The notes beneath the pieces are model-generated. The model ran no database searches. It saw only the letters and a program-made list of their open reading frames with translations, and was not told where the DNA came from. A stretch of DNA of 63,515 nucleotides, filler included, from Collodictyon triciliatum (taxonomy: Eukaryota), in assembly GCA_043381765.1 (NCBI GenBank). It is 10 parts of 10 records of this genome, joined end to end, with 100 filler letters (N's around TTAATTAATTAA, not from the genome) between each part and the next. Parts side by side here need not be neighbours in the genome. Positions count along the whole stretch, not along the records: positions 52,379 to 59,983 come from JBHJMP010003821.1; 9 more parts are not named here. One strand, written 5' to 3'. A program made the position numbers and the translations under genes. Below are positions 1 to 63,515 of this stretch, piece after piece. Every line of letters starts with the position of its first letter. Within the stretch, counting starts at the first letter, position 1.

Positions 1-9
1 AACGTGTTT

Positions 10-78
<69 letters not shown>

Positions 79-123
79 TGTCTTTGTGGTGTAAAACTCA
101 GAGCTATATTTTCACATTGTCAG

Positions 124-3100
124 CGCGGAAGAAATCGTCGAAAACAACTGGCGAAGAAGTGGCGGCGGAACCCGCAGCAGCCATGAGCGAAGCAGAGGCC
201 AAGGAAGAAAGGCGCCGAAGGCGCAAGAAAGAAAAGGAAGCAGAGCAAGGTGGTTTTTTTTTTATTATACTATGATGATTGTGCCAGAAGCATCATAATA
301 GCCTTTTCATCGTTCCTAATTGCACAGTCTCCTTTTCTTTTTCTAAGAAAACCACTATATTGGAAAAGTGAAGTTTATTACCTTTGTATCACATCAATAT
401 GTATGAGTCATATTTGAGCCCTCATTACTTTCAGCATTCCTTCAACCTATTTGAAATACTGCAAACATCAAACGAACCATATGAATCATACAAACATACA
501 ATCGCACAACACGAAAAGCCGCCCTTGCTGCAGAAGCACAGCAGACACAACTGCAGCAACAATCCCAACACGCGCCCACCGAACCTGAAGCTGCTGAAAA
601 AGTCCGAAAGAAACGAGAAAAGAAGGAGAATACTGAGCCAGATGCAGCTCAGCCTGTCTCACAAGATGCAAATACCGCTGGTGAGACGGCAGAGGATATT
701 GCCCGAAGAGAACGAAGAGAGAGACGAAAACGCGAGAAAGAAAAGGAGAAGCAGGTGGAGGCAGAAAATGTGCCTGTTGCAGCTGCTGTGTCGACAGCTA
801 TCCTAGCACCATCTGCAGCTTTGCCTGCACCAGCCATTGAAACCGAAGAAGAACGAGAAAAGAGAGAGCGAAGAGAAAGAAGAGAAAGAAGGAAGAAAGA
901 AAAAGAAGCTCAGGAGGCTCTCACGGCTGGAACTGATGCCCCCAACCCAGCTCAAACTGCGGTAACAGAAGCTCCTACCTCTACGAATGAAAAGCGCAGA
1001 CCAAAAGAAGAGATGAAGCAGCAGGAATCGGTCGTTCAGTTGCAACCTGAGCAGGCACAGAGTGATACCGTGGACATTGAAGGAAAAGAGCGAAGGAGAC
1101 GAAAGAAAGGTAAGAGTCTATGACTATCACTTATGAGTATTTCTATCTTATTGCAATACGCCGCTGGTAAATTTCGTGATAAGGCACACTATTGCCTAAT
1201 TTTTTGAAAATCATCAGAGAAAGAGGAGACTCAGATTGAGGCAAGGTCAGAGCAGCCATCAATAGAAGAGATCGCGAAAGAGGACAGGAAAAGTACGTCT
1301 GTACATCTCTATCTATTCGCACCACAAATCAGGGACTCCATGGTAGTACAATGCACTAAACGATATACAGTTTCTTTAAACGCCAGATTCACAAATAACG
1401 CGTACTTACGATCTCTATTGCAACATTTTAGAGAAGAAGAAAGAGAAAAAGGAGGATGGTGCTTTCTTTATTCTGTGGAAAGCAATTCAACCATATCGAT
1501 AGTTTCTATAGATAATGATATGTATCTTAAAAGTACGTTTCATGTTTCTTTGAACCAATCTCATTAGAAGAAGAACCTAAACCACGAAAGAGCAAATCTA
1601 AGAAAGCACGAGACCCGTCTCCTCCTGCGGAAGAGTTGATGACAGAAAATGAATATCAGGACGACTTTGAGGTGCTCCATGATTACAATTGTCTATTTCA
1701 AGAATTTTTTTTTACGTATAACTTGCAGAAATCATATACATATATATATAACAAGGACATAAAGAAAAACATAATAAATTCATCTTATTTTTATCAACCA
1801 GGAATACAAAGACGATTTTGAAGATGAAGAGCCTGCCCCTCCACCCGATAAAAAGGTTCTGGATGTCTTGGATGCTGTAGCGAGAGAAAATTCTGCCGTG
1901 AAACAAAAAGTGAGCAGCCGGGGGTCTTCAAGTCAAGTACATATTCATTTTTAATTCATTTTGATAATCCATTGTTTCTATTATGCCATCATTCACATGG
2001 CATGATAATTAGCTTATTTTCAAAAACAATATTTTGATCAGTCCCATCAATTTCTTCTTTTTTTTAACAGTCTGAACATGCACCATCTGCTACAAGAGCT
2101 AAAGGAAATGAGCGTAAGTTTGTATGGGAACACACTATTTGTTGTTTCTTTATCTTATTGAGACCTTTTAATAAAATACAAGAACATGTGATTGTAAGTC
2201 TGTTGATTCGCGACTTGTTTCACCTTAAAACTTAGCGCCACCATCCAAACCAGCCGATTTGCCGAAAGGGAATGACCGAAAATATGCAAAGGGAAAGACT
2301 CGGAAAACAGCAGCAGAAATTGAGATGCTCAAAAGAAGGAATCAAAGAGTCAAGGTTATTCTCTTCCTTACATTCATGAATCATGAAAATCAATCTTTTT
2401 CTTTGCTTTGACTGTGCATCAAAAAAATGGATACTTTCGCAAAATCTCGCCAATAACTAAGACCATTCATCGAACCTGTATGAAAACATAGGACTTGATG
2501 AATTTGGTTAGCTTCGATTATGTATCTGGGGATATATTTCAACAGGAACCTATGACAGAGTATGACTTGTACATTGAAAATTTCGGAAAAACAAATTCTG
2601 TTCAAAAAAGCTCGCAGGCACCTACCGATGGTGATGTGTTTACTCTTGAGATTCAAACGGACAAAATCGATTGCAACGAAGTATCATGCCAAGTTCCACA
2701 TGACCTAACTATACGCAACATGAAAACATTGGAATTCAACGGAGACTACCAATCTTTATCTCTGCAAGTAGACTCTGTCAGCCTTTTAAAATTCCTTACA
2801 AGGGCCGCACAGGTTTGATTTATTTTTGATATTTTTTTTTCATATTTTTCATGTTGCTATTTTATTTAATGGGCTGCTTTAATGAAATCAAAACTGTGAA
2901 CATACCAACTGAAAATGAGACACACTCAATAACACGGATGTACCTCCAGTGACAGGAAGTGGTGCTGTAATTCCTTAATTTCAATATCGTAGGCTTGCGA
3001 AAGTGTAATTGAGGAAAATACGCTTGGACTTCATCCGAAAAAGAGCAATACACAAAAGGCTGTTGTTTCTTTCAGCTCTATCTACACAAAGCTTAATTGC

Positions 3101-6100
3101 CCACTTTATCTCAAAAACAGCCCTGTTTCAGGTACATAATTCCTATTGTGAATATGTAATAACCATGTGACCCAACGCACTTTTTTTTTGAACCAGAAAT
3201 CAGGTTTTCCGAGGCCCAGCCAAATCAACTTCTGGTTTCACACTCAAATAACCAAGCATCCAGCGGGTCAGGAGACAATAGCTGTATATTGATTTGGACC
3301 CTTGATTCGCCTTCAGCCCCGCACAAGTATCAGAAATACTCATCCTGGATTTGATTTCCTTTGCTCCTTAAATCATGTTTCATGTCATTGTTGCGCCTCT
3401 GCATTTCAAGCAACGACTAGGTTATATGCCTTTATCAATCCACTAAGCATTACTTAATCATCTGTGCAATAGAGTGCTTGTGTCGGGATGCGTACACAGC
3501 AACTGCCGGTTCAGTCCTGATAAAGCCTCTATCGTGGTGGCCGGAACGAGAGCCGGGAGTATTCTGCTTTGGGACCTGCGTGAGCAATCGAATATGCACG
3601 AAATTAAAGGTCGATGTTCTTCGCAAACTCATCCTTTTTGGAAATAAGCATAGGAGAATAAATGATAGGCAATTAAAGTCCAATGAAGACTAAGAAGAAA
3701 GCAACGGAATTAGAAAAGAATTTCCTCTTAATGTATCCTTTCTAGACAATGTTACCTGGCGTTACCCGACGTTCAGAACAGACGGCCAACTGCAGGACAT
3801 TCACCCAAATCCAATTGTGATAATTTATTTTATGCTCTGCATTGTACTTTCCTTTCCTTAGTTGATTTTGTAAGCCAATATTTCATTTAAATTATTATCA
3901 AATTTATTGCATTAGGTCTCAATATCAACAATTCAATCGTCGAAAGGGTTCAGACGGACTAAGGGAGATGATGGGGAAAATGATGAATGTACAAAATATC
4001 AACCCTATTATACATTTAAAAAATGAAGAGTTTAAAGCATGACATAACTATCTCCTAAGAGTGTTTTTTCTCCCTTTATTCCATTTAAGCCCATCGCTCC
4101 TTTCAGATGTTATCTCTGGACGAAAGTGGTGATTTGAATGTGTGGGTTGCCATCGAGCTTCCTCAAAGAGAACAGTATTTTTTTCTACAAATTTATTCGT
4201 TCCCCAAAAGTAAAATCCAAAAAGAGAAATAAAATTAGCTATGTCATATTGACCCAAGTCCTACTTATCTCACAATGCCATTTCTAACTATCAGGATAAC
4301 AATTGAAAGTGATGTTGGTTTATCGATTGGAGGAAGAGTCAAATTGATAAAGACGATGACATCAAAGCATACTATCAAGAAACGTACTGCAATCCCTCCG
4401 CCAATCAAATTTCAATAGGATATCTCTTAATCGCAGCCATTATATTTTTATTCCTCTACGCTTATTTATTTTTAAGAAAATACGGAAGTTTGTCTGTTTT
4501 AAATTAGCTATGTTTACTTCAATGCATGTATGTGCCAATAGCAACCGACGCGATATCAAATGTCCAGGCCACAACAATTGAACAAATAGCTGAAGATTCA
4601 AATACGTAAGTTGCCTCAAACACAAGCTCCTCAATTATAAATATCTGTTTTATAGTCACTAAATTTAAATGTGTAGCTACCTTATTGGAACTACAAGTGG
4701 AAGAATACTACACGGCTCCAGATTTGGCCAGTGTCCTCCTCCCAAGTTTTATCAACTGAATATTGAGAACGTTGGGGTAATCAAAATGATAAGATTTTAT
4801 GAATGAAGCCTCGCTCGTTTTCTAGTTGTTACTGACAACACATCAACTATTTGATTTCACCCACCTCTATTTTCTTTTCTTATGAAAAACACGAAACAAA
4901 TCTGGAACCATTGACACAGGAGGTTACTTCGGTAAGTTCATCCCCGTTCTTTGCAAAGTTTTTCCTTGTCAGTTCATCAGATGGCTCCATCGCGTACGCA
5001 TTAAAATTTCAATTCTGAATCTGATAACCAAAAATATACGAGCTTCGGGACTCTTACATTTCCATATCAAATTAAGAACTAACGCCATTACACAAAGTGA
5101 ATCCGAAACAAAAAATAACATATATTTCAAAGGCACAAACCGATTATTAGAACAGTAGCCTCTAACTAACGACGTAGCAATCCTTTTTTTTTTTAAAAAA
5201 AAAAAGATTGGCGACTGATTATTGACAAATAAATTAAAATAGTCTCTTCAAGACCAACAATGCAGCCCCTGTGAATGTTTGGTTCGGTTTTACTGAATCG
5301 AGCGTAACTCATGTGTGCTGGTCGCCTACTAAGCCGTCCGTTTTCTTTGCGTGCGATTCATCATCCAGATTCTTCATTTGGTCTCTCTTCCAGCCGCAGG
5401 TGCCGTTTACATACATCCATAGTCTCTTGATTGTTTGCAAATGTAGAAGTGATCTACTGCGTAATAAAATATTTTGTGCCATCCACTTCATAATACCTCT
5501 GCATCCCTATCAGAATCCTGTCATCAAAGAAGATATCAAATCTGGAGATGGTCATCTGACTGGATTTGCTGTTTCATATCCTTTGACCACACAATCAGAA
5601 ACCTTCATTACCTTGCGAAAATACCACATGACGAGCCATTAACATTCAGACATGTCAAGACCTATCCCATGAATCAACTGCCGGTCATATGCTGTCTATT
5701 TTTCTTTGACGCTGTATTTTTATTTTTATTTTTTGTTGCCTACGAACCGGAGCCCTGTCCAAGAGCCAAGCGTAGCATTTGGATTTTCAAACGGCGCTGT
5801 GGAAATACATGAATTGCAGTAAATCTTTTCATACAGAAGTTATATTCATAATTTTTTTATTACATGCACCAAAAATCCTATTCGTCTATGAGCTATGTGA
5901 TGTAATGTCCAAAAAAAAAAAAAAGAAGTGGAATTATGATAACCAGAAAAAACGACTGAATATCAGTCCAAATAATGTTGAATAGTATATTAAGAATTTT
6001 AGATTGAACGGCACTACAAAGACCCACACATATTTCGTTAATTGCCATTACTGAACCATCCATTTTTTTTTCCATCCAAACTGCAATATCTGCGATAGGG

Positions 6101-6165
6101 ATGCATACGCAGACCAAAAGGCAGACGAACTCGAAAAGATCAAAGCCATTCTTGACGGCTTCTGA
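124..6165 (+). CDS. DYNC2I1: Dynein-2 intermediate chain 1 (WDR60), multi-exon, 5' partial
   Basis: Spliced exons give a charged N-terminus, EYQDDFE/EYKDDFE, PMTEYDLYIENFGKTN, VVAGTRAGSILLWDLRE, SFQMLSLDESGDLNVWVAIELP, SDVGLSIGGRVKL, VCWSPTKPSVFF and a last exon QDAYADQKADELEKIKAILDGF* (TGA 6163-6165). All are WDR60-like motifs. Confidence 0.9.
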
Positions 6166-6457
6166 AAATCCCTGACCAGACACCCAACAATAAACCACAA
6201 ATTAACATATGACCTTTTGTTTTGATGCGTACCATTCGATGAAAAAATAAATAAATAGCATTGGGCTTGAGATTGCAGCTATATCTTTTGAGTCTCACCT
6301 GAGATATTTCTATTTTAATCTAATTTAATTTAATTTAACTTATTCTTCATATTTGACTCGGACTTCAAATCCCGCCCAGGCACTCAAGGCGTCTGTTTGG
6401 TTTTATGCTTTATGAATGTACACCAGAAAAGGCAGAGATACGGCTCTGTTCGACGAG

Positions 6458-7197
6458 TCACGGGTTCGAGCTGCTTTGGCCCAGGCTCTGCCCAGAGTTC
6501 TGCCCCTGCACAGTGTTGTAAGAAAGCTGCGCGTCCGCTGTCTTTGCCAGAACCATGAGATTTTCCTGCAACTTCTTAAGATACCTAATGTTGAGACTTG
6601 CTTAAAACTAGGCGTATTGCACAGCAGGAGTCTGGGCGGCGATGTTATCCTTTCTGTTGGCTGCTTTTCAGCTTCAATTCCCTTTCCTTCTTTTCTTTTC
6701 TTTTCTTTTCTTTTCTTTTCTTTTCTTTTCTTTTCTTTTCTTTTCTTTTCTTTGCTTTTCTTTGCTTTTCTTTGCTTTTATCAAGAGATATATGCAGCTG
6801 TCACGTTGAAGAAGAGGGTTTGATTACAACGAGAGGTTCGCTACATTGTCTCATTTAGCAAAAAGTTTCATTGTTAGATGGTTGTGTTAGAGGGACGAAG
6901 CTTGCTTCATACCTTGCGCTTTCTTGCGTCTTGCCCAGTCTCTGGTTTTCTACAACAGCAAGTATGAGGAGTTTGTTTTCCTCCAGCATCTGAGGTGGAC
7001 AGAGCATAGGAAAAGGAAAAAGGAAGGTTTAATGAACGGGCCAAGAGACAAACACCATCTTCTGGTTGCAGGACTTTATCCTCCGCCTCGGTACTAGGCA
7101 AACATGCAAGCATATTCTCTTCTGATAGAGGAGAAATCCAATGACCAGGAAAAACCTGCTGCACACCCTCTGCGTTGGACTTCTCGGCTCCTGACAT
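6458..7197 (-). CDS. SS18: SS18/GIF-family (SSXT domain) BAF subunit, 81 aa, 3 exons (7197-7156, 6989-6913, 6584-6458)
   Basis: The splice gives MSGAEKSNAEGVQQMLEENKLLILAVVENQRLGKTQESARYLKKLQENLMVLAKTADAQ..., matching the SSXT pattern Q.LDEN..LI..I.E.QN.GK..E...Y...L..NL..LA..AD. Exon lengths sum to 246 nt. Confidence 0.85.
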
Positions 7198-7497
7198 AAG
7201 CAAGCCGCCTTCCTTTTCGTTGCCTTTTTTTTTCCTTCCCTAGTTTTTTTTTTTTGTTAGCAGATTGCAAGTCGGGTTACCGAGCATATTGAATGATAAA
7301 ACAAAAACTTTTAGTGAAGTTGGTTAATTGGGTGAGGTGGATATACGTATTCCTCCAGGGCTTGGCTTTCTGGCCTTGTTCGTGTGGGTATGGGTGTGTG
7401 TTGTTGGGCCAGCAGATTCTTTCTCGATCGATTCATCCATCTCTGCCCACAAAAACCATAAAATTAAAATCAATAAAAAAAATAAAAAAAAAAATTA

Positions 7498-7625
7498 AAA
7501 ACTAAAAACTAAAAACTAAAAACCAAAACTAAAAACTAAAAACTAAAAACTAAAAACTAAAAACTAAAAACTAAAAACTAAAAACTAAAAACTAAAAACT
7601 AAAAACTAAAAACTAAAAACTAAAN
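7498..7625 (+). repeat. (AAAACT)n microsatellite, one of many SSRs: (TTTTC)n 6690 and 17500, (AAAAC)n 8985, (ACAT)n 10088, (CT)n 15841, (GA)n 22990, (AATAG)n 24953, (AAT)n 30899 and 38417, (TAG)n 38613, (CTTTCCCTTT)n 63420
   Basis: Directly visible. Most lie in introns or at contig breaks. Confidence 0.95.
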
Positions 7626-7723
7626 NNNNNNNNNNNNNNNNNNNNNNNNNNNNNNNNNNNNNNNNNNNTTAATTAATTAANNNNNNNNNNNNNNNNNNNN
7701 NNNNNNNNNNNNNNNNNNNNNNN
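7626..7723. other. Artificial contig linker N-TTAATTAATTAA-N (also at ~15386, 23106, 30843, 38557, 44616, 52323, 60028, 62147)
   Basis: The identical six-frame-stop 12-mer flanked by N runs occurs nine times, usually beside microsatellite-terminated contig ends. Confidence 0.98.
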
Positions 7724-8224
7724 NCAGCTCAACCAGCTCAACCAGCTCAACCAGCTCAACCAACTCAACCAACTCAACCAGCTCAACCAGCTCAACCAAC
7801 TCAACCAACTCAACCAGCTCAACCAGCTCAACCAGCTCAACCAACTCAACCAGCTCAACCAACTCAACCAGCTCAACCAGCCCAACCAACTCAACCAACT
7901 CAACCAGCTCAACCAGCTCAACCAGCTCAACCAACTCAACCAACTCAACCAGCTCAACCAGCTCAACCAACTCAACCAACTCAACCAACTCAACCAACTC
8001 AACCAGCTCAACCACCAAAACAACTGAAACATCAACAACCAGTGCAACAAATGAAGCAGGAATTAAAATCACAACTGCCAAAGAAGCCGCCGAAACAGGA
8101 ACAACGAAAGCCACAGCTACCGTTGGATGTTGTGATCACTTTGAAGCCCCAAACCTCTTTTTCTAAAGGGGCTGATGTTGAAGGTGCTGCCCAAGAGTTA
8201 AGTGGCCTAAAAATCGGCCAATAA
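7724..8224 (+). CDS. C-terminal fragment of an unknown protein with a (P[A/T]Q)n tract
   Basis: 9-bp CCAGCTCAA/CCAACTCAA array in frame with PPKQLKHQQPVQQMKQE...LSGLKIGQ*. The contig starts inside the repeat. Confidence 0.5.
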   Translation, partial: XAQPAQPAQPAQPTQPTQPAQPAQPTQPTQPAQPAQPAQPTQPAQPTQPAQPAQPTQPTQPAQPAQPAQPTQPTQPAQPAQPTQPTQPTQPTQPAQPPKQLKHQQPVQQMKQELKSQLPKKPPKQEQRKPQLPLDVVITLKPQTSFSKGADVEGAAQELSGLKIGQ

Positions 8225-8628
8225 AATCAACCAACAGTGAAAATGTCCCCGATAATAACGCTTTTATTTTATTTTATGCGCCATTTTACAATGTGTATTA
8301 TGGAGAGCCAGCTGACATTTTAGTATGGATGTGAAGATAGTTTGAGTAAATCGAAAATATTGATTTACTGAGTAAATTCGCTAAGCGGTTATAGTGGATT
8401 AATTATGTCGCCTGATAAAAAAAAAATTATAATGAACCCACCGCGCTGAGATTTTGGTTAAATTGCTAAAACATACGAATTTGACACAAACGCCAATACC
8501 ACAATTATAGGAATTATACACGCAAAGGATGTTAATATAATCTGTCTCATTATCGTACGAGTTTCTAACTACAGAGTCATTCATATCATTTGTGTTTTTT
8601 TCCTTTATGAAAAGAGATGTGGCGACTC

Positions 8629-10086
8629 TTATTCGTCCTCGTTGTTTTCATTGTTCTCTTCTTCCTTTTCCTCCTCTCCTATACCAGCCACAGCATATGA
8701 CAATTTCTTCTGCGCCCGAGTCACTCTCATTTCGGCATCTTTTGTTTCAGAGTTTTCTGAACCATAAACAAGTTCATACACAACTCGAGCCTTTTCAAAC
8801 ATTTCTAGAGATTCTTGCAGCCTTTCACATTTTTCAAACAGGTTTCCGATGTTGAAAAAAACATCCGCGACACTAGAATGCCATTCCCCAAATATTTGTA
8901 GTCGAATCTCAAGTGACTTTTGGTAGACTTCCAATGCCTTTTCAAGCCTACAAAATGTTTATTTTATCGAAGATAAAATAAACAAAACAAAACAAAACAA
9001 AACAAAACAAAACAAAACAAAACAAAACAAAACAAAACAAAACAAAACAAAACAAAACAAAACAAAACAAAACAAAACAAAACAAAAAAGAAATAGAAAA
9101 GAAAGAGCAATCACAACTTACTCTCCAAGGTTATCATATACTCCACCAAGGTTATTATATATATCTGCAACACTGGTGTGATAATCTCCAGACAATTTCA
9201 ACCGAATTTCAAGACAGTTAAAATAATATTCTGCAGCATCTTCGAATCTATGAGATAATTTGAGTTCTTTAAGTCTCAAGAAACATGAGAATATGAACAA
9301 CAAACCCTCCGATCGTTCTGCAAATAATCCCCATGTTATGATATACAGTTGCAACACTCGGGTGAATTTTTCCAAACGCTTTCAATATGATGTCTAGTTC
9401 CTTCTTGTAGTATTCTAGTGCTTTTTCGTACCTATCAGACCACGATATTATCAATTTGGAAAAATCTAGAAAAAATGCTCCGATGCTCAATTCAAAAATA
9501 AAGTCAAAAAAAAATGTACTCTCCAATTTTTCCGTAAAAAGTTCCTATGTTTCCATAAGATACCGCAACATTAGGATGCCATTCTCCGAACAATCTCATC
9601 GATATATCAAGATCTTTCTGGTAATATTCCAGTGCCTTATCATAACTTTCCAAAATTTACGTTAGCAGTTGAAAACTATGAATCGAATAACAGAAAAAAG
9701 AATTACCGAAGGAAACCTCAACAGAAATATAAATACCTCTCAAGGTTAAGGTATGTGCTTCCAAGATTGAGGAACGCTGTCGCTACATTCGGATGGATTT
9801 CTCCAAACACTTTCAATTTTATTTCAAGAGATTTATTGTAGTACTCTTCAGCTTTTTCATACCTATAATAATCCAATATCTTATTTTTTCTAAAAGAATT
9901 AACATTTACAATAAGAATATTTACTGCCCAAGGTGTTGATACACTATTCCGATATTATTATACGAGTCAGCAACTTCAGGGCGATTCTCTCCAAATATCC
10001 CCACTGCGATTTTAAGGTCTTTGTGATAATATTCTAACGCCATTTCATGACTAATAAAGGGTCAGATTAAACCCATGGAGAAGTAA

Positions 10087-10117
<31 letters not shown>

Positions 10118-13100
10118 CATACATACATACATACATACATACATACATACATACATACATACATACATACATACATACATACATACATACAAATGAACTT
10201 ACTTTCCAATACTATCATATATTACTCCAATATTATTATACGATACTGAGATGCTTGGATGAAATTCTCCAAACAGTTTCAGCTTAATTTCAAGTGATTT
10301 TTGATAGAACTCTAATGCTTTTTCATACCTTGTGATATTTTTCCTTATAGATTGTCTGGAGAAAGGATTAAATAATAATAGTCACATTTGTATAGGTAAC
10401 AAATAGGGATACTTTCCGATCTGATTGTAAACCATTCCCAAGAAATTCAAGTCTATACTATTTGAACCTAATGTAGATGGGTTATTATTTTTGAAATATA
10501 GATTGGGTTTGTTTGAAGGTTAAAAACCTTCGTCTGTTTCCACCGAGATGCGGTATTCAAGTATTGGAATTAAAAAATCGTTTTCCTGAACTTCTCGAAA
10601 ATAGCTGACAAGTTCGTATCCAGCAGGGTTCAGTTCCTATTTTAATTACATATTAGAAATATATAGTTACAATTATGCTAGATTCGTAGAAAAAGACCTT
10701 TGCCATTTCGCTGTACACAATTTTATGGTCGAATCCGTTTGTATTTAGTTCCCTCCAGCATTCAAAAAACTCGAAACGATATGCTCCTTTCAGCATATTT
10801 TCTACAACCTTGAGAATAGGTTGTATTTTACTCATAAAAATATCAGGCAAATAATACAATTATATTAAAACCTTTTCTCTTCTTACGAACTCAACCAAAT
10901 TTACATATCCCTCTGATATCCTTAAATTGTGGCAAATTTCAGCAATCAAAAGAACATCATCGATGTCATAACCATATTCTGTCAACAGCCATAGACCATA
11001 TTCATGTGCTTCTGACTTTTTATAATACTCGCCATCAAAGTATCTTTCTTTTATGGATAGTGTCAAAAGTTCATGGGAGAACGTGTATCTAAACGAAAAA
11101 TTATCAGGTGCTGATTCAACAACAAATATATAAAACCATTCCTGTCATTGAATCTAATAAAGGAAAAAACTTGAAGCGAATGGACGATAGTTATTATGAT
11201 CTTTGTTATAACCTTCTGTTCCTTACAAACAGCGACTCTAGCAAAACAAAAAGGAAAGATTTCCTAGGAATAAAGAAATATCAGAAAAATGAACAACTAT
11301 TGGGCTAAAATAGTAATATTTAATTACCATGTCGCATGATTCATTTTGATATTGATTTGCTTAAGTCGATATTCCATATATTTATCCAACTCGTTTTCAT
11401 CTAGCCCAATACGTGACACATAAAGAGCACTAATAGATATGCGAACTAGCTCCAATCCTAAAAAATTTAATACGTGAATAATTTAATCCTATTATATATA
11501 AGTGACGAAAATAATATTTTTACCCACCATATTTATTTTCCCACCGACTTATCACAAGATCAAATAAGTCGACAACACCATTCGTTTGTAGCATCGCATG
11601 AAGTTCTCTATCCAATTTTTCATAAACCCCAAACACACGAAGTTCGTCCAAGACAACGTGCAAATATAGTGGATGTCCTGAATTCAATATTTATGTGAAG
11701 TCACTAAACTATCAAAAAATAAATCACACCTGTTACGTGCATTTACCTGTATCCTCAGAATCACTCAAAATCATTCCCATCTGCCGCTCATTCAAGGATT
11801 TGTTATATCGGTTGAAAAAAGTAGTAGTTGCCTGTCTGATTTCGACGTCATCAAGTTTGGGGATAGGGATGATATCGAGTGCAAGTGACTTGACCACCTT
11901 GTATAAAAGAAGAAAAAAAAGAGGAGCAAAAATAAACCTGAGTAATAAATAAAAATTTGGCTCATGGTATTGGAAAACATACATAGCATGACTTATGTGA
12001 ATTGATGGCCGACACAACAATAGATGTGTTCTTTGGTGTTTTTTTTGGGAGCCATTCAAGGTTATGAACGTGTTTGTATTGTTGTGAATCAACTAATTGA
12101 TCGAGAGCATCAACTACCAACACGACTTTTGTTCTCCTATTCAATACGTGTTTTTTTAAGAAAATATTCCCTAATATATAAATATTAAGAAAATAAGGTG
12201 GAAACAGACTCATTTCTAGCAGCCAGCTTTAGAATATAATCGAGCCCTTCGTTCAATAAAGCTTTCCCTGGAATAAATTCAAAAAAATACAACGAAAATG
12301 AACGATACCATTCCAAAATTTTGGACATATTCTATAGAAAGGTACATAATATTCATAGCACTATCATTTGCCAGTATACCATCTTGTGAATTAAGTTCCA
12401 GTTCAATAACTGCATTTTCAACAAGCTTACGAGCCACACGCTCTACCAAACTATGTACAAATTCAATCAAACTTCAAAAAACAAACCTATCGCTGAATCA
12501 TAACTCATAATATTATATTAACTTAACTTAACTTACTTCTCAACATAATTACTCAAATTTGAGCATCCAACAAAGTAATAGATGACAACTAGATTTGGAT
12601 CCTTTTCAGCGTTCAAATCACGTACGAGTCCACTCATAATTGTTGATTTTCCAACACCAGATTCAGCTCCAATAACAGTAATTTCAGAATTATCAACAAA
12701 TAGCTGATCCATAGCTCTTTCCTTCAAGAACGCCAGAATATGGTCTCTTCCTTCCAGTCCAATCAAGCGATGACGCATAAACTGCTCATGAGCTGCATCT
12801 TCTGGATTTCTTTTCTGTAAATTCAAATTCTTTTAATCAGTGCACTGACTAATTCCAGATAAAAATTTTATAATTGTAATACAAAAAAGAATTTCAAATA
12901 ATCTATGAAAACCTCTTCCTCTGGAAAATCCTGGCTTATTGATTCCATCAGATCTTTTATAATCATCAAAATAAGTTCCTTAGGTGTTTTGTATGATTGG
13001 ACACAAAACAATTTTTTTATCTTTTCTTTCAATCCATCTTGGCTTATTTTCTGCAGTTAAAAAATCTTCAATATGAAAAAAATTATACAAAGATTTAATA

Positions 13101-14047
13101 TTTCCAAAAATTAATTAATTAAAGAATATATTAACTAAATGATTTACATCTTTTTCATCGACTGGGCGATAAAGTGCTCGCTCAGCATCAGTTTCAGCAA
13201 CATGATTAACGGCGTGCTCTTCATCTCGAAAATAAAAAAATGCACGTCGAGCAACGGCCTTAACTTTCAGAGCGCCGTGAACAATCTGCACAATATCAAT
13301 TCATTTAACATATTATTTTTTGGATTGAGTGAAAAAAAAATCCAAAATAATTTTATGGGATGTTCAAACCTCGTAATCAGTCACGCTTAGTCCTCTTATA
13401 TCCTTGAGATAGGGAAATTTCAAATCTGTGTCTGGATGCCATTCGGAAGGGTTTTTGTGATTCGGAGACCACCCATAACGCGAGCCAAGTGTACATAGAA
13501 AATATGGACACTGTTCGATGGATTCAAGGCAGCTAATGACAACCTAGATTTACAATGATTTGGAAAAAAAAACATAACTTAATATCCTTTCTAAATATAT
13601 ATGATTTAAACCATTTTTTTTTAATAATCTATACCAGTCCAGTTTCCGATATCTCACTCGTCAATCCCCAACGCAAATCGATGAACACCAGAATAAGTCC
13701 CTTCTTCTTGGCAAAATCTTTGAGTCTATTATGGAGTGAAAACATCAGTCAGTGGAATGTATACCAAAAATCTGATGATATAAAAAAAGCATAAACACTT
13801 ACAACTTTTCTCCATATGCAAAGAATTCATCTCTTTCTCTTTGCATGTCACGGAAAGTCGACGACATGAAAATTCTCAAGACTCTTTCTTGATGTACAAT
13901 CGCCCATCTGGTTTCACCATCAGAGAATGCAGAGCCCTGAATCACATCGCCTATGATTTTTGGAGCAAATACGGGCTCGTGCGATACCTCGACCAATATC
14001 CGATCATCAACATCCTGTTGGTTATGTCGGCTCCAAGGACATCCCAT
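8629..14047 (-). CDS. NLR-like DUF4062 / NACHT-like NTPase / TPR protein (NPHP3/TEP1-like architecture), paralog A
   Basis: MGC start; RIFMSSTFRDMQRERD, IDLRWG and LGSRYGW (DUF4062); Walker A GAESGVGKST; Walker B VVLVVDALDQL; WLP; GHPLYL..VLDELRVFG; about 8-9 42-aa TPR units (GExHPxVAxxYNNIG); stop at 8629. Confidence 0.9.
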
Positions 14048-14097
14048 ATTTCACCTAAAACATTATAATTTATAAAATGCCTATGCAGTATTAAAGC

Positions 14098-14174
<77 letters not shown>

Positions 14175-15277
14175 AGGCGAAGATCGAACATTCAGAGGTT
14201 CACTTGCCAGTCCTTATATACTTGTGGATGGTTTATAATGACACTTTAATTCAGTGATTTTTCATGAATATTATATTGTAATTCGAAAAAGAAAGTAGAA
14301 AAAGAAAGAGGGATTTTTAATCTAATGATATACTTTGACCAAGAGTTAGTTTTATTGCGCAAACAAAATTTTATGCTCGGTGGTACTTTATGGTATATTT
14401 TTTTTGACATCAACCAGCAAAAATGAATATTTGACTGGTATTATTACAAAATGTTCTATTGATATTTTTTTTCTAAAACCGTGGGGGATTCTCTAAGTAG
14501 TATTGTACATAATTCATTGCCAATTAAAGTATTTTTCCTCTAAAATGTATTTGTGTATATTCCCTCTGAGCTTTCATGTAGCCATATACTCTATTCTGCC
14601 ACTAGTAATCACGTATGTATTATCCAAAAGAAATATATGATCAAGAGTAAAATTTCTCATTATCTACCATGTAGTTTCACAAAAGAGTGATAATACACAT
14701 ACAGGATTTATTTCTAATTTTTCTAATAAAGATATTGATTAAGATGTCCTGGTTGCACTTGAACTGTTCATAGAAAAGAAATATTTGCTTAATCTAAATA
14801 ATAAAATGAAATATTCAATCGTATGGAAGATTAGTTGTGTATTTTAAAAATTAATTTTCACTGATCAGATATCGGTAAGTTGATTAAAAATTACACCATC
14901 ATGGCAAATGATTCATAATACTAGCCTTCATATACTTGAACTAAATAATCGCACAAGCTGTAATATTTTAGAACTATATCTACTTTTATCAATAGTAATA
15001 GTTCGAATTTTGATTATCTGATGTTAATTATTCATATTTCAGTCTTTATAGATTGAATCTCTTTGATGCAGAGAACGAAAACAATCAAATTACCATTTTC
15101 ATCATATATAATGTATGAAAATTCATCATGTACTTGGTTTAAATGAAAGCAATAACGAATCATATCCTTTTCAGAAAATGCAAAGGTAATTACATATATT
15201 AAGGTCATCTAAAAATGATCATTCCAAATTTTTTGAATATTTGAATATTAGAGTATTGGAATCAAAAGCTCCTTATT

Positions 15278-15341
<64 letters not shown>

Positions 15342-15500
15342 NNNNNNNNNNNNNNNNNNNNNNNNNNNNNNNNNNNNNNNNNNNNTTAATTAATTAANNN
15401 NNNNNNNNNNNNNNNNNNNNNNNNNNNNNNNNNNNNNNNNNTTTCTTTTTTTCTTTTTTTCTTTTTTTTCTTTTTTTTCTTTTTTTTCTTTTTTTTACAG

Positions 15501-15835
15501 TAACACCCAGCCACGTCCCGAATAGTGCATGGGTACCTAATTCAACCAGGTTTTAGTTTGGTATCAATTGTTGACTGCCTGTGTTGAGTTCTCAAATATA
15601 TATACATACTCATTTGATCTCATAACTCCCGTCTGCTCCTCAAGCTGTACTTTCGCCGATTGCTAATGTAGCCAAAACAAACAGGTCAAATTACGCATCT
15701 CAGTCAGATTATTACGACGAAAGTGACGACCGCATTGGCACTAGCTTTGACATCTCTCAAACGACCGAGGTATGTTACTCAAATGGAATCTATTTATGGT
15801 TTTGTGTTATTGCATGCGCATTTCCATACGTTTAG

Positions 15836-15915
<80 letters not shown>

Positions 15916-16826
15916 TCTGTTTGCAGTTGTCGTTACTCACCTTTATGATATAAAACTAGACTAATCAATACCCAGCTACACCTTCTGATTTACTCAAAAG
16001 TGTTTTTACGCCGACAAACATGTTCTCTAGCGGTAATTATTTTTTATTTATATTTTAGTATTCGTCATGATGCACTGTAATAAAAAAAAAAAAAGTATAT
16101 CCTGTCACACCAAACCTATTAAATAAGTAAATGAGACCTTTTTTAAAAGAAAAAAAAGAAAAAAGATAGATGCCTTGATAATACGAACGGTGTGTATTTA
16201 TATATCTTTGAAATCACCTATTCGCAGGTGTTCCCCAAACCAACATCCTTGTATCGACTCCAATGACATCGATGCAAACTCCAAGCACCCCAGCAACATC
16301 TCAGTTGCCAAGAACCCCGGCTTCGTTTACTCCCTCTGTCGATGGGATTTCCGAAACACGTACATAACTTCGTTGAGATGGACCATATTCAGATTAGTGT
16401 ACCACAAAAATATGACTAATTGCATTTATATATGAACCATTTTAACGAGGATTTCGTGCCACCACCTTTCCCCACCACACAGCTTCCCTCTCGATTCATT
16501 CCTTCAAGCGTGGGATGCATGTGCGTATCAAAGACCAGAACCTGCTATACATCATCCAGCGAATCCACGAGAATGGGATTTGCGACCTTGTCCACACATC
16601 TGACTACTCGGACAAGGTGGAGTGTCGCTGGTCTGAACTGGAGCATGTTTCACCCCAGGAGACAACTGGCACTGTCTATGTTTTTGCCGGGGAATACGAA
16701 GGGCTTCAAACAACAACATTATCTATCCAGCCACCCATGGTCATCATCAAGACTCGAGAAGACTTCCACCCAGTCCCTCTCTCCTGTGTCTGCGTGATTG
16801 ATCCAAACTTTGCGGCAGATGATTAA
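15501..16826 (+). CDS. SPT5: SPT5-like elongation factor C-terminus (TP-rich region plus terminal tandem KOW), 5' partial
   Basis: Thr-Pro-rich exons (STPMTSMQTPSTPATSQLPRTP) followed by SELEHVSPQETTGTVYVFAGEYEGLQTTTLSI...VIIK, resembling SPT5 KOW6-7 (EHLEPITP..VKVILGEDREATGVLLSI). Confidence 0.6.
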
Positions 16827-17785
16827 GCGAGGCAAGGCCATTGAAACAAAAGTGGATTGTTCACCTCCTGCGGGTCATTTTTATTTCTCATATAAATTTT
16901 ATTAGCATTTGTGTAAAATATAATATCATTCTACTCTCTTTTGTGCTCCAACTTTGCTACCACTTGTAACTCAGAATTATTGAATATTTAGATTCTAGGA
17001 AACCATTTTCAACCTCCTAAGCAAATAAATGGATAGCCTCATAGCACAATTTATCCCCTCTTTGTCATTACATTTTCAATATTTTTTTATTTTACTACTA
17101 CTTTTTTAAATAATATTCCTCTTTCGGAGAATGTCTTTATTTTTTCTTGTGAGGGCAAAGAAATTTATTTTAAGTGAAGACCACACATTTTCATCTGTTC
17201 CTTATTCTAATATATATGTGTGTGAATAGAATGACTTGCAATTTAATAATAGGAAGAAAAAAGGATTCATCACTCGTATGTGTAGAGAAGACTCGCGATG
17301 ACGCTGGTTGTTAATTATTAATTTTATTTTATTTTTTGGAAATGAGAGCTATTTTTTCGCGAAACGCTGGATTCTTACCGCCAATTATCACAAGGAGCGA
17401 ATTTAAATGGGGACATAATGATTCACTTTTCTTCTTATACATGGGTACGAGCTGTGAATACTATTTGGCATCTAATTGCAAACGGGAGAAAGTATGCCTT
17501 TTTCTTTTCTTTTCTTTTCTTTTCTTTTCTTTTCTTTTCTTTTCTTTTCTTTTCTTTTCTTTTCTTTTCTTTTCTTTTCTTTTCTTTTCTTTTCTTTTTT
17601 AAATTTCCGTTTGGGAGTTGGGGACACACGAACGACAAATATGATTCTGAGTATAATGGAGCTATTTATCTGATTTATGACGTGCTATGATAGAACATTC
17701 GGCCTTGTGGAGGCAATGGTGGGGATCGTGTGTCAACGAATTCTGTTACAGAGGCAACTGTGTGGCCCGGTGGAGCTGGTGAGTG

Positions 17786-20700
17786 TTATTTGGTATCCAG
17801 AACAGAGACCCCATTAAATGCCGGATTCGCCACTATTTCAAGGACGCGGTAGGCAACAATGTCATCGTTGTTGCAGACATAGTCCCGGAGCTGATCGATG
17901 GCGATGTTTTTATCGTGTTCTGTCATGGCCTGAAGTTCTTGAACGTTCTCAAGAACCCGTTTCTTCTTGTTCAACAAAGTTCGTCTGCCATCGCTTAAAT
18001 CGTCCTCCACGAGCCCCATAACCTCATATATCTTTACAGGACCCCTCCTAATAGGAAAAGCAAAAAACACATAAAAAATGAAAACCGTCAAAGTAGCGAC
18101 ATTATCTGCTTTTGAAACTAGCAATATATTAGGAAATAAGATATTTCAGTAGAAATCACACCTTCCTTTAACGACGACGGTTTCTAAAGGTCTACACACA
18201 AAGAATTCCTTGACTCGCTCGTGTGTCACGTCACTGATGATAATGTCTGTACCGTACCGTTTGTTGAGTCCTTCCAATCTGTCCACGTGTTTATTCGAGG
18301 TCATATGCACGGTCGTGAAGTTAAGTTCAAAAAAGAAAAGGATCAAGTAGATACCTAAATCTCGAGGCTATGTGAAGTTGGAGTAATTCAAGAGGAATTT
18401 CCATCATACCTTGATGCAAGATTGACGGCATCTCCAACAGCTCCATATTTCATCCGGTTCGTGGACCCGATGTTGCCAACGAGGACCTCCCCTGTGTGGA
18501 TTCCTATACGCATTTCAAGACCCTCTCGGATGTATCCATTTGAAATCCAGGAACCGTTCAGCTGCCGGAGCGCTTCCTGTGTTCATGATAGTTAGACCCT
18601 GTCGTTTCTCTCTAAAGCAATAAGTCGTATGAAGTCATTTCTTATCACATCTACACAGAGGGAAAATAACATAATATAAAAAATGTATATTTCCTCAAAA
18701 GGTTCTTCAATGAGAAAACTGTTTTCCAGATCACATTGAAAAAATATGATTTGCTAGATAATAATAATANNNNNNNNNNNNNNNNNNNNNNNNNNNNNNN
18801 NNNNNNNNNNNNNNNNNNNNNNNNNNNNNNNNNNNNNNNNNNNNNNNNNNNNNNNNNNNNNNNNNNNNNNNNNNNNNNNNNNNNNNNNNNNNNNNNNNNN
18901 NNNNNNNNNNNNNNNNNNNNNNNNNNNNNNNNNNNNNNNNNNNNNNNNNNNNNNNNNNNNNNNNNNNNNNNNNNNNNNNNNNNNNNNNNNNNNNNNNNNN
19001 NNNNNNNNNNNNNNNNNNNNNNNNNNNNNNNNNNNNNNNNNNNNNNNNNNNNNNNNNNNNNNNNNNNNNNNNNNNNNNNNNNNNNNNNNNNNNNNNNNNN
19101 NNNNNNNNNNNNNNNNNNNNNNNNNNNNNNNNNNNNNNNNNNNNNNNNNNNNNNNNNNNNAGAAAGTGGACCAGTCTGGTAAGAAAAAGAATGAACCATT
19201 ATCCCGTCTCCGATAAAGTCACAAATGACACCCTCAGACTTAGAGACTAAAGAAGACATCATTTCTAGATACTCTGAAAGCAAGTGTACAAGCACATCAC
19301 TGGGCAAAGATTCTGCAAGAGAGGTAAATCCTTTGAGATCTGCACAAAAAGAAAAAAATAATAAGAAACCGTGGACAAGTTGGACACTACGCAGAACCAC
19401 TAGAATCATGTTACATTTTTATAAAGTAATAGTAATATTCACCAGAAAACATCATGGTCAATGTTCTACGCTCTACATATAGGTCATTTGCAAATGGAGA
19501 ACTGCTTAGGATTCGTTGTACTACGGCCATAGGTACAAACTTTCCGAAGGACTGGAGAGCAGTGTCCATAACCTGTTTCATATAAAAACGAACATGTTGA
19601 GATTTTCATTATATTATGCATTTTCTACACCATGTAAATGAGCCATGCTTGAAATGAAGACTGGATCATTCTTATTTCTCGCAAAGCAGAGTTTGAGTCT
19701 CCCTACAAAATAAATCAATAATCTTCAGAGCTCCGGAAGGAAAAAAAGTGAATTATACACGAAGTATTCTTAAGGCTTCGATTATTAGCAAGTTCTTATA
19801 AATAAAGCAACCTTTGTCTGCTTTTCAAAATTTAGTCTTGAAATATTATACATAGCATCAGCTACAAATTTCAAGGGGCTGCCAAAACGCAAGTGAAATG
19901 AAATTTTAAAGTGTGTATATCAATTTATGCTGCAGGAATTTGAGACCATAAAAAACCATAGGGAGTGGTTACCGCGGGATCTTTTTCTTTTTCTTTTTCT
20001 TTTTCTTTTTTTGAAAATATATTCAATCCGAATTAATACCGAGTGATGAAAGTTGAAACCACCATTGTTGTTGTGAGCGTAAAAACAAATAGTAAAGCTG
20101 TGAGAGAAGACGATAAAATGATCATGCTATCCACTGTTGAGAATATATCACTTCGTGGAATCAGGATGACGACCGTCTTTACATATGGAAAGAGTAATTC
20201 AATATATGTTTACATACTTCTCGAATAGTAGAAGTTATAATTTTGGATTGGTAAATTTAATCAAAAATTATTAGAAAGAATCTTGCCCATTCTATCCCAC
20301 CCCTAGGGTCAACCAAAGTGGAGGCGAATGTGAGATATTCTTCATCTCCATCATGGATTGAGAACTTTCGAATCCCTTGGATTGCCTGGAATTCGTTATT
20401 TCTATCTCTCTTCAACTTCTATTAAAAAAAAATAGACTGAGGATGTCACATTTATCATTCCCATCAATCAGAATCTAATTAGTTGACACACACTTCAGCC
20501 GATTTTATCATGAGTTTGTTCCTGGAAGTATAGTAAGTCATCATGCCCGTTTGGTCAGAAATAGGAACCCCAAGTGTATTTGCAATCAAGCTTCCATCCT
20601 GCTCTGGAAGTGTTAAAATTCATAAAAATCTCTTTGATCTGCTCATACAAACCTTTTGCATGATGTAAGCGAAGCCGTTATCACTAGTTTTGATGCGTTT

Positions 20701-22771
20701 CAATTTCTCTTGTATCAGATTGAGATTCATTTCTATCCCTGCGACAGCTATGATTTCTTCTATTGTATAACCGGCGTAAAAAAAAAAAAAAGGAGTAGTA
20801 ACTAGATGAGAAATCAACCGTGATGATAATCACAACTATATAATCTCATACAAGCAGTGCACAATAACTCACTGCTATCAATATCGCTACGTATTGGGCG
20901 CACAGCGGTTATTGCAAGAATAGATCCTCCTGCCGTGATTGAGGAGTAAGCTGGGCTCCATGTTGATCCATTTTTTTTAATAGCGGCCTGGTACCTATTT
21001 TAACATAGTTTTAATTAGCATTCGTTAGGTATCTTAAAAAGGAGGGCGAGAAAGGGGGTAACTTTTTCATATTGATGCATGATTCTTGATTAGATATATT
21101 GAAAAAATTAGCTAATCGAAAATGGTGCAGACATGATTTTAAATGGTACCAAGCTCTTTTAGTTGCGTTGTAGCCTTGGACAGACTCGACAACAGGAATT
21201 TCGCTATAGGGTAAGCTAATCGTTTTCCAATTCATGGGAGGGGAGAATTGCAATTTATAACCATTTTCGGCAGAACTGCAAATGAAAGAACTAGAGCCAG
21301 AATCTTTCACCACCGCTATTTTTTGATTCATTAATATATAATCACTGGTAATCTTTTGTGTTTCTAGAATTCCAGGAGGGAGAGTTGATTATAAAGAAAC
21401 AATCATATTGTAAAATTTTGACCATACCAGTTATCCCTCCATCTTGGTGGCCTACGTACGCTTGAGATAGAATATCGCTTTTCTGTGGGGAAAAAATTTA
21501 AAGGGAAAACCTTATATTTGCTCTGGTATTCTTTTGATTTTTTTGTATTGTTTATGACAAGACATCACCTCGACTATTCCCATATTCGTATACCGCGCCA
21601 CGTAGTCATCACATCGAACTCCCTCTATCCCTTGAAATGAGTGATAGTGAGTGAGCTCCAACACTCGAAGAGCTTCGTGAGATATATCCAAAGATGATTG
21701 AATATCAAGCTGGATGCGCTCTACGGTCTTTTCATCATAGAGTTAAATTAATATTATAAAATATAGACACGTTTGATGGAGTATAACATCGAATTTTTTT
21801 TTAGAATTGCTAATTTTTTTTGTATGACCTGAGTCTGAAGCTGATTAGATAGGTCACTGACAGCCTTTTATGAAGACAGAAACGGATTTATTGCGTGGTA
21901 TCGTTAGTATGATTAGTGAAAAGTTTATTGTTTTCATTTTTTTACTACAAAATATTATATATTTCATAATGATTCATGCCAAATGACTATCAAATAGTTC
22001 GAAATCATTTAATTGGTGGTATTTTAATTTATTCTAGAGACTTTAAAATCTTACAGAGAATCCAAAGATATAAGACGGCACGACACTTACTACAGCCACA
22101 GAAATGACGGAAAGAAATGATAGCAACAAAATCGAATTCCTTAGTGATATCGTGTTGCCAACGGTTCTTATTACCTCGTTCTACAATTCCAGCAAAAAGA
22201 AAATTAAAGAGAAAAACGCAGAGAAATTTAAAAGGGAATGTCACAATAATAAGGCATGACATTCCAGCAGTATCACATTTCTTCAAAAGCTATGGCCAGC
22301 GAATCAAAGCCAAGACCTCCAGCATCTTACACGAATTGAAAGAAAAAATAAATATAGAAAAAATTGCGTTTCCTCAAAACAGACTCAATCGATAAATAAT
22401 GATGAAAAGTGAAACTTTAATGCTATGATTTTCCCTGGTCTTTAAAGGAATTTCAACTAATTGATTATAAGTTTTTCCCTTCTACAAGAAAAGAAAATTT
22501 TTTATGACTCAGCGTCATCCTTCTAAAAAAAAAATTTTTTTCATTTTATCGTGATATCAATCGTCTCTTCGTGTTAAAAGTGCCTCAAAATTCACATCTC
22601 CAATAATTATTTGTTTTGCTGGACACTTTTTTTGCTGCAAAGTCGAGTCAAAGATATTTTCTGCTCAACACATACCTCGGCCCAAGCACCCCTATTGGCT
22701 ACTCCAGGTGCGGAGAGATCGTCCAAGACGAGTGAGATTCGGGGTTTATTTTCTCGTGGCCCAGTAGCCAT
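17786..22771 (-). CDS. Membrane class III nucleotidyl cyclase (TM / Cache-like extracellular / TM / HAMP-like / cyclase); contains an N gap, 5' exons uncertain
   Basis: TM SLRNSILLLSFLSVISVAVVSV; YNATKRAWY and TWSPAY Cache-like motifs; SFGKFVP; DLKGFTSLAE; CDFIGDG; RIGIHTGEVLVGNIGS..RMKYGAVGDAVNLASRLEGLNK.YGT; VVVKG; C-terminal FNGVSVLDTK*. Confidence 0.9.
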
Positions 22772-22982
22772 TTAGCAACAACACAAAACAAGGCAACTTG
22801 TGAGCAGCACCAACTCTTGACAAGGGGTCAAAAATCCTAGAGATAAATGAGTCTGAATAAATGAGTTCTTAACCAAGGTAAAGTCCTACACAGACAGGTC
22901 TGAAGAGCCACAAAAGGCTGCAAGTGGCACAATGCTCCTGATAGCTAGCAATCATCATAGGAAATATGAGAGGGAGGGGGGT

Positions 22983-23061
<79 letters not shown>

Positions 23062-23319
23062 NNNNNNNNNNNNNNNNNNNNNNNNNNNNNNNNNNNNNNN
23101 NNNNNTTAATTAATTAANNNNNNNNNNNNNNNNNNNNNNNNNNNNNNNNNNNNNNNNNNNNTGAATCAGATCCAACGCGATTTCTGGTTGTATTCGAGAC
23201 TGACAGAAGAGCGGATAAAGTTGTCGGGTCGATGAAAGTACGCACATGGCAGTTACTTCTCAAATCGATTCCGACGAGACCTTTCAACCATCTATCTCGG
23301 ACAAGATTTACATCCTATT

Positions 23320-24590
23320 TCATTCCACATGATGAGTCTTTAGAGGAGACAACGGGTCACTTTCCTTGCGTTTCTTACTGGGCGACTCTGACAAAAAGCG
23401 ACACATCGTTGTTTGTCTGGTATCAGTGGAAGTGGCGCTTGACCGTCCCCTGGCATCGGAACCATGCGTAGCCGGCAGTGGACTTTGCTTAACCAGAGTA
23501 TGGATACGCGTTTGTGGTTTTAGAAACATACGCTCCTGCTTGCTTGGACTGTCTTTGAGTGTGTGGAGTTCCAAGCTTGGATTCGACTTGTGCTGTTTGC
23601 TCTTGCTCCTTGGTTCTCGGTGCGACGGGCTGGGGCAGGATAAACAGACTATCTTTGGTGGGCGCTGGTTCTTGTGTCGTCTTCGCTTTGGAATATCCTT
23701 TTGGATAAGTAACGAAGACTGCATTGAGGCCTCCTATGTTAACCATATTCACGTCAGTCTGAATGGGTAGTTTAAAGGGGGATTTCTTTCGGGGTTTGGA
23801 GATGCGCTGCTCTTGGGTGTTGCGATGTACGGGCTTGTCCGGTGTTGGCGGTGGATGGTTTGAGTGCGATGATTCTGAAGAGAAACCGAGATTTCCTTCC
23901 ATGTCATTGTCGCTGTCGCTGTCTGCGCGTATCTGCTGTGAGTCATGTGGAATCTGTTGTTGCCTGGCCTTGGCTTCCTTGACCCCGTTGCTTCTTGTTT
24001 GCTTGGCGGGTGTATTCTTTGCGGGGATTTTACTTGTCGTTCATTATTCTCGGCTGGCGGACGCTCTTTAAGGATGCGCTTTGGACACTTTTTGCCCATG
24101 ACCGTAAACTTTGCAGGGAGCTGGTTCTTATGACAAAGAAGCTTCACCACGGCCGTGTCTGTGAGGAAGCCTTTGCCCTTTTTGATGTCCGCTTCGGTCG
24201 GTCTGAACGGCTTCAGTTCCTCACGAAGGAGTTGTGGCCACACGCCCAGCGGTAGTTGGTAGAGTATCACCAAGGTCTCTGTTGGTTTACTTCTGCTGAA
24301 GCTGCTCGTAATATCAATCAAACTTACCTGCTTCAGCCCCACAAGCTTTCGGGCGTTTTTTGCAGTGCGGAAGGCAATCAGGCAAAGGCCTTCGCTGTCC
24401 GGTAAGCGCAATTGGATGGACTCTTCTCAAAGCTTGTTCGCTTTCAAGAAGGAGGCGAGCGCATCGGTGAGCCTGCAGGCCTTGTTCTTGTTGTAAACGA
24501 CTTGCTCGACACCGTGCAAAAATGCTGTTCGCTCAGACAGAATTGCAGGCGGCTTCCTTACACGGGTCTTCCTAGACTCACGTTAAACAC
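23320..24590 (-). mobile_element. Degenerate non-LTR retrotransposon ORF1-like relic (two RRM-like segments plus a disordered tail)
   Basis: Intronless GC-richer block: RTAFLHGV...GLCLIAFRT...VILYQLPLGVWPQLLREELKPF...TDTAVVKL. It has an in-frame TGA at 24427-24429 and frameshifts, and a second copy lies at 49468-49772. Confidence 0.55.
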
Positions 24591-25220
24591 GGGTTTTCCG
24601 CACCAGCGTTGTAATCAAAAGAACTGGCTGCAACATTTGATGCGTTCTACACGGGTTTTGGCTTGTGGCTTTCCATCAGGCCAGGGCGTATTGAAGGTTA
24701 TGTTCACCCGCATCAAATATGAAATTTAAATTCATTATCGGAATTGGTATGACGATATCTTGGATCACCAGCATTACGTCACGTGCCTCCAACGCCGAAA
24801 GAGTAGAAGAAATACTCAGCCACCCAATTTTGTGTAAAAACCTTTTTCTCCACAAATCAAGCAAAACCAAGAAAACCAAGAAAACCAAGCAAAACCAAGA
24901 AAACCAAGCAAAACCAAGCAAAACCAAGCAAAACGACTTCTTTTATTATTTAGAATAGAATAGAATAGAATAGAATAGAATAGAATAGAATAGAATAGAA
25001 TNNNNNNNNNNAATAGAATAGAATAGAATAGAATAGAATAGAATAGAATAGAATAGAATAGAATAGAATAGAATAGAGCTTCCTTCAAGGAAAAAAGTGG
25101 AGGTCTGCCTGACAAAAAAACCCAGAGAATTTCTCCATCTAAAATGAATATGGTTAAAGAAAATATAAATTAGTAAATATATATTATATTACTTACCATG
25201 TTAAGCTGATGCTTTCTGTC

Positions 25221-28200
25221 TCACTCAGCTGCTCTCTTGGTATCCTTCTCAACACCCCATCCATTCTCATAGCATTCAGTAACAATAGAAACAGCTTTTG
25301 GATATATGTGTTTTTCACCAATTTTATCTCCCCGTTTGCCCAGAATATCTTCTTTAATTTTAGCCAGTTCTTTCAAAACATTGAACGCCTCTTTTGAGCC
25401 TTGTTGAGCTAATTGCTTCAATCTATCGAAGTCCAATGATAATTTTGGAAAGGCGACATGTCTCCACTCAGCTGCTTTCTCAGTGTCATTCTCAACACCC
25501 CATCCATTCTCATAGCAATCAGCCATCATTTGAGCCTGGAACTTGGTGAATTTATTCTGCTCACAATAAACAACAAAGTCCACATCAAAAGAAGCAGCAC
25601 CGATGGAAAATAGGATGGATTTGTTGAATCGACTCAATCCTGTGACATCTCTGATTTGTATGCTTCCACCTCGCAGCTTTCTTGAGCCGATAATCTGGAC
25701 TGTCTTTGCATCTTGGACTCTGATTTTATCAATGATGTTCATCGAATCGCTTGTTCTATTGAATACTGCGATGGCCTCATCTGGCTTTTCTTTATTGACT
25801 AGGTATTTTCCTTGAATGTAGTTCACTTCTGACGTTTGTAGGCTGTGTGTTTGGTTTCCTATGGATACATCCCAAATATGTATTGTAGTATATTCCCAGA
25901 ATCCAGAAGCCAACCAGCTTTCACCATTCGGTCCTTGAACACTGCAAACACTGGTGGCAGCTCTTGCATGGCCTTCTAAAGTTTTGATTTGGTTTCCTGT
26001 GACTGCATCCCAAACACGTATAGTTTTATCATCACTTCCAGAAGCCAACCAGCTTTCACCGTTTGGTCCTTGAATACTGCAAACACTATAGACGACATTT
26101 ACATGACCTAACCTTTTGATTTGGTTTCCTGTGGCTACATCCCAAATACGTATGGTACCATCAAAACTTCCAGAAGCCAGCCACTTTTCGCCATTCGGTC
26201 CTTGAATACTGCAAACGCTATTGACATCGTTTGTATGAGCTTTTAGTTTTTTGATTTGGTTTCCTGTGGCTATATCCCAAATACGTATGGTTCCATCACG
26301 ACTTCCAGAAGCCAGCCAGCTTTCACCATTCGATCCTTGAATACTGCAAATACTATTGACCCAATTTGTACGACCCTCTAATGTTTTCACTTGTATTCCA
26401 GTGGCTACATCCCAAATACGAATTGTTCTATCAAGACTTCCTGAAGCCAGCCAATTTTCAAAATTCGGTCCTTGAATACTGCAAACACTCGTGACAACAT
26501 TTGTATGACCTTCTAATATTTTGATTAGGTTTCCAGTGGCTACATCCCAAATACGTATTGTTCCATCATGACTTCCAGAAGCCAACCAATTTTCACAATT
26601 CGGTCCTTGAATACTGCAAACACTCTTGACACCAATTGTGTTTCCTACCAATATTTTGATATGGTTTCCTGTGGATACACCCCAAATACGTATTGTATTA
26701 TCACGACTTCCAGAAGCCAACCAAATCTCGCCATTCGGTCCTTGAATACTACAAACAATCATGACGCTATGCGTATGACCCTCCAGTTCATCATGCGGAA
26801 TTCCAAATCTCACATCTTTCATATCTGCATTATCAAAAACACAATCACCAAGCATCGAATTAGTGAAGTCAACACCATTCAAGTTGGCACCAGTGAGATT
26901 TGCACCATCAATGATTGAATTACTGAGATTTGCATGTGGAATATTGATGTTTGATAAATCCATCCCACCAAACGAAACTTTCATGAAATTCAAAAGTGTG
27001 ATAGCATCAGATGCAGCCTTTGATTTGGTCTCATCAGTCTTTGACATGTAGACAATTCTGAATAATGATGCAATGATTTGCTCACAATTCCATTCATCAT
27101 CCAATTTTGCGTCATCAAGAGTTTCACAGACGAATTCCTTGACTCTTGTAAACTCGATAGGCTCTTTGTTGATTTCGATTTCTTTTGAATGCACGGACAA
27201 GTATTTGCATGAGTTCAATGTTCTGGGGTGAATCCATCCAAGTTTATCAGCGAATCTGTCTCTCATCTCAGCACCGAATGTCACTGCTTCGTTATGTAGC
27301 TTATTCTGTTTGCAGTATTGGTGCGCTTTCTCACAAGCCACCCAGCAGTCCCAGTTTTCATAGGATGACTTTTCAGCATGTCTGATAGCAGCTGTTTTGT
27401 AAAGCTGTATAAGGGATTCATATTCATTCATTAGTAGGATAATATTCTCAATCTGATGTGTGTCTTTCAGTGACATGATTGTATTTGTCTCCTTTCTGAT
27501 AGCAGCTGCCTTCTGGAAGTATTCAATGATTTGGTCCAATCTGAATACAGGCATGTTATTTATTATTGATGTATTTTTCTAATAGACTCAACTTGTACAT
27601 TTTTTATTTTATTAAATGAGCACTATACCCTTTAAGCTCAAAGTTTGTTCTGCCAACATTTTCAAGGGAAGTTGCGTAATCAGCATGCTTTTCGCCCAGT
27701 GTTCTCATACGAATATCCAGCGTTTTCGTATACGCCCCCAAAGCACCCTTATAGCTATAATCACATGAGTAAATATATTATTGTTGCTTCAATTAAATAA
27801 TAAAAATAATTGACAAAGAGATACTCTTTCAAATCATGGCTGATATCTCCAATAATCTCATAGCAGGCCACAACATTCGGATGATTTTCACCCAGGGCAA
27901 ATATGAAAATATCCAGTGATTGCTTTAGTGAAGATAAGGCCTCAGTTTTCCTATATAAAATAATGGTTTTGATTATTTAATAATTAAAATTATATTATCA
28001 AAAATATAACCCTAAGTAGAGTCCATAAAAATGAAAGTATAAAGCCACATACATCTTGCAAAAATTTAAAGAAAGGAAAAGTTATTGTATGCAAATATCT
28101 AAAAAAATAGGAAATTCCAACTTTCTACTGGCAAGATGAGCGTTTGCAATGAATTTGATTGTCCAGGCAAAAGATGCATGCTTAGCTCCCAGCGATTTTT

Positions 28201-30798
28201 CAAGGATTGATTTCGCCTTTTCGTAATTTTTAACAGACTCTTCATACCTTGGTGATTCAATCATATAAATATTTCTCAAATAAACGATATTTTTTAAAAT
28301 GAGCTTTAATAGAATTAATATGCTACTTATTCTCAGCCAGAGAGACATGGCCGTAGTTCTGGTACGATGTTGCGACAAGAGGATGCTCGTTTCCGACTTT
28401 CTTTTGGCGAATTTCCATGGCTTTAGTGTATTCAACCAGAGCTTGCTCATTCCTATCATAAGAAATTGATCGGCAAACATATATTTACAAAGTAAAAGCA
28501 GAAATAAGGAATAGAATAAAATAAATTATTAAATGATTACTTTGCTTGCTTCATATATATGTCTCCGAAGCGGTCGTACGATTGGGCTACTTGCAAGTCA
28601 TTTTCGCCAAGTTGCTTGATTCTCAAGTCCAGTGATGTCATGTATTCTTCAAACGCCTCATCAATTCTATTTTATAAAAAAAACCAGAACATTGATTTTT
28701 TGAAACACTTTAATATAATTTATTTTAAAGAGGCAAGAGAGTCTTACTTATCCTGTTGCTGGTAGATGATTCCCATCTCTTCATGAATTGTAGCAATACG
28801 CAGGAAATTATCTTCATATTTCTCAACTGAATCGAGACATCTCTTGTAGTAGACCATGGACTCTGCCCAACTGTTTTATTTTTGTAATCTTGATTTTGCA
28901 TCGTATTTTATAATCATATGTTAATTAACAATGAGGAATGATCATTTTTATTTTACTTTTGGAGGTTCTTGTATACACGACCGAGATTCAGGTAATCAGC
29001 AGCCTTTGAATCTATAAAATAATAATATTGAAGATAGTTACATAATTTATCTTCATGGTATAGATTAATCAAACACGATGAATTGTATACCTTCTGTTTG
29101 ATGCTTTACAAGACGCACATTCAGAACAGATAACAAAAACGAGTTCTCAGAAGAATCCAAGAAAAATTCAACAAGCAGGTCTCCCACATTATCCAAAGAC
29201 TGAAAAAGAATAATGAAACTTTGAAAGTTAAATCATAATTCACAATTAAATTATGTGGGTAGTAACATTAAAAAAACCTTCGATAGACTTCCATAAACAT
29301 CATTGTAGTTTGCTGTTCCGCTTGCATTGATTGCTCTCCAGCATGTAAAGAACTCGAAGCGATAGCGGCCACCGAGCATGATTCTGATAACCTATAAAAT
29401 AATTTCAAAATTAATCAGAGAAATCGTTTCATTATACTGAATAAAAATCGAATAAAAATCGAATAAAAATCGAATAAAAATCGAATAAAAATCGAATAAA
29501 AATCGAATAAAAATCGAATAAAAATCGAATAAAAATCGAATAAAAATAAAAATAAGAAATTACATGTTTTTGCTTCATGTATTCGACAAGTAAGTCAAAC
29601 GAATTGCCATTCAGAAGCTGGTAACATATCTCAGCAGCAAGCTCCTCATCCACGTCAGCAGCCTCAGAATATTGGCCAAACAGCCATTTTCCGTATTTTT
29701 CGTGGGTTTTTTCCATCTCTTTCTTTTCAGAGTAGTAGACCTTTTCGGCAGTCTCTAACAGCAGCTGGTGAGAGTAAATGTATCTATAATAAACAATAAT
29801 GAGGTTTATATCAACAATAAAATAAAACGAAAAAAACGATTTAAAATTAGGCTAACTTTCCATTATGGACGAAAAGCGACTCGATGAGAGTAAAGAAGAA
29901 GGATTTCCTAATTGAATAAATGCATAAATAAAATCTATAAAAAATAAGATATTGGTAAACCTATTCATTCTATTAAAATTCAAGAGAAAGAAAACCATTC
30001 AGCAAGCTCGAATCCTGTGCCAATCGCGTCTTTCATGTACTTATCCAAATCACCTTCACTCAGGCCGATGCGGGAAACAAAGAGAACCTTCATCGAGAGG
30101 GACACATACTCGACCTTCATTGTCTCTTTTCCATCAGACGAGGCTACTGTACAATAAAAAAAATCATTCAATAAAAGTTGCAATATAATTACTTTTTTCC
30201 TTTTTTTTTGGCGAAATATGTAATCAATACTCACCTATCCTGTCAAACTTCAGTTGCCAGCGCTGCATAATGAGCATGTAAAGCTCAATGACACCATTGG
30301 TCGAAAGCAGAGCAAACAGTTCATCATCGAGCTTCTCATTGACACCAAAGACCCTGACTTCATCCAGAATGATGCGGAGATAGAGCCAATGTCCTTTTAA
30401 AAATTCAAATAATAAATAACTAAATAAACTGTGAAAAACCTTATCAAACTAAATGCTCTTATTAAAAATGTCTCACCAGTATCTCCAAAGTCAGCCAGAA
30501 TCATTCCAACTTGCTTTTCGTTCAGGGTCTTGTCATAGCGGATGAGGAATGATTCGACACCATCCTTTATTTCGCCCTTGGTCAACTTGGCGACAGGAAT
30601 CGGCTCCAGTCCACTTTGCTTGGCAGACTTATTACAGATACATTAATTAACCTTCCACTCAAAATCGTTTTTAACCAAAATACAAACATGTCCAAAAAAT
30701 AATATTAAATGATGAATACCGTGCAAGATTCATGGGTATGAATAGTCGACACAACCACCGCAACATTAGCTGGTGTTTCCTTAGGCAACCAGGTCAGC
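25221..30798 (-). CDS. NLR-like paralog B: NACHT-like / TPR / pentapeptide / 7xWD40 / 2xSel1-like, 5' partial
   Basis: LTWLPKETP and GHWLYLRIILDEVRVFG, with the same intron positions as paralog A. The TPR exons splice in phase (GG|A at 27540) into the long open frame with AASDAITLLNFMKVSF, ANLTGANLNG, WLASGSxDxTIRIWD repeats and ADCYENGWGVENDTEKAAEW. Confidence 0.85.
25860..26790 (-). repeat. Seven tandem 135-bp (45-aa) WD40 coding repeats with high internal nucleotide identity
   Basis: CTTGAATACT recurs at 26741, 26606, 26471, 26336, 26201 and ~26069 (one-codon deletion), with a variant copy at ~25934. Confidence 0.9.
29439..29545 (+). repeat. Intronic 11-bp minisatellite (AATAAAAATCG)n
   Basis: About nine direct copies inside an intron of NLR paralog B. 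Confidence 0.9.
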
Positions 30799-30898
30799 NN
30801 NNNNNNNNNNNNNNNNNNNNNNNNNNNNNNNNNNNNNNNNNNTTAATTAATTAANNNNNNNNNNNNNNNNNNNNNNNNNNNNNNNNNNNNNNNNNNNN

Positions 30899-30993
<95 letters not shown>

Positions 30994-31064
30994 CGAATGA
31001 ATAAAAAATGAATACATAAATCATAATAGATTGCGTGTGTTTCATCACAGTTATACTAGCCAAC

Positions 31065-31312
31065 CTGCTTTTGCCCGGTAAAAAATCTGAGAGAAGTTGC
31101 CAGAGGAACAAGTATTTGATTCGGAACAGCAGTTGTCGATGAACGGTGAGAAGACAAGCACTCATGCATGCGCTGTAGCACGGTCACAACGCTGATTGAA
31201 TCTCGACGGGTGATACATCCCAGAAGCAAGAAAGAAAGCTCCAGTATATCTGACGACACAACCAAGGAAAGAGTTTCCTCAAGCGAATCCTTCTTGGTTC
31301 CATGCTGCGCAT
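31065..31312 (-). CDS. Internal exon of an unidentified gene
   Basis: AG/GT-bounded open exon DAQHGTKKDSLEETLSLVVSSDILELSFLLLG...FFTGQKQ. No family recognised. Confidence 0.35.
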
Positions 31313-32284
31313 CTGGTTGAAAGGGAAATGTTTCCTATGGCAAGTGCAGTCTCTTATTGCTTGAACACATACGTCTTTTTTTGTCATCATTTATATATTA
31401 ATATATAAATGATGACACTTTTCTTTCTTCTTTCTTTCTTTCTTTCTTTCTTTTCTTTTCTTTTTTTGCCCAAGTGGATATAGAGACAAATGGTGGCAGA
31501 GAGAAAGAAGGACTACATTCGAGGCGATGAGTAAGAACGATGGAGCATAGACAGCTCACTTCCTCGCTACTTCACATCGAACAAAAGAAGCACATTCTTT
31601 TGGAGCTGCAAAGCCAAGTTTTCCATCTGAGCCTACCAGGACGGCTNNNNNNNNNNNNNNNNNNNNNNNNNNNNNNNNNNNNNNNNNNNNNNNNNNNNNN
31701 NNNNNNNNNNNNNNNNNNNNNNNNNNNNNNNNNNNNNNNNNNNNNNNNNNNNNNNNNNNNNNNNNNNNNNNNNNNNNNNNNNNNNNNNNNNNNNNNNNNN
31801 NNNNNNNNNNNNNNNNNNNNNNNNNNNNNNNNNNNNNNNNNNNNNNNNNNNNNNNNNNNNNNNNNNNNNNNNNNNNNNNNNNNNNNNNNNNNNNNNNNNN
31901 NNNNNNNNNNNNNNNNNNNNNNNNNNNNNNNNNNNNNNNNNNNNNNNNNNNNNNNNNNNNNNNNNNNNNNNNNNNNNNNNNNNNNNNNNNNNNNNNNNNN
32001 NNNNNNNNNNNNNNNNNNNNNNNNNNNNNNNNNNNNNNNNNNNNNNNNNNNNNNNNNNNNNNNNNNNNNNNNNNNNNNNNNNNNNNNNNNNNNNNNNNNN
32101 NNNNNNNNNNNNNNNNNNNNNNNNNNNNNNNNNNNNNNNNNNNNNNNNNNNNNNNNNNNNNNNNNNNNNNNNNNNNNNNNNNNNNNNNNNNNNNNNNNNN
32201 NNNNNNNNNNNNGTTCTGGTCTGAGTGTTTGTGGGACTATTTCACAAGGGAGGTCAGGCCACCGAAGGATAATCGTCTGCTCTC

Positions 32285-35200
32285 TTAGCTCGTATCATGC
32301 TTTGACATGTCTGTTTGATTGTTTCCATCCAGCGCGGCTGTGCAAGTTTGTAGGTCACATGACTGTGCCTTTTTATCTTGTTTTTGTTGGTTTTTGCTCT
32401 TCTTATATTTGATGATGTTAAACTATTAGGATAACTTACACCGAATATTGACCACTGTGACGCTATCATTCGCATCCACCACCCATGATGGAATCAACTA
32501 TTTTTTTTTTTCAAAATGATATATTACTTACCATTTGGTTTTTAATTGAAAGTAAACACGAAGATTGTCAGAATAACACACACACATAACCCATATAATA
32601 TATATTACACTTACGTGCGATATTGGGTCTTTAAGGATTGCAGTCCTTGAGGGGATGAAGTTCGATAAAATGTTGCACGACACTATTAACGCTGTACACC
32701 CAAAGAACGTCTCATTAACTTCAGAAGACTACAACAACTATAAACCAAAACCTATCAAACCAAACCAGAGAATATGAAAAAAAATGGAATAAAATACGAG
32801 CTAGTTACCACTGATACCGATGGCTGTGTAGTAAATGAAAAACCCTATTTTAGTGGTAGATTCTTTGCTTGATTCATCGTGATGGTTGATGACCAAAGCC
32901 ACTTGAACGAGACAGTAATTGCAGAACAATAGGAAATTTTCCAAGAACGCTACGGTTGACTGTTCGATATTTATCAGATTAATTTTTTTTTAGCACAATC
33001 ATTAAAAAGATATTATTTATTATTACGGAAAGAAATGGCTTCTGATGAAGCTGAATTGCTATTGACAGGAGAATCAGAGTTGAAACGACCGAGATGCATT
33101 TGTGTGGGTCATCAGAGAGATGAACAAGTAGAGCACATATCACAACACGGCGAATGGAAATGAATGCCTCCCACCAAATATGAGATTTTCTGCGTTAAGT
33201 ATTTAACGATATTATTCAAATGTGTTGAAAGAAATAAAAAAAGGTCAAACATAGTATGTAAAACAACTCACCTAAATCTAGACGTTATGACACCATAGAA
33301 CTCGATGTATTCATCGTCATCTGCCTTGGATGTCGCACATTTGAAGCTTACATAAATGACAAACATAGGCATCACAGCCATATAAAAAATCACAAAAATA
33401 GTTGCCATAGGTAGAAACCTGATATAATACGAGAACATGAGACTACAGCAAAGCCTCTTGTATCATGATGCCTGATTCTCATTCATCGTCATTGTTTCTT
33501 TTTAAAATTTAGGCATACTCATCCCATTCATCTTCCTTACAAAAGATGGATTGGTCTGCAACAAGGACACCATCTCCTCCAAACTTATTGGTGCATTTAA
33601 AGTACTCCAGAGTCGACTAATAAAATCAAAGTGTAAGGAAGCACTTCATAGATTATATATGTATATTTAGTAATTGGAATTGTACCTCATTTGCATAAAA
33701 TGTCATTACTGTCAACGTTGTGGACACTAGATGAGAAGAAGGGCGAAAAAGCTACCGTTCGAAATAAGTCCTATGCCAATATACCCCGTTTTCTTAAATT
33801 ACAATAAATATTACCTCTTGGATTGAATATTTCTCCAAAAAAGTCTTGATTTTGTGTTTTTCACTCAGAAAGTTGAGCAGTAGCTTTCTTGTAGGTACAT
33901 AGACCAGAAGCAGTAAAGCAATCAGAACTGGTCCCAGAACAGGGAGAAGTGCACGAACCGAAAATCCAAAGAAGTAGCTAGTCACAGTTTTATTTGATAC
34001 CGTCATAAATCAAAATTCTATTCAATTAATCAGTATAGATTTTCGATACAAATGTTTTCAGGTAAAAATGATTACTCTAAATTTGATGCACACTTAACAC
34101 CCATAATTGAAACAATCCAGTTAGCTGGCAGGCATTTAGTCAGGGAGAGCATGAGGCTAAATAATAATATAATATACATTTTAGTGATTTAAGAGGCATT
34201 CTCTCCTTCTTCCGATACCAACTTACCCTTCGTCCCACTTGACTTGTAGTATGTATGTGAGTGATCCAAACTGGGTGAAGTTTAGAAAAGCTTCAAGGGT
34301 GCAAACGCACCAGCGACAACATAGGTAACAGAATACGACCGAAAAAATGAATACAATTACGCCGATGAAAATTGACGAAGAACCTCCACATTCTACGCAC
34401 ATGAAGCTCACCTGTACATCATGTTATTATAAATTATAGATATTATGAGAATACCAGGAATCCAAAAAATTACCTTTGCATAGCCCTCAGAGCATTCATA
34501 GCATTCATCACCAATATCACCGGCATTACAATTTCGATATTCCTTTAATCGATTCTAAGGGTTCAAGCGCAAAATAAAAATTCATTTAGAAGTACTGTTA
34601 TTACATAGTAAAATAAAATTCAATTTTATTTGGCGGATATATTTAAGTAGCTTGTCACAGGTTGAAGTAGTAAAAGTACCACGTAAGTGTTAGACATGTT
34701 TTGATTTATATTTCCCCCGTATTTAACATCATCCTGTCATTATAAAAACAAATATTTTTAACATGGTTAGCGCATGGATTTAGAAGGATTTTTTCCACGT
34801 AAGAACCAAATATTTATTTTGAACATTCTAAATAATTCGAATAAAGAATTACAAAATGACACGAGTGGTTGTTCATTATTCCCAGAGAATATTCCTATAT
34901 AATATCAAAAATGTTAATAGATATGAAATATTCTCGCGCATCAAGACCATACCTTTTTAGAAGGCGATAGCCGGCCATGGTTAAAATTTTGAGATAAAGC
35001 CCATGACATGAACTTTGAAAACTTTGACCAACTATCACAATTCCTTTCAGAATTCTCTGCGAGCGTAACCAAAAGGTAGGTATGAAGGGAGTGGCAGGAC
35101 CCTGCTATTTTTTCTAGGCCTTTGAGTACAAATGATTCGATAATACGTTTTACTAACAATTTAAAAAATCACCTGGTTCAACATAATCAGTTTGTTTGAT

Positions 35201-36479
35201 GTTGGACCTAAAAAGTAAATGTCAATAATATGATCATCTCGAACGCACTGAAAAAAAAAGATGAAGTAACCTCTTTTCACTAGGAAGTAAACTGACATAT
35301 TGTCTCCAATTAAAGTTGTGGGCCATCTCGTACTCAACAAAACCCAGGGAGAATGGTGTCTTTGATACTGCTATCAATACCTTATATATTTTCAAATATG
35401 TATTAGTGATTTATGTAACTATTGAACATATTAAACAAATAATGAGCTACCCATACCTCTTTCATATCATTGAACAATAGACGTCCCGAAAAGGGTTCGT
35501 GGCGGATTTTCACTCCATATGAATGCAATGCAAATCTCAATGCACCAGTTAACATGGGTGACAAAGTATCACATAATCTTATGTCCTTAAATGGAAACAA
35601 GTCAATGAGTATGTAGAGCTATATGAATGAAAGGAATTCTAAGATTAAATATTATCAAAAAGAAAACAAACTTCGTTAGGTAATATCGCTCCATTATTAA
35701 GGCCCTCTATATAGGAGTCATTCCATGAACGTATATCACCTATGTTTAGCGAAGTTAGTTCGTTGACTGTTACAGTAACGACGATTTGTACAGTTTTTTT
35801 CTTTTTAAAGAATAATGATAATTTATACAGCTAAAAATTAAAAATACTCCACTCGCATATAGTCACATCATACCATTCAGAATACCAGCAATTGCGATTT
35901 TGTCAAGGATAAGATTCAAGCCACCAGGAAAATTAACCACAGGCACAAACATTACGGTTTCGAAAGGGAACTTGACGAGTCCAGAGTATTGTTCACCCTC
36001 ATCACTATCCTGAAGGGTTAGAGAGAATCCCACAGACATAGAATCCTACAGAGATATGGAGATATTTTCAGCTCCCCTGGTAGCCAAACCACACGAGGCC
36101 ACTGAACCCTTTGTGTGGAACATTTGGCAACTACAAATCAGGAGATGAAGTATATTTGAAAAGCTATATCCGGTATGAATCCGTGAATGACTGCTTCGGG
36201 TCTCTGACAAAGCAGAGGTCAAATTACCTCTGCATGCATCCCAGTTGCCTCAAAGACATTCCTTGTGGAATCTGCTCTCAAGTACATGGGTGATTCGTGG
36301 TGACTCTCAGAATATTCTCGGGCGAGATGTTCCAAACGCAAGCCTACGTTTCTCATGTACAGGTCTTCGCCGTAGAGGAGATTTTCGGAGATAGGAGAGG
36401 AAGGAGCTGTAGCCCCGATATATTCAAACATGTGAATGGACACGAGCGTAATGACAATCGCCAAGCACCTTGCTGTCAT
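32285..36479 (-). CDS. Signal peptide / PstS-like periplasmic-binding domain / Cys-rich linker / multi-pass TM protein
   Basis: LNLILDKIAIAGILNGDIRSWNDSYIEGLN.GAILP and AVSKTPFSLGFVEY (PstS-like); CNAGDIGDECYECSEGY; LEYFKC, LVADQSIFC, FYGVITSRFRKSHIWWE...RR and QKPF motifs of the protist GPCR/TRP-like TM family. Confidence 0.75.
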
Positions 36480-37988
36480 TTTGATTCCTATACGTTTTCA
36501 ACACAGGGATTTATATGACTTGAAGGCTGTTTCGCAATGTTGTTGAGAGCTTATCATGCAGGATAAATAAAATGTAAGAAAATTGTTGATTGAATGGTTG
36601 GGGAGATTTCATGCAACAATAAAGTTTTGCAATTTTGTTTCTGTTAAGGATAATTCCATCAAGTACGCTGGAGAATGATTTGGTTGGAGAAAAGGAGGAG
36701 CTAACCAAAAAGAAAAACAAGATATAATAATGAGACATATTGCTTGACTGGAGCACGGCACTGTGTTTCCCCTCAAGACTGTCAACATTAGTCAATTATA
36801 ACAGCTCTGGTGCTAATTTTACAATAATGAAGATAATATAATAGGAACTTCTATCGCCTGTTTGCGTTCACTTAGAACGTAAGCTATGCGAGTGATGGTT
36901 ATTATAGAGTTTGTAATAAGGACAATTCCTGTAAATGTCTGGAACAGAAATCATTTTGCTCGATAATTTCTTGTTCTGAATGAGACGAATTAAATAAACT
37001 TAGGCTCTGAATCCGTTACAATGAGGTTCAAAAACATGTTACAATCTCGGCGACGCACATGCACGGTTGATTCATGAGGTTCACACAAAGGCATAGCTCC
37101 GGCAGTTGATTACCGATGTTTAGAATCATGCTCATCAATATGTGTATTGTTCGCCATCATAACTCGTTTCTTTTATATACGCGCAGTATCTCGGGCGGTA
37201 TGCCTTATTTTCGAGCAATCTTGTTATGGAACTTTCCAGCCTGAATTTTGCTGACCCTTTTGTTTCAAAACATATCAGCCTTTCCCAGAAGGCTGGCGAG
37301 ATGGCTCCCAGGACAGCTGATTGGGTGTGGCACGCAGATTGAAACTCTCCAGTCGCTCTTTTCGTGTGGCGTAGTCGTGAATGCCTTCACCAAGCGCATT
37401 CAGTATTTACTTGTTGGGTGCAGGCGTGTGGATGTCAGAAGCGATGTTGTCGACCAGGTATACCACCCTTGGGATTCACAGGTATTCGCAGAACGTGCAG
37501 TTCGTTCCCAAGCAGGTAGCAATATGGCAATTGGACATTAGACCCATCACAACCGGGGGAGTGCTTTTCTTTTCCACATTCTCCGCCGAAGCAGTTCTGG
37601 GAAGAGAAGGGCATAGCGAATGGCTGCGGATGTGTCATGTCAGCTTGCTTGCAGATGCTTGCGCGTTCTGAAAACACCCATGCCAGCAGAAGACGGCTGA
37701 GAATGACCTTGGGCATGACAAGCGGCCTACTGCATGACTCTGCAGCCCAGCGAAAACATCTACAAGGCGAATCCCATACAGTCCCAAATAAATTGGGATT
37801 TGTCATGGTGTTCTCAAAATGATATTCACAGAAAAAGAAGAAAAGAATCACCAATCATCGAGCGACAGATCAGTAGGCGACATAATCAAAGGCATTATGC
37901 TTTTTCATTCATATACACCACAGCTTTTTTTTAATTAAGGTTTAATGTCCTCTCACTAGCAAAAGAGGCCAAGGCACTTTCTATTGAC

Positions 37989-38412
37989 TTATACACATTC
38001 AACTTTGAAGTTGCCGTCGTCTTCCTCTGCATCGATATGGATTTTGGATTATTTAAGCTGGGCAGAATACCATTCTTCATCACACTGATTATACAGTTTA
38101 TGAAGTACTCTCTTGATATAAATTTTCTTGTCATCGCGCCGAAAGGTGGCGATTCGTTTGCCTTCCGTATGATGATAATTGACTACATGGTTCTTGAGTT
38201 TGTGTCTCTGTGCATACGGGTAGGACATTTTTCTGCTCTGACAGATTTGCGGCCCACACATCTTATGGATGTACCTAGTAGTCGGGCTCGGACTCGCGCT
38301 TTGGCATTCTTGGGAGGCTGGAGACTAATTTTTCTGTTCTTCTTCCTTGGTGGGCACGCGGTTGTCATCTTCTTTTTTGATTCAGTAGGTATTTTCAACA
38401 TTTCTCACATTA
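37989..38412 (-). pseudogene. Decayed reading frame with a C2H2-like zinc-finger motif
   Basis: One frame reads KMCGPQICQSRKMSYPYAQRHKLKNHVVNYHH and stays protein-like through in-frame TGA (38382), TAG (38325) and TAA (38049). Confidence 0.4.
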
Positions 38413-38416
38413 TCTA

Positions 38417-38512
<96 letters not shown>

Positions 38513-38612
38513 NNNNNNNNNNNNNNNNNNNNNNNNNNNNNNNNNNNNNNNNNNNNTTAATTAATTAANNNNNNNNNNNNNNNNNNNNNNNNNNNNNNNN
38601 NNNNNNNNNNNN

Positions 38613-38707
<95 letters not shown>

Positions 38708-38846
38708 ATGGCTGACAACCAGAGAGCTGGGTCTCTAAGTGTATATAGTGCTCTGTACATAATTCTTGTATATGTTTCATCTTATAGAAGCGAACGATAA
38801 TTCATTAAATGAATAATTTTATGAATTGCAAATCAACTGTAGATAT

Positions 38847-40945
38847 CTAGGCATTTTCATAGGTTCGGATGATGGGCCTTGTCTCTTCAGAATCATTTTC
38901 TTGCTTCAAAACCCAGCGGCGATACCAAAAGTGAGCATCGTCTTCGGGAATACGTGTTGGAATGGCCATCAACTGGATCAGTTAGAGATTTTAGATGACA
39001 CATCGCAGGGAGATAATTTTTTTTTAAAAAAAAAAACTATTTATAAACATTATTGGCCTATAGATAATGCGAGATAGAATAAACTAATTGTGTTTGTGGA
39101 AGAGGCCTCACTCACATGGAATTCAGAAACGGCACCAACAATTATAAGACCCTCGACATTCACAGATGAACCATCGCCAGTAAAGGATGAATAGGCCGAT
39201 GAAAACAATATGGTGATCGGGAATAAAAAGAAAGGAGTTGTGGAATTAATAAAAATAAAGAAGATGTACCAAAGAATCTTTCTCAAAAGAAGTTTCTCCC
39301 TTAGCCTAGTTTTTTTTTAAAAAAAAAAAGAGAAAAATTAGATAGGAGATAAGTGAAGTACAATAAAAAAAAAAAAAGAGCAAATAACTATACCATAAGG
39401 TATGTATAAATAAGTCAATGATATACGATTCCAGAATTAATGAAACCTTTTGCTTTCTGATATCCAGCCAGTTAAGGCAGACAGGAATAAGATTATCGAT
39501 GAATATGAAATAATATTTCGTAAATCTCCTAAAAATTTTTTTTGTTAAGAAAATAGACAAAAAAAAAAACTACTAGGCATACCTAGTGTGTTTCGTAAAT
39601 TGTTATTGTCTTATTTTTTGTTTTAAAAAGGTCAATTAATGGAGAAATTACCCGGGCTGAGGTCGATTGCAAATTCGAAGGAAAGATCGGGCAACATATG
39701 GCACCCATAAATCTTGTTTGGAAGGAAGCACAAGACAAATAAGAGGTGATATAGGTATAATCCCGAAATATTTGTGGTCATCTTCTCAAATAGATATTCC
39801 ACTGAAAATAAAGGCACTTGCAGAAAAAACATGACAGGGTATACAACCACCTGGTAAAATGTTGATAGTTAGTTGATTTTTAATACTGAGGATTTGTAAT
39901 ATAAAATACCAAACACATAATATAATATTGTCTGGGAATTTAATATATGAATCCATGATATCTCATGATAAAAATGGACCCACATAAATAACCTGTACGA
40001 TTATGATGCCAACATCAATCACTAGGTACAAAGAGGCTGAGAATACTTCATTCGATATTTCCTAGGTTAATTGCTTCATGTTATTTTTATCGTTACTGTG
40101 TATATGATCCACTTCAATTGTTGGCAAAATTAGCCCAAATTTTGGTGCAATATAGTTGAGTGGTGCAATGTTTAATACCTCAAAGCGGTCAGTGTTTATT
40201 GGGGCTAAATCGTTTCTGCCAGGAACAATGTATGTAATACATTCATCCTCTCCTTTGACCATCGTGTATTCCTGGTTGATCGCAGTCTCGAGGCAAAAGT
40301 TTGTCTTCTCAGAAATGTAGCATATACTAGAGTCGTTTTGGGACGGGATGAACGAGAAGTTCCCCTATATGTTTTTCTAATGATTATTTATGTCGATGTT
40401 TCCAAGCGTTGCACCGGATCATGTTTTTAGTTTACTTATACATATATTGTTTTCTCTCATAAAATATATGCTTAATCAGGAAAGGATCTATCATCAGTGC
40501 TATGCAAATATTACAGTATAATGTTGAAATCCACTGTATGTGAAAAATATGTAAAGCAGCAGAAGAGAAGGTCGGATTACAATCCACATGAAAGATGCCC
40601 GCGCCACCTTTACCGGCCAAAATAATCGTGAATATGTAGCCGTAGGCTAGACTTACAACGATGGGAGGAGCTACTTGTGCAAAAGACTAAAATATGGTTA
40701 TATTCCAAAAAAAATAGATAGATGGATAGATCCAAGTATAAATAGAGACATGTAAGGGTGTACATCCTATTGGAAGGAAACCATATGGGGCAAAAGAGAA
40801 CGTTTTCCCTTCCGCTTTTTTCTCCTTTTTTTTTCTTCATAACAAATAATTTGCGCTATGAGGCGAGAAAAATTGTTGTACTTACGCTTTCCTTGTTGGC
40901 TACTTCGGGATCCTCCTTCTTTATCAACTCGAGTACACTTTCCAT
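38847..40945 (-). CDS. Unknown multi-pass membrane protein, about 8 exons
   Basis: Phase-consistent GT-AG splice from MESVLELIKKEDPE to ...RPIIRTYENA* with several hydrophobic segments and a Cys-containing loop. Confidence 0.6.
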
Positions 40946-41340
40946 TCTCCTATTACTGCCCTGCTTTCTCCACCGGCTTCAGGTCTGCGCGGATCAAGTC
41001 GTGAGTTGGGGGTTTCTTCGAACAACTCGCTGATCTTTCTGCTGATCTGTTCTCTGCTGTAAATGAACCAAATATAGTATGTGTGGAATTGTTTATATGT
41101 GGAATATATAGTTTAAATGTACTTTATTCCATATAGAAATTATTTTAGGACAAAATTAAAGAAAAAAATATTATATATCATATAAATATTATATTTATAT
41201 GCATCTTGTTACCTCCACAGACAATAAAGCTTTTACGATGCGACGCACGCCAACACAGAAAGCCAAAACAAAATCAAAAAAAAAAGCTGTAAAAAAAATG
41301 AATAAATTAAAGGCGTTAACAGTGTTGATGCGCTTCTAGA

Positions 41341-44300
41341 ATGAGATCATCTGCTGACACCAAAAGCCGTTTACGTCGTCCTGGAGGAACTCCAAAGTAT
41401 GCCACATACTTTTTCTTATTCCTGGTAGCAGCGACCTCGGTGTTGTTACCGATTCTTTTACTTACCAACTCGCGGGCAGAGCTTTCTTCTGTGACAAAAG
41501 CAAAGAATTCGAAAGCACAGGAATACGCAGGTTTACAAAGTACAGATCAATCAAAGGCCGTCCTCTTCAGCCCAGACCAGAATGCAGCTGGGAAGCTTCC
41601 GTGCATATTTCAACGTTGTCAAGACACTCTCAAGCCCGCTCCCTGTGAGGTCCTACAAAACACAAGCACTGAAAATTATCCAACTCCACATCCTCCAAAG
41701 TCAAAGTTTGCCTATGTTACGATGCTCGGTTCCGAAAACTATCTTCCTGGTTGTCAAGTTCGTTTCTAAAAAAAAAAAAAAATTCGTTCAAGTTTACCCA
41801 CGTCTGTTATATGCCTTTGTTCTAGAAATATTTGTACATATGAAGATATAAGAACGATAAGAAATACAGAGAATAAAGACATTTTTTCCAAAAAAAAAAG
41901 CGATTTTTGACCTCTTTTTTGTGTTTTATCCTATAATACAGGTATTAATGCAATCCTTGGCAAACACAAACACAAAGAATGATATGGTTGTGATGTATAC
42001 GAAAGAGATAACTCGTCAATCTGTGTTCTATCTACATATATCGGGATTTAGAGTAATAAAGGTCCTTTTTTTTCCAAGGAAAAATATTATTAATTTAGTT
42101 AAAAAAAACTTCCACCAAATAAGTCAAGCTAGGTCTTGATTCATGATATCATGTCATTCCCTTGACGTTCTAATAACTACACCTCACTCCACGGACTTAA
42201 TTTTTATTTTATTATTATTCTTTGTCGATTGTTGTTTTCTTTACGATTAGGTAGATGAAGTATCGAACCCTACACCATCTGATACTTTTCACAAATTCGT
42301 CTGGAGTTCTGAAAGATACAAAGTATTCAAAATGGAATCAGATTTTTATCCATCTTATATATATGTGAAAATTTACCAAAGAGTCGCTCTCGTCTAATGA
42401 CCGCACCCGCACCATAATCAAAATCCGATTGGTTATCAAGGTGACCTATACAAAATTCCGAGCATGGAGTTTAACAGAGTACGAAAAAATTGTCATAATT
42501 GACAATGATATGATTGCGCTTCAAAATATCGATTTTTTATTCAAGATGGTACCTCCATCAGCAGTGGAATATCGAGGTATTTAAGAAAATAATGATGTTT
42601 TTTTTTCTCATTTCAGATATTGAAGCACTAATTCTTACTGCAATAGGCGTTGTGAATCCTTCTGTCCTCGTTATATGTCCCAGTATTCAAGAATATGAAA
42701 ATATTAAACAAAGTATACCAAAAATCAATTCATCCGATGGTGGTGAATTGGGTTTCCTCGAAAAGTATTGGGGGAGGTATTTACCAATTTTATCTCTTTC
42801 TTAAGCCATCGAATATATTCTCTCAAATGTATATCACTTTGTTTTTTTTTTTCGGTCATTATAGCAAAATATCATAATGTTGGATTTGATCGTAATCAAT
42901 TATCATTCTATGTTAATATAGGAGTTATCAAAAACTACCTGGGCTTTACAATGTTTATTTGTCCGAACTATCTTCCAGCTTAAATGACCCTACCGTTCTT
43001 TTATGGAGCAAAAAACAGAATCATCATGTACTTTTTCATTTTAATCTCGCCTTAACTAAACAAAAAAATATTTTATTTTACTAATTTCGATTTTACAGAA
43101 CGCTGAAAACAATGATATTCTCGTGAAGAAAGTAGGGTGATATTATATATGTATAATTTACCCAACCTCCACCAAAATGCTGCTTCATATATTAAATTTT
43201 GGAGAGAAATCATGCCTTAAAAAGAATTTTACTATTTATTGGCTGTTCTCATGGTCTTTATTTGTAACGCAGGTTAACGTTACTGGCCTCACAGTATCGT
43301 CAATAGTTAAGGCTGTTCATGTCACTGGCCAAATCAGTGGGGAGGTAGACAAGGTAAGTATTTGTAAATAAATGTACAAAACTACCAATGTTATATTCCA
43401 TTTAATATTTTATTTATTTATTTATTTCTACAGGCATGGTTGAGATGTCCGATTCCATTTGGATACGCATCTCTGTTAGGAGTAAAAGGAATAGGACTCA
43501 AGATGGTTAGAATTACAGTTCTATCGATTGCTTAAATGTTGTTGATTTCAATACTCGGTTTTCATCTCATTTGAAAGTATTCCTCGGTATATTCGTTGTA
43601 ATTTTTAACAATATATTAGCCTCTATGCTAATTCGATCATTCTGAATCAAGGGATCTAGTATATACCGTCACAGTCGATATAATGCGAGGTATATCATTT
43701 GGGACGTACATTGGAATCTGTATAATCAATTCTGGTCTCAATTGAAAGGAAAAGGACTTCAACTCAACTATGATACTTACAGTGTACGATGCAAATCACT
43801 TCCATGTTAAAAGCTTCAACTTTATTATATCATCTACTTTTTCCTTGGTAAAAATACCCATCATTTGATTTCCTATATCTGAATGATTTTGTAGCTTGTG
43901 GGGATTTGGGTCGGCGTGGATGGTAGTCATCATCATATCAGACAATATCAAAATCGAATTTTCATGATTTCTTATGATTATGGACATAAAAATTGCACAT
44001 TAACAGCAGAAGGACTATTGCATGGTATTTTAAGTCACAAAGCTTTACTCCCTTTTTTTTTCCCTTTTTTTTGGTTCGCCAACAATTCAAACTGAAAACA
44101 TACTCTAAAAATTTTGATGAATCAAAAATATAAATAGAAATAAGGTACTTTGAATCGAATAAAGGAAAAAAATATAGAAATAAGGTATTTGTTAACTTAC
44201 CTTGACAAAATAATTATGTATTAATGTATTGTCTAGGAAATCAAATGTTTTTGAAATGGTACAGATTAAACCCTAGCTCTGCCATAGTTAAAGGTGACAA

Positions 44301-44493
44301 TCGTGGTATCTTTTTTCTACAAACCATATTTCTAAAAGTGAATTTTGGGATTCATGCCTAGGATACATGATTTGTGAAGTCGCGAAAAAAGCAGAAGATT
44401 ATAAAGATTTCACTATTGTGCTCATTCATCACTCGGAAAATTTTGATTTGTTGAAAAACTTTCCTTTGCAAATGACAAGTGGAACATTTTCAG
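41341..44493 (+). CDS. GT8 (glycogenin-like) type II membrane glycosyltransferase with a C-terminal extension, 3' partial
   Basis: N-terminal TM; FAYVTML..ENYLPG; TYTKFRAWSLTEYEKIVIIDND (DxD); NPSVLVICPS; DGGELGFL; LPGLYN; HVTG...KAW. Confidence 0.85.
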
Positions 44494-47114
44494 GTTTTTC
44501 TCCTTTTTTCCTTTTTTTTTTTTTTTTTTTTTTTTAGTTTTTTTTTCAATTTTTTATTTTTTTTTTTTTTTNNNNNNNNNNNNNNNNNNNNNNNNNNNNN
44601 NNNNNNNNNNNNNNNTTAATTAATTAANNNNNNNNNNNNNNNNNNNNNNNNNNNNNNNNNNNNNNNNNNNNAAACAAAAAAAAAAAAAAAACAAAAAAAC
44701 AAAAAAAACAAAAAAACAAAAAAACAAAAAACAAAAAACAAAAAAACAAAAAAAAAACAAAAAAACAAAAAAGGTTAAAATATTGCATCTTATCCAACCA
44801 CAGAAAAGCTCTTAATTTGATAAATAATTCTCACAAAATCAAAGTTCAAAAAAAAGAAGAAATTCATGAAGTATGGACCCAGAAAAAAGCTGTCTTCAAC
44901 ATTGCATTAAATTTTCCATGTATTGTAATATATAGGACATAGTTAGGTGCAAAAGTGAAGATGCTACATCTTCGCTGATTTTATTGTAAATATTCTTTTA
45001 GAATAACGCAAATAATCAACATTTAAGTTTTGATTAAAGTAGATTGTTTATTTAAACAATTTTAAACGCCTGTGCATTTACGAATTACACTTTTGAATAA
45101 ACAAAAATAAAGAAGCATCATAAGACCCTGTTAATAAAATTTGTCCCAGAATAAGCCTAAGGATATCAAAATTTATATTATGAATACCCATATAAATTAA
45201 AAATGGACATATTTCTAAGCTTAGATAATTAATAGAATGATTCCTGTTTGTTAAATTATGTATGGTGCCAAAGATATATTTTGCTGAAAACTATTGGTAG
45301 ATTCGGAGTTATAAACAAAAATCTTAACTTTTATTCTCTTTAGAAATAGATTTTCTTTAGTTTATCTGAGAGCCCGCTTCTAACTGCAAGCTTATGATAT
45401 CAAAATACTAAACGGTCGGTTTTTGTGAAAATACCAATTAAACAGCTGAATTTTCATCGCCATGCTTCATCTCGCCATCAAGGCATGTTTGGGCTTGCTC
45501 GTGTAAAGCCTGGTTTGTTGGATACTCCAATATTATCAGTCCTTTTCCGGTAAGTTTCTTTAAAATAAATAGTTATAATTGCCACTCGATATGAGTGCAT
45601 TTTGTTTTGAGGTATATAGAAGCTTTGCATTAAAATAGGTCGCATAAAGTTTTTCTAAAGGATTCGCATTACATTATCGCATTTTCTTGTAAATTTTCGG
45701 CTCCATTACGCAAAGTATATGTCCATATTTTATTAAGAATGAATATTTGATGATTTTCTGAAAGCAAAACTTTAGGTAGTTGTTATGAAACGCATACTCA
45801 TATCTTTTTCGCCTCCTCCGTGATAAACCTTGAAAATGATTCATTTTAATCACTGATGGAGAACTCTTTGAAATGACTCATATGAATGCCCTTTGTTCAT
45901 TTTGACATACACTTCATCATAAATTATTCTAATTGTAAGTTGTATTTAGGACTTCCTGTTCATGACATAAGAGACAGTTCATTAAGACACATTTTTTTGT
46001 GCTAAATTCTTGTTGGTGATTCTTGTGATAAAGGTGTACGATTCCAAAAGTAATCAATCAAAATTGGCGGCCTATATTTCGTTCTTGCGTTAAGCAAAGA
46101 AAGCTAACATTTAGTATTTTTTTTATTCAATTTGTTTCCGATGGTAGAGGAAGTAATTTTAATATATTAGAAACCATTACATACCTCGTTAGTCAGCAGA
46201 TTTACGTCTGTAATCGCATAAGTAAAAGGCTCCTCGTCAAGGTTTGTGTTTGATTTTCTTGTATATTTTAAATTATATTATATTTTCCAGATTAAATACA
46301 AGGGCACAAGAAAAAATCCGTGCCATATCTAATCTGATATCAGTCGAGACCTAAATCCTGTGCTCTTCGCAGCCTAGTGGGATGCGTCTGAACTAGCCTC
46401 CTCTTCATGACATAAAGCGAATCCAGGATTCATTCGAGAAATCAATTAAAACATATAAAACTTTGCCATGTTAAAATATTTGTGATTAAAAACTTAACCA
46501 CCTTCAATCAAAACTCAATCAAGTAGTTTCAGAATTGTTCAGGTAATCGTGGTGGAGAGGCAAATATTTCATCGAGGCATATTACAGGATGCGCAAATGG
46601 TTCTTTGTATTCAAAAGATAGAAATGTTTATGGGAATTAAATTAAAAGAGCGTTTTTTATTTTGAATATTATCATATATTTATTTCCTTTTATTACTTAG
46701 CTAGCTATTGTTTTCAAAGTCTCGGTTAATCCGCGAGCGTCAAAAGTGCTTGAAAACGCATATGCATATATATTCAATTGTTAATGAGGCAAGGGTGCAA
46801 ACCAAATCAGACATGTTAAATCAGCATATCCAGACGCGCAATAAGAAAAATTTATCAATCAATCCTGATAATTCCCCGTCGTAATTCAGTATCAGTTCTT
46901 GATCTCATCTAATTTTTCGAATCATGGGACTGTTATTCACTTTCTCACCTCCGTTACTTCTATGCGCCAAAATCTTTTAATGTTATAATTACATTTAGAA
47001 AAAAATAATGTGATTATTTGATTTCTCTCCCCTTTCAGCATCTTCATGTTTTTTTATTTTTGTTTTTTATTTTTGTTTATTTTATCTCCAGAAGCATGGG
47101 ACAATTGTCGACCA

Positions 47115-48653
47115 TTAAACTTCTAGGCCCTGACGCAGGCTACCTTGCGATAACTGCTTGTCCTTATTCTCTTGGGCATAGTAATTGTCATCGGAACACG
47201 ATGAAGCAGACCTACGCTTCTGATAGTACACCGTGCCCGCAGCTAAAAGAGAAACACCAGCCACAGCTCCAACAACCCCGCCGATTACTGTCGCCACTTC
47301 GTCATTTCCATCATCCTCGCTGTCTTTGGTGGGTGTCATCGATGGGTAAATAACTAATAATCAATTTTTTGAGTCACAAAAATTTTGTAATGAAAACTTT
47401 TTTTGACATTGAAGAAGCAGTATTCATTCTCAAAATAATTAAATAATCATACTTTCTCCAAGTTTGAAAGGGAAGATGGCCCCGTGGACTGAACTGCCAT
47501 AGTTGCATAGAGGGTCACCTACAACCACAAATGAGGATGAAACTGTAGTCACTTGGCCATACTCTATGGTTGTCCCACGATCAAGTTCTGCGCGCAGTTC
47601 GACAGGGTCATACCAAGTCGAGTTGATGAATGAAAAGACGAAAACTCGCTTTCGAATGGCTCCAAGATCACCAACAACCAAAAAACCTGGAGCATAAGAA
47701 AGGGACGAGCCCAGATTTTCAGAACCAACGTTACTTAAGGTGGTATTCACAGTCCATTCACTGTTTGACAGCGACAGAATGTAAACCACGTTGCAGTTAG
47801 AACTGCAGCCAACTGCGACAGTAGAGTTTGAAATGATTGCAAGGGAGGAGCCAATGTCGGAATCATTTACAAGTGGCAGACTGACATTATAACCAATTTC
47901 AATAAACCAGCCTGACTCGCTGTATGAGTATTTTAATGCATACACTGAGCCTTTTCCATCATTCATCAAGGGAAACCCAACCATAGCCCATGTATCACTA
48001 ATGGCCAATGAAGCACTCAATGTCTTCTGAGAATCCGTTATTTGTGATAATCGTCCACCGCGATAAGGTAAAGGAAAGAATACAACGTGACTGACTTGAT
48101 CAATTTCGTCATACTCGTACGACATAACCACATCGCCTGATATTGCCAAAAGATTGCCCAAACCTTTAAAATCAGACCCTGGCGATATGTCATCAGAATG
48201 AACCCATTGCGAGTCTTTAAGTTCGAAGATAGAAATAAAACCTGATTTGTCAAACACTTGCTTTGTTAATGGGGCTCCTACAATGATGTAGTCGTCCCTA
48301 GCAGCAACTGAGAATCCGAAGTTTGCGTTTGCTTGCAATAAAGGGGATGTTAGCTTTGTAACATACTGGAGAAAGTCACCATTCCTCGTGTAGACAAGAA
48401 CAGAGCCAGCATTGTCATAGTAAACAGAGTCTGATACGATGTCATCGTAGGGCACGCCAACAGCGAGAGTCTTACCACTGGGCGACAGAGAAACCGAGTT
48501 TCCGTACTGGGCATACCTCGTTACGAGACTTTCGTCCGGCGAGATTGCTGGCAAAGTGTTCCACTCGTCCTGAGCAGCAACAAGAGAGCAGGCGAGAAGA
48601 CCCGCGATGGATGCGAGAAGCACAGAGGCAGCGAGCTTTTGGTGCTTTTGCAT
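47115..48653 (-). CDS. FG-GAP (integrin-alpha-like) beta-propeller type I membrane protein, 2 exons
   Basis: Signal peptide; YGNSVSLS..LAVGVP, FGFSVAA..IIVGAP and further FG-GAP-like blades; one intron near 47359-47453; TM VIGGVVGAVAGVSLLAAGTVYY followed by KRR. Confidence 0.85.
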
Positions 48654-49467
48654 TATCAGGATGCGAAGAACACACTAGGCAAAATGTAGATCAGAAAATC
48701 TGTCGGGGTGCGGGCGATAGCGCGACGGGTTGATTACGCCATCAAGGATTACAACAAGATTGTATGATAATTCAGGTTGCCGTGAACGAGAGCGAGTCTT
48801 GGGGTTAGACAAAGTGTTGGTAGGATTGGCTTGGGTGAGTGAAGATATGTTGCTCTTTCCTTCTGTTTCTATTGCTGTGATTTCGTCCGCATTTAGAAAC
48901 GATGGTTTGCTGTTGGGCGAGCGCGTAGAGCGCAGGTATATATACTCTGGAGAGCATCAAGGAATTCTTTGGATTTGCGCAGTCCCGTTGTGGCGAACTT
49001 TGGCATGTCCAGAGACCGTTCGTCGAACGCCGTCCAAATCCGTCGACGAGAATATTCCACACACGCTACGAATATTTCTCGGTGAACGGTTCTAATGCAG
49101 TATAAAATAAATAGTATATTAGATATGGTATATTATTATTCCTTTTCTGCTTATGTCGCCCAAGGTCAAGATGCGTGTTTGCTTTCTGTATTCTGGAAAG
49201 AAGGCTTTGTCAACATCCTGTGCGTATATCATAGCTGCATGGGCATACACGCTTGACATCCTTTTGTGAACGATGGAAAATAAAGAAAACTGCTGCACAC
49301 GGGTTGTGTTATTACTATGCTGGAAGAATATCAGAAAGTAAGTGCCCCTTTCGATTATTTTTTTTCGATTCCAATCATGATACAGACTCTGCTGTATCAG
49401 TAATTGTAAGGCACTTCAAAAACAGCGTGCCTATCCGTCGTCAAGAAATCTTGCGGCATCAAATAAT

Positions 49468-49772
49468 CAGCTTCAGCAGAAGTAAACCAACAGAGACCTC
49501 GGTGATGCTCTACCAACTACCACTGGACGTTTGGCCGCAAGTCCTTCATGAGGAGCTGAAGCCGTTCAGACCGACCCATGTGGAGATATCAAAAGGACAA
49601 AAGGCTTCTTCACAGACACAGCCGTGGTGAAGCTTCTTTGCCATAAGAACCAGCTCCATGCAAACTTTACGGTCATGGGTAAAAAGTGTCCAAAGCGCAT
49701 CCTCAAAGAGCGTCCGCCAGCCGCGAACAACGAACGACAAAAGCCCCGCAAAAGAATACACCCGCCAAGCAA
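49468..49772 (+). mobile_element. Truncated second copy of the ORF1-like element, abutting the THG1 3' end
   Basis: About 300 bp clearly homologous to the reverse complement of ~23998-24303 (SFSRSKPTET...KKCPKRILKERPPA), with a frameshift. Confidence 0.7.
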
Positions 49773-49798
49773 GACTTGTATAAAGTTTTTTATGTAAA

Positions 49799-51651
49799 CT
49801 AATCACAGGCCAAAATCTCTGGGTGATTAGTCCAGAATGCATCAGAGATAATATCATCATCTAGAATCACCACACGCATCTTTGAACGCACGACTTGTTT
49901 TCCGTCTCTCCCGGTGTGCTCTACATCGACCTATGACATAAAATATGAGAAAACATACTCTTTTCTTTCTTTCCTTTTTAAAAAGAACTTTCATAGCGAT
50001 GCATCTGAAGTGCTTGACACACTAAAGCATTCAGAAAACTAGGCAAGAAAATACAACTCACATTATGTCTTATCAGTGTGGACCCTTTGCGAAGGATGGC
50101 GGGGATGTGATTGTAATTAAGGTTGAACTGGGTGAACAACATTTCGTTCTTGAAATCTGACAATGTGCCCTGTTATACAAGAATTTATCATGTCGATTAC
50201 CATAACAAAATGTTCAGCATATTTTAAAAGCAATACATGCAGGCATACTTTCAAGGTCCTCTCGGATTCGTCTCTGGACTTTCCCGACTGCACCAGGTAC
50301 CAGAAGCAGGTGTTGTACAAATTGTTGATGTGGCCTTTGTGGATTAAAAATCATCAGCTATATTTTTGTTTATTTCTAATTATCAATTTTGGACACTGGT
50401 GTTTTTGTATATTTTTTTTACAAGAGGTGAAAGGTAGAATATAATCATGATACAAATGAATTTTATCTGCTGAGTGTCTTATTCCTCTGATTTAAAGAAA
50501 GGATGAATTTACTGTGATTTTTTCTTCTTCTTTTTTTTTTTTTTACTCACAATCAGCTTGTCTCCAGCTAAGATAATCTCTTAGATTCTTGTCCGTTGGG
50601 TAGCACACGGTACGGGCGTCAAAGGTTGGCGGGAACTGCAGCTCGACAGTAGGGAAGAAGCTTTTCCAATGGAAGACATAGCTTGCGGCAAAGAAACTTG
50701 ATATATTGGAGCATATCTTGCTAGAGTAGATAACGACAGGTAAAAGTCACACTCGATTTTTTTTGAGGTATATGCATACTCATATTTGATGAATCAGCCT
50801 ATAAAAAGACCAAAAAATAAAATAAAATAGATATTGGTGTTTCTTGACAAGAATTATTCCTTTTTGGAACAAGAAATGAGTGCAAAGAGAAAATTGACGG
50901 ATTCTAATCTTTCGTGAGTATTGAAGTGCCAAACTATGGCTGATGCAAACGAAGAAGCCTGGAGAGAAAATTAGGATAACATGACCTACATCGATATTAC
51001 CTAGATCTCCTGCTGAAAACGCTAGAAGTTTTCTTTATGACGAAGCTACGATATGAGAAATCCCATTAAAGCAGAAGCGAATACTAACTAAAGAGTATAT
51101 ATTTTTTTCATATATCTCATTTGATCCATATTTTTTTTTTGAGATGGGTGAGTCTATGGTCATAACATGAGTTAAAGTAAATAGTAACCTATATTCGTCA
51201 CTTTGGCCATACGCAAGAACGATATCGTGCCACTCGTAGACAACTGCTTCGGCACATCGATTCATTAAATGCAGTGCACGAAGGTCGTTTGGTTTTTCAA
51301 ATGAGTGAGCGTCACAAAACCTTGGCATGAAACAAAACAAAACAAAACAAAACAAAAAAAGAGTAAACAGTGACTAATAAGCGAATTGCAAAGTGAAGTA
51401 AAATGATTGTACACGAAGATAGAGATATTAAAAAAATAATTGATGCAACGAAATATGCTTGGCACGGGCGTAAATATATACATCTATGAAAAATCAAAAG
51501 AATTAAAGATAAAAATGAGTAAATGAAAAACGGGAGGACTATGTTACTTTGTAAAACCACGACCGTCGAGCCGAACAACGATCCAGGTGTTTGGAAGAAG
51601 AGAATCATTCTGCTCGAAGTGGCGCACATACTCAAACTTTGAGTTTGCCAT
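49799..51651 (-). CDS. THG1: tRNA(His) guanylyltransferase, 7 exons
   Basis: [72 protein letters not shown] and [15 protein letters not shown]. Confidence 0.97.
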
Positions 51652-54600
51652 TCTGTCCCACGTTTCTCTTGACCTGCCCGAGCGAAGTATCTTACTGTAA
51701 GTAACAAAGACACTCTGACTTACTTGCCACACGCATTTTGCAATGCCCCTGTGGGTGAAAAGAACGTATCTCGTATACCTTTTGAGAGGTGGTTTTTGCC
51801 TTCCTGCAAGTTACTTTGCGGATCGTGTTGAAACTTGTTTTTTTTTTTTTGTTTCTGCTTTACTTTTCTGTTTTGTTTTTTTTTCCTTCATCAGTTGCGT
51901 ATTATTGTCTTGTGTTTCTTGTGTTTCTTGTTTTTCTTGTGTTTTTTTTTCCCACCAGCTAAAAGATCTTGTTTGTTCTTTATTCTTTCATAATGTGTTA
52001 ATTTTTTTTTTGTTATTAATAGAAAGGGAGCTGAGTATGCTGCGCCACAAAGAAATTAAAAGGAGAAATGAAAGAAATAAAGAAATGAGAGAAAAAGATG
52101 TAAGCTAAGAAGCACACATTGTTACGATGGAAGCTCTGTCATCCTTCTGTTTTCTGAAAAAAAAAACATCCGAGTCGTATTTCTCCGATACGTCCAATAA
52201 AACCGAATCAAAAACAGCCCGATGTTAAACAAGGAAGAACCCAGACTCCCTTTGCAAGACATCATCTTGACTCCACCCNNNNNNNNNNNNNNNNNNNNNN
52301 NNNNNNNNNNNNNNNNNNNNNNTTAATTAATTAANNNNNNNNNNNNNNNNNNNNNNNNNNNNNNNNNNNNNNNNNNNNAAAGGGAACTGTTTCGATCTAC
52401 TACTTGGAGGAGGGGGGAGGGGTGGTGGATCGGCGGCTCCTAGTTTTCCCGATGGTCTGAAGTAAAGGTCTAAGAACGTACGGTGGGGGTGTTGGGTTGG
52501 GTTGGGTTGGGTTGTGTGTGGAAGTAAGTATGTCTTTTTCCAGTCATTCACGACCAAAAAATAAATAAAATAATAATATTCGTTGTAAATTTTTGTAATC
52601 AAGAGTCATGTATCCTTTTTTTGCGGTAAGGAGACTTTATTTAATTTGAAAACGTTACCTATTTAACATATAAAATACAGCATGCATAATGTCGAATATT
52701 TTAATTAAAAATATTTCAGTTGTAAAACTATTACTAATGGAGCACAAAATCTATAAAATTAAGAATTATCATCGGAGTCTGGCCATGCTAGGTTTTTTAT
52801 TATTCAGTTGATAGATTCAATATAGTATGATAACATATAATCAATTTTTTTAATATTTATAATAAATACAATAATATCAGCTATATATTCATTTTCTAAT
52901 AAAGTTTAATCAAGATGAATTGTTTGCCTACAGAATCGTCATACTATGTCGTTTATTTTTCAATAATCGTATTACGTATCGCCTTGTGAATACGAAATCT
53001 ACAAAAAAATCTTTAAATTGCGTATCTACTAGAGAAGCTTAGTTATCTGCAGAATTTTGATATCCGTATTTTAAATTCCGTCTTAATTAAATCAATAGAT
53101 ACACTTTTGCATCAAATGTGAATTTTAAAAACAACTAACCAACATATGAACCATTATTATATCCAAATCGAAAAACACATACCATATCCCCGCTAAAAAC
53201 CAGTCTGCCGCTGAATGATGCACCACCCCTCCCCCTTGACCGAACTGCAATCTTTTGTCCACAGCTTCACACCCATACCCCTCACCTTACTAGACCTTGT
53301 TCGTTTCTCCAAGTGAAATGATTTGTAGGTTTATCGCTCAATAAATAAACCAATATAATAGTTAATCGTTGTTATATCATCTAAATTAGTTCAATTTTCT
53401 CCTTTAAAGATTTAGATGTCGATTTATCAAATCCAACAAACCCACCCCTCCCCCTTCCAATTCCAAATCAATCAGAGGTAATAAGACGCATACCGATATT
53501 CGCTTTTGTATTGTCCCGATTAACCAAGGATATGATAGACGGTTCACGCCCTTTTTATTTTTTTCGATTATCATCATTCACGTATATTCAAAAATTCTTT
53601 TTATGCATACATAATATTTTCGTATATTTATGTTGATTCCCTGAATGATTTATTTAGTTAATCCACCACATACATTATGACTTCTATGATTGTTTCATAT
53701 TATTAAGTCTGATAGTGTTCAGTTTATTATGTTTGATCAAAATATCGCAGAGTACAATTATTAAATACGATTACAATTTAATTTCTTTATCTATTATTCA
53801 TCAATTTTCAACTAGGAACATTATCTCTGTATTGATGCACACGTAGAATACCTCAATGACTACATTCTCAATTATAAATTACCTTTGAAACGATTGTGCT
53901 AGTAAATTTATTAACATTCAGACCTTTGTTGCCTTTCTCATAGTAATAATTATATTTTGTATCAAAATCTAGTTCTAACCTTAGTGTAATAGACTTATTC
54001 TATTCAGAGCTCCAAAGAAACTTCATAGCACATAGTCTTCAAATTCTCAATGGAATATATGATTTACATATGACATATCACTATTAATAGTCATAATAAT
54101 AAAACAATTTTTTATCAGAGTGATTTGGTTTTGATTAGTATAGCTGGTTTTAGCTCAATGAATCATATAAATATGGTGACTGTGACAAATATGTATTTTA
54201 AAGAGAGGTCAATTAAAAATCACTATATTTGGGACTTATGATAGAAAATGAGATAATAATTAACATTAATCAGATAAGTAAATGCAAAATGATACAGAAA
54301 CTTGTTGTTAATCATGAAATCTATTAGAGATGATATCCAATACTCACACAACATATTTTAATACTGCAATCAGTTGTTAATGAAATTTTACTGTATATTA
54401 GGATGTATTTCATCTCTTGAGCCATATTTTGTACATAGACGGTTATACTTCAAGTGTCGACATATTTTATATTTTATATTTAATCAATAATATAGTTAAC
54501 TGAAAGACAATTTGCCAAGTTATATTAAATCATAATTTTAATTTCTATCAGATACCATCGAAATCCATGTTCTAAAGAAATCTTTTTGTTTGCTCCTGTA

Positions 54601-56220
54601 TGATATTCATTCGATGTATTCCAGCGAACAGTAATTTATTTTATCATTATATCAGAGTAAGTTATCTAGCAATATGACTATTCTTACAGTTATGATTGTC
54701 TGATTAATTATATGTATAAATATTATACGGAAGCAATAAACGAATTGAATCAGTATATCTCGACAAATATGCACATTGTGATAATGAATAATGAATAATT
54801 ATAGCTTGATTAATTTTTATTGGAATATCTTGGTATTTATAGTTTTTCATTTAGAGGAATATTAATTTAAATGTTCAACAAATAAAGCAATTTTCAAAAG
54901 ATACCACTAGTTCTGGTTATGAATATATATGAAATTATATTTTACAATATTCATCTGATGAAGAATCTATTAATACATGCACTTAAATTAATTATCGTAT
55001 ATATCATTTTCAATTTTAATGTTATTTGCATCCATCTTATGATTAATCTATATACCAATTCGATTAGTTATTAATATTATATGTCATTATCACTTCTTAC
55101 TTTTAAGCATTACATCATTCACTCATCCAATTTTGGATTGCTGAGAAAACGAGGACTTAATGTATGATATATTTTTGATCGATTAATCAAATTAATTGGA
55201 TGTTTTGTGAATTTAGACGTCATTTTAAAGAATACATGATTGAACAACCAATTATTAATTATTTCTTTACTTTATCAAATATTTATATACGAAATATGTG
55301 AAAATATAACCAAATGATTGACATATGTTTTCCTTGATGACGTGTATTGTTCATAAGAGATATACACTTAATTTCTTGATACGCATAACATATACCTATT
55401 TTATCATATTGAATCCTTTTAAAATTGTGCAAATTGTTAGAATTATAATAATTAATTCCATATTTTAATTATAGGTGTGATATATTTTTTTGATTTTAAA
55501 GTGCATATAATTTGATTTAAAAAGTCTTCTGTGGAATTGTCAGCTATTTTGGTCACCACAATTTATTGATTTATAACATAGACAAACCAAACCTATTGTT
55601 CTCAAACTGAAACATGTATTATCCAATCATTTAAACTTAAACTTGATTTTTCCTTTGATTTATTCTCATTTCCTATTCACAATAATGCTAATTTGCATGA
55701 ATCCCATATTTAATATTGTTTTCCGTTTGTCGTAAATTGATTGATTTGTTTTTAAGATATGATTCATCTAATAATTGATTAGTGATTTTCCTTGAAGTAC
55801 TAAATCAAAATCTACTTATAATTGATACAAAAATGACCTTGTTAAAAATATAACCGAAGTCTAATGAATTTTTTTCAGTTTTATCAACAATTTGTGAGTT
55901 GATACCGATTTAATTTGAGATGATGACTATTTTTCAATTTTAATATAAATGAATCGATTGAATAAGTCACTATACCATAAAATAAAATAGTCATGTTTAT
56001 CAATGGATGTGAAAAAGAGTATTTATATTTTGAGAGATATGATTATATGAGTATTATTGAAGTTATGTGTAGATAATCTATCTATGTATTTCTAAATAAA
56101 TCAATGATAATTGAGTAGAATGGTTCAATATTAGATATTTAAACAAATGTTTTGATAGAGTATTACACCACTTCATAAAATTTGGTATAAATGTTGAAAC
56201 ACTCTTCACATTAGTTTAGA

Positions 56221-59200
56221 ATGAGATTAAACTCAAAGTCATTTGCAGCTCTGTTGCTGTTGGGTGAGTTTTAAATTGTTTTTTTTTTAATTTTATTGAC
56301 TTCAAATTACATAGAATTTTAATTAATATATCTTTAGGATTGATGCTCCACTGCCAATTGTGTCTTGTTGAAGGGCAAGATGATTCGATTCGCACATTGG
56401 CTGGTGATTGGACTATTTGGAGTGTTGCTGTTACTCCTGATGGCTCTAAAATTATCTCTGGAAGCGAAGATAAAATAATCAAAATCTGGAACCTTTCTGA
56501 TGGAACTTTGATTCAAACATTAACTGGTCATACAAATAGGGTTTACAGTGTTACAGCCACACCTGATGGCTCAAAAGTTGTTTCAGGAAGTATGGATAGT
56601 ACAATCAAAATTTGGAATCTTTCTGATGGGTCTTTGATTCGCACATTGACTGGTCATACTGGTGAGGTTCGCAGTGTAGCCGTTACTCCTGATGGTTCAA
56701 AAATTGTCTCTGGAGGTGGCGACAACACAATCAAAATTTGGAATCTTTCTGACGGAGCTTTGATTCGCACGTTGACTGGCCATATCGGTGCTGTTATAAC
56801 TGCTACTGTTAATCCTGATGGCTCAAAAATTGTTTCAGGAAGTGGTGATTATACAATCAAAATTTGGAATCTTTCTGATGGGTCTTTGATTCGTACATTT
56901 ACTGGTCATACTGGTGAGGTTCGCAGTGTAGCTGTTACTCCTGATGTCTCAAAAATTGTTTCTGGAAGTAGAGATAGGACAATTAAAATCTGGAACCTTT
57001 TTGATGGATCTTTGATTAGCACATTGACTGGTCATACTCATTATGTTGACAGTATTTCTGTTACTCCTGATGGCTCAAAAACTGTTTCTGGAAGTGCTGA
57101 TAAAACAATCAAAATCTGGAATCTTTCTGATGGAGCTTTGATTCGTACATTGAATGGTCATACTGATTGGATTCGTAGTGTTACTGTCACTCCTGATGGA
57201 ACAAAAATTGTATCTGGAAGTGGGGATTATACAGTCAAAATTTGGGGACTTTGTGTCGCTGGTCAGTTTTATGATACAGTTTCAAAGTCTTGTCAACTAT
57301 GCCCATCCGGTAGCTACAGCGCTGGAGGAACCTTATCTTGTACTTTGTGCGTTGTTGGCACATACAATCCATCTACTGGACAAACATCATGTCTTTCATG
57401 TGCAGCTGGCACATACAATCCATCTACTGGTTCCACAAGTGTTGGTGCTTGTCTTTTATGTGCAGCTGGCTCGTTTAATCCTTCAACCGGTCAAGCAACC
57501 TGTCTTTCATGTGCAGCTGGAACATACAATCCATCAACTGGTTCTACAAGTGTTGGTGCCTGTATTTTTTGCCAGGAAGGAAAGTACAACAACAAAACTG
57601 GTCAGATATCATGCCCTAATTGCGAACCAGGAACATATAGTCCTTCAAAAGGACAGACATCGTGTTTTGACTGTCCATTAGGTTTCTACAATCAAGAATC
57701 AGGAAAAACATTTTGCACACCATGCGACCCAGGGACATTTTCAAATTCGACAAAAGGGAAATCTTGTGAAAAATGTCCAGCCGGAACTTTTAATCCAAAC
57801 GTTGCGTCAACCAGCATAAGCAGTTGTCAACCGTGCCCACAAGGGAGACACTCATCAAAATCAGGCGAATCAACATGTGAACTTTGTCAACCTGGTTCGT
57901 ACAATCCAATGTCTGGTCAGACTGGGTGCACTAATTGTACTGATGGAACATATAATCCAAGATTTGGCTCAACAAGCAACAAATCATGTGCTGAGTGTCC
58001 GATAGGAACGTATGGTAATGAACAAAGAGATGAATGTGTATCATGCTCAGCTGGAACATTCAACGATAAAACTGGTTCATTCAACCAAACATCATGTGTT
58101 TCATGTCACAATGGAAGCTACAGTTCAGAAAGAAGTGCATCATGCAGTTTCTGCTTGTCGGGATTCTATCAAAAAGAAGGAATCATAAAAGACTCGCAAT
58201 CATGCTATGCTTGTCCAAAAGGCACATTCAACTCAAACTCTGGCTCATATGGAGACAAATCATGCATCGAATGCCCACAAGGTACTTGGAATGATAGATA
58301 TGGTCAGGCATCATGCACATCATGTCCAGCTGGTACATTCAACAATAAAACTGGCTCATTCGATCAATCATCATGCATTTCGTGTCCGAATGGAAGCTAC
58401 AGCTCAGAAAGAAGCTCATTATGCAGCTTATGCTCATCAGGATACTATCAAAAAGAAGGAATCGCAAAAGACTCAAAATCATGCTATGCTTGTCCAAGAG
58501 GCACATTCAACTCAAACTCTGGCTCATATGGAAACAAATCATGCATTGAATGTCCACAAGGCACATGGAATGATAAAGATGGTCAAGCATCATGCACACC
58601 ATGTCCAGCTGGTACATTCAACAATAAAACTGGCTCAATCAATCAATCATCATGCATTTCGTGTCCGAATGGAAGCTACAGCTCAGAAAGAAGCTCATCA
58701 TGCAGCTTATGCTTATCCGGGTACTACCAAAAAGAAGGAATCACAAAAGACTCAAACTCATGCTACGCTTGTCCAAAAGGCACATTCAACTCAAAATCCG
58801 GCTCATATGGAAACTCATCATGTATTGAATGTCCACAAGGTACTTGGAATGATAAAGATGGTCAAGCATCATGCACATCATGTCCAGCTGGCACATTCAA
58901 CAACAAAACTGGCTCATTCAATCAATCATCATGCATTTCGTGTCCAAATGGAAGCTACAGCTCAGAAAGAAGCTCATCATGCAGCTTATGCTCATCAGGA
59001 TACTATCAAAAAGAAGAAATTATAAAAGACTCAAAATCATGCTATGCTTGTCCAAGAGGCACATTCAACTCAAACTCCGGCTCATATGGAAACATATCGT
59101 GCATTGAGTGTCCACAAGGCACTTGGAATGATAAATATGGTAAAGCATCATGCACATCATGTCCAGCTGGTACATATAACGATAAGGCTGGCTCATTCAA

Positions 59201-59983
59201 TCAATCATCATGCATATTGTGCCTAGATGGAAGCTACAGCTTGGAAAGAAGCGCATCATGCAGCTTATGCTCATCAGGATTCTATCAAAAAGAAGACATC
59301 ACGAAAGACTCACAATCATGCTATACTTGTCCAAAAGGCTCATATAATCCAAACTCCGGCTCATATGGAAATAAATCATGTATCGAATGTCCACAAGGTA
59401 CTTGGAACGATAGAGATGGTCAAGCATCATGCATGTCGTGTCCATCTGGCACATTCAACAATAAAACAGGCTCATTCGATCAATCATCATGCATTTCATG
59501 TCCAAACGGAAGCTACAGCTCAGAAAGAAGCGCATCATGCAGCTTATGTTCGTCAGGATTCTATCAAAAAGAAGAAATCACAAAAGACTCGGAATCATGT
59601 TATACTTGTCCAAAAGGCTCATTCAACTCTAACTCCGGCTCATATGGAAACGTATCATGTATTGAATGTCCACAAGGCACTTGGAATGATAAGGATGGCC
59701 AATCATCATGCACATCATGCCCAGCAGGTACATTCAACAATAAAACAGGCTCATTCAATCAATCGCCATGTATTTCATGTCCAAACGGAAGCTACAGCTC
59801 AGAAAGAAGCGCATCATGCAGCTTATGTTCGTCAGGATTCTATCAAAAAGAAGAAATCACAAAAGACTCAAAATCATGTTATACTTGTCCAAAAGGCTCA
59901 TTCAACTCTAACTCCGGCTCATATGGAAACGTATCATGTATTGAATGTCCACAAGGCACTTGGAATGATAAGGATGGCCAATC
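56221..59983 (+). CDS. Signal peptide / 7xWD40 / long Cys-rich (GCC2/GCC3, ephrin-receptor-like) repeat protein, 3' partial
   Basis: Exon 1 (56221-56263) plus intron 56264-56337 gives MRLNSKSFAALLLLGLMLHCQLCLVEG-QDD; seven 42-aa WD40s; then CxxCPxGTY/F repeats to the contig end in one exon of over 3.6 kb. Confidence 0.9.
58040..59983 (+). repeat. 279-bp (93-aa) higher-order Cys-rich tandem repeat, about 7 copies, running off the contig end
   Basis: The Gly codon of CPQGTWND falls at 58281, 58560, 58839, 59118, 59397, 59676 and 59955. Confidence 0.95.
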
Positions 59984-60304
59984 NNNNNNNNNNNNNNNNN
60001 NNNNNNNNNNNNNNNNNNNNNNNNNNNTTAATTAATTAANNNNNNNNNNNNNNNNNNNNNNNNNNNNNNNNNNNNNNNNNNNNTCTCTCTTTTTTCTCTC
60101 TTTTTTCTCTCTTTTTTCTCTCTTTTTCTCTACTAATATTTCGATTTTTTTCGGTTTTTAATCCCACTTGTAAGAAGCTACTCAATCGCTGGCTTCCTCG
60201 TTTTATTTTGAGTATATATATGTATTTATAAATCATTCTTTGGTGTGTGAGAAAGCCTAGTAGCCTCAGCTTTGCGTGTGAAAGTCATTCGTTATTTTCC
60301 TTAG

Positions 60305-60483
60305 AAGCAGACGATACTGCCGACCCGGAGATGAAAGAAATCAAAGACGCTCGCAAGAGAGCGCGTCATCAAATCGACATACTCCTCAAAACTCTTTCAC
60401 GGATGGATGATGAGGCCGCGCGTCTTTCCGCACAAGTTTCGTCCATCACGCGTGAGAATCTCCCGTCTGCTTTGGAATCGTGA
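60305..60483 (+). CDS. Last exon of a possible BAG-domain/coiled-coil protein
   Basis: Acceptor CCTTAG followed by EIKDARKRARHQIDILLKTL, similar to BAG helix 3 (ARK..V..IQ..L..L). Confidence 0.35.
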
Positions 60484-60777
60484 GACAGAGACGACCCGCT
60501 GCAAACATAGTTCCGTAATGACCGATGCAGTGACGCAAAGTCCAATGTGCTCTTACTCGCTGCGTTTCTGAGAAAGCGAGCATCCGCAAGCATTATCATA
60601 AACCCATCATCAGAACAGGGCGACGGAAGAAATGTGTTTCTTTACGCGGGGTTGATGTCTTTACTTAAAAAACCTTTCTGATGGAAAAGCAGCGTATGCC
60701 TTGTTTTTTAAGGAGACTTTCATTTACACTTGGATGCTTTGTTATTTCCCCCCATATTCGTTTTGTCGTTGATTAGT

Positions 60778-62049
60778 TTATTCGGCTGACGAAACGCGAG
60801 CTTTCTTTGCTACTTTGGCAGGCACATCCGCATCTAGGCGCAAACGCACAGAAAGTTGTTGCCGTCGCTCGTTGACAACATCAACCGTGATTTCTAACTG
60901 GACCTTATCAAAAACTGTGCATTTATATTGTTAATATTTTTACCCAGAAAAGTGACTGAATACACCAAGACAAAGAAGATAATACTAGTACGGAATACAA
61001 ATCAAACAGTAAACTATCTTGGCGTGAACTCCCAATTGCAAAGCCATGTGCATATTATAATCAATACAATTCCAGGAATGGCCATGTAAATATAACCCAG
61101 AATGAAAGAAAACCTCTGAAAGTCTGGCCCTTTAAAGTCAGCGTGATGTCATCAGGGTTGTACTCGACAACACCCCACTCGGACTCTGAAAGAGAGACGG
61201 AACACTCGATTCCATATCTGAAAGGAATACGCAGTCAGTCAAAGAAGGAAAGCGATGATGCTCTGCATTTGAAGCGAACGGGTTCTTTCAGACATGCGAA
61301 ATGATGAATAAGTGTTGCCTTGGCACGAGGGCAAACAATCCATTCTTTTTCAGTTTTGTGATGACTCCTTCCTCGATGATTGTCTTCATGCGGAAGTAGA
61401 TGCATGTAAAGAGCTCCACAGAATTGCGTCCAGCGTTTTGGGCCATGCGGTTTCTAAAGTTCATAGCTTGGAGAACAATTGCATTAAAATTAAGATTCTT
61501 GAAGTTTGCTTTTACGAATTGAAAGTAAAAGATAAATTAATTGTATTTGAATACATGAAAGTGTGTGGGATACATGAGAAAGTTTTGGGAGAAAAGAAGC
61601 ATATTCATGATTTTTGTATGATATCCTTGTAACAAACTATGGCATAGTCTTTCGACCCGATCTGTGTTCAGCAGATTGTCATGAATGTCATCGATTCCTA
61701 GGCAAGCAGCCAACTGTCGATGGACGATAACATCTGTAGTTCAATGAGTATAATTTATTACACCATCCCCATTCGAACAGAGTCGGTGGAAATGAATAGA
61801 TATTGCTATTTGAATTTATATGAGTTTAAAGAGAAAAACAATTGTTGGTGCATCCCCTTTCGTTGTAAATAAAAGGCAGAATTGAATATTTGCTTCTTTT
61901 TTTTTTAAGGCATACTCATAAGACAAAAAGCCTTGGAAGAATTTACCTGCATATCGACGAATCGGTGAAGTAAAATGTGTGTAAATGGGCGCAGCTAAAC
62001 CATAGTGGTGAAACATCGGAAAGTCCATCGACCCGGCACAAAAGTAAAC
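60778..62049 (-). CDS. DIS3: Exosome nuclease DIS3/RRP44 C-terminus (end of RNB plus S1), 5' partial
   Basis: [68 protein letters not shown] and a basic C-terminal tail. Confidence 0.93.
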
Positions 62050-62202
62050 CTTTGTTCAGAAAAAAGAAAGGGGGGGGGGGGGGGGGGGGAAAAAAAAAAA
62101 AANNNNNNNNNNNNNNNNNNNNNNNNNNNNNNNNNNNNNNNNNNNNTTAATTAATTAANNNNNNNNNNNNNNNNNNNNNNNNNNNNNNNNNNNNNNNNNN
62201 NN

Positions 62203-62277
<75 letters not shown>

Positions 62278-62357
62278 TAATAATAATCGTTTGATTAGAA
62301 ATATTTGTACGTTACAGATAATTTTCATTCGAAGATTTTCAACTTTATAAATTGTAG

Positions 62358-63311
62358 ACTAAAAAAGCTTCGAAAATGCCATCCACCGCAAACCTAAGAA
62401 AGGCAAAACTTTTCAACCTTTTGAAAGATGAAGCTTTGAAAAAACCTCTCACAACATCAGGTTTCTAATATTAAGTGTATCACATGAACTCATTTTACAT
62501 ATTTACTATTTATGAGTTAACCTTTTTTTTTTTTAACAAAGTATATTTTCCTTTCTCTCAAAAAAAAAAAAAAACTCCAAGAAATTGAGCACGTTATAGC
62601 GATGAGATACCAAAATGTATTTCGGAAGATGCACGATGCCTTATCCGCGCCCGTATTGGCTGATATGATGCTGAAATTCTTATCGTCAAATACAAACGGA
62701 GAAGATTTCCCTGTGATGCAACTGACGCATGGGAAATGGAGATGGACAATTCCAGGTCTGGTGTATTCTCTAATACAAAGCGAGAGCCATGGCGCTGTTT
62801 ATTCTCTGTGTTTGTAACAAGGATTTTTTTTTATGTTCATAAAATAATAGACATCACCACCGCCCGAATGAAGACTATATGGGATGCATTTATTGAAGTC
62901 GTTGTCACTCCCAGTCTACGGCACGCACCATCTAAAAGGTAGCATCTTTTTCACGTAAGCTATATATTTGTTGATTTTGCTATTTTCAGGTTTTTTCTTG
63001 GTTCATTCTTTTTTTTAAAAAAAAAAGTATCATTTGGGCATCACCCCAGCCAGTCTATATCCAGTCCATCGTCCCTTTGCTATATCATCCGTATAATACC
63101 AAAACGCTACGTATACTTTGTCATGTACTGATTGCAAAACACTGCCTAGGACTTATCTTCGTAGTGTCCTGACGATAACCCCAACAGATGACGAGACTCG
63201 AGCTGAATTTCAAAGACAAGAGCTCATCCGACATCAGACCCCATGTGATCCTTTCGAGTATGTTTTGAATGGAAGGCGATGCGTTGTGGGACCGGTCCCG
63301 ATATCAAAATG
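62358..63311 (+). CDS. NFRKB: NFRKB/INO80G-like internal fragment
   Basis: TITPTDDETRAEFQRQELIRHQTPCDPFEYVLNGRRCVVGPV resembles NFRKB RPSTGEEKRVFQEQERYRYSQPHKAFTFRMHGFESVVGPV. The upstream MLKFLS...WRW segment is winged-helix-like. Confidence 0.7.
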
Positions 63312-63515
63312 TATGTACTCATACAGTAGGACCACTTTACATGAGTAACGTTACTAAAACTATATCTTCTTTTAATAAAAACAATAGAACAAATCTTTAC
63401 TGTCATATCCCCTCTTCTTTCTTTCCCTTTCTTTCCCTTTCTTTCCCTTTCTTTCCCTTTCTTTCCCTTTCTTTCCCTTTCTTTCCCTTTCTTTCCCTTT
63501 CTTTCCCTTTCTTTC

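Follow-up and report, generated by a model that had tools for sequence, protein, structure and literature searches.

A putative DUF4062-family STAND gene of Collodictyon triciliatum with a probably ancient composite TPR–pentapeptide–WD40–Sel1 sensor

A gene on the minus strand of a Collodictyon triciliatum contig runs from a series of short TPR-coding exons into a single long exon coding for pentapeptide, WD40 and Sel1-like repeats, raising the question of whether it is one gene and, if so, when its parts came together. Descriptions of NLR-like STAND proteins commonly give them a single effector, a single NTPase and a single type of repeat. The gene (gene B) lies in a stretch of 63,515 nucleotides, filler included (the window), which joins ten parts of the assembly GCA_043381765.1; the part holding gene B comes from JBHJMP010003817.1. 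Our analysis indicates that gene B is probably one real gene with a composite sensor and a member of the eukaryotic STAND (NLR-like) DUF4062 (NIR/TeTIR NADase) family, inherited vertically and joined before the split between Collodictyon and Diphylleia rotans.

Gene B occupies 16 exons in the window, from 30797 down to 25221, whose joined frame comprises 1,386 codons without stop; all 15 introns are GT..AG, 70–172 nt long and 21% GC. The first nine exons (28957–30797, minus strand, as throughout the gene) are colinear with the D. rotans protein P0024 and encode the part of the NTPase that follows Walker B, a winged helix and a helical region. Exons 1–5 lie at 30797–30720, 30627–30477, 30393–30235, 30146–29996 and 29907–29857, and exons 6–9 at 29783–29564, 29391–29278, 29199–29091 and 29011–28957. 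They are followed by six exons for KLC-type TPRs (27629–28870), all entered in phase 2: one of 123 nt (28870–28748) and five of 126 nt (28666–28541, 28452–28327, 28247–28122, 27950–27825 and 27754–27629). Pfam TPR_12 matched five of these six exons taken singly, with E values from 1.6e-5 to 6.5e-4, and the last of them, used as a tblastn query, recovered other TPR exons of gene B and of paralog A, a second gene in the window. That last exon, identical in length and phase to the preceding four 126-nt exons, is separated by an 88-nt GT..AG intron (27541–27628) from the 2,320-nt exon at 27540–25221, and the phase is kept across the junction, where gg|a gives Gly. The in-phase continuation of a 126-nt TPR exon into one 2.3-kb exon, as read in the initial annotation, is thus borne out by the gene model.

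At its 5′ end gene B breaks off at 30798, where the contig gives way to an N linker that begins at 30799 (the linkers that stitch the scaffold contigs have the form N44-TTAATTAATTAA-N44), so the P-loop and N-terminal exons are absent from the window, and no 5′ exons, including those of the DUF4062 region, were found within it. What the window shows of the gene B NTPase is confined to the region following Walker B, which is 52% identical to P0024. The junction itself lies in a stretch, 25012–30798, that is free of N. The 15 exons upstream of the big exon measure 51–220 nt. Long uninterrupted ORFs also occur elsewhere in the window, at 56268–60032 (plus strand, at least 3.7 kb, with seven WD40 units by eye and then 21 Ephrin_rec_like stretches) and at 47439–48674 (minus strand, FG-GAP). 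The minus-strand ORF around the big exon, 25221–27578, runs through 785 codons without interruption. The pentapeptide–WD part of gene B has a GC3 of 0.28, lower than the 0.48 of the upstream exons, and old foreign origin is another possible explanation of this difference; in the WD part it equals that of the window's other WD40 ORF (0.28; RSCU r = 0.69). Codon usage was dropped as a test of foreign origin, being indecisive with that second ORF equally biased. After the stop of gene B, no poly-A or other mark of retroposition was found, an (ATTCT)n microsatellite and an N10 gap being there instead. The intron-free state of the cassette could reflect either homogenisation among its tandem repeats or the insertion, long ago, of a segment that already lacked introns.

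The big exon begins with a helical, TPR-like linker (exon-ORF residues 14–198; 26985–27540), for which the AF2 model predicts nine helices and no Pfam family scored above cutoff. The motif AASDAITLLN (residues 188–197; 26988–27017) falls in the last of these helices and caps the pentapeptide β-helix that follows; in its longer form, AASDAITLLNFMKVSFGGMDLSNINIPHANLS, the motif spans residues 188–219 of the big-exon translation. The short pentapeptide-repeat β-helix (residues 206–258; 26805–26963) was matched by Pfam Pentapeptide at 9e-11 (41.6 bits, cutoff 20.2) and appears in the AF2 model as regularly spaced single-residue strands. Next come seven WD40 repeats (25851–26792) of 45 residues, once 44, with the signature VCSIQGPNGExWLASGS, identified by Pfam WD40 (3.2e-55, seven stretches) and by TRF (period 135, 6.7 copies, 81% nucleotide matches), and predicted to form a seven-bladed propeller with pLDDT values of about 85–95. 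The repeats share a mean pairwise amino acid identity of 62% (range 40–78%), and their variable columns are 9, 11, 30 and 32. A spacer modelled at low confidence (residues 577–649; 25632–25850; pLDDT 23–41), conserved in sequence with D. rotans, leads to a tail (25221–25631, with the stop codon at 25221–25223) that carries two Sel1-like repeats of the form ECYENGWGVE..D..KAAEW. The Pfam Sel1 match is marginal (1.3e-7; two stretches), its 32.4 bits lying just above the cutoff of 30.7, and the AF2 model shows helices here (650–784). The model therefore gives the order helices, β-helix, seven-bladed propeller and helical tail; together with Pfam, it confirms the motif and pentapeptide repeats, seven WD40 repeats and two Sel1-like repeats originally read in the exon, and the four repeat types do lie in one gene B reading frame.

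The query of an exhaustive HMMER search for relatives was the N-terminal stretch of 250 residues encoded by the big exon. Among the 150 matches listed, only P0024, P0025 and P0026 had a best stretch covering query residues 2–249, while P0076 covered residues 148–250 with an additional weak match at 3–110. All four are Diphylleia rotans Trinity transcripts, from four separate Trinity genes (EukProt EP00002), so that these relatives are known here from transcript-derived proteins only. Among the matches listed, the full linker was aligned only by these four (P0076 weakly over its first part), and one fragment, P0051, matches part of it at 67% identity. Searches of the ESM Atlas gave no usable match; a metagenome locus scan gave one locus, a plain pentapeptide match irrelevant to the motif-capped module; and word-indexed protein searches returned generic pentapeptide-repeat proteins or only close relatives of P0148.

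The D. rotans proteins repeat the gene B arrangement. All four have TPR_12 upstream and WD40 downstream, and share with gene B the helical linker, an S[AS]xAxTLLNF motif, pentapeptide repeats and 45-residue WD40 repeats; the GPNGExWLAS signature and a Sel1-like-repeat tail are present in three of them and missing from P0076. Matches to the 45-residue WD signature number 6 in gene B, 14 in P0024, 5 in P0025, 2 in P0026 and 1 in P0028, and none was found in P0076, nine other proteins, all 20 loci or the window's other WD40 ORF. P0024, P0025 and P0026 all retain the first Sel1-like repeat, and residues 2468–2612 of P0024 align with the gene B spacer and first Sel1 repeat (93 bits). There are also differences: P0024 and P0025 have about 16–20 WD-like units, in contrast to seven in gene B, and P0024 has one Sel1-like repeat rather than two.

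P0024 (also P0168), a full-length protein of 2,619 residues, has the order CH–DUF4062–NTPase–TPR–cassette. Its N-terminal part was matched by Pfam CH (5.4e-11), DUF4062 (7.2e-11), NACHT (1.4e-5) and NPHP3_N (9.6e-5), the NTPase scoring just under the Pfam cutoffs (NACHT 25.4 bits against 26.7, nSTAND1 24.6 against 27.1, NPHP3_N 23.1 against 24.8). It is colinear with the DUF4062 and P-loop exons of paralog A, with every gene B exon upstream and with the big exon. Residues 770–1121 follow the nine NTPase-side exons of gene B at 36–78% local identity, the 613 upstream residues of gene B are 52.4% identical to P0024 770–1372, and the 250-residue query from the big exon again has P0024 as its best match, at about 44%. 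The initial annotation had proposed separate phylogenies for the NTPase and the pentapeptide–WD40 block. A tree of the pentapeptide module places the window, P0028 and the four D. rotans modules in one clade with support of 99/99, and the NTPase side was placed by its identity to P0024. From the in-phase composite, the D. rotans transcripts, the shared nearest relative of both halves and the single module clade, we infer that the join between TPRs and cassette predates the divergence of the two organisms and has since been inherited vertically.

Paralog A (about 8632–14050, minus strand) supplies the part of the family that the contig end removes from gene B. It starts MGC.., and contains DUF4062 (NIR/TeTIR), a P-loop exon (12536–12832), TPR exons and, as initially annotated, no further repeats: it ends after its TPRs with an acidic tail. 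Pfam DUF4062 fragments scored 3.9e-6 and 2.9e-3, NPHP3_N/NACHT fragments were also found, and a DLRWG loop and SVTDYE motif were matched by eye in its exon ORFs. The upstream part of gene B and paralog A are 24–31% identical over most of their length. In P0024, residues 378–461 align with the solved TEP1 domain 11gz_A (3.3e-14), DLRWG and SVTEYE falling on DLRWG and SVTEME of TEP1; conservation includes the RWG loop and, within SVTExE, the second Glu. This Glu corresponds to TEP1 E1008 when positions are counted along the printed alignment, in which R942/W943 occupy chain positions 49/50. The effector of gene B is taken from P0024 and paralog A only, because its own N-terminal exons lie outside the window. 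As predicted from sequence, the full-length family protein is composed, from N to C terminus, of CH, DUF4062, an NPHP3/NACHT-type NTPase, KLC-type TPRs, the helical linker, the motif-capped pentapeptide β-helix, the WD40 propeller and the Sel1 tail.

Part of the cassette is also found in a different class of STAND protein. Gene B shares with the NACHT–pentapeptide–WD40 class (for example P0065, P0075, P0111, L011, L019 and L020) a homologous module of about 90 residues, made up of the motif helix and two to three turns of pentapeptide helix, usually followed in that class by WD40. The motif is A[AS]xNAITxLN..F.G.DL, which in gene B spans residues 188–214 and reads ASDAITLLN, with Asp for Asn; homology is strongest here. 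A three-round jackhmmer search gave NACHT-class module domains E values of 8.1e-30 to 2.0e-31, and a strict motif regex on the protein set found P0028 only, profile alignment being needed for the rest. Among metagenomic proteins, P0065 has NACHT (4.5e-16), motif and Pentapeptide in succession by Pfam; P0075 has NACHT and then two modules, and P0111 Caspase–NACHT and then three. A pattern scan of prokaryotic genomes only gave 19 in-frame matches, of which 18 are true modules and one (L017) is likely due to chance. Seventeen of the true modules are in Pseudomonadota metagenome-assembled genomes (MAGs), 13 of them labelled Gammaproteobacteria and one Tatlockia sp., and one is in a Thermoplasmata MAG; several copies occur per genome, up to five in one chromosome, and 11 of the 18 have a P-loop 377–472 residues upstream. 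Of four prokaryotic ORFs scanned, three are NACHT–Pentapeptide–WD40 and one is Mrr_cat–NACHT ending just after the motif. The initial statement that the motif–pentapeptide(–WD40) block forms the post-NACHT part of another class, bacteria included, is therefore correct, and the ancient source of the module is probably this class or a common ancestor, with transfer conceivable in either direction.

The two arrangements are nonetheless distinct. In the NACHT class the motif comes straight after the NACHT module, whereas in gene B six TPR exons and a linker of about 170 residues come first; the corresponding starts in P0024 are near residue 653 for the NTPase and at 1530 for the module, and the some 900 residues between them hold the TPR array and the linker. 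The NACHT class also differs in NTPase subtype, N-terminal effectors (caspase, Mrr_cat) and WD repeat subtype. Homology between gene B and the NACHT class sets in about 500 nt (about 155–170 residues) into the big exon rather than at the intron, and the linker, roughly the first 165–170 residues, is specific to the gene B/D. rotans family.

These findings bear on three other readings of the locus. The first, which follows the inference of the initial annotation, is that in this lineage a TPR-only paralog such as A recently captured the sensor half of a NACHT–pentapeptide–WD40 protein by retroposition, HGT or recombination. This would account for an exon of 2.3 kb free of introns behind 15 short ones, for a module held in common with prokaryotic and metagenomic NACHT proteins, and for the drop in GC3 from the upstream exons to the pentapeptide–WD part. 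It is nevertheless very unlikely: four D. rotans Trinity genes have the same architecture, linker included and with the Sel1 tail in three; P0024 is closest to both halves; the family modules form one clade; the common homology begins well inside the exon; NACHT-class proteins lack the gene B WD subtype; no poly-A remnant follows the stop; and the other WD40 ORF of the window has the same GC3. Capture at this locus or in this lineage is not supported, the D. rotans proteins already going most of the way to refuting it, and the reading of gene B as a fresh chimera does not stand. Somewhat less improbable, though still unlikely, is that the locus makes two products instead of or alongside the fusion: a TPR-only NLR from retention of the intron at 27541–27628, in which translation stops after eight codons (..ELKGYSAHLIK*, an A-like end), and/or a separate pentapeptide–WD40–Sel1 protein from an in-frame ATG at 27554, 14 nt before the acceptor of the big exon. 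Some metagenomic proteins do start with the module, for example P0042 (motif at residue 35), and these may be partial models. P0024, however, is continuous, its residues 1331–1372 corresponding to the TPR exon and those from 1375 onwards to the big exon, and the TPR-like helix pattern runs on across the junction. No sequencing run recorded as RNA was listed as containing the locus. The joined form is also seen in contigs of run X1, which is coded 'RNA?', its kind being guessed and not on record, and in which a fraction of 0.05 of the words was present. X1 has 432 contigs on 3.5 kb at 85–100% identity, indicating a large family; one lacks the 70-nt intron and links 27751 directly to 27828, and four that end at 27542 continue as the spliced end of the TPR exon at 15 of 16 positions, not as the intron. 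At the 27629/27540 junction, for which transcript evidence was initially proposed, X1 may therefore show a spliced form; the signal consists of 14–16 loose letters with one mismatch, and the many differences between the X1 contigs and the window mean that it comes from a near copy, intron-less DNA copies being a further possible source. X1 depth falls to 18.3 in bin 27541–27656 (intron and 28 nt of exon) against 108.7 and 69.2 in the adjoining bins, contig depths being a poor measure. A misjoining of TPR exons and cassette from different genes of a repeat-rich multigene family is the least probable reading, and we give it next to no weight. The scaffold is stitched with linkers and the family is large, but no N lies between 25012 and 30798, the junction region (the helical linker) is unique sequence rather than repeat, an independent transcriptome of another organism has the same order, and X1 contains the joined form.

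A bacterial origin of part of the cassette would be compatible with vertical inheritance of the joined gene. On this account, the eukaryotic family acquired the motif–pentapeptide(–WD40) block from bacteria long ago, with Gammaproteobacteria, including Legionellaceae-type associates of protists, as candidate donors, and the missing introns would be accounted for. The 18 true modules among 19 prokaryotic matches, in several copies per genome, and the NACHT–Pentapeptide–WD40 order in three of four ORFs speak for it. The module tree, however, resolves no donor, prokaryotic and metagenomic rows being interleaved with a backbone support of 39/57; transfer from a eukaryote to an intracellular bacterium would look identical; the scan covered prokaryotes only; and the WD subtype of the gene B family was not found in the prokaryotic loci. 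We regard such an origin as possible but doubtful. A broader conjecture, which we consider less likely again, is that the motif-capped pentapeptide helix is a portable connector between STAND classes and domains of life, moved between protists and protist-dwelling Legionellaceae-type bacteria, and that it gave the Collodictyon/Diphylleia lineage a large, NADase-armed and diversifying innate immune repertoire with two-tier sensors (a TPR arm and a propeller variable at few positions).

For gene B as a single, vertically inherited receptor, knowledge of STAND/NLR and DUF4062 proteins suggests how it might work. The C-terminal repeats would keep the NTPase off and bind ligand, the TPRs and helical linker may serve as an arm and the pentapeptide helix as a rigid connector. 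Positions of WD40 propellers equivalent to the variable columns are on the top face, and the internally conserved blades are the most likely diversifying ligand surface, with variation mainly at top-face positions. Ligand binding would lead to nucleotide exchange and oligomerisation, bringing the N-terminal DUF4062 domains together for NAD+ hydrolysis. In gene B and its Diphylleia relatives, four repeat types are stably stacked behind one NTPase, and a motif–pentapeptide module of about 90 residues is common to otherwise unrelated NACHT classes of prokaryotic MAGs (mostly Pseudomonadota) and protists. The gene thus offers a concrete, testable case for the origin and upkeep of composite sensors, and is a sign that a receptor family has expanded in a region of the eukaryotic tree that has received little study. 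Among the papers listed by literature searches, none described the composite TPR–pentapeptide–WD40–Sel1 architecture, and the supplement of the NIR preprint (for example Table S5, EukProt hits) may list the D. rotans proteins.

Gene B is not a new kind of system. Two preprints of 2026 report DUF4062 to be an NADase, in a family whose C termini are TPR or WD40 (10.64898/2026.09.04.749371; 10.64898/2026.09.21.753143); TEP1, NWD1, NWD2, TTC41, NPHP3 and bacterial Avs2-type proteins are among these NIR/TeTIR (DUF4062)–NACHT STAND proteins. Paralog A and P0024 resemble the TEP1/NPHP3-type members in having DUF4062 directly upstream of a NACHT-type NTPase and C-terminal repeats, and the TPRs of the gene B family are of the NPHP3/KLC type. 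A second likeness is to the fungal NWD/HET-E NLRs, since the WD40 repeats of gene B resemble one another much more closely than ordinary blades do and vary in few columns. The highly internally conserved repeats of those fungal proteins, as defined by Dyrka et al. 2014 (PMC4986451), have at least about 85% identity over at least 100 residues; with a mean of 62% and a maximum of 78%, gene B stays below that threshold, and its effector and NTPase differ from theirs. As a probable member of the NIR/TeTIR family, gene B has both of the described C-terminal repeat types, TPR (TPR_12 in five of six exons) and WD40 (seven stretches); it differs from the members named above in that TPR, pentapeptide, WD40 and Sel1 repeats succeed one another in a single protein, to which P0024 adds an N-terminal CH domain.

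Gene B, an NLR-like gene on the minus strand (30797–25221), was modelled from sequence with 16 exons and a joined frame of 1,386 codons; all 15 introns are GT..AG, 70–172 nt long, and its 5′ end is absent from the window, lying beyond the linker at 30799. Its TPR exons comprise one of 123 nt followed by five in a row of exactly 126 nt, all five entering in phase 2, and five of the six matched TPR_12 when searched singly. The last (27754–27629) joins in phase the terminal big exon (27540–25221, 2,320 nt), which lies within a minus-strand ORF of 785 open codons (25221–27578) and matches Pfam Pentapeptide (9e-11), WD40 (3.2e-55, seven stretches) and Sel1 (1.3e-7, two stretches), as the initial annotation had described. 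At 25221–25240 (minus strand), the stop codon directly follows ..KRAAE and cuts the second Sel1-like repeat; the first repeat reads GCAGCTGAGTGGAGACA and the second GCAGCTGAGTGAGACA, one G shorter. The +1 frame goes on as WRQKASA*, resembling the C terminus of proteins from the Diphylleia rotans transcriptome (..AEEWLQSASMRAEKE). Either 1 nt is truly deleted here or the assembly has a homopolymer error; in both cases only the last ~7 residues change. Just downstream lie two overlapping ORFs (183 and 225 codons; 23489–24426, minus strand) that are rich in basic and Ser/Pro residues and have no Pfam match; they could represent a decayed mobile element or non-coding sequence.

The long intron-free exon is real, but it is not the only one in the window. 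An intron-free ORF at 56268–60032 (plus strand), which runs into a contig linker, encodes seven WD40 units by eye, of canonical type without the GPNGE signature described below, followed by at least 21 mutually very similar Ephrin_rec_like/TNFR-like cysteine-rich repeats (21 Ephrin_rec_like stretches). Another, at 47439–48674 (minus strand, 411 codons), has an FG-GAP_2 repeat match (1.4e-9) and a signal-peptide-like start.

The window DNA is eukaryotic and rich in AT; its GT-AG introns are short and contain 21% GC. Its contigs are stitched by ten N44-TTAATTAATTAA-N44 linkers carrying stops in all six frames, so how adjacent contigs are ordered and oriented is no evidence of linkage; other N runs are gaps of 391 and 566 N. 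The TPR-to-cassette stretch of gene B lies inside an N-free contig (25012–30798). When the intron before the big exon is read through, the frame stops after 8 codons. X1, the sole public sequencing run matching part of the gene B stretch (its library kind, ‘RNA?’, is a guess), yielded 432 contigs at 85–100% identity, 45 of them at ≥99%. One joins 27751 to 27828, lacking the 70-nt intron, and four that stop at 27542 continue with TTGAAGCTCAAAGTTT, which agrees in 15 of 16 letters with the TPR exon end and has no match to the intron. Joined intron-less copies of gene B or a near copy thus exist in this library, although transcription of the exact locus is not proved.

The first 250 residues of the big exon (linker, motif and pentapeptide) were searched exhaustively with HMMER against 1.84 billion representatives, giving 14,492 matches at E ≤ 0.001, the great majority of them to generic pentapeptide proteins. 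Within the 150 matches listed, residues 2–249 were covered only by P0024, P0025 and P0026; P0076 covers residues 148–250, with a weak extra match at 3–110. These four proteins derive from four Trinity genes of the D. rotans transcriptome, and in each the matched stretch is preceded by TPR_12 and followed by WD40. P0024 (2,619 aa) is colinear with the DUF4062 and P-loop exons of the related gene paralog A, with all gene B exons and with the big exon; its N-terminal part matches CH (5.4e-11) and DUF4062 (7.2e-11), and its NTPase falls marginally under the NACHT, nSTAND1 and NPHP3_N cutoffs. The C termini of P0024, P0025 and P0026 align to the post-propeller tail and first Sel1 repeat of gene B. 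The 613 residues upstream in gene B share 52.4% identity with P0024 770–1372, against only 24–31% with paralog A across most of that stretch. A 45-residue WD repeat with GPNGExWLAS was found only in gene B, the further search protein P0028 and three of the four D. rotans proteins, and was absent from nine other proteins, all 20 loci and the window's other WD40 ORF. Together, these shared features place the origin of the whole composite architecture before the two organisms separated, and show that it has evolved as a unit.

From approximately residue 155–170 onward, the query also aligns to proteins outside this family, which share ..A[AS]xNAITxLN..SF.G.DLS.I.IP.A.LS followed by pentapeptide turns, often in two or three copies. 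Upstream of this module, P0065 carries NACHT (4.5e-16), P0075 NACHT and P0111 Caspase and NACHT. A back-translated motif pattern, scanned over a prokaryote collection of 185,579 species, gave 19 stretches, all in frame, of which 18 continue into pentapeptide-like sequence; the remaining one (L017) looks like chance. A P-loop lies 377–472 residues upstream in the same ORF in 11 stretches. Pseudomonadota MAGs account for 17 of the 18 modules (13 labelled Gammaproteobacteria, one Tatlockia sp.) and a Thermoplasmata MAG for the other. Three of four prokaryotic ORFs scanned are NACHT-Pentapeptide-WD40, and the fourth is Mrr_cat-NACHT, ending just past the motif; the block therefore does follow NACHT in a different STAND class of bacteria, as the initial annotation had stated. 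Five paralogous ORFs (L003, L007, L008, L014 and L018; 1,032–1,359 codons) on one 2.3-Mb Gammaproteobacteria MAG chromosome all contain AANAITALN and pentapeptides, four with a P-loop ~450–470 residues upstream; in this small genome the NACHT-pentapeptide family is expanded.

The initial annotation had read gene B as a chimera, in which a TPR gene captured the pentapeptide/WD40/Sel1 cassette by retroposition, HGT or recombination. The pentapeptide-WD part does differ in GC3 from the sequence upstream (0.28 versus 0.48), but the window's other WD40 ORF matches that low value (0.28; RSCU r = 0.69). In a tree of 28 modules, those of the window, P0028 and all four D. rotans proteins form one clade (99/99) with the remaining rows unresolved, which means a single origin for the gene B family and singles out no donor. 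Homology to outside proteins begins ~500 nt inside the big exon, so the seam does not coincide with the intron, and nothing resembling a poly-A remnant was found after the stop. These observations, with the composite relatives in D. rotans, do not uphold a fresh capture at this locus; we conclude that domains were indeed shuffled, but long ago, with vertical inheritance since.

An AlphaFold2 model of the big exon product (8-row alignment; mean pLDDT 74, pTM 0.48) comprises nine helices (residues 14–198), the last being the motif, a β-helix (206–258), a confident seven-bladed propeller (272–570), a disordered spacer (576–638) and a helical tail (650–784). The seven WD repeats have a mean identity of 62% (TRF period 135, 81% matches) and vary most at columns 9, 11, 30 and 32, positions that in WD40 structures lie on the top face. 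Paralog A (14050–8632, minus strand) carries exons for DUF4062, the P-loop and the TPRs, after which it ends, as first reported. Its N terminus (13367–14050, minus strand) starts MGC.., and by eye its DUF4062 exons retain a DLRWG loop and an SVTDYE motif, in which, by count from the P0024–TEP1 alignment, the second Glu corresponds to the catalytic Glu of TEP1 and the first is replaced by Asp; this NADase domain looks competent for catalysis. The alignment of P0024 to the solved TEP1 domain shows conservation of both the RWG loop and the catalytic-Glu motif. Two 2026 preprints (10.64898/2026.09.04.749371; 10.64898/2026.09.21.753143) report DUF4062 to be an NADase effector of STAND proteins; for gene B itself we infer an effector rather than see one. 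If it works as STAND proteins usually do, its composite sensor would hold the NTPase off, and a ligand, most likely bound on the propeller, would allow the protein to oligomerise and its N-terminal domains to hydrolyse NAD+.

We place the gene B family among the DUF4062-NACHT STAND proteins (TEP1, NWD1/2, TTC41 and NPHP3). No description of its TPR/pentapeptide/WD40/Sel1 stack was found in the literature searched, supplementary tables possibly listing the D. rotans proteins excepted. The C termini of DUF4062-NACHT STAND proteins are ‘either WD40 or TPR-type’ according to the TeTIR preprint (10.64898/2026.09.21.753143), whereas the gene B family stacks all four repeat types. The WD40s of gene B resemble the repeats of fungal NLRs in their internal conservation, although their mean identity lies below the ~85% given for fungi in PMC4986451.

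Follow-up and report, generated by a model that had tools for sequence, protein, structure and literature searches.

A putative secreted glycoprotein with a WD40 propeller head on an Ephrin_rec_like stalk in Collodictyon triciliatum

The 63,515-nt stretch of Collodictyon triciliatum DNA analysed here (hereafter the window) contains a 3′-truncated gene whose product is probably a secreted glycoprotein, carrying a WD40 head on the tip of a rod of PF07699 modules and likely acting as a ligand-binding adhesin or receptor. WD40 propellers are among the commonest interaction platforms of eukaryotic cells, and in these they are typically intracellular and treated as such. The original prediction had placed this propeller outside the cytosol, and we find that location well supported, by inference, on four grounds: a hydrophobic leader, the lack of any membrane segment seen behind it, the direct fusion of a Cys-free head to a disulfide-type stalk, and a metagenomic homologue (L024) in which the same kind of head follows a leader of its own.

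The host contig occupies positions 52379–59983 of the window (7.6 kb). An N-run begins at 59984, contigs in the window being linked by N44-TTAATTAATTAA-N44, and the DNA from 60084 onward belongs to a different contig. Translation of the contig gave an open frame of 1214 codons on the plus strand (56340–59981), free of stops in DNA with a GC content of 24–40%, which exits the contig end inside a tandem array of 279-nt units, leaving the gene truncated at its 3′ side. Pfam assigned seven stretches of the product to WD40 (PF00400; E 2.7e-70, 230.3 bits against a cut-off of 27) and 21 to Ephrin_rec_like (also called GCC2/GCC3; PF07699; E 3.9e-142, 462.4 bits against a cut-off of 23.1). No Rfam match to the locus was found.

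A small first exon supplying a hydrophobic leader had also been proposed, and as a putative gene model it holds up: joining 56221–56263 to 56338 gives a stop-free product of 1229 residues. The proposed exon 1 (43 nt, plus strand) contains the ATG, codes for a basic n-region plus half of the leader, namely its first half, and has its 3′ boundary in phase 1; a 74-nt GT-AG intron would follow (56264–56337, plus strand, GTGAGT…TTTAG), and the start of exon 2 (56338–56375, plus strand) would encode the second half of the leader up to a predicted cleavage between VEG and QDD. In the joined model the basic n-region thus precedes a hydrophobic core, and positions −1 and −3 are occupied by a small residue and by Val, respectively. 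The ATG is preceded at a distance of 9 nt by an in-frame stop, and exons 1 and 2 are richer in GC (0.40 and 0.39) than the 5′ flank (0.23) and the intron (0.15). In DNA this AT-rich, 19 in-frame GT-AG joins are formally possible and several give a hydrophobic N-terminus; the chosen join, the best of the 19, is the only one with a GTGAGT donor, a T-rich acceptor ending in TTTAG and a full-length hydrophobic leader, the alternative that shares its donor yielding a short and weakly hydrophobic one. Both the top hydrophobic 11-mer and the top 19-mer of the spliced product fall at residues 7–25. The second-best 11-mer (1.87) sits in a Cys repeat, and a hydrophobicity scan of the 1229 residues detected no membrane segment past the leader. 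Two further putative introns in the window, with lengths of about 98 and 222 nt, are likewise GT-AG and AT-rich.

The head itself (292 aa; 56376–57251, plus strand) is a complete seven-blade WD40 domain, as had been anticipated. In addition to the seven Pfam matches, AlphaFold2 predicted a closed seven-blade propeller of 28 strands (pLDDT 98.3, pTM 0.94), and a Foldseek search with this model returned G-beta-type WD40s as the top structural matches, 7big and 5yzv aligning with a TM of 0.96 and an rmsd of 0.7–0.9; a protein atlas search retrieved generic WD40 clusters only (0.84). Tandem Repeats Finder (TRF) reported a 126-nt array of 6.5 copies with 78% matches, and blades 2–7 are 75–86% identical at the DNA level. 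The description of the head as an internally conserved repeat type is likewise supported: variation between blades peaks at unit positions 7, 9, 25 and 27, numbered in a register that we take to be that of the HET-E unit. On the blade framework dN/dS is 0.34; the four most variable codons, which are saturated (pN 0.66, pS 0.69), have a dN/dS of 0.84, a ratio that does not demonstrate positive selection. The head contains no Cys and five N-x-S/T sequons (NLS), and our literature search did not find a studied precedent for a WD40 propeller with five N-glycan sites.

Right after the last blade begins the Cys-rich stalk, its PF07699 modules running through a non-periodic part (57252–58039, plus strand) into an array of 279-nt units (58040–59981, plus strand; TRF, 7.0 copies, 89% matches; 93 aa and 10 Cys per unit) that is cut by the contig end. 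The more than 900 residues of sequon-bearing Cys repeats reported earlier correspond to residues 320–1229, that is, 910 aa with 99 Cys and 26 of the 31 N-x-S/T sequons of the product. Copies of the 93-aa unit have a dN/dS of 0.22 among them, and both repeat types, blades and stalk units, are under purifying selection. Identity of the stalk is 27–40% to the proteins listed and, where metagenome loci are concerned, reaches 60% in their best segment. Among solved chains the Chlamydomonas mastigoneme protein MST1 (8tx1, E 6.9e-26) comes nearest to the stalk, and the solved relatives of the stalk, namely the MST1 fibre, ELAPOR1 and TNFRSF9, are extracellular or lumenal; judging from these relatives and from the leader, the stalk Cys residues are likely paired in disulfides outside the cytosol. 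Among the stalk relatives that start with Met, 50 of 91 have a hydrophobic N-terminus.

The kinship with MST1 brings up a different function for the same architecture, in which the protein would be one of the subunits that build a fibre, scale or extrusome outside the cell, and the propeller would serve in polymerisation or docking instead of recognising foreign ligands. According to the available text (PMC10602792), MST1 is a glycoprotein found outside the cell, and its ephrin-receptor-like Cys modules, the feature it shares with the Collodictyon stalk, form a disulfide ladder. A long, recently amplified tandem array would suit a rod, and by a crude test 56 of the 95 stalk relatives have no hydrophobic segment at the C-terminus, whereas the other 39 have a hydrophobic 19-mer there. 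Unlike the Collodictyon protein, however, MST1 as described there forms a filament, combines nine Ig-like domains with a polyproline-II tail and has no propeller head; neither the Ig-like domains nor the tail occurs in the available part of the product studied here. The top-face variation between blades, in turn, suggests an asymmetric binding site, although a docking partner would fit it too. We regard a structural subunit as unlikely, while giving it real weight, and favour an adhesin or receptor.

An alternative of another kind holds that nothing is exported: the protein would stay in the cytosol or nucleus as a WD40 scaffold, with zinc bound by its Cys repeats. In its favour are the usual intracellular residence of eukaryotic WD40 propellers and the dependence of the leader on a putative splice. 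Against it, the PF07699 match is very strong and the solved relatives of these modules lie in extracellular or lumenal compartments, the stalk is rich in sequons, and several of the other 18 in-frame joins would also produce a hydrophobic N-terminus. Finally, the leader of L024 is unspliced. Taken together, we consider a cytosolic scaffold very improbable and retain the secreted glycoprotein as the working model.

L024 is a metagenome contig of 2429 nt that may or may not be eukaryotic. Its head is 73% identical to that of Collodictyon over 294 aligned residues (about 75% at the DNA level, with similar GC3), and the two heads have matching edges, starting with DDSI directly after both leaders and ending with KIW; they are also alike in the IWNLSDG sequon in every blade. 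In contrast to the proposed Collodictyon model, the hydrophobic leader of L024 stands directly before the head with no intron, and in contrast to the Collodictyon gene, its head leads through a Ser-Gln linker into FG-GAP_2 repeats (E 1.5e-25), without PF07699. None of the 51 listed relatives of the FG-GAP part (23–35% identity) contains a WD40. The window holds an FG-GAP gene of its own, which we considered as a link between L024 and this organism and rejected: it is 22–46% identical to L024 over short segments, with 27% in the best-scoring one.

The same homologue bears on the possibility that the gene is an artefact, either a chimera in which a short-read assembler fused two genes, one for the WD40 and one for the Cys arrays, or a wrong gene model in which translation starts at an internal Met. 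The assembly is indeed very fragmented (gaps, and contigs of about 7.6 kb), the gene ends in what looks like a collapsed tandem array, and the WD40-to-Cys junction was seen on one contig only, being absent from the 80 metagenome loci and 423 proteins gathered. Four freshwater metagenome DNA runs contributed short pieces, 85–100% alike, of which none was seen to span the intron or the junction or to reveal the 3′ end; those placed on the contig measure 135–332 nt and none was seen across position 57252. Yet the junction is in frame within 1214 stop-free codons, no repeat is common to its two sides, codon composition is alike across it (GC3 0.23 and 0.30), and the head ends at the very residue at which the L024 head ends and another extracellular module follows. 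As for an internal Met, it would leave a hydrophobic stub too short for a leader and pointless in a cytosolic protein. Either artefact is hence judged quite unlikely, and we proceed with a genuine fusion of head and stalk.

The original prediction further knew of no described family with this architecture, a view that stands in one respect and not in another. No second protein with both WD40 and PF07699 was recovered (0 of 423 gathered proteins and 0 of 80 metagenome loci), nor did any of the 95 stalk relatives carry a WD40 head; the exhaustive search covered the best 150 of 481,668 matches at E ≤ 0.001, and since multi-propeller or giant Cys-repeat proteins crowded the results, the 0 of 423 is weak evidence of absence. 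Literature searches that paired WD40 with GCC2_GCC3 or Ephrin_rec_like yielded nothing relevant. Proteins of the same general design, in which a leader is followed by a propeller or lectin head and then by a Cys-rich stalk, are, on the other hand, common. RCC1 (PF00415/PF13540), Kelch and NHL families are found together with PF07699, and protist and metagenome PF07699 surface proteins resemble the Collodictyon protein in having a leader, in some cases a head, and a long stalk of Cys repeats: two stalk relatives (L002 and L010) pass from leader to repeats, whereas a third (L007) has between them a segment that by eye reads as bulb-lectin-like.

Searching the literature for extracellular, secreted, ectodomain or periplasmic WD40 proteins led to cyanobacterial caspases and to CRINKLY4, which offers a plant analogue with the same order of signal peptide, propeller and Cys-rich domain. 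As far as the available text describes them, the CRINKLY4 proteins ACR4 and PpCR4 have a signal peptide, an N-terminal seven-blade propeller that the authors call WD40 and a Cys-rich TNFR-like domain, their ectodomain being N-glycosylated and the propeller thought to bind ligand (bioRxiv 10.1101/2020.08.10.245050). According to the same text, the CRINKLY4 propeller is BLIP-II/UVR8-like with one disulfide per blade, unlike the Cys-free, G-beta-type head of Collodictyon, and a single TM and a cytoplasmic kinase come after the Cys-rich domain, where the Collodictyon gene ends at the contig edge (59983). The WD40 head on a PF07699 stalk is thus a new combination within a known head-on-stalk design.

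By contrast, the proposal that the head is a relocated NLR module was not borne out. No NACHT or other NTPase appears among the 25 Pfam families listed out of 46, which are WD40-type and Cys-repeat families only, and blade 1 begins right after the leader, so that there is no room for one. Similarity to the NLR-type propellers is nonetheless evident in the repeats: like the Collodictyon head, those of HNWD/HET-E consist of internally conserved 42-aa units with variation focused on four top-face positions, which in HNWD repeats are 7, 9, 25 and 27 in the text available (PMC2873952). Fungal HNWD/HET-E proteins differ in being cytosolic, in having HET and NACHT domains and in arrays of more than seven units, as against exactly seven units and no NTPase in Collodictyon.

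The closest prokaryotic heads are 45–57% identical, and about 70 of 80 are cyanobacterial by record title, Planctomycetota also being represented. The cyanobacterial relatives are single propellers, many of them placed behind a kinase and a hydrophobic segment or behind a leader and a protease. A kinase motif is present in 32 of the 80 prokaryotic relatives, 21 of which have a hydrophobic 19-mer before the WD40, and 12 of the 80 have an N-terminal hydrophobic segment; Pfam found Pkinase in 3 of 3 and Trypsin_2 in 4 of 4 of the relatives tested. The WD40 of PkwA (5yzv) is one of the structures that match the head model, and WD40 arrays at the C-terminus of bacterial Ser/Thr kinases are predicted to be periplasmic in the text available (PMC11032199). 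These bacterial kinase- and protease-WD40 proteins nevertheless lack the Cys-rich stalk and the N-glycosylation of the Collodictyon protein. Direct transfer of a bacterial periplasmic WD40 was considered as the origin of the head and not adopted: identity speaks for it (53–57% to cyanobacteria versus 40–52% to fungal NLRs) and the tree against it. In that quick maximum-likelihood tree, which is unrooted, carries composition warnings and leaves the origin open, the head and L024 stand beside a set with 10 fungal NLR arrays (SH-aLRT 96), in a grouping of fungal, Reticulomyxa and Nitrospirae-type sequences.

We envisage that a cleavable leader takes the protein of this AT-rich microbial eukaryote into the ER. 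The mature protein would then comprise a single closed seven-blade WD40 followed by at least 21 Ephrin_rec_like modules that, by analogy, may be disulfide-laddered and heavily N-glycosylated. Since the head is N-terminal, any anchor would lie in the missing C-terminus, and an anchor there would put the propeller at the far end of the rod, whether at the cell surface or within a secreted fibre. The head is most likely the part of an adhesin or receptor that binds the ligand, with binding presumably through the top face, where the four positions noted above vary between blades. Its presence on the FG-GAP propeller scaffold of L024 as well suggests a self-contained module.

A broader scenario, which we offer tentatively and consider possible but doubtful, is that one lineage of freshwater microbial eukaryotes keeps a portable secreted WD40 head, made of a leader and exactly seven blades, and that domain shuffling has joined this head to two or more extracellular scaffolds with no relation to each other, the PF07699 stalk and the FG-GAP repeats of L024. 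Such a head would present an outward recognition surface with NLR-like blade variability, an extracellular counterpart of HET-E-like sensing, possibly seeded by cyanobacterial extracytoplasmic WD40 sensors.

Regardless, an extracellular head would need to be glycosylated, Cys-free and on the tip of a disulfide rod. Given the very high predicted fold confidence and the few variable surface positions, the head would lend itself readily to expression and to ligand tests, with prey, glycans and self as candidate classes. If confirmed, a G-beta-type WD40 at work outside a eukaryotic cell would add to the kinds of head known from surface receptors, and would provide a tractable case of domain shuffling between sensors of the cytosolic type, periplasmic sensors of bacteria and adhesins of protists.

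The window consists of ~7.6-kb contigs chained by N44-TTAATTAATTAA-N44 linkers, located at 7669, 15386, 23106, 30843, 38557, 44616, 52323, 60028 and 62147 of window 1-63515; since the linkers part contigs, genes on either side of a spacer are not genomic neighbours. N-runs of 391, 566 and 10 nt also lie inside contigs. The contig carrying the WD40-stalk gene (56221-59983, plus strand) spans 52379-59983. Its initial 3.8 kb are gene-poor (24-31% GC), and the gene occupies the remainder and leaves the contig's end at 59983, so that it is cut there and the DNA past 60084 is unrelated. In its main frame (56340-59981) 1214 codons run without a stop, and a 279-nt array detected by Tandem Repeats Finder extends to the contig's final base, to which we attribute both the assembly break and the missing C-terminus. 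The fragmentation of the assembly probably stems from low-complexity repeats, pyrimidine-rich or of short period, at contig ends and in some interiors (60085-60130, 24816-25188, 44672-44830). A tRNA-His guanylyltransferase (Thg1) gene at 51035-51810 (minus), with further exons probably down to ~50100, is split by a GT-AG intron of ~222 nt, which supports a eukaryotic origin of the contigs. Similar ORFs on two different contigs (23749-24426, minus; 49235-49860, both strands), spotted when the translations were inspected by eye, probably represent a dispersed repeat or mobile element present in more than one copy.

The original prediction began the protein with a small first exon (56221-56263) joined to 56338 onward through a 74-nt intron (GTGAGT...TTTAG), supplying a leader that ends VEG-QD. 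The joined product has 1229 residues without stops, and its top hydrophobic 11-mer and 19-mer both fall in residues 7-25, preceded by two basic residues and followed by the predicted cut, ...VEG/QDD. From 0.23 in the 5' flank, GC rises to 0.40 in exon 1, drops to 0.15 in the intron and returns to 0.39 in exon 2, and an in-frame stop lies 9 nt 5' of the exon-1 ATG. Other introns inferred in the window, in the Thg1 gene and an FG-GAP membrane-protein gene (~98 nt), are likewise GT-AG and AT-rich. The proposed exon gives a stop-free join and a hydrophobic leader, but it is one of 19 possible in-frame GT-AG joins at the 5' end, several of them hydrophobic, and stays a candidate. Whatever the splice, the main frame itself encodes the latter half of the hydrophobic core together with the cut motif.

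That a complete seven-blade WD40 propeller follows (the head, 56376-57251) was borne out by seven Pfam repeats (E 2.7e-70) and by an AlphaFold2 model with 28 strands (pLDDT 98.3, pTM 0.94). Exactly seven units of 42 residues make up the head, running from the predicted cut to just before the first Cys of the stalk, and its blades form a 126-nt array (6.5 copies, 78% matches; Tandem Repeats Finder). The model was built from a 48-row alignment of the head, the related metagenome locus L024, three other metagenome loci and 43 of 54 single-propeller prokaryotic loci (the first 45 prokaryotic references were taken, and L100 and L119 removed). Top Foldseek matches were the designed seven-blade WD40 7big, the WD40 domain of PkwA, a kinase from actinobacteria (5yzv, TM 0.96), and 2ymu, a repetitive propeller from Nostoc. 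The head is Cys-free, and five of its blades bear an N-L-S sequon. Head unit positions were tied tentatively to the numbering of HNWD, the fungal NACHT-WD40 NLRs, through a HET-E unit. Across blades 1-6, the units of full 42-residue length (blade 7 was shortened in this computation), entropy reaches its maximum of 2.25 bits at unit positions 7, 9, 25 and 27. Saturation at these four codons (ratio 0.84) means that they do not demonstrate positive selection; for the framework codons of blades 2-7, dS is 0.37 and dN/dS 0.34. In HNWD repeats, Chevanne et al. (PMC2873952) place four selected, top-face codons at unit positions 7, 9, 25 and 27. Blade-specific residues on the top face would make up an asymmetric binding site.

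The claim of more than 900 residues of sequon-rich Cys repeats also held: the stalk (residues 320-1229, encoded from 57252 onward) has 99 Cys and 26 sequons, and Pfam assigns it 21 repeats of the Ephrin_rec_like family (PF07699, formerly GCC2_GCC3; E 3.9e-142). Distally, the 279-nt array (7.0 copies, 89% matches) encodes 93-aa units with 10 Cys apiece, whose dN/dS of 0.22 between units indicates that the array is kept by selection. Folding of a disulfide-type, sequon-rich stalk requires the secretory pathway, and the head, placed after the leader and fused to the stalk without an intervening hydrophobic segment, would share its compartment; a cytosolic protein is very improbable. We consider the WD40-head-on-stalk architecture and its location, as proposed, probably correct. 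Because the head is N-terminal, any anchor would be C-terminal, and a hydrophobic 19-mer is present at the C-terminus in 39 of 95 stalk relatives. The closest solved chain to the stalk is MST1, a Chlamydomonas mastigoneme subunit (8tx1, E 6.9e-26), followed by ELAPOR1 and TNFRSF9; the ephrin-receptor-like modules of MST1 bear a disulfide ladder and belong to an extracellular fibre (PMC10602792). The main rival for function, that the protein is itself a subunit of an extracellular fibre, appears rather unlikely.

The combination of WD40 and PF07699 in one protein was absent from the matches listed in two near-length searches (0/120 and 0/120) and from the best 150 of 481,668 matches in an exhaustive search; ranked searches were swamped by multi-propeller or very-many-Cys-repeat proteins. 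Local BLAST of all 423 gathered proteins found none with both parts, and a metagenome scan queried with the junction gave 80 loci, 25 with WD40 matches, 55 with Cys-repeat matches and none with both. Among the matches listed in the stalk search, PF07699 stalks often bear other heads (RCC1, Kelch, NHL). In the metagenome Cys-repeat loci L002 and L010 the leader adjoins the repeats directly, and in L007 a segment read by eye, without a Pfam check, as bulb-lectin-like lies between them. L024, a 2429-nt contig of 42% GC, encodes in a single unspliced frame a Met, a ~26-residue hydrophobic leader and a head 73% identical to that of the window over 294 aligned residues, sharing its DDSI start, KIW end and per-blade IWNLSDG sequon (DNA identity ~75%; GC3 0.20 versus 0.23). 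Behind this head come a Ser-Gln linker and FG-GAP_2 repeats (E 1.5e-25). The FG-GAP part has distant relatives only, none with WD40 among the 51 listed. This layout indicates that the leader-plus-head unit exists independently, joined to another extracellular module; that the window's gene is an assembly chimera is improbable. The window's own FG-GAP gene (47115-48674, minus) encodes a type I membrane protein with a hydrophobic leader (...VAA/QDE), FG-GAP_2 repeats, a hydrophobic segment and a short tail, the ~98-nt intron (GTATGA...TTAG, phase 1) lying between repeats and segment; it is 22-46% identical to the L024 FG-GAP part over short segments (27% in the best-scoring).

Identity to the head is 45-57% among the 80 best prokaryotic loci, of which ~70 are, by record title, filamentous or other cyanobacteria. 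A Hanks-kinase motif precedes the propeller in 32, with a hydrophobic 19-mer between the two in 21 of these; 12 further loci have an N-terminal hydrophobic segment and 36 show neither pattern. Pfam on ten N-terminal parts returned Pkinase (3/3) and Trypsin_2 (4/4), the remaining three being uninformative. The kinase, TM, WD40 layout recurs in six metagenome loci (L062, L064, L068, L049, L059, L063), and bacterial kinases with WD40 arrays predicted to be periplasmic are reported in PMC11032199. Together, these loci and published arrays make extracytoplasmic WD40 ordinary in bacteria. In five cyanobacterial loci (L088, L102, L131, L121, L076) a hydrophobic N-terminus and a trypsin-like protease domain are combined with a seven-blade WD40 propeller at the C-terminus, in L076 as two tandem genes; the products are likely exported proteases with a WD40 targeting domain. 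Two Promethearchaeota/Asgard MAG contigs (L099, L104) have hydrophobic segments ahead of a WD40 propeller ~50-53% identical to the head.

A quick ML tree of 75 seven-blade segments, unrooted, with composition warnings and built on repeat arrays that evolve in concert, unites the window head with L024 (SH-aLRT 99) and places both beside a 19-row group, on the same side of a branch with support 96. Besides 10 fungal NACHT-WD40 arrays, this group includes one protein from Reticulomyxa, two of Nitrospirae type and two from metagenomes, along with three Bacteroidota loci and one Pseudomonadota locus. Of the suggestion that a HET-E-type module had moved from an NLR, the HET-E-type repeat style stands; the move itself does not follow from a protein without an NTPase and a tree so qualified. 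HNWD NLR identity was rejected on the same lack of an NTPase. Elsewhere in the window, a multi-exon gene (25221-28525, minus; further unassigned ORFs up to 30642) carries, by Pfam, TPR_12, pentapeptide repeats, six WD40 stretches and Sel1 repeats. Its blades are internally conserved, of a different kind from those of the head. The gene product has a cytosolic look and resembles the sensor portion of a STAND/NLR-like protein; the upstream ORFs tested yielded no NTPase domain. At 13367-13543 (minus), 61 aa are 44% identical to residues 109-166 of P0045, a metagenome protein for which the precomputed Pfam assignments include NACHT and WD40-type families.

In CRINKLY4, a plant receptor kinase, the ectodomain likewise places a seven-blade propeller between a leader and a Cys-rich domain. 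However, that propeller resembles BLIP-II/UVR8 and has one disulfide per blade, unlike the Cys-free WD40 head, and CRINKLY4 membership was rejected on this ground. In the literature searched, we found neither a WD40 head on a PF07699 stalk nor a portable secreted WD40 head in an apparent eukaryote. The assertion that no described family has this architecture is thus upheld for WD40 on PF07699, but the general design is shared by CRINKLY4 and by stalks with other heads. The protein belongs to the WD40 and PF07699 superfamilies and, more loosely, among the protist stalk proteins whose heads are exchangeable. The propeller would sit at the far end of a rod, and, with less confidence than attaches to architecture and location, we take the protein to serve Collodictyon triciliatum as the tip that binds ligand on a surface adhesin or receptor.
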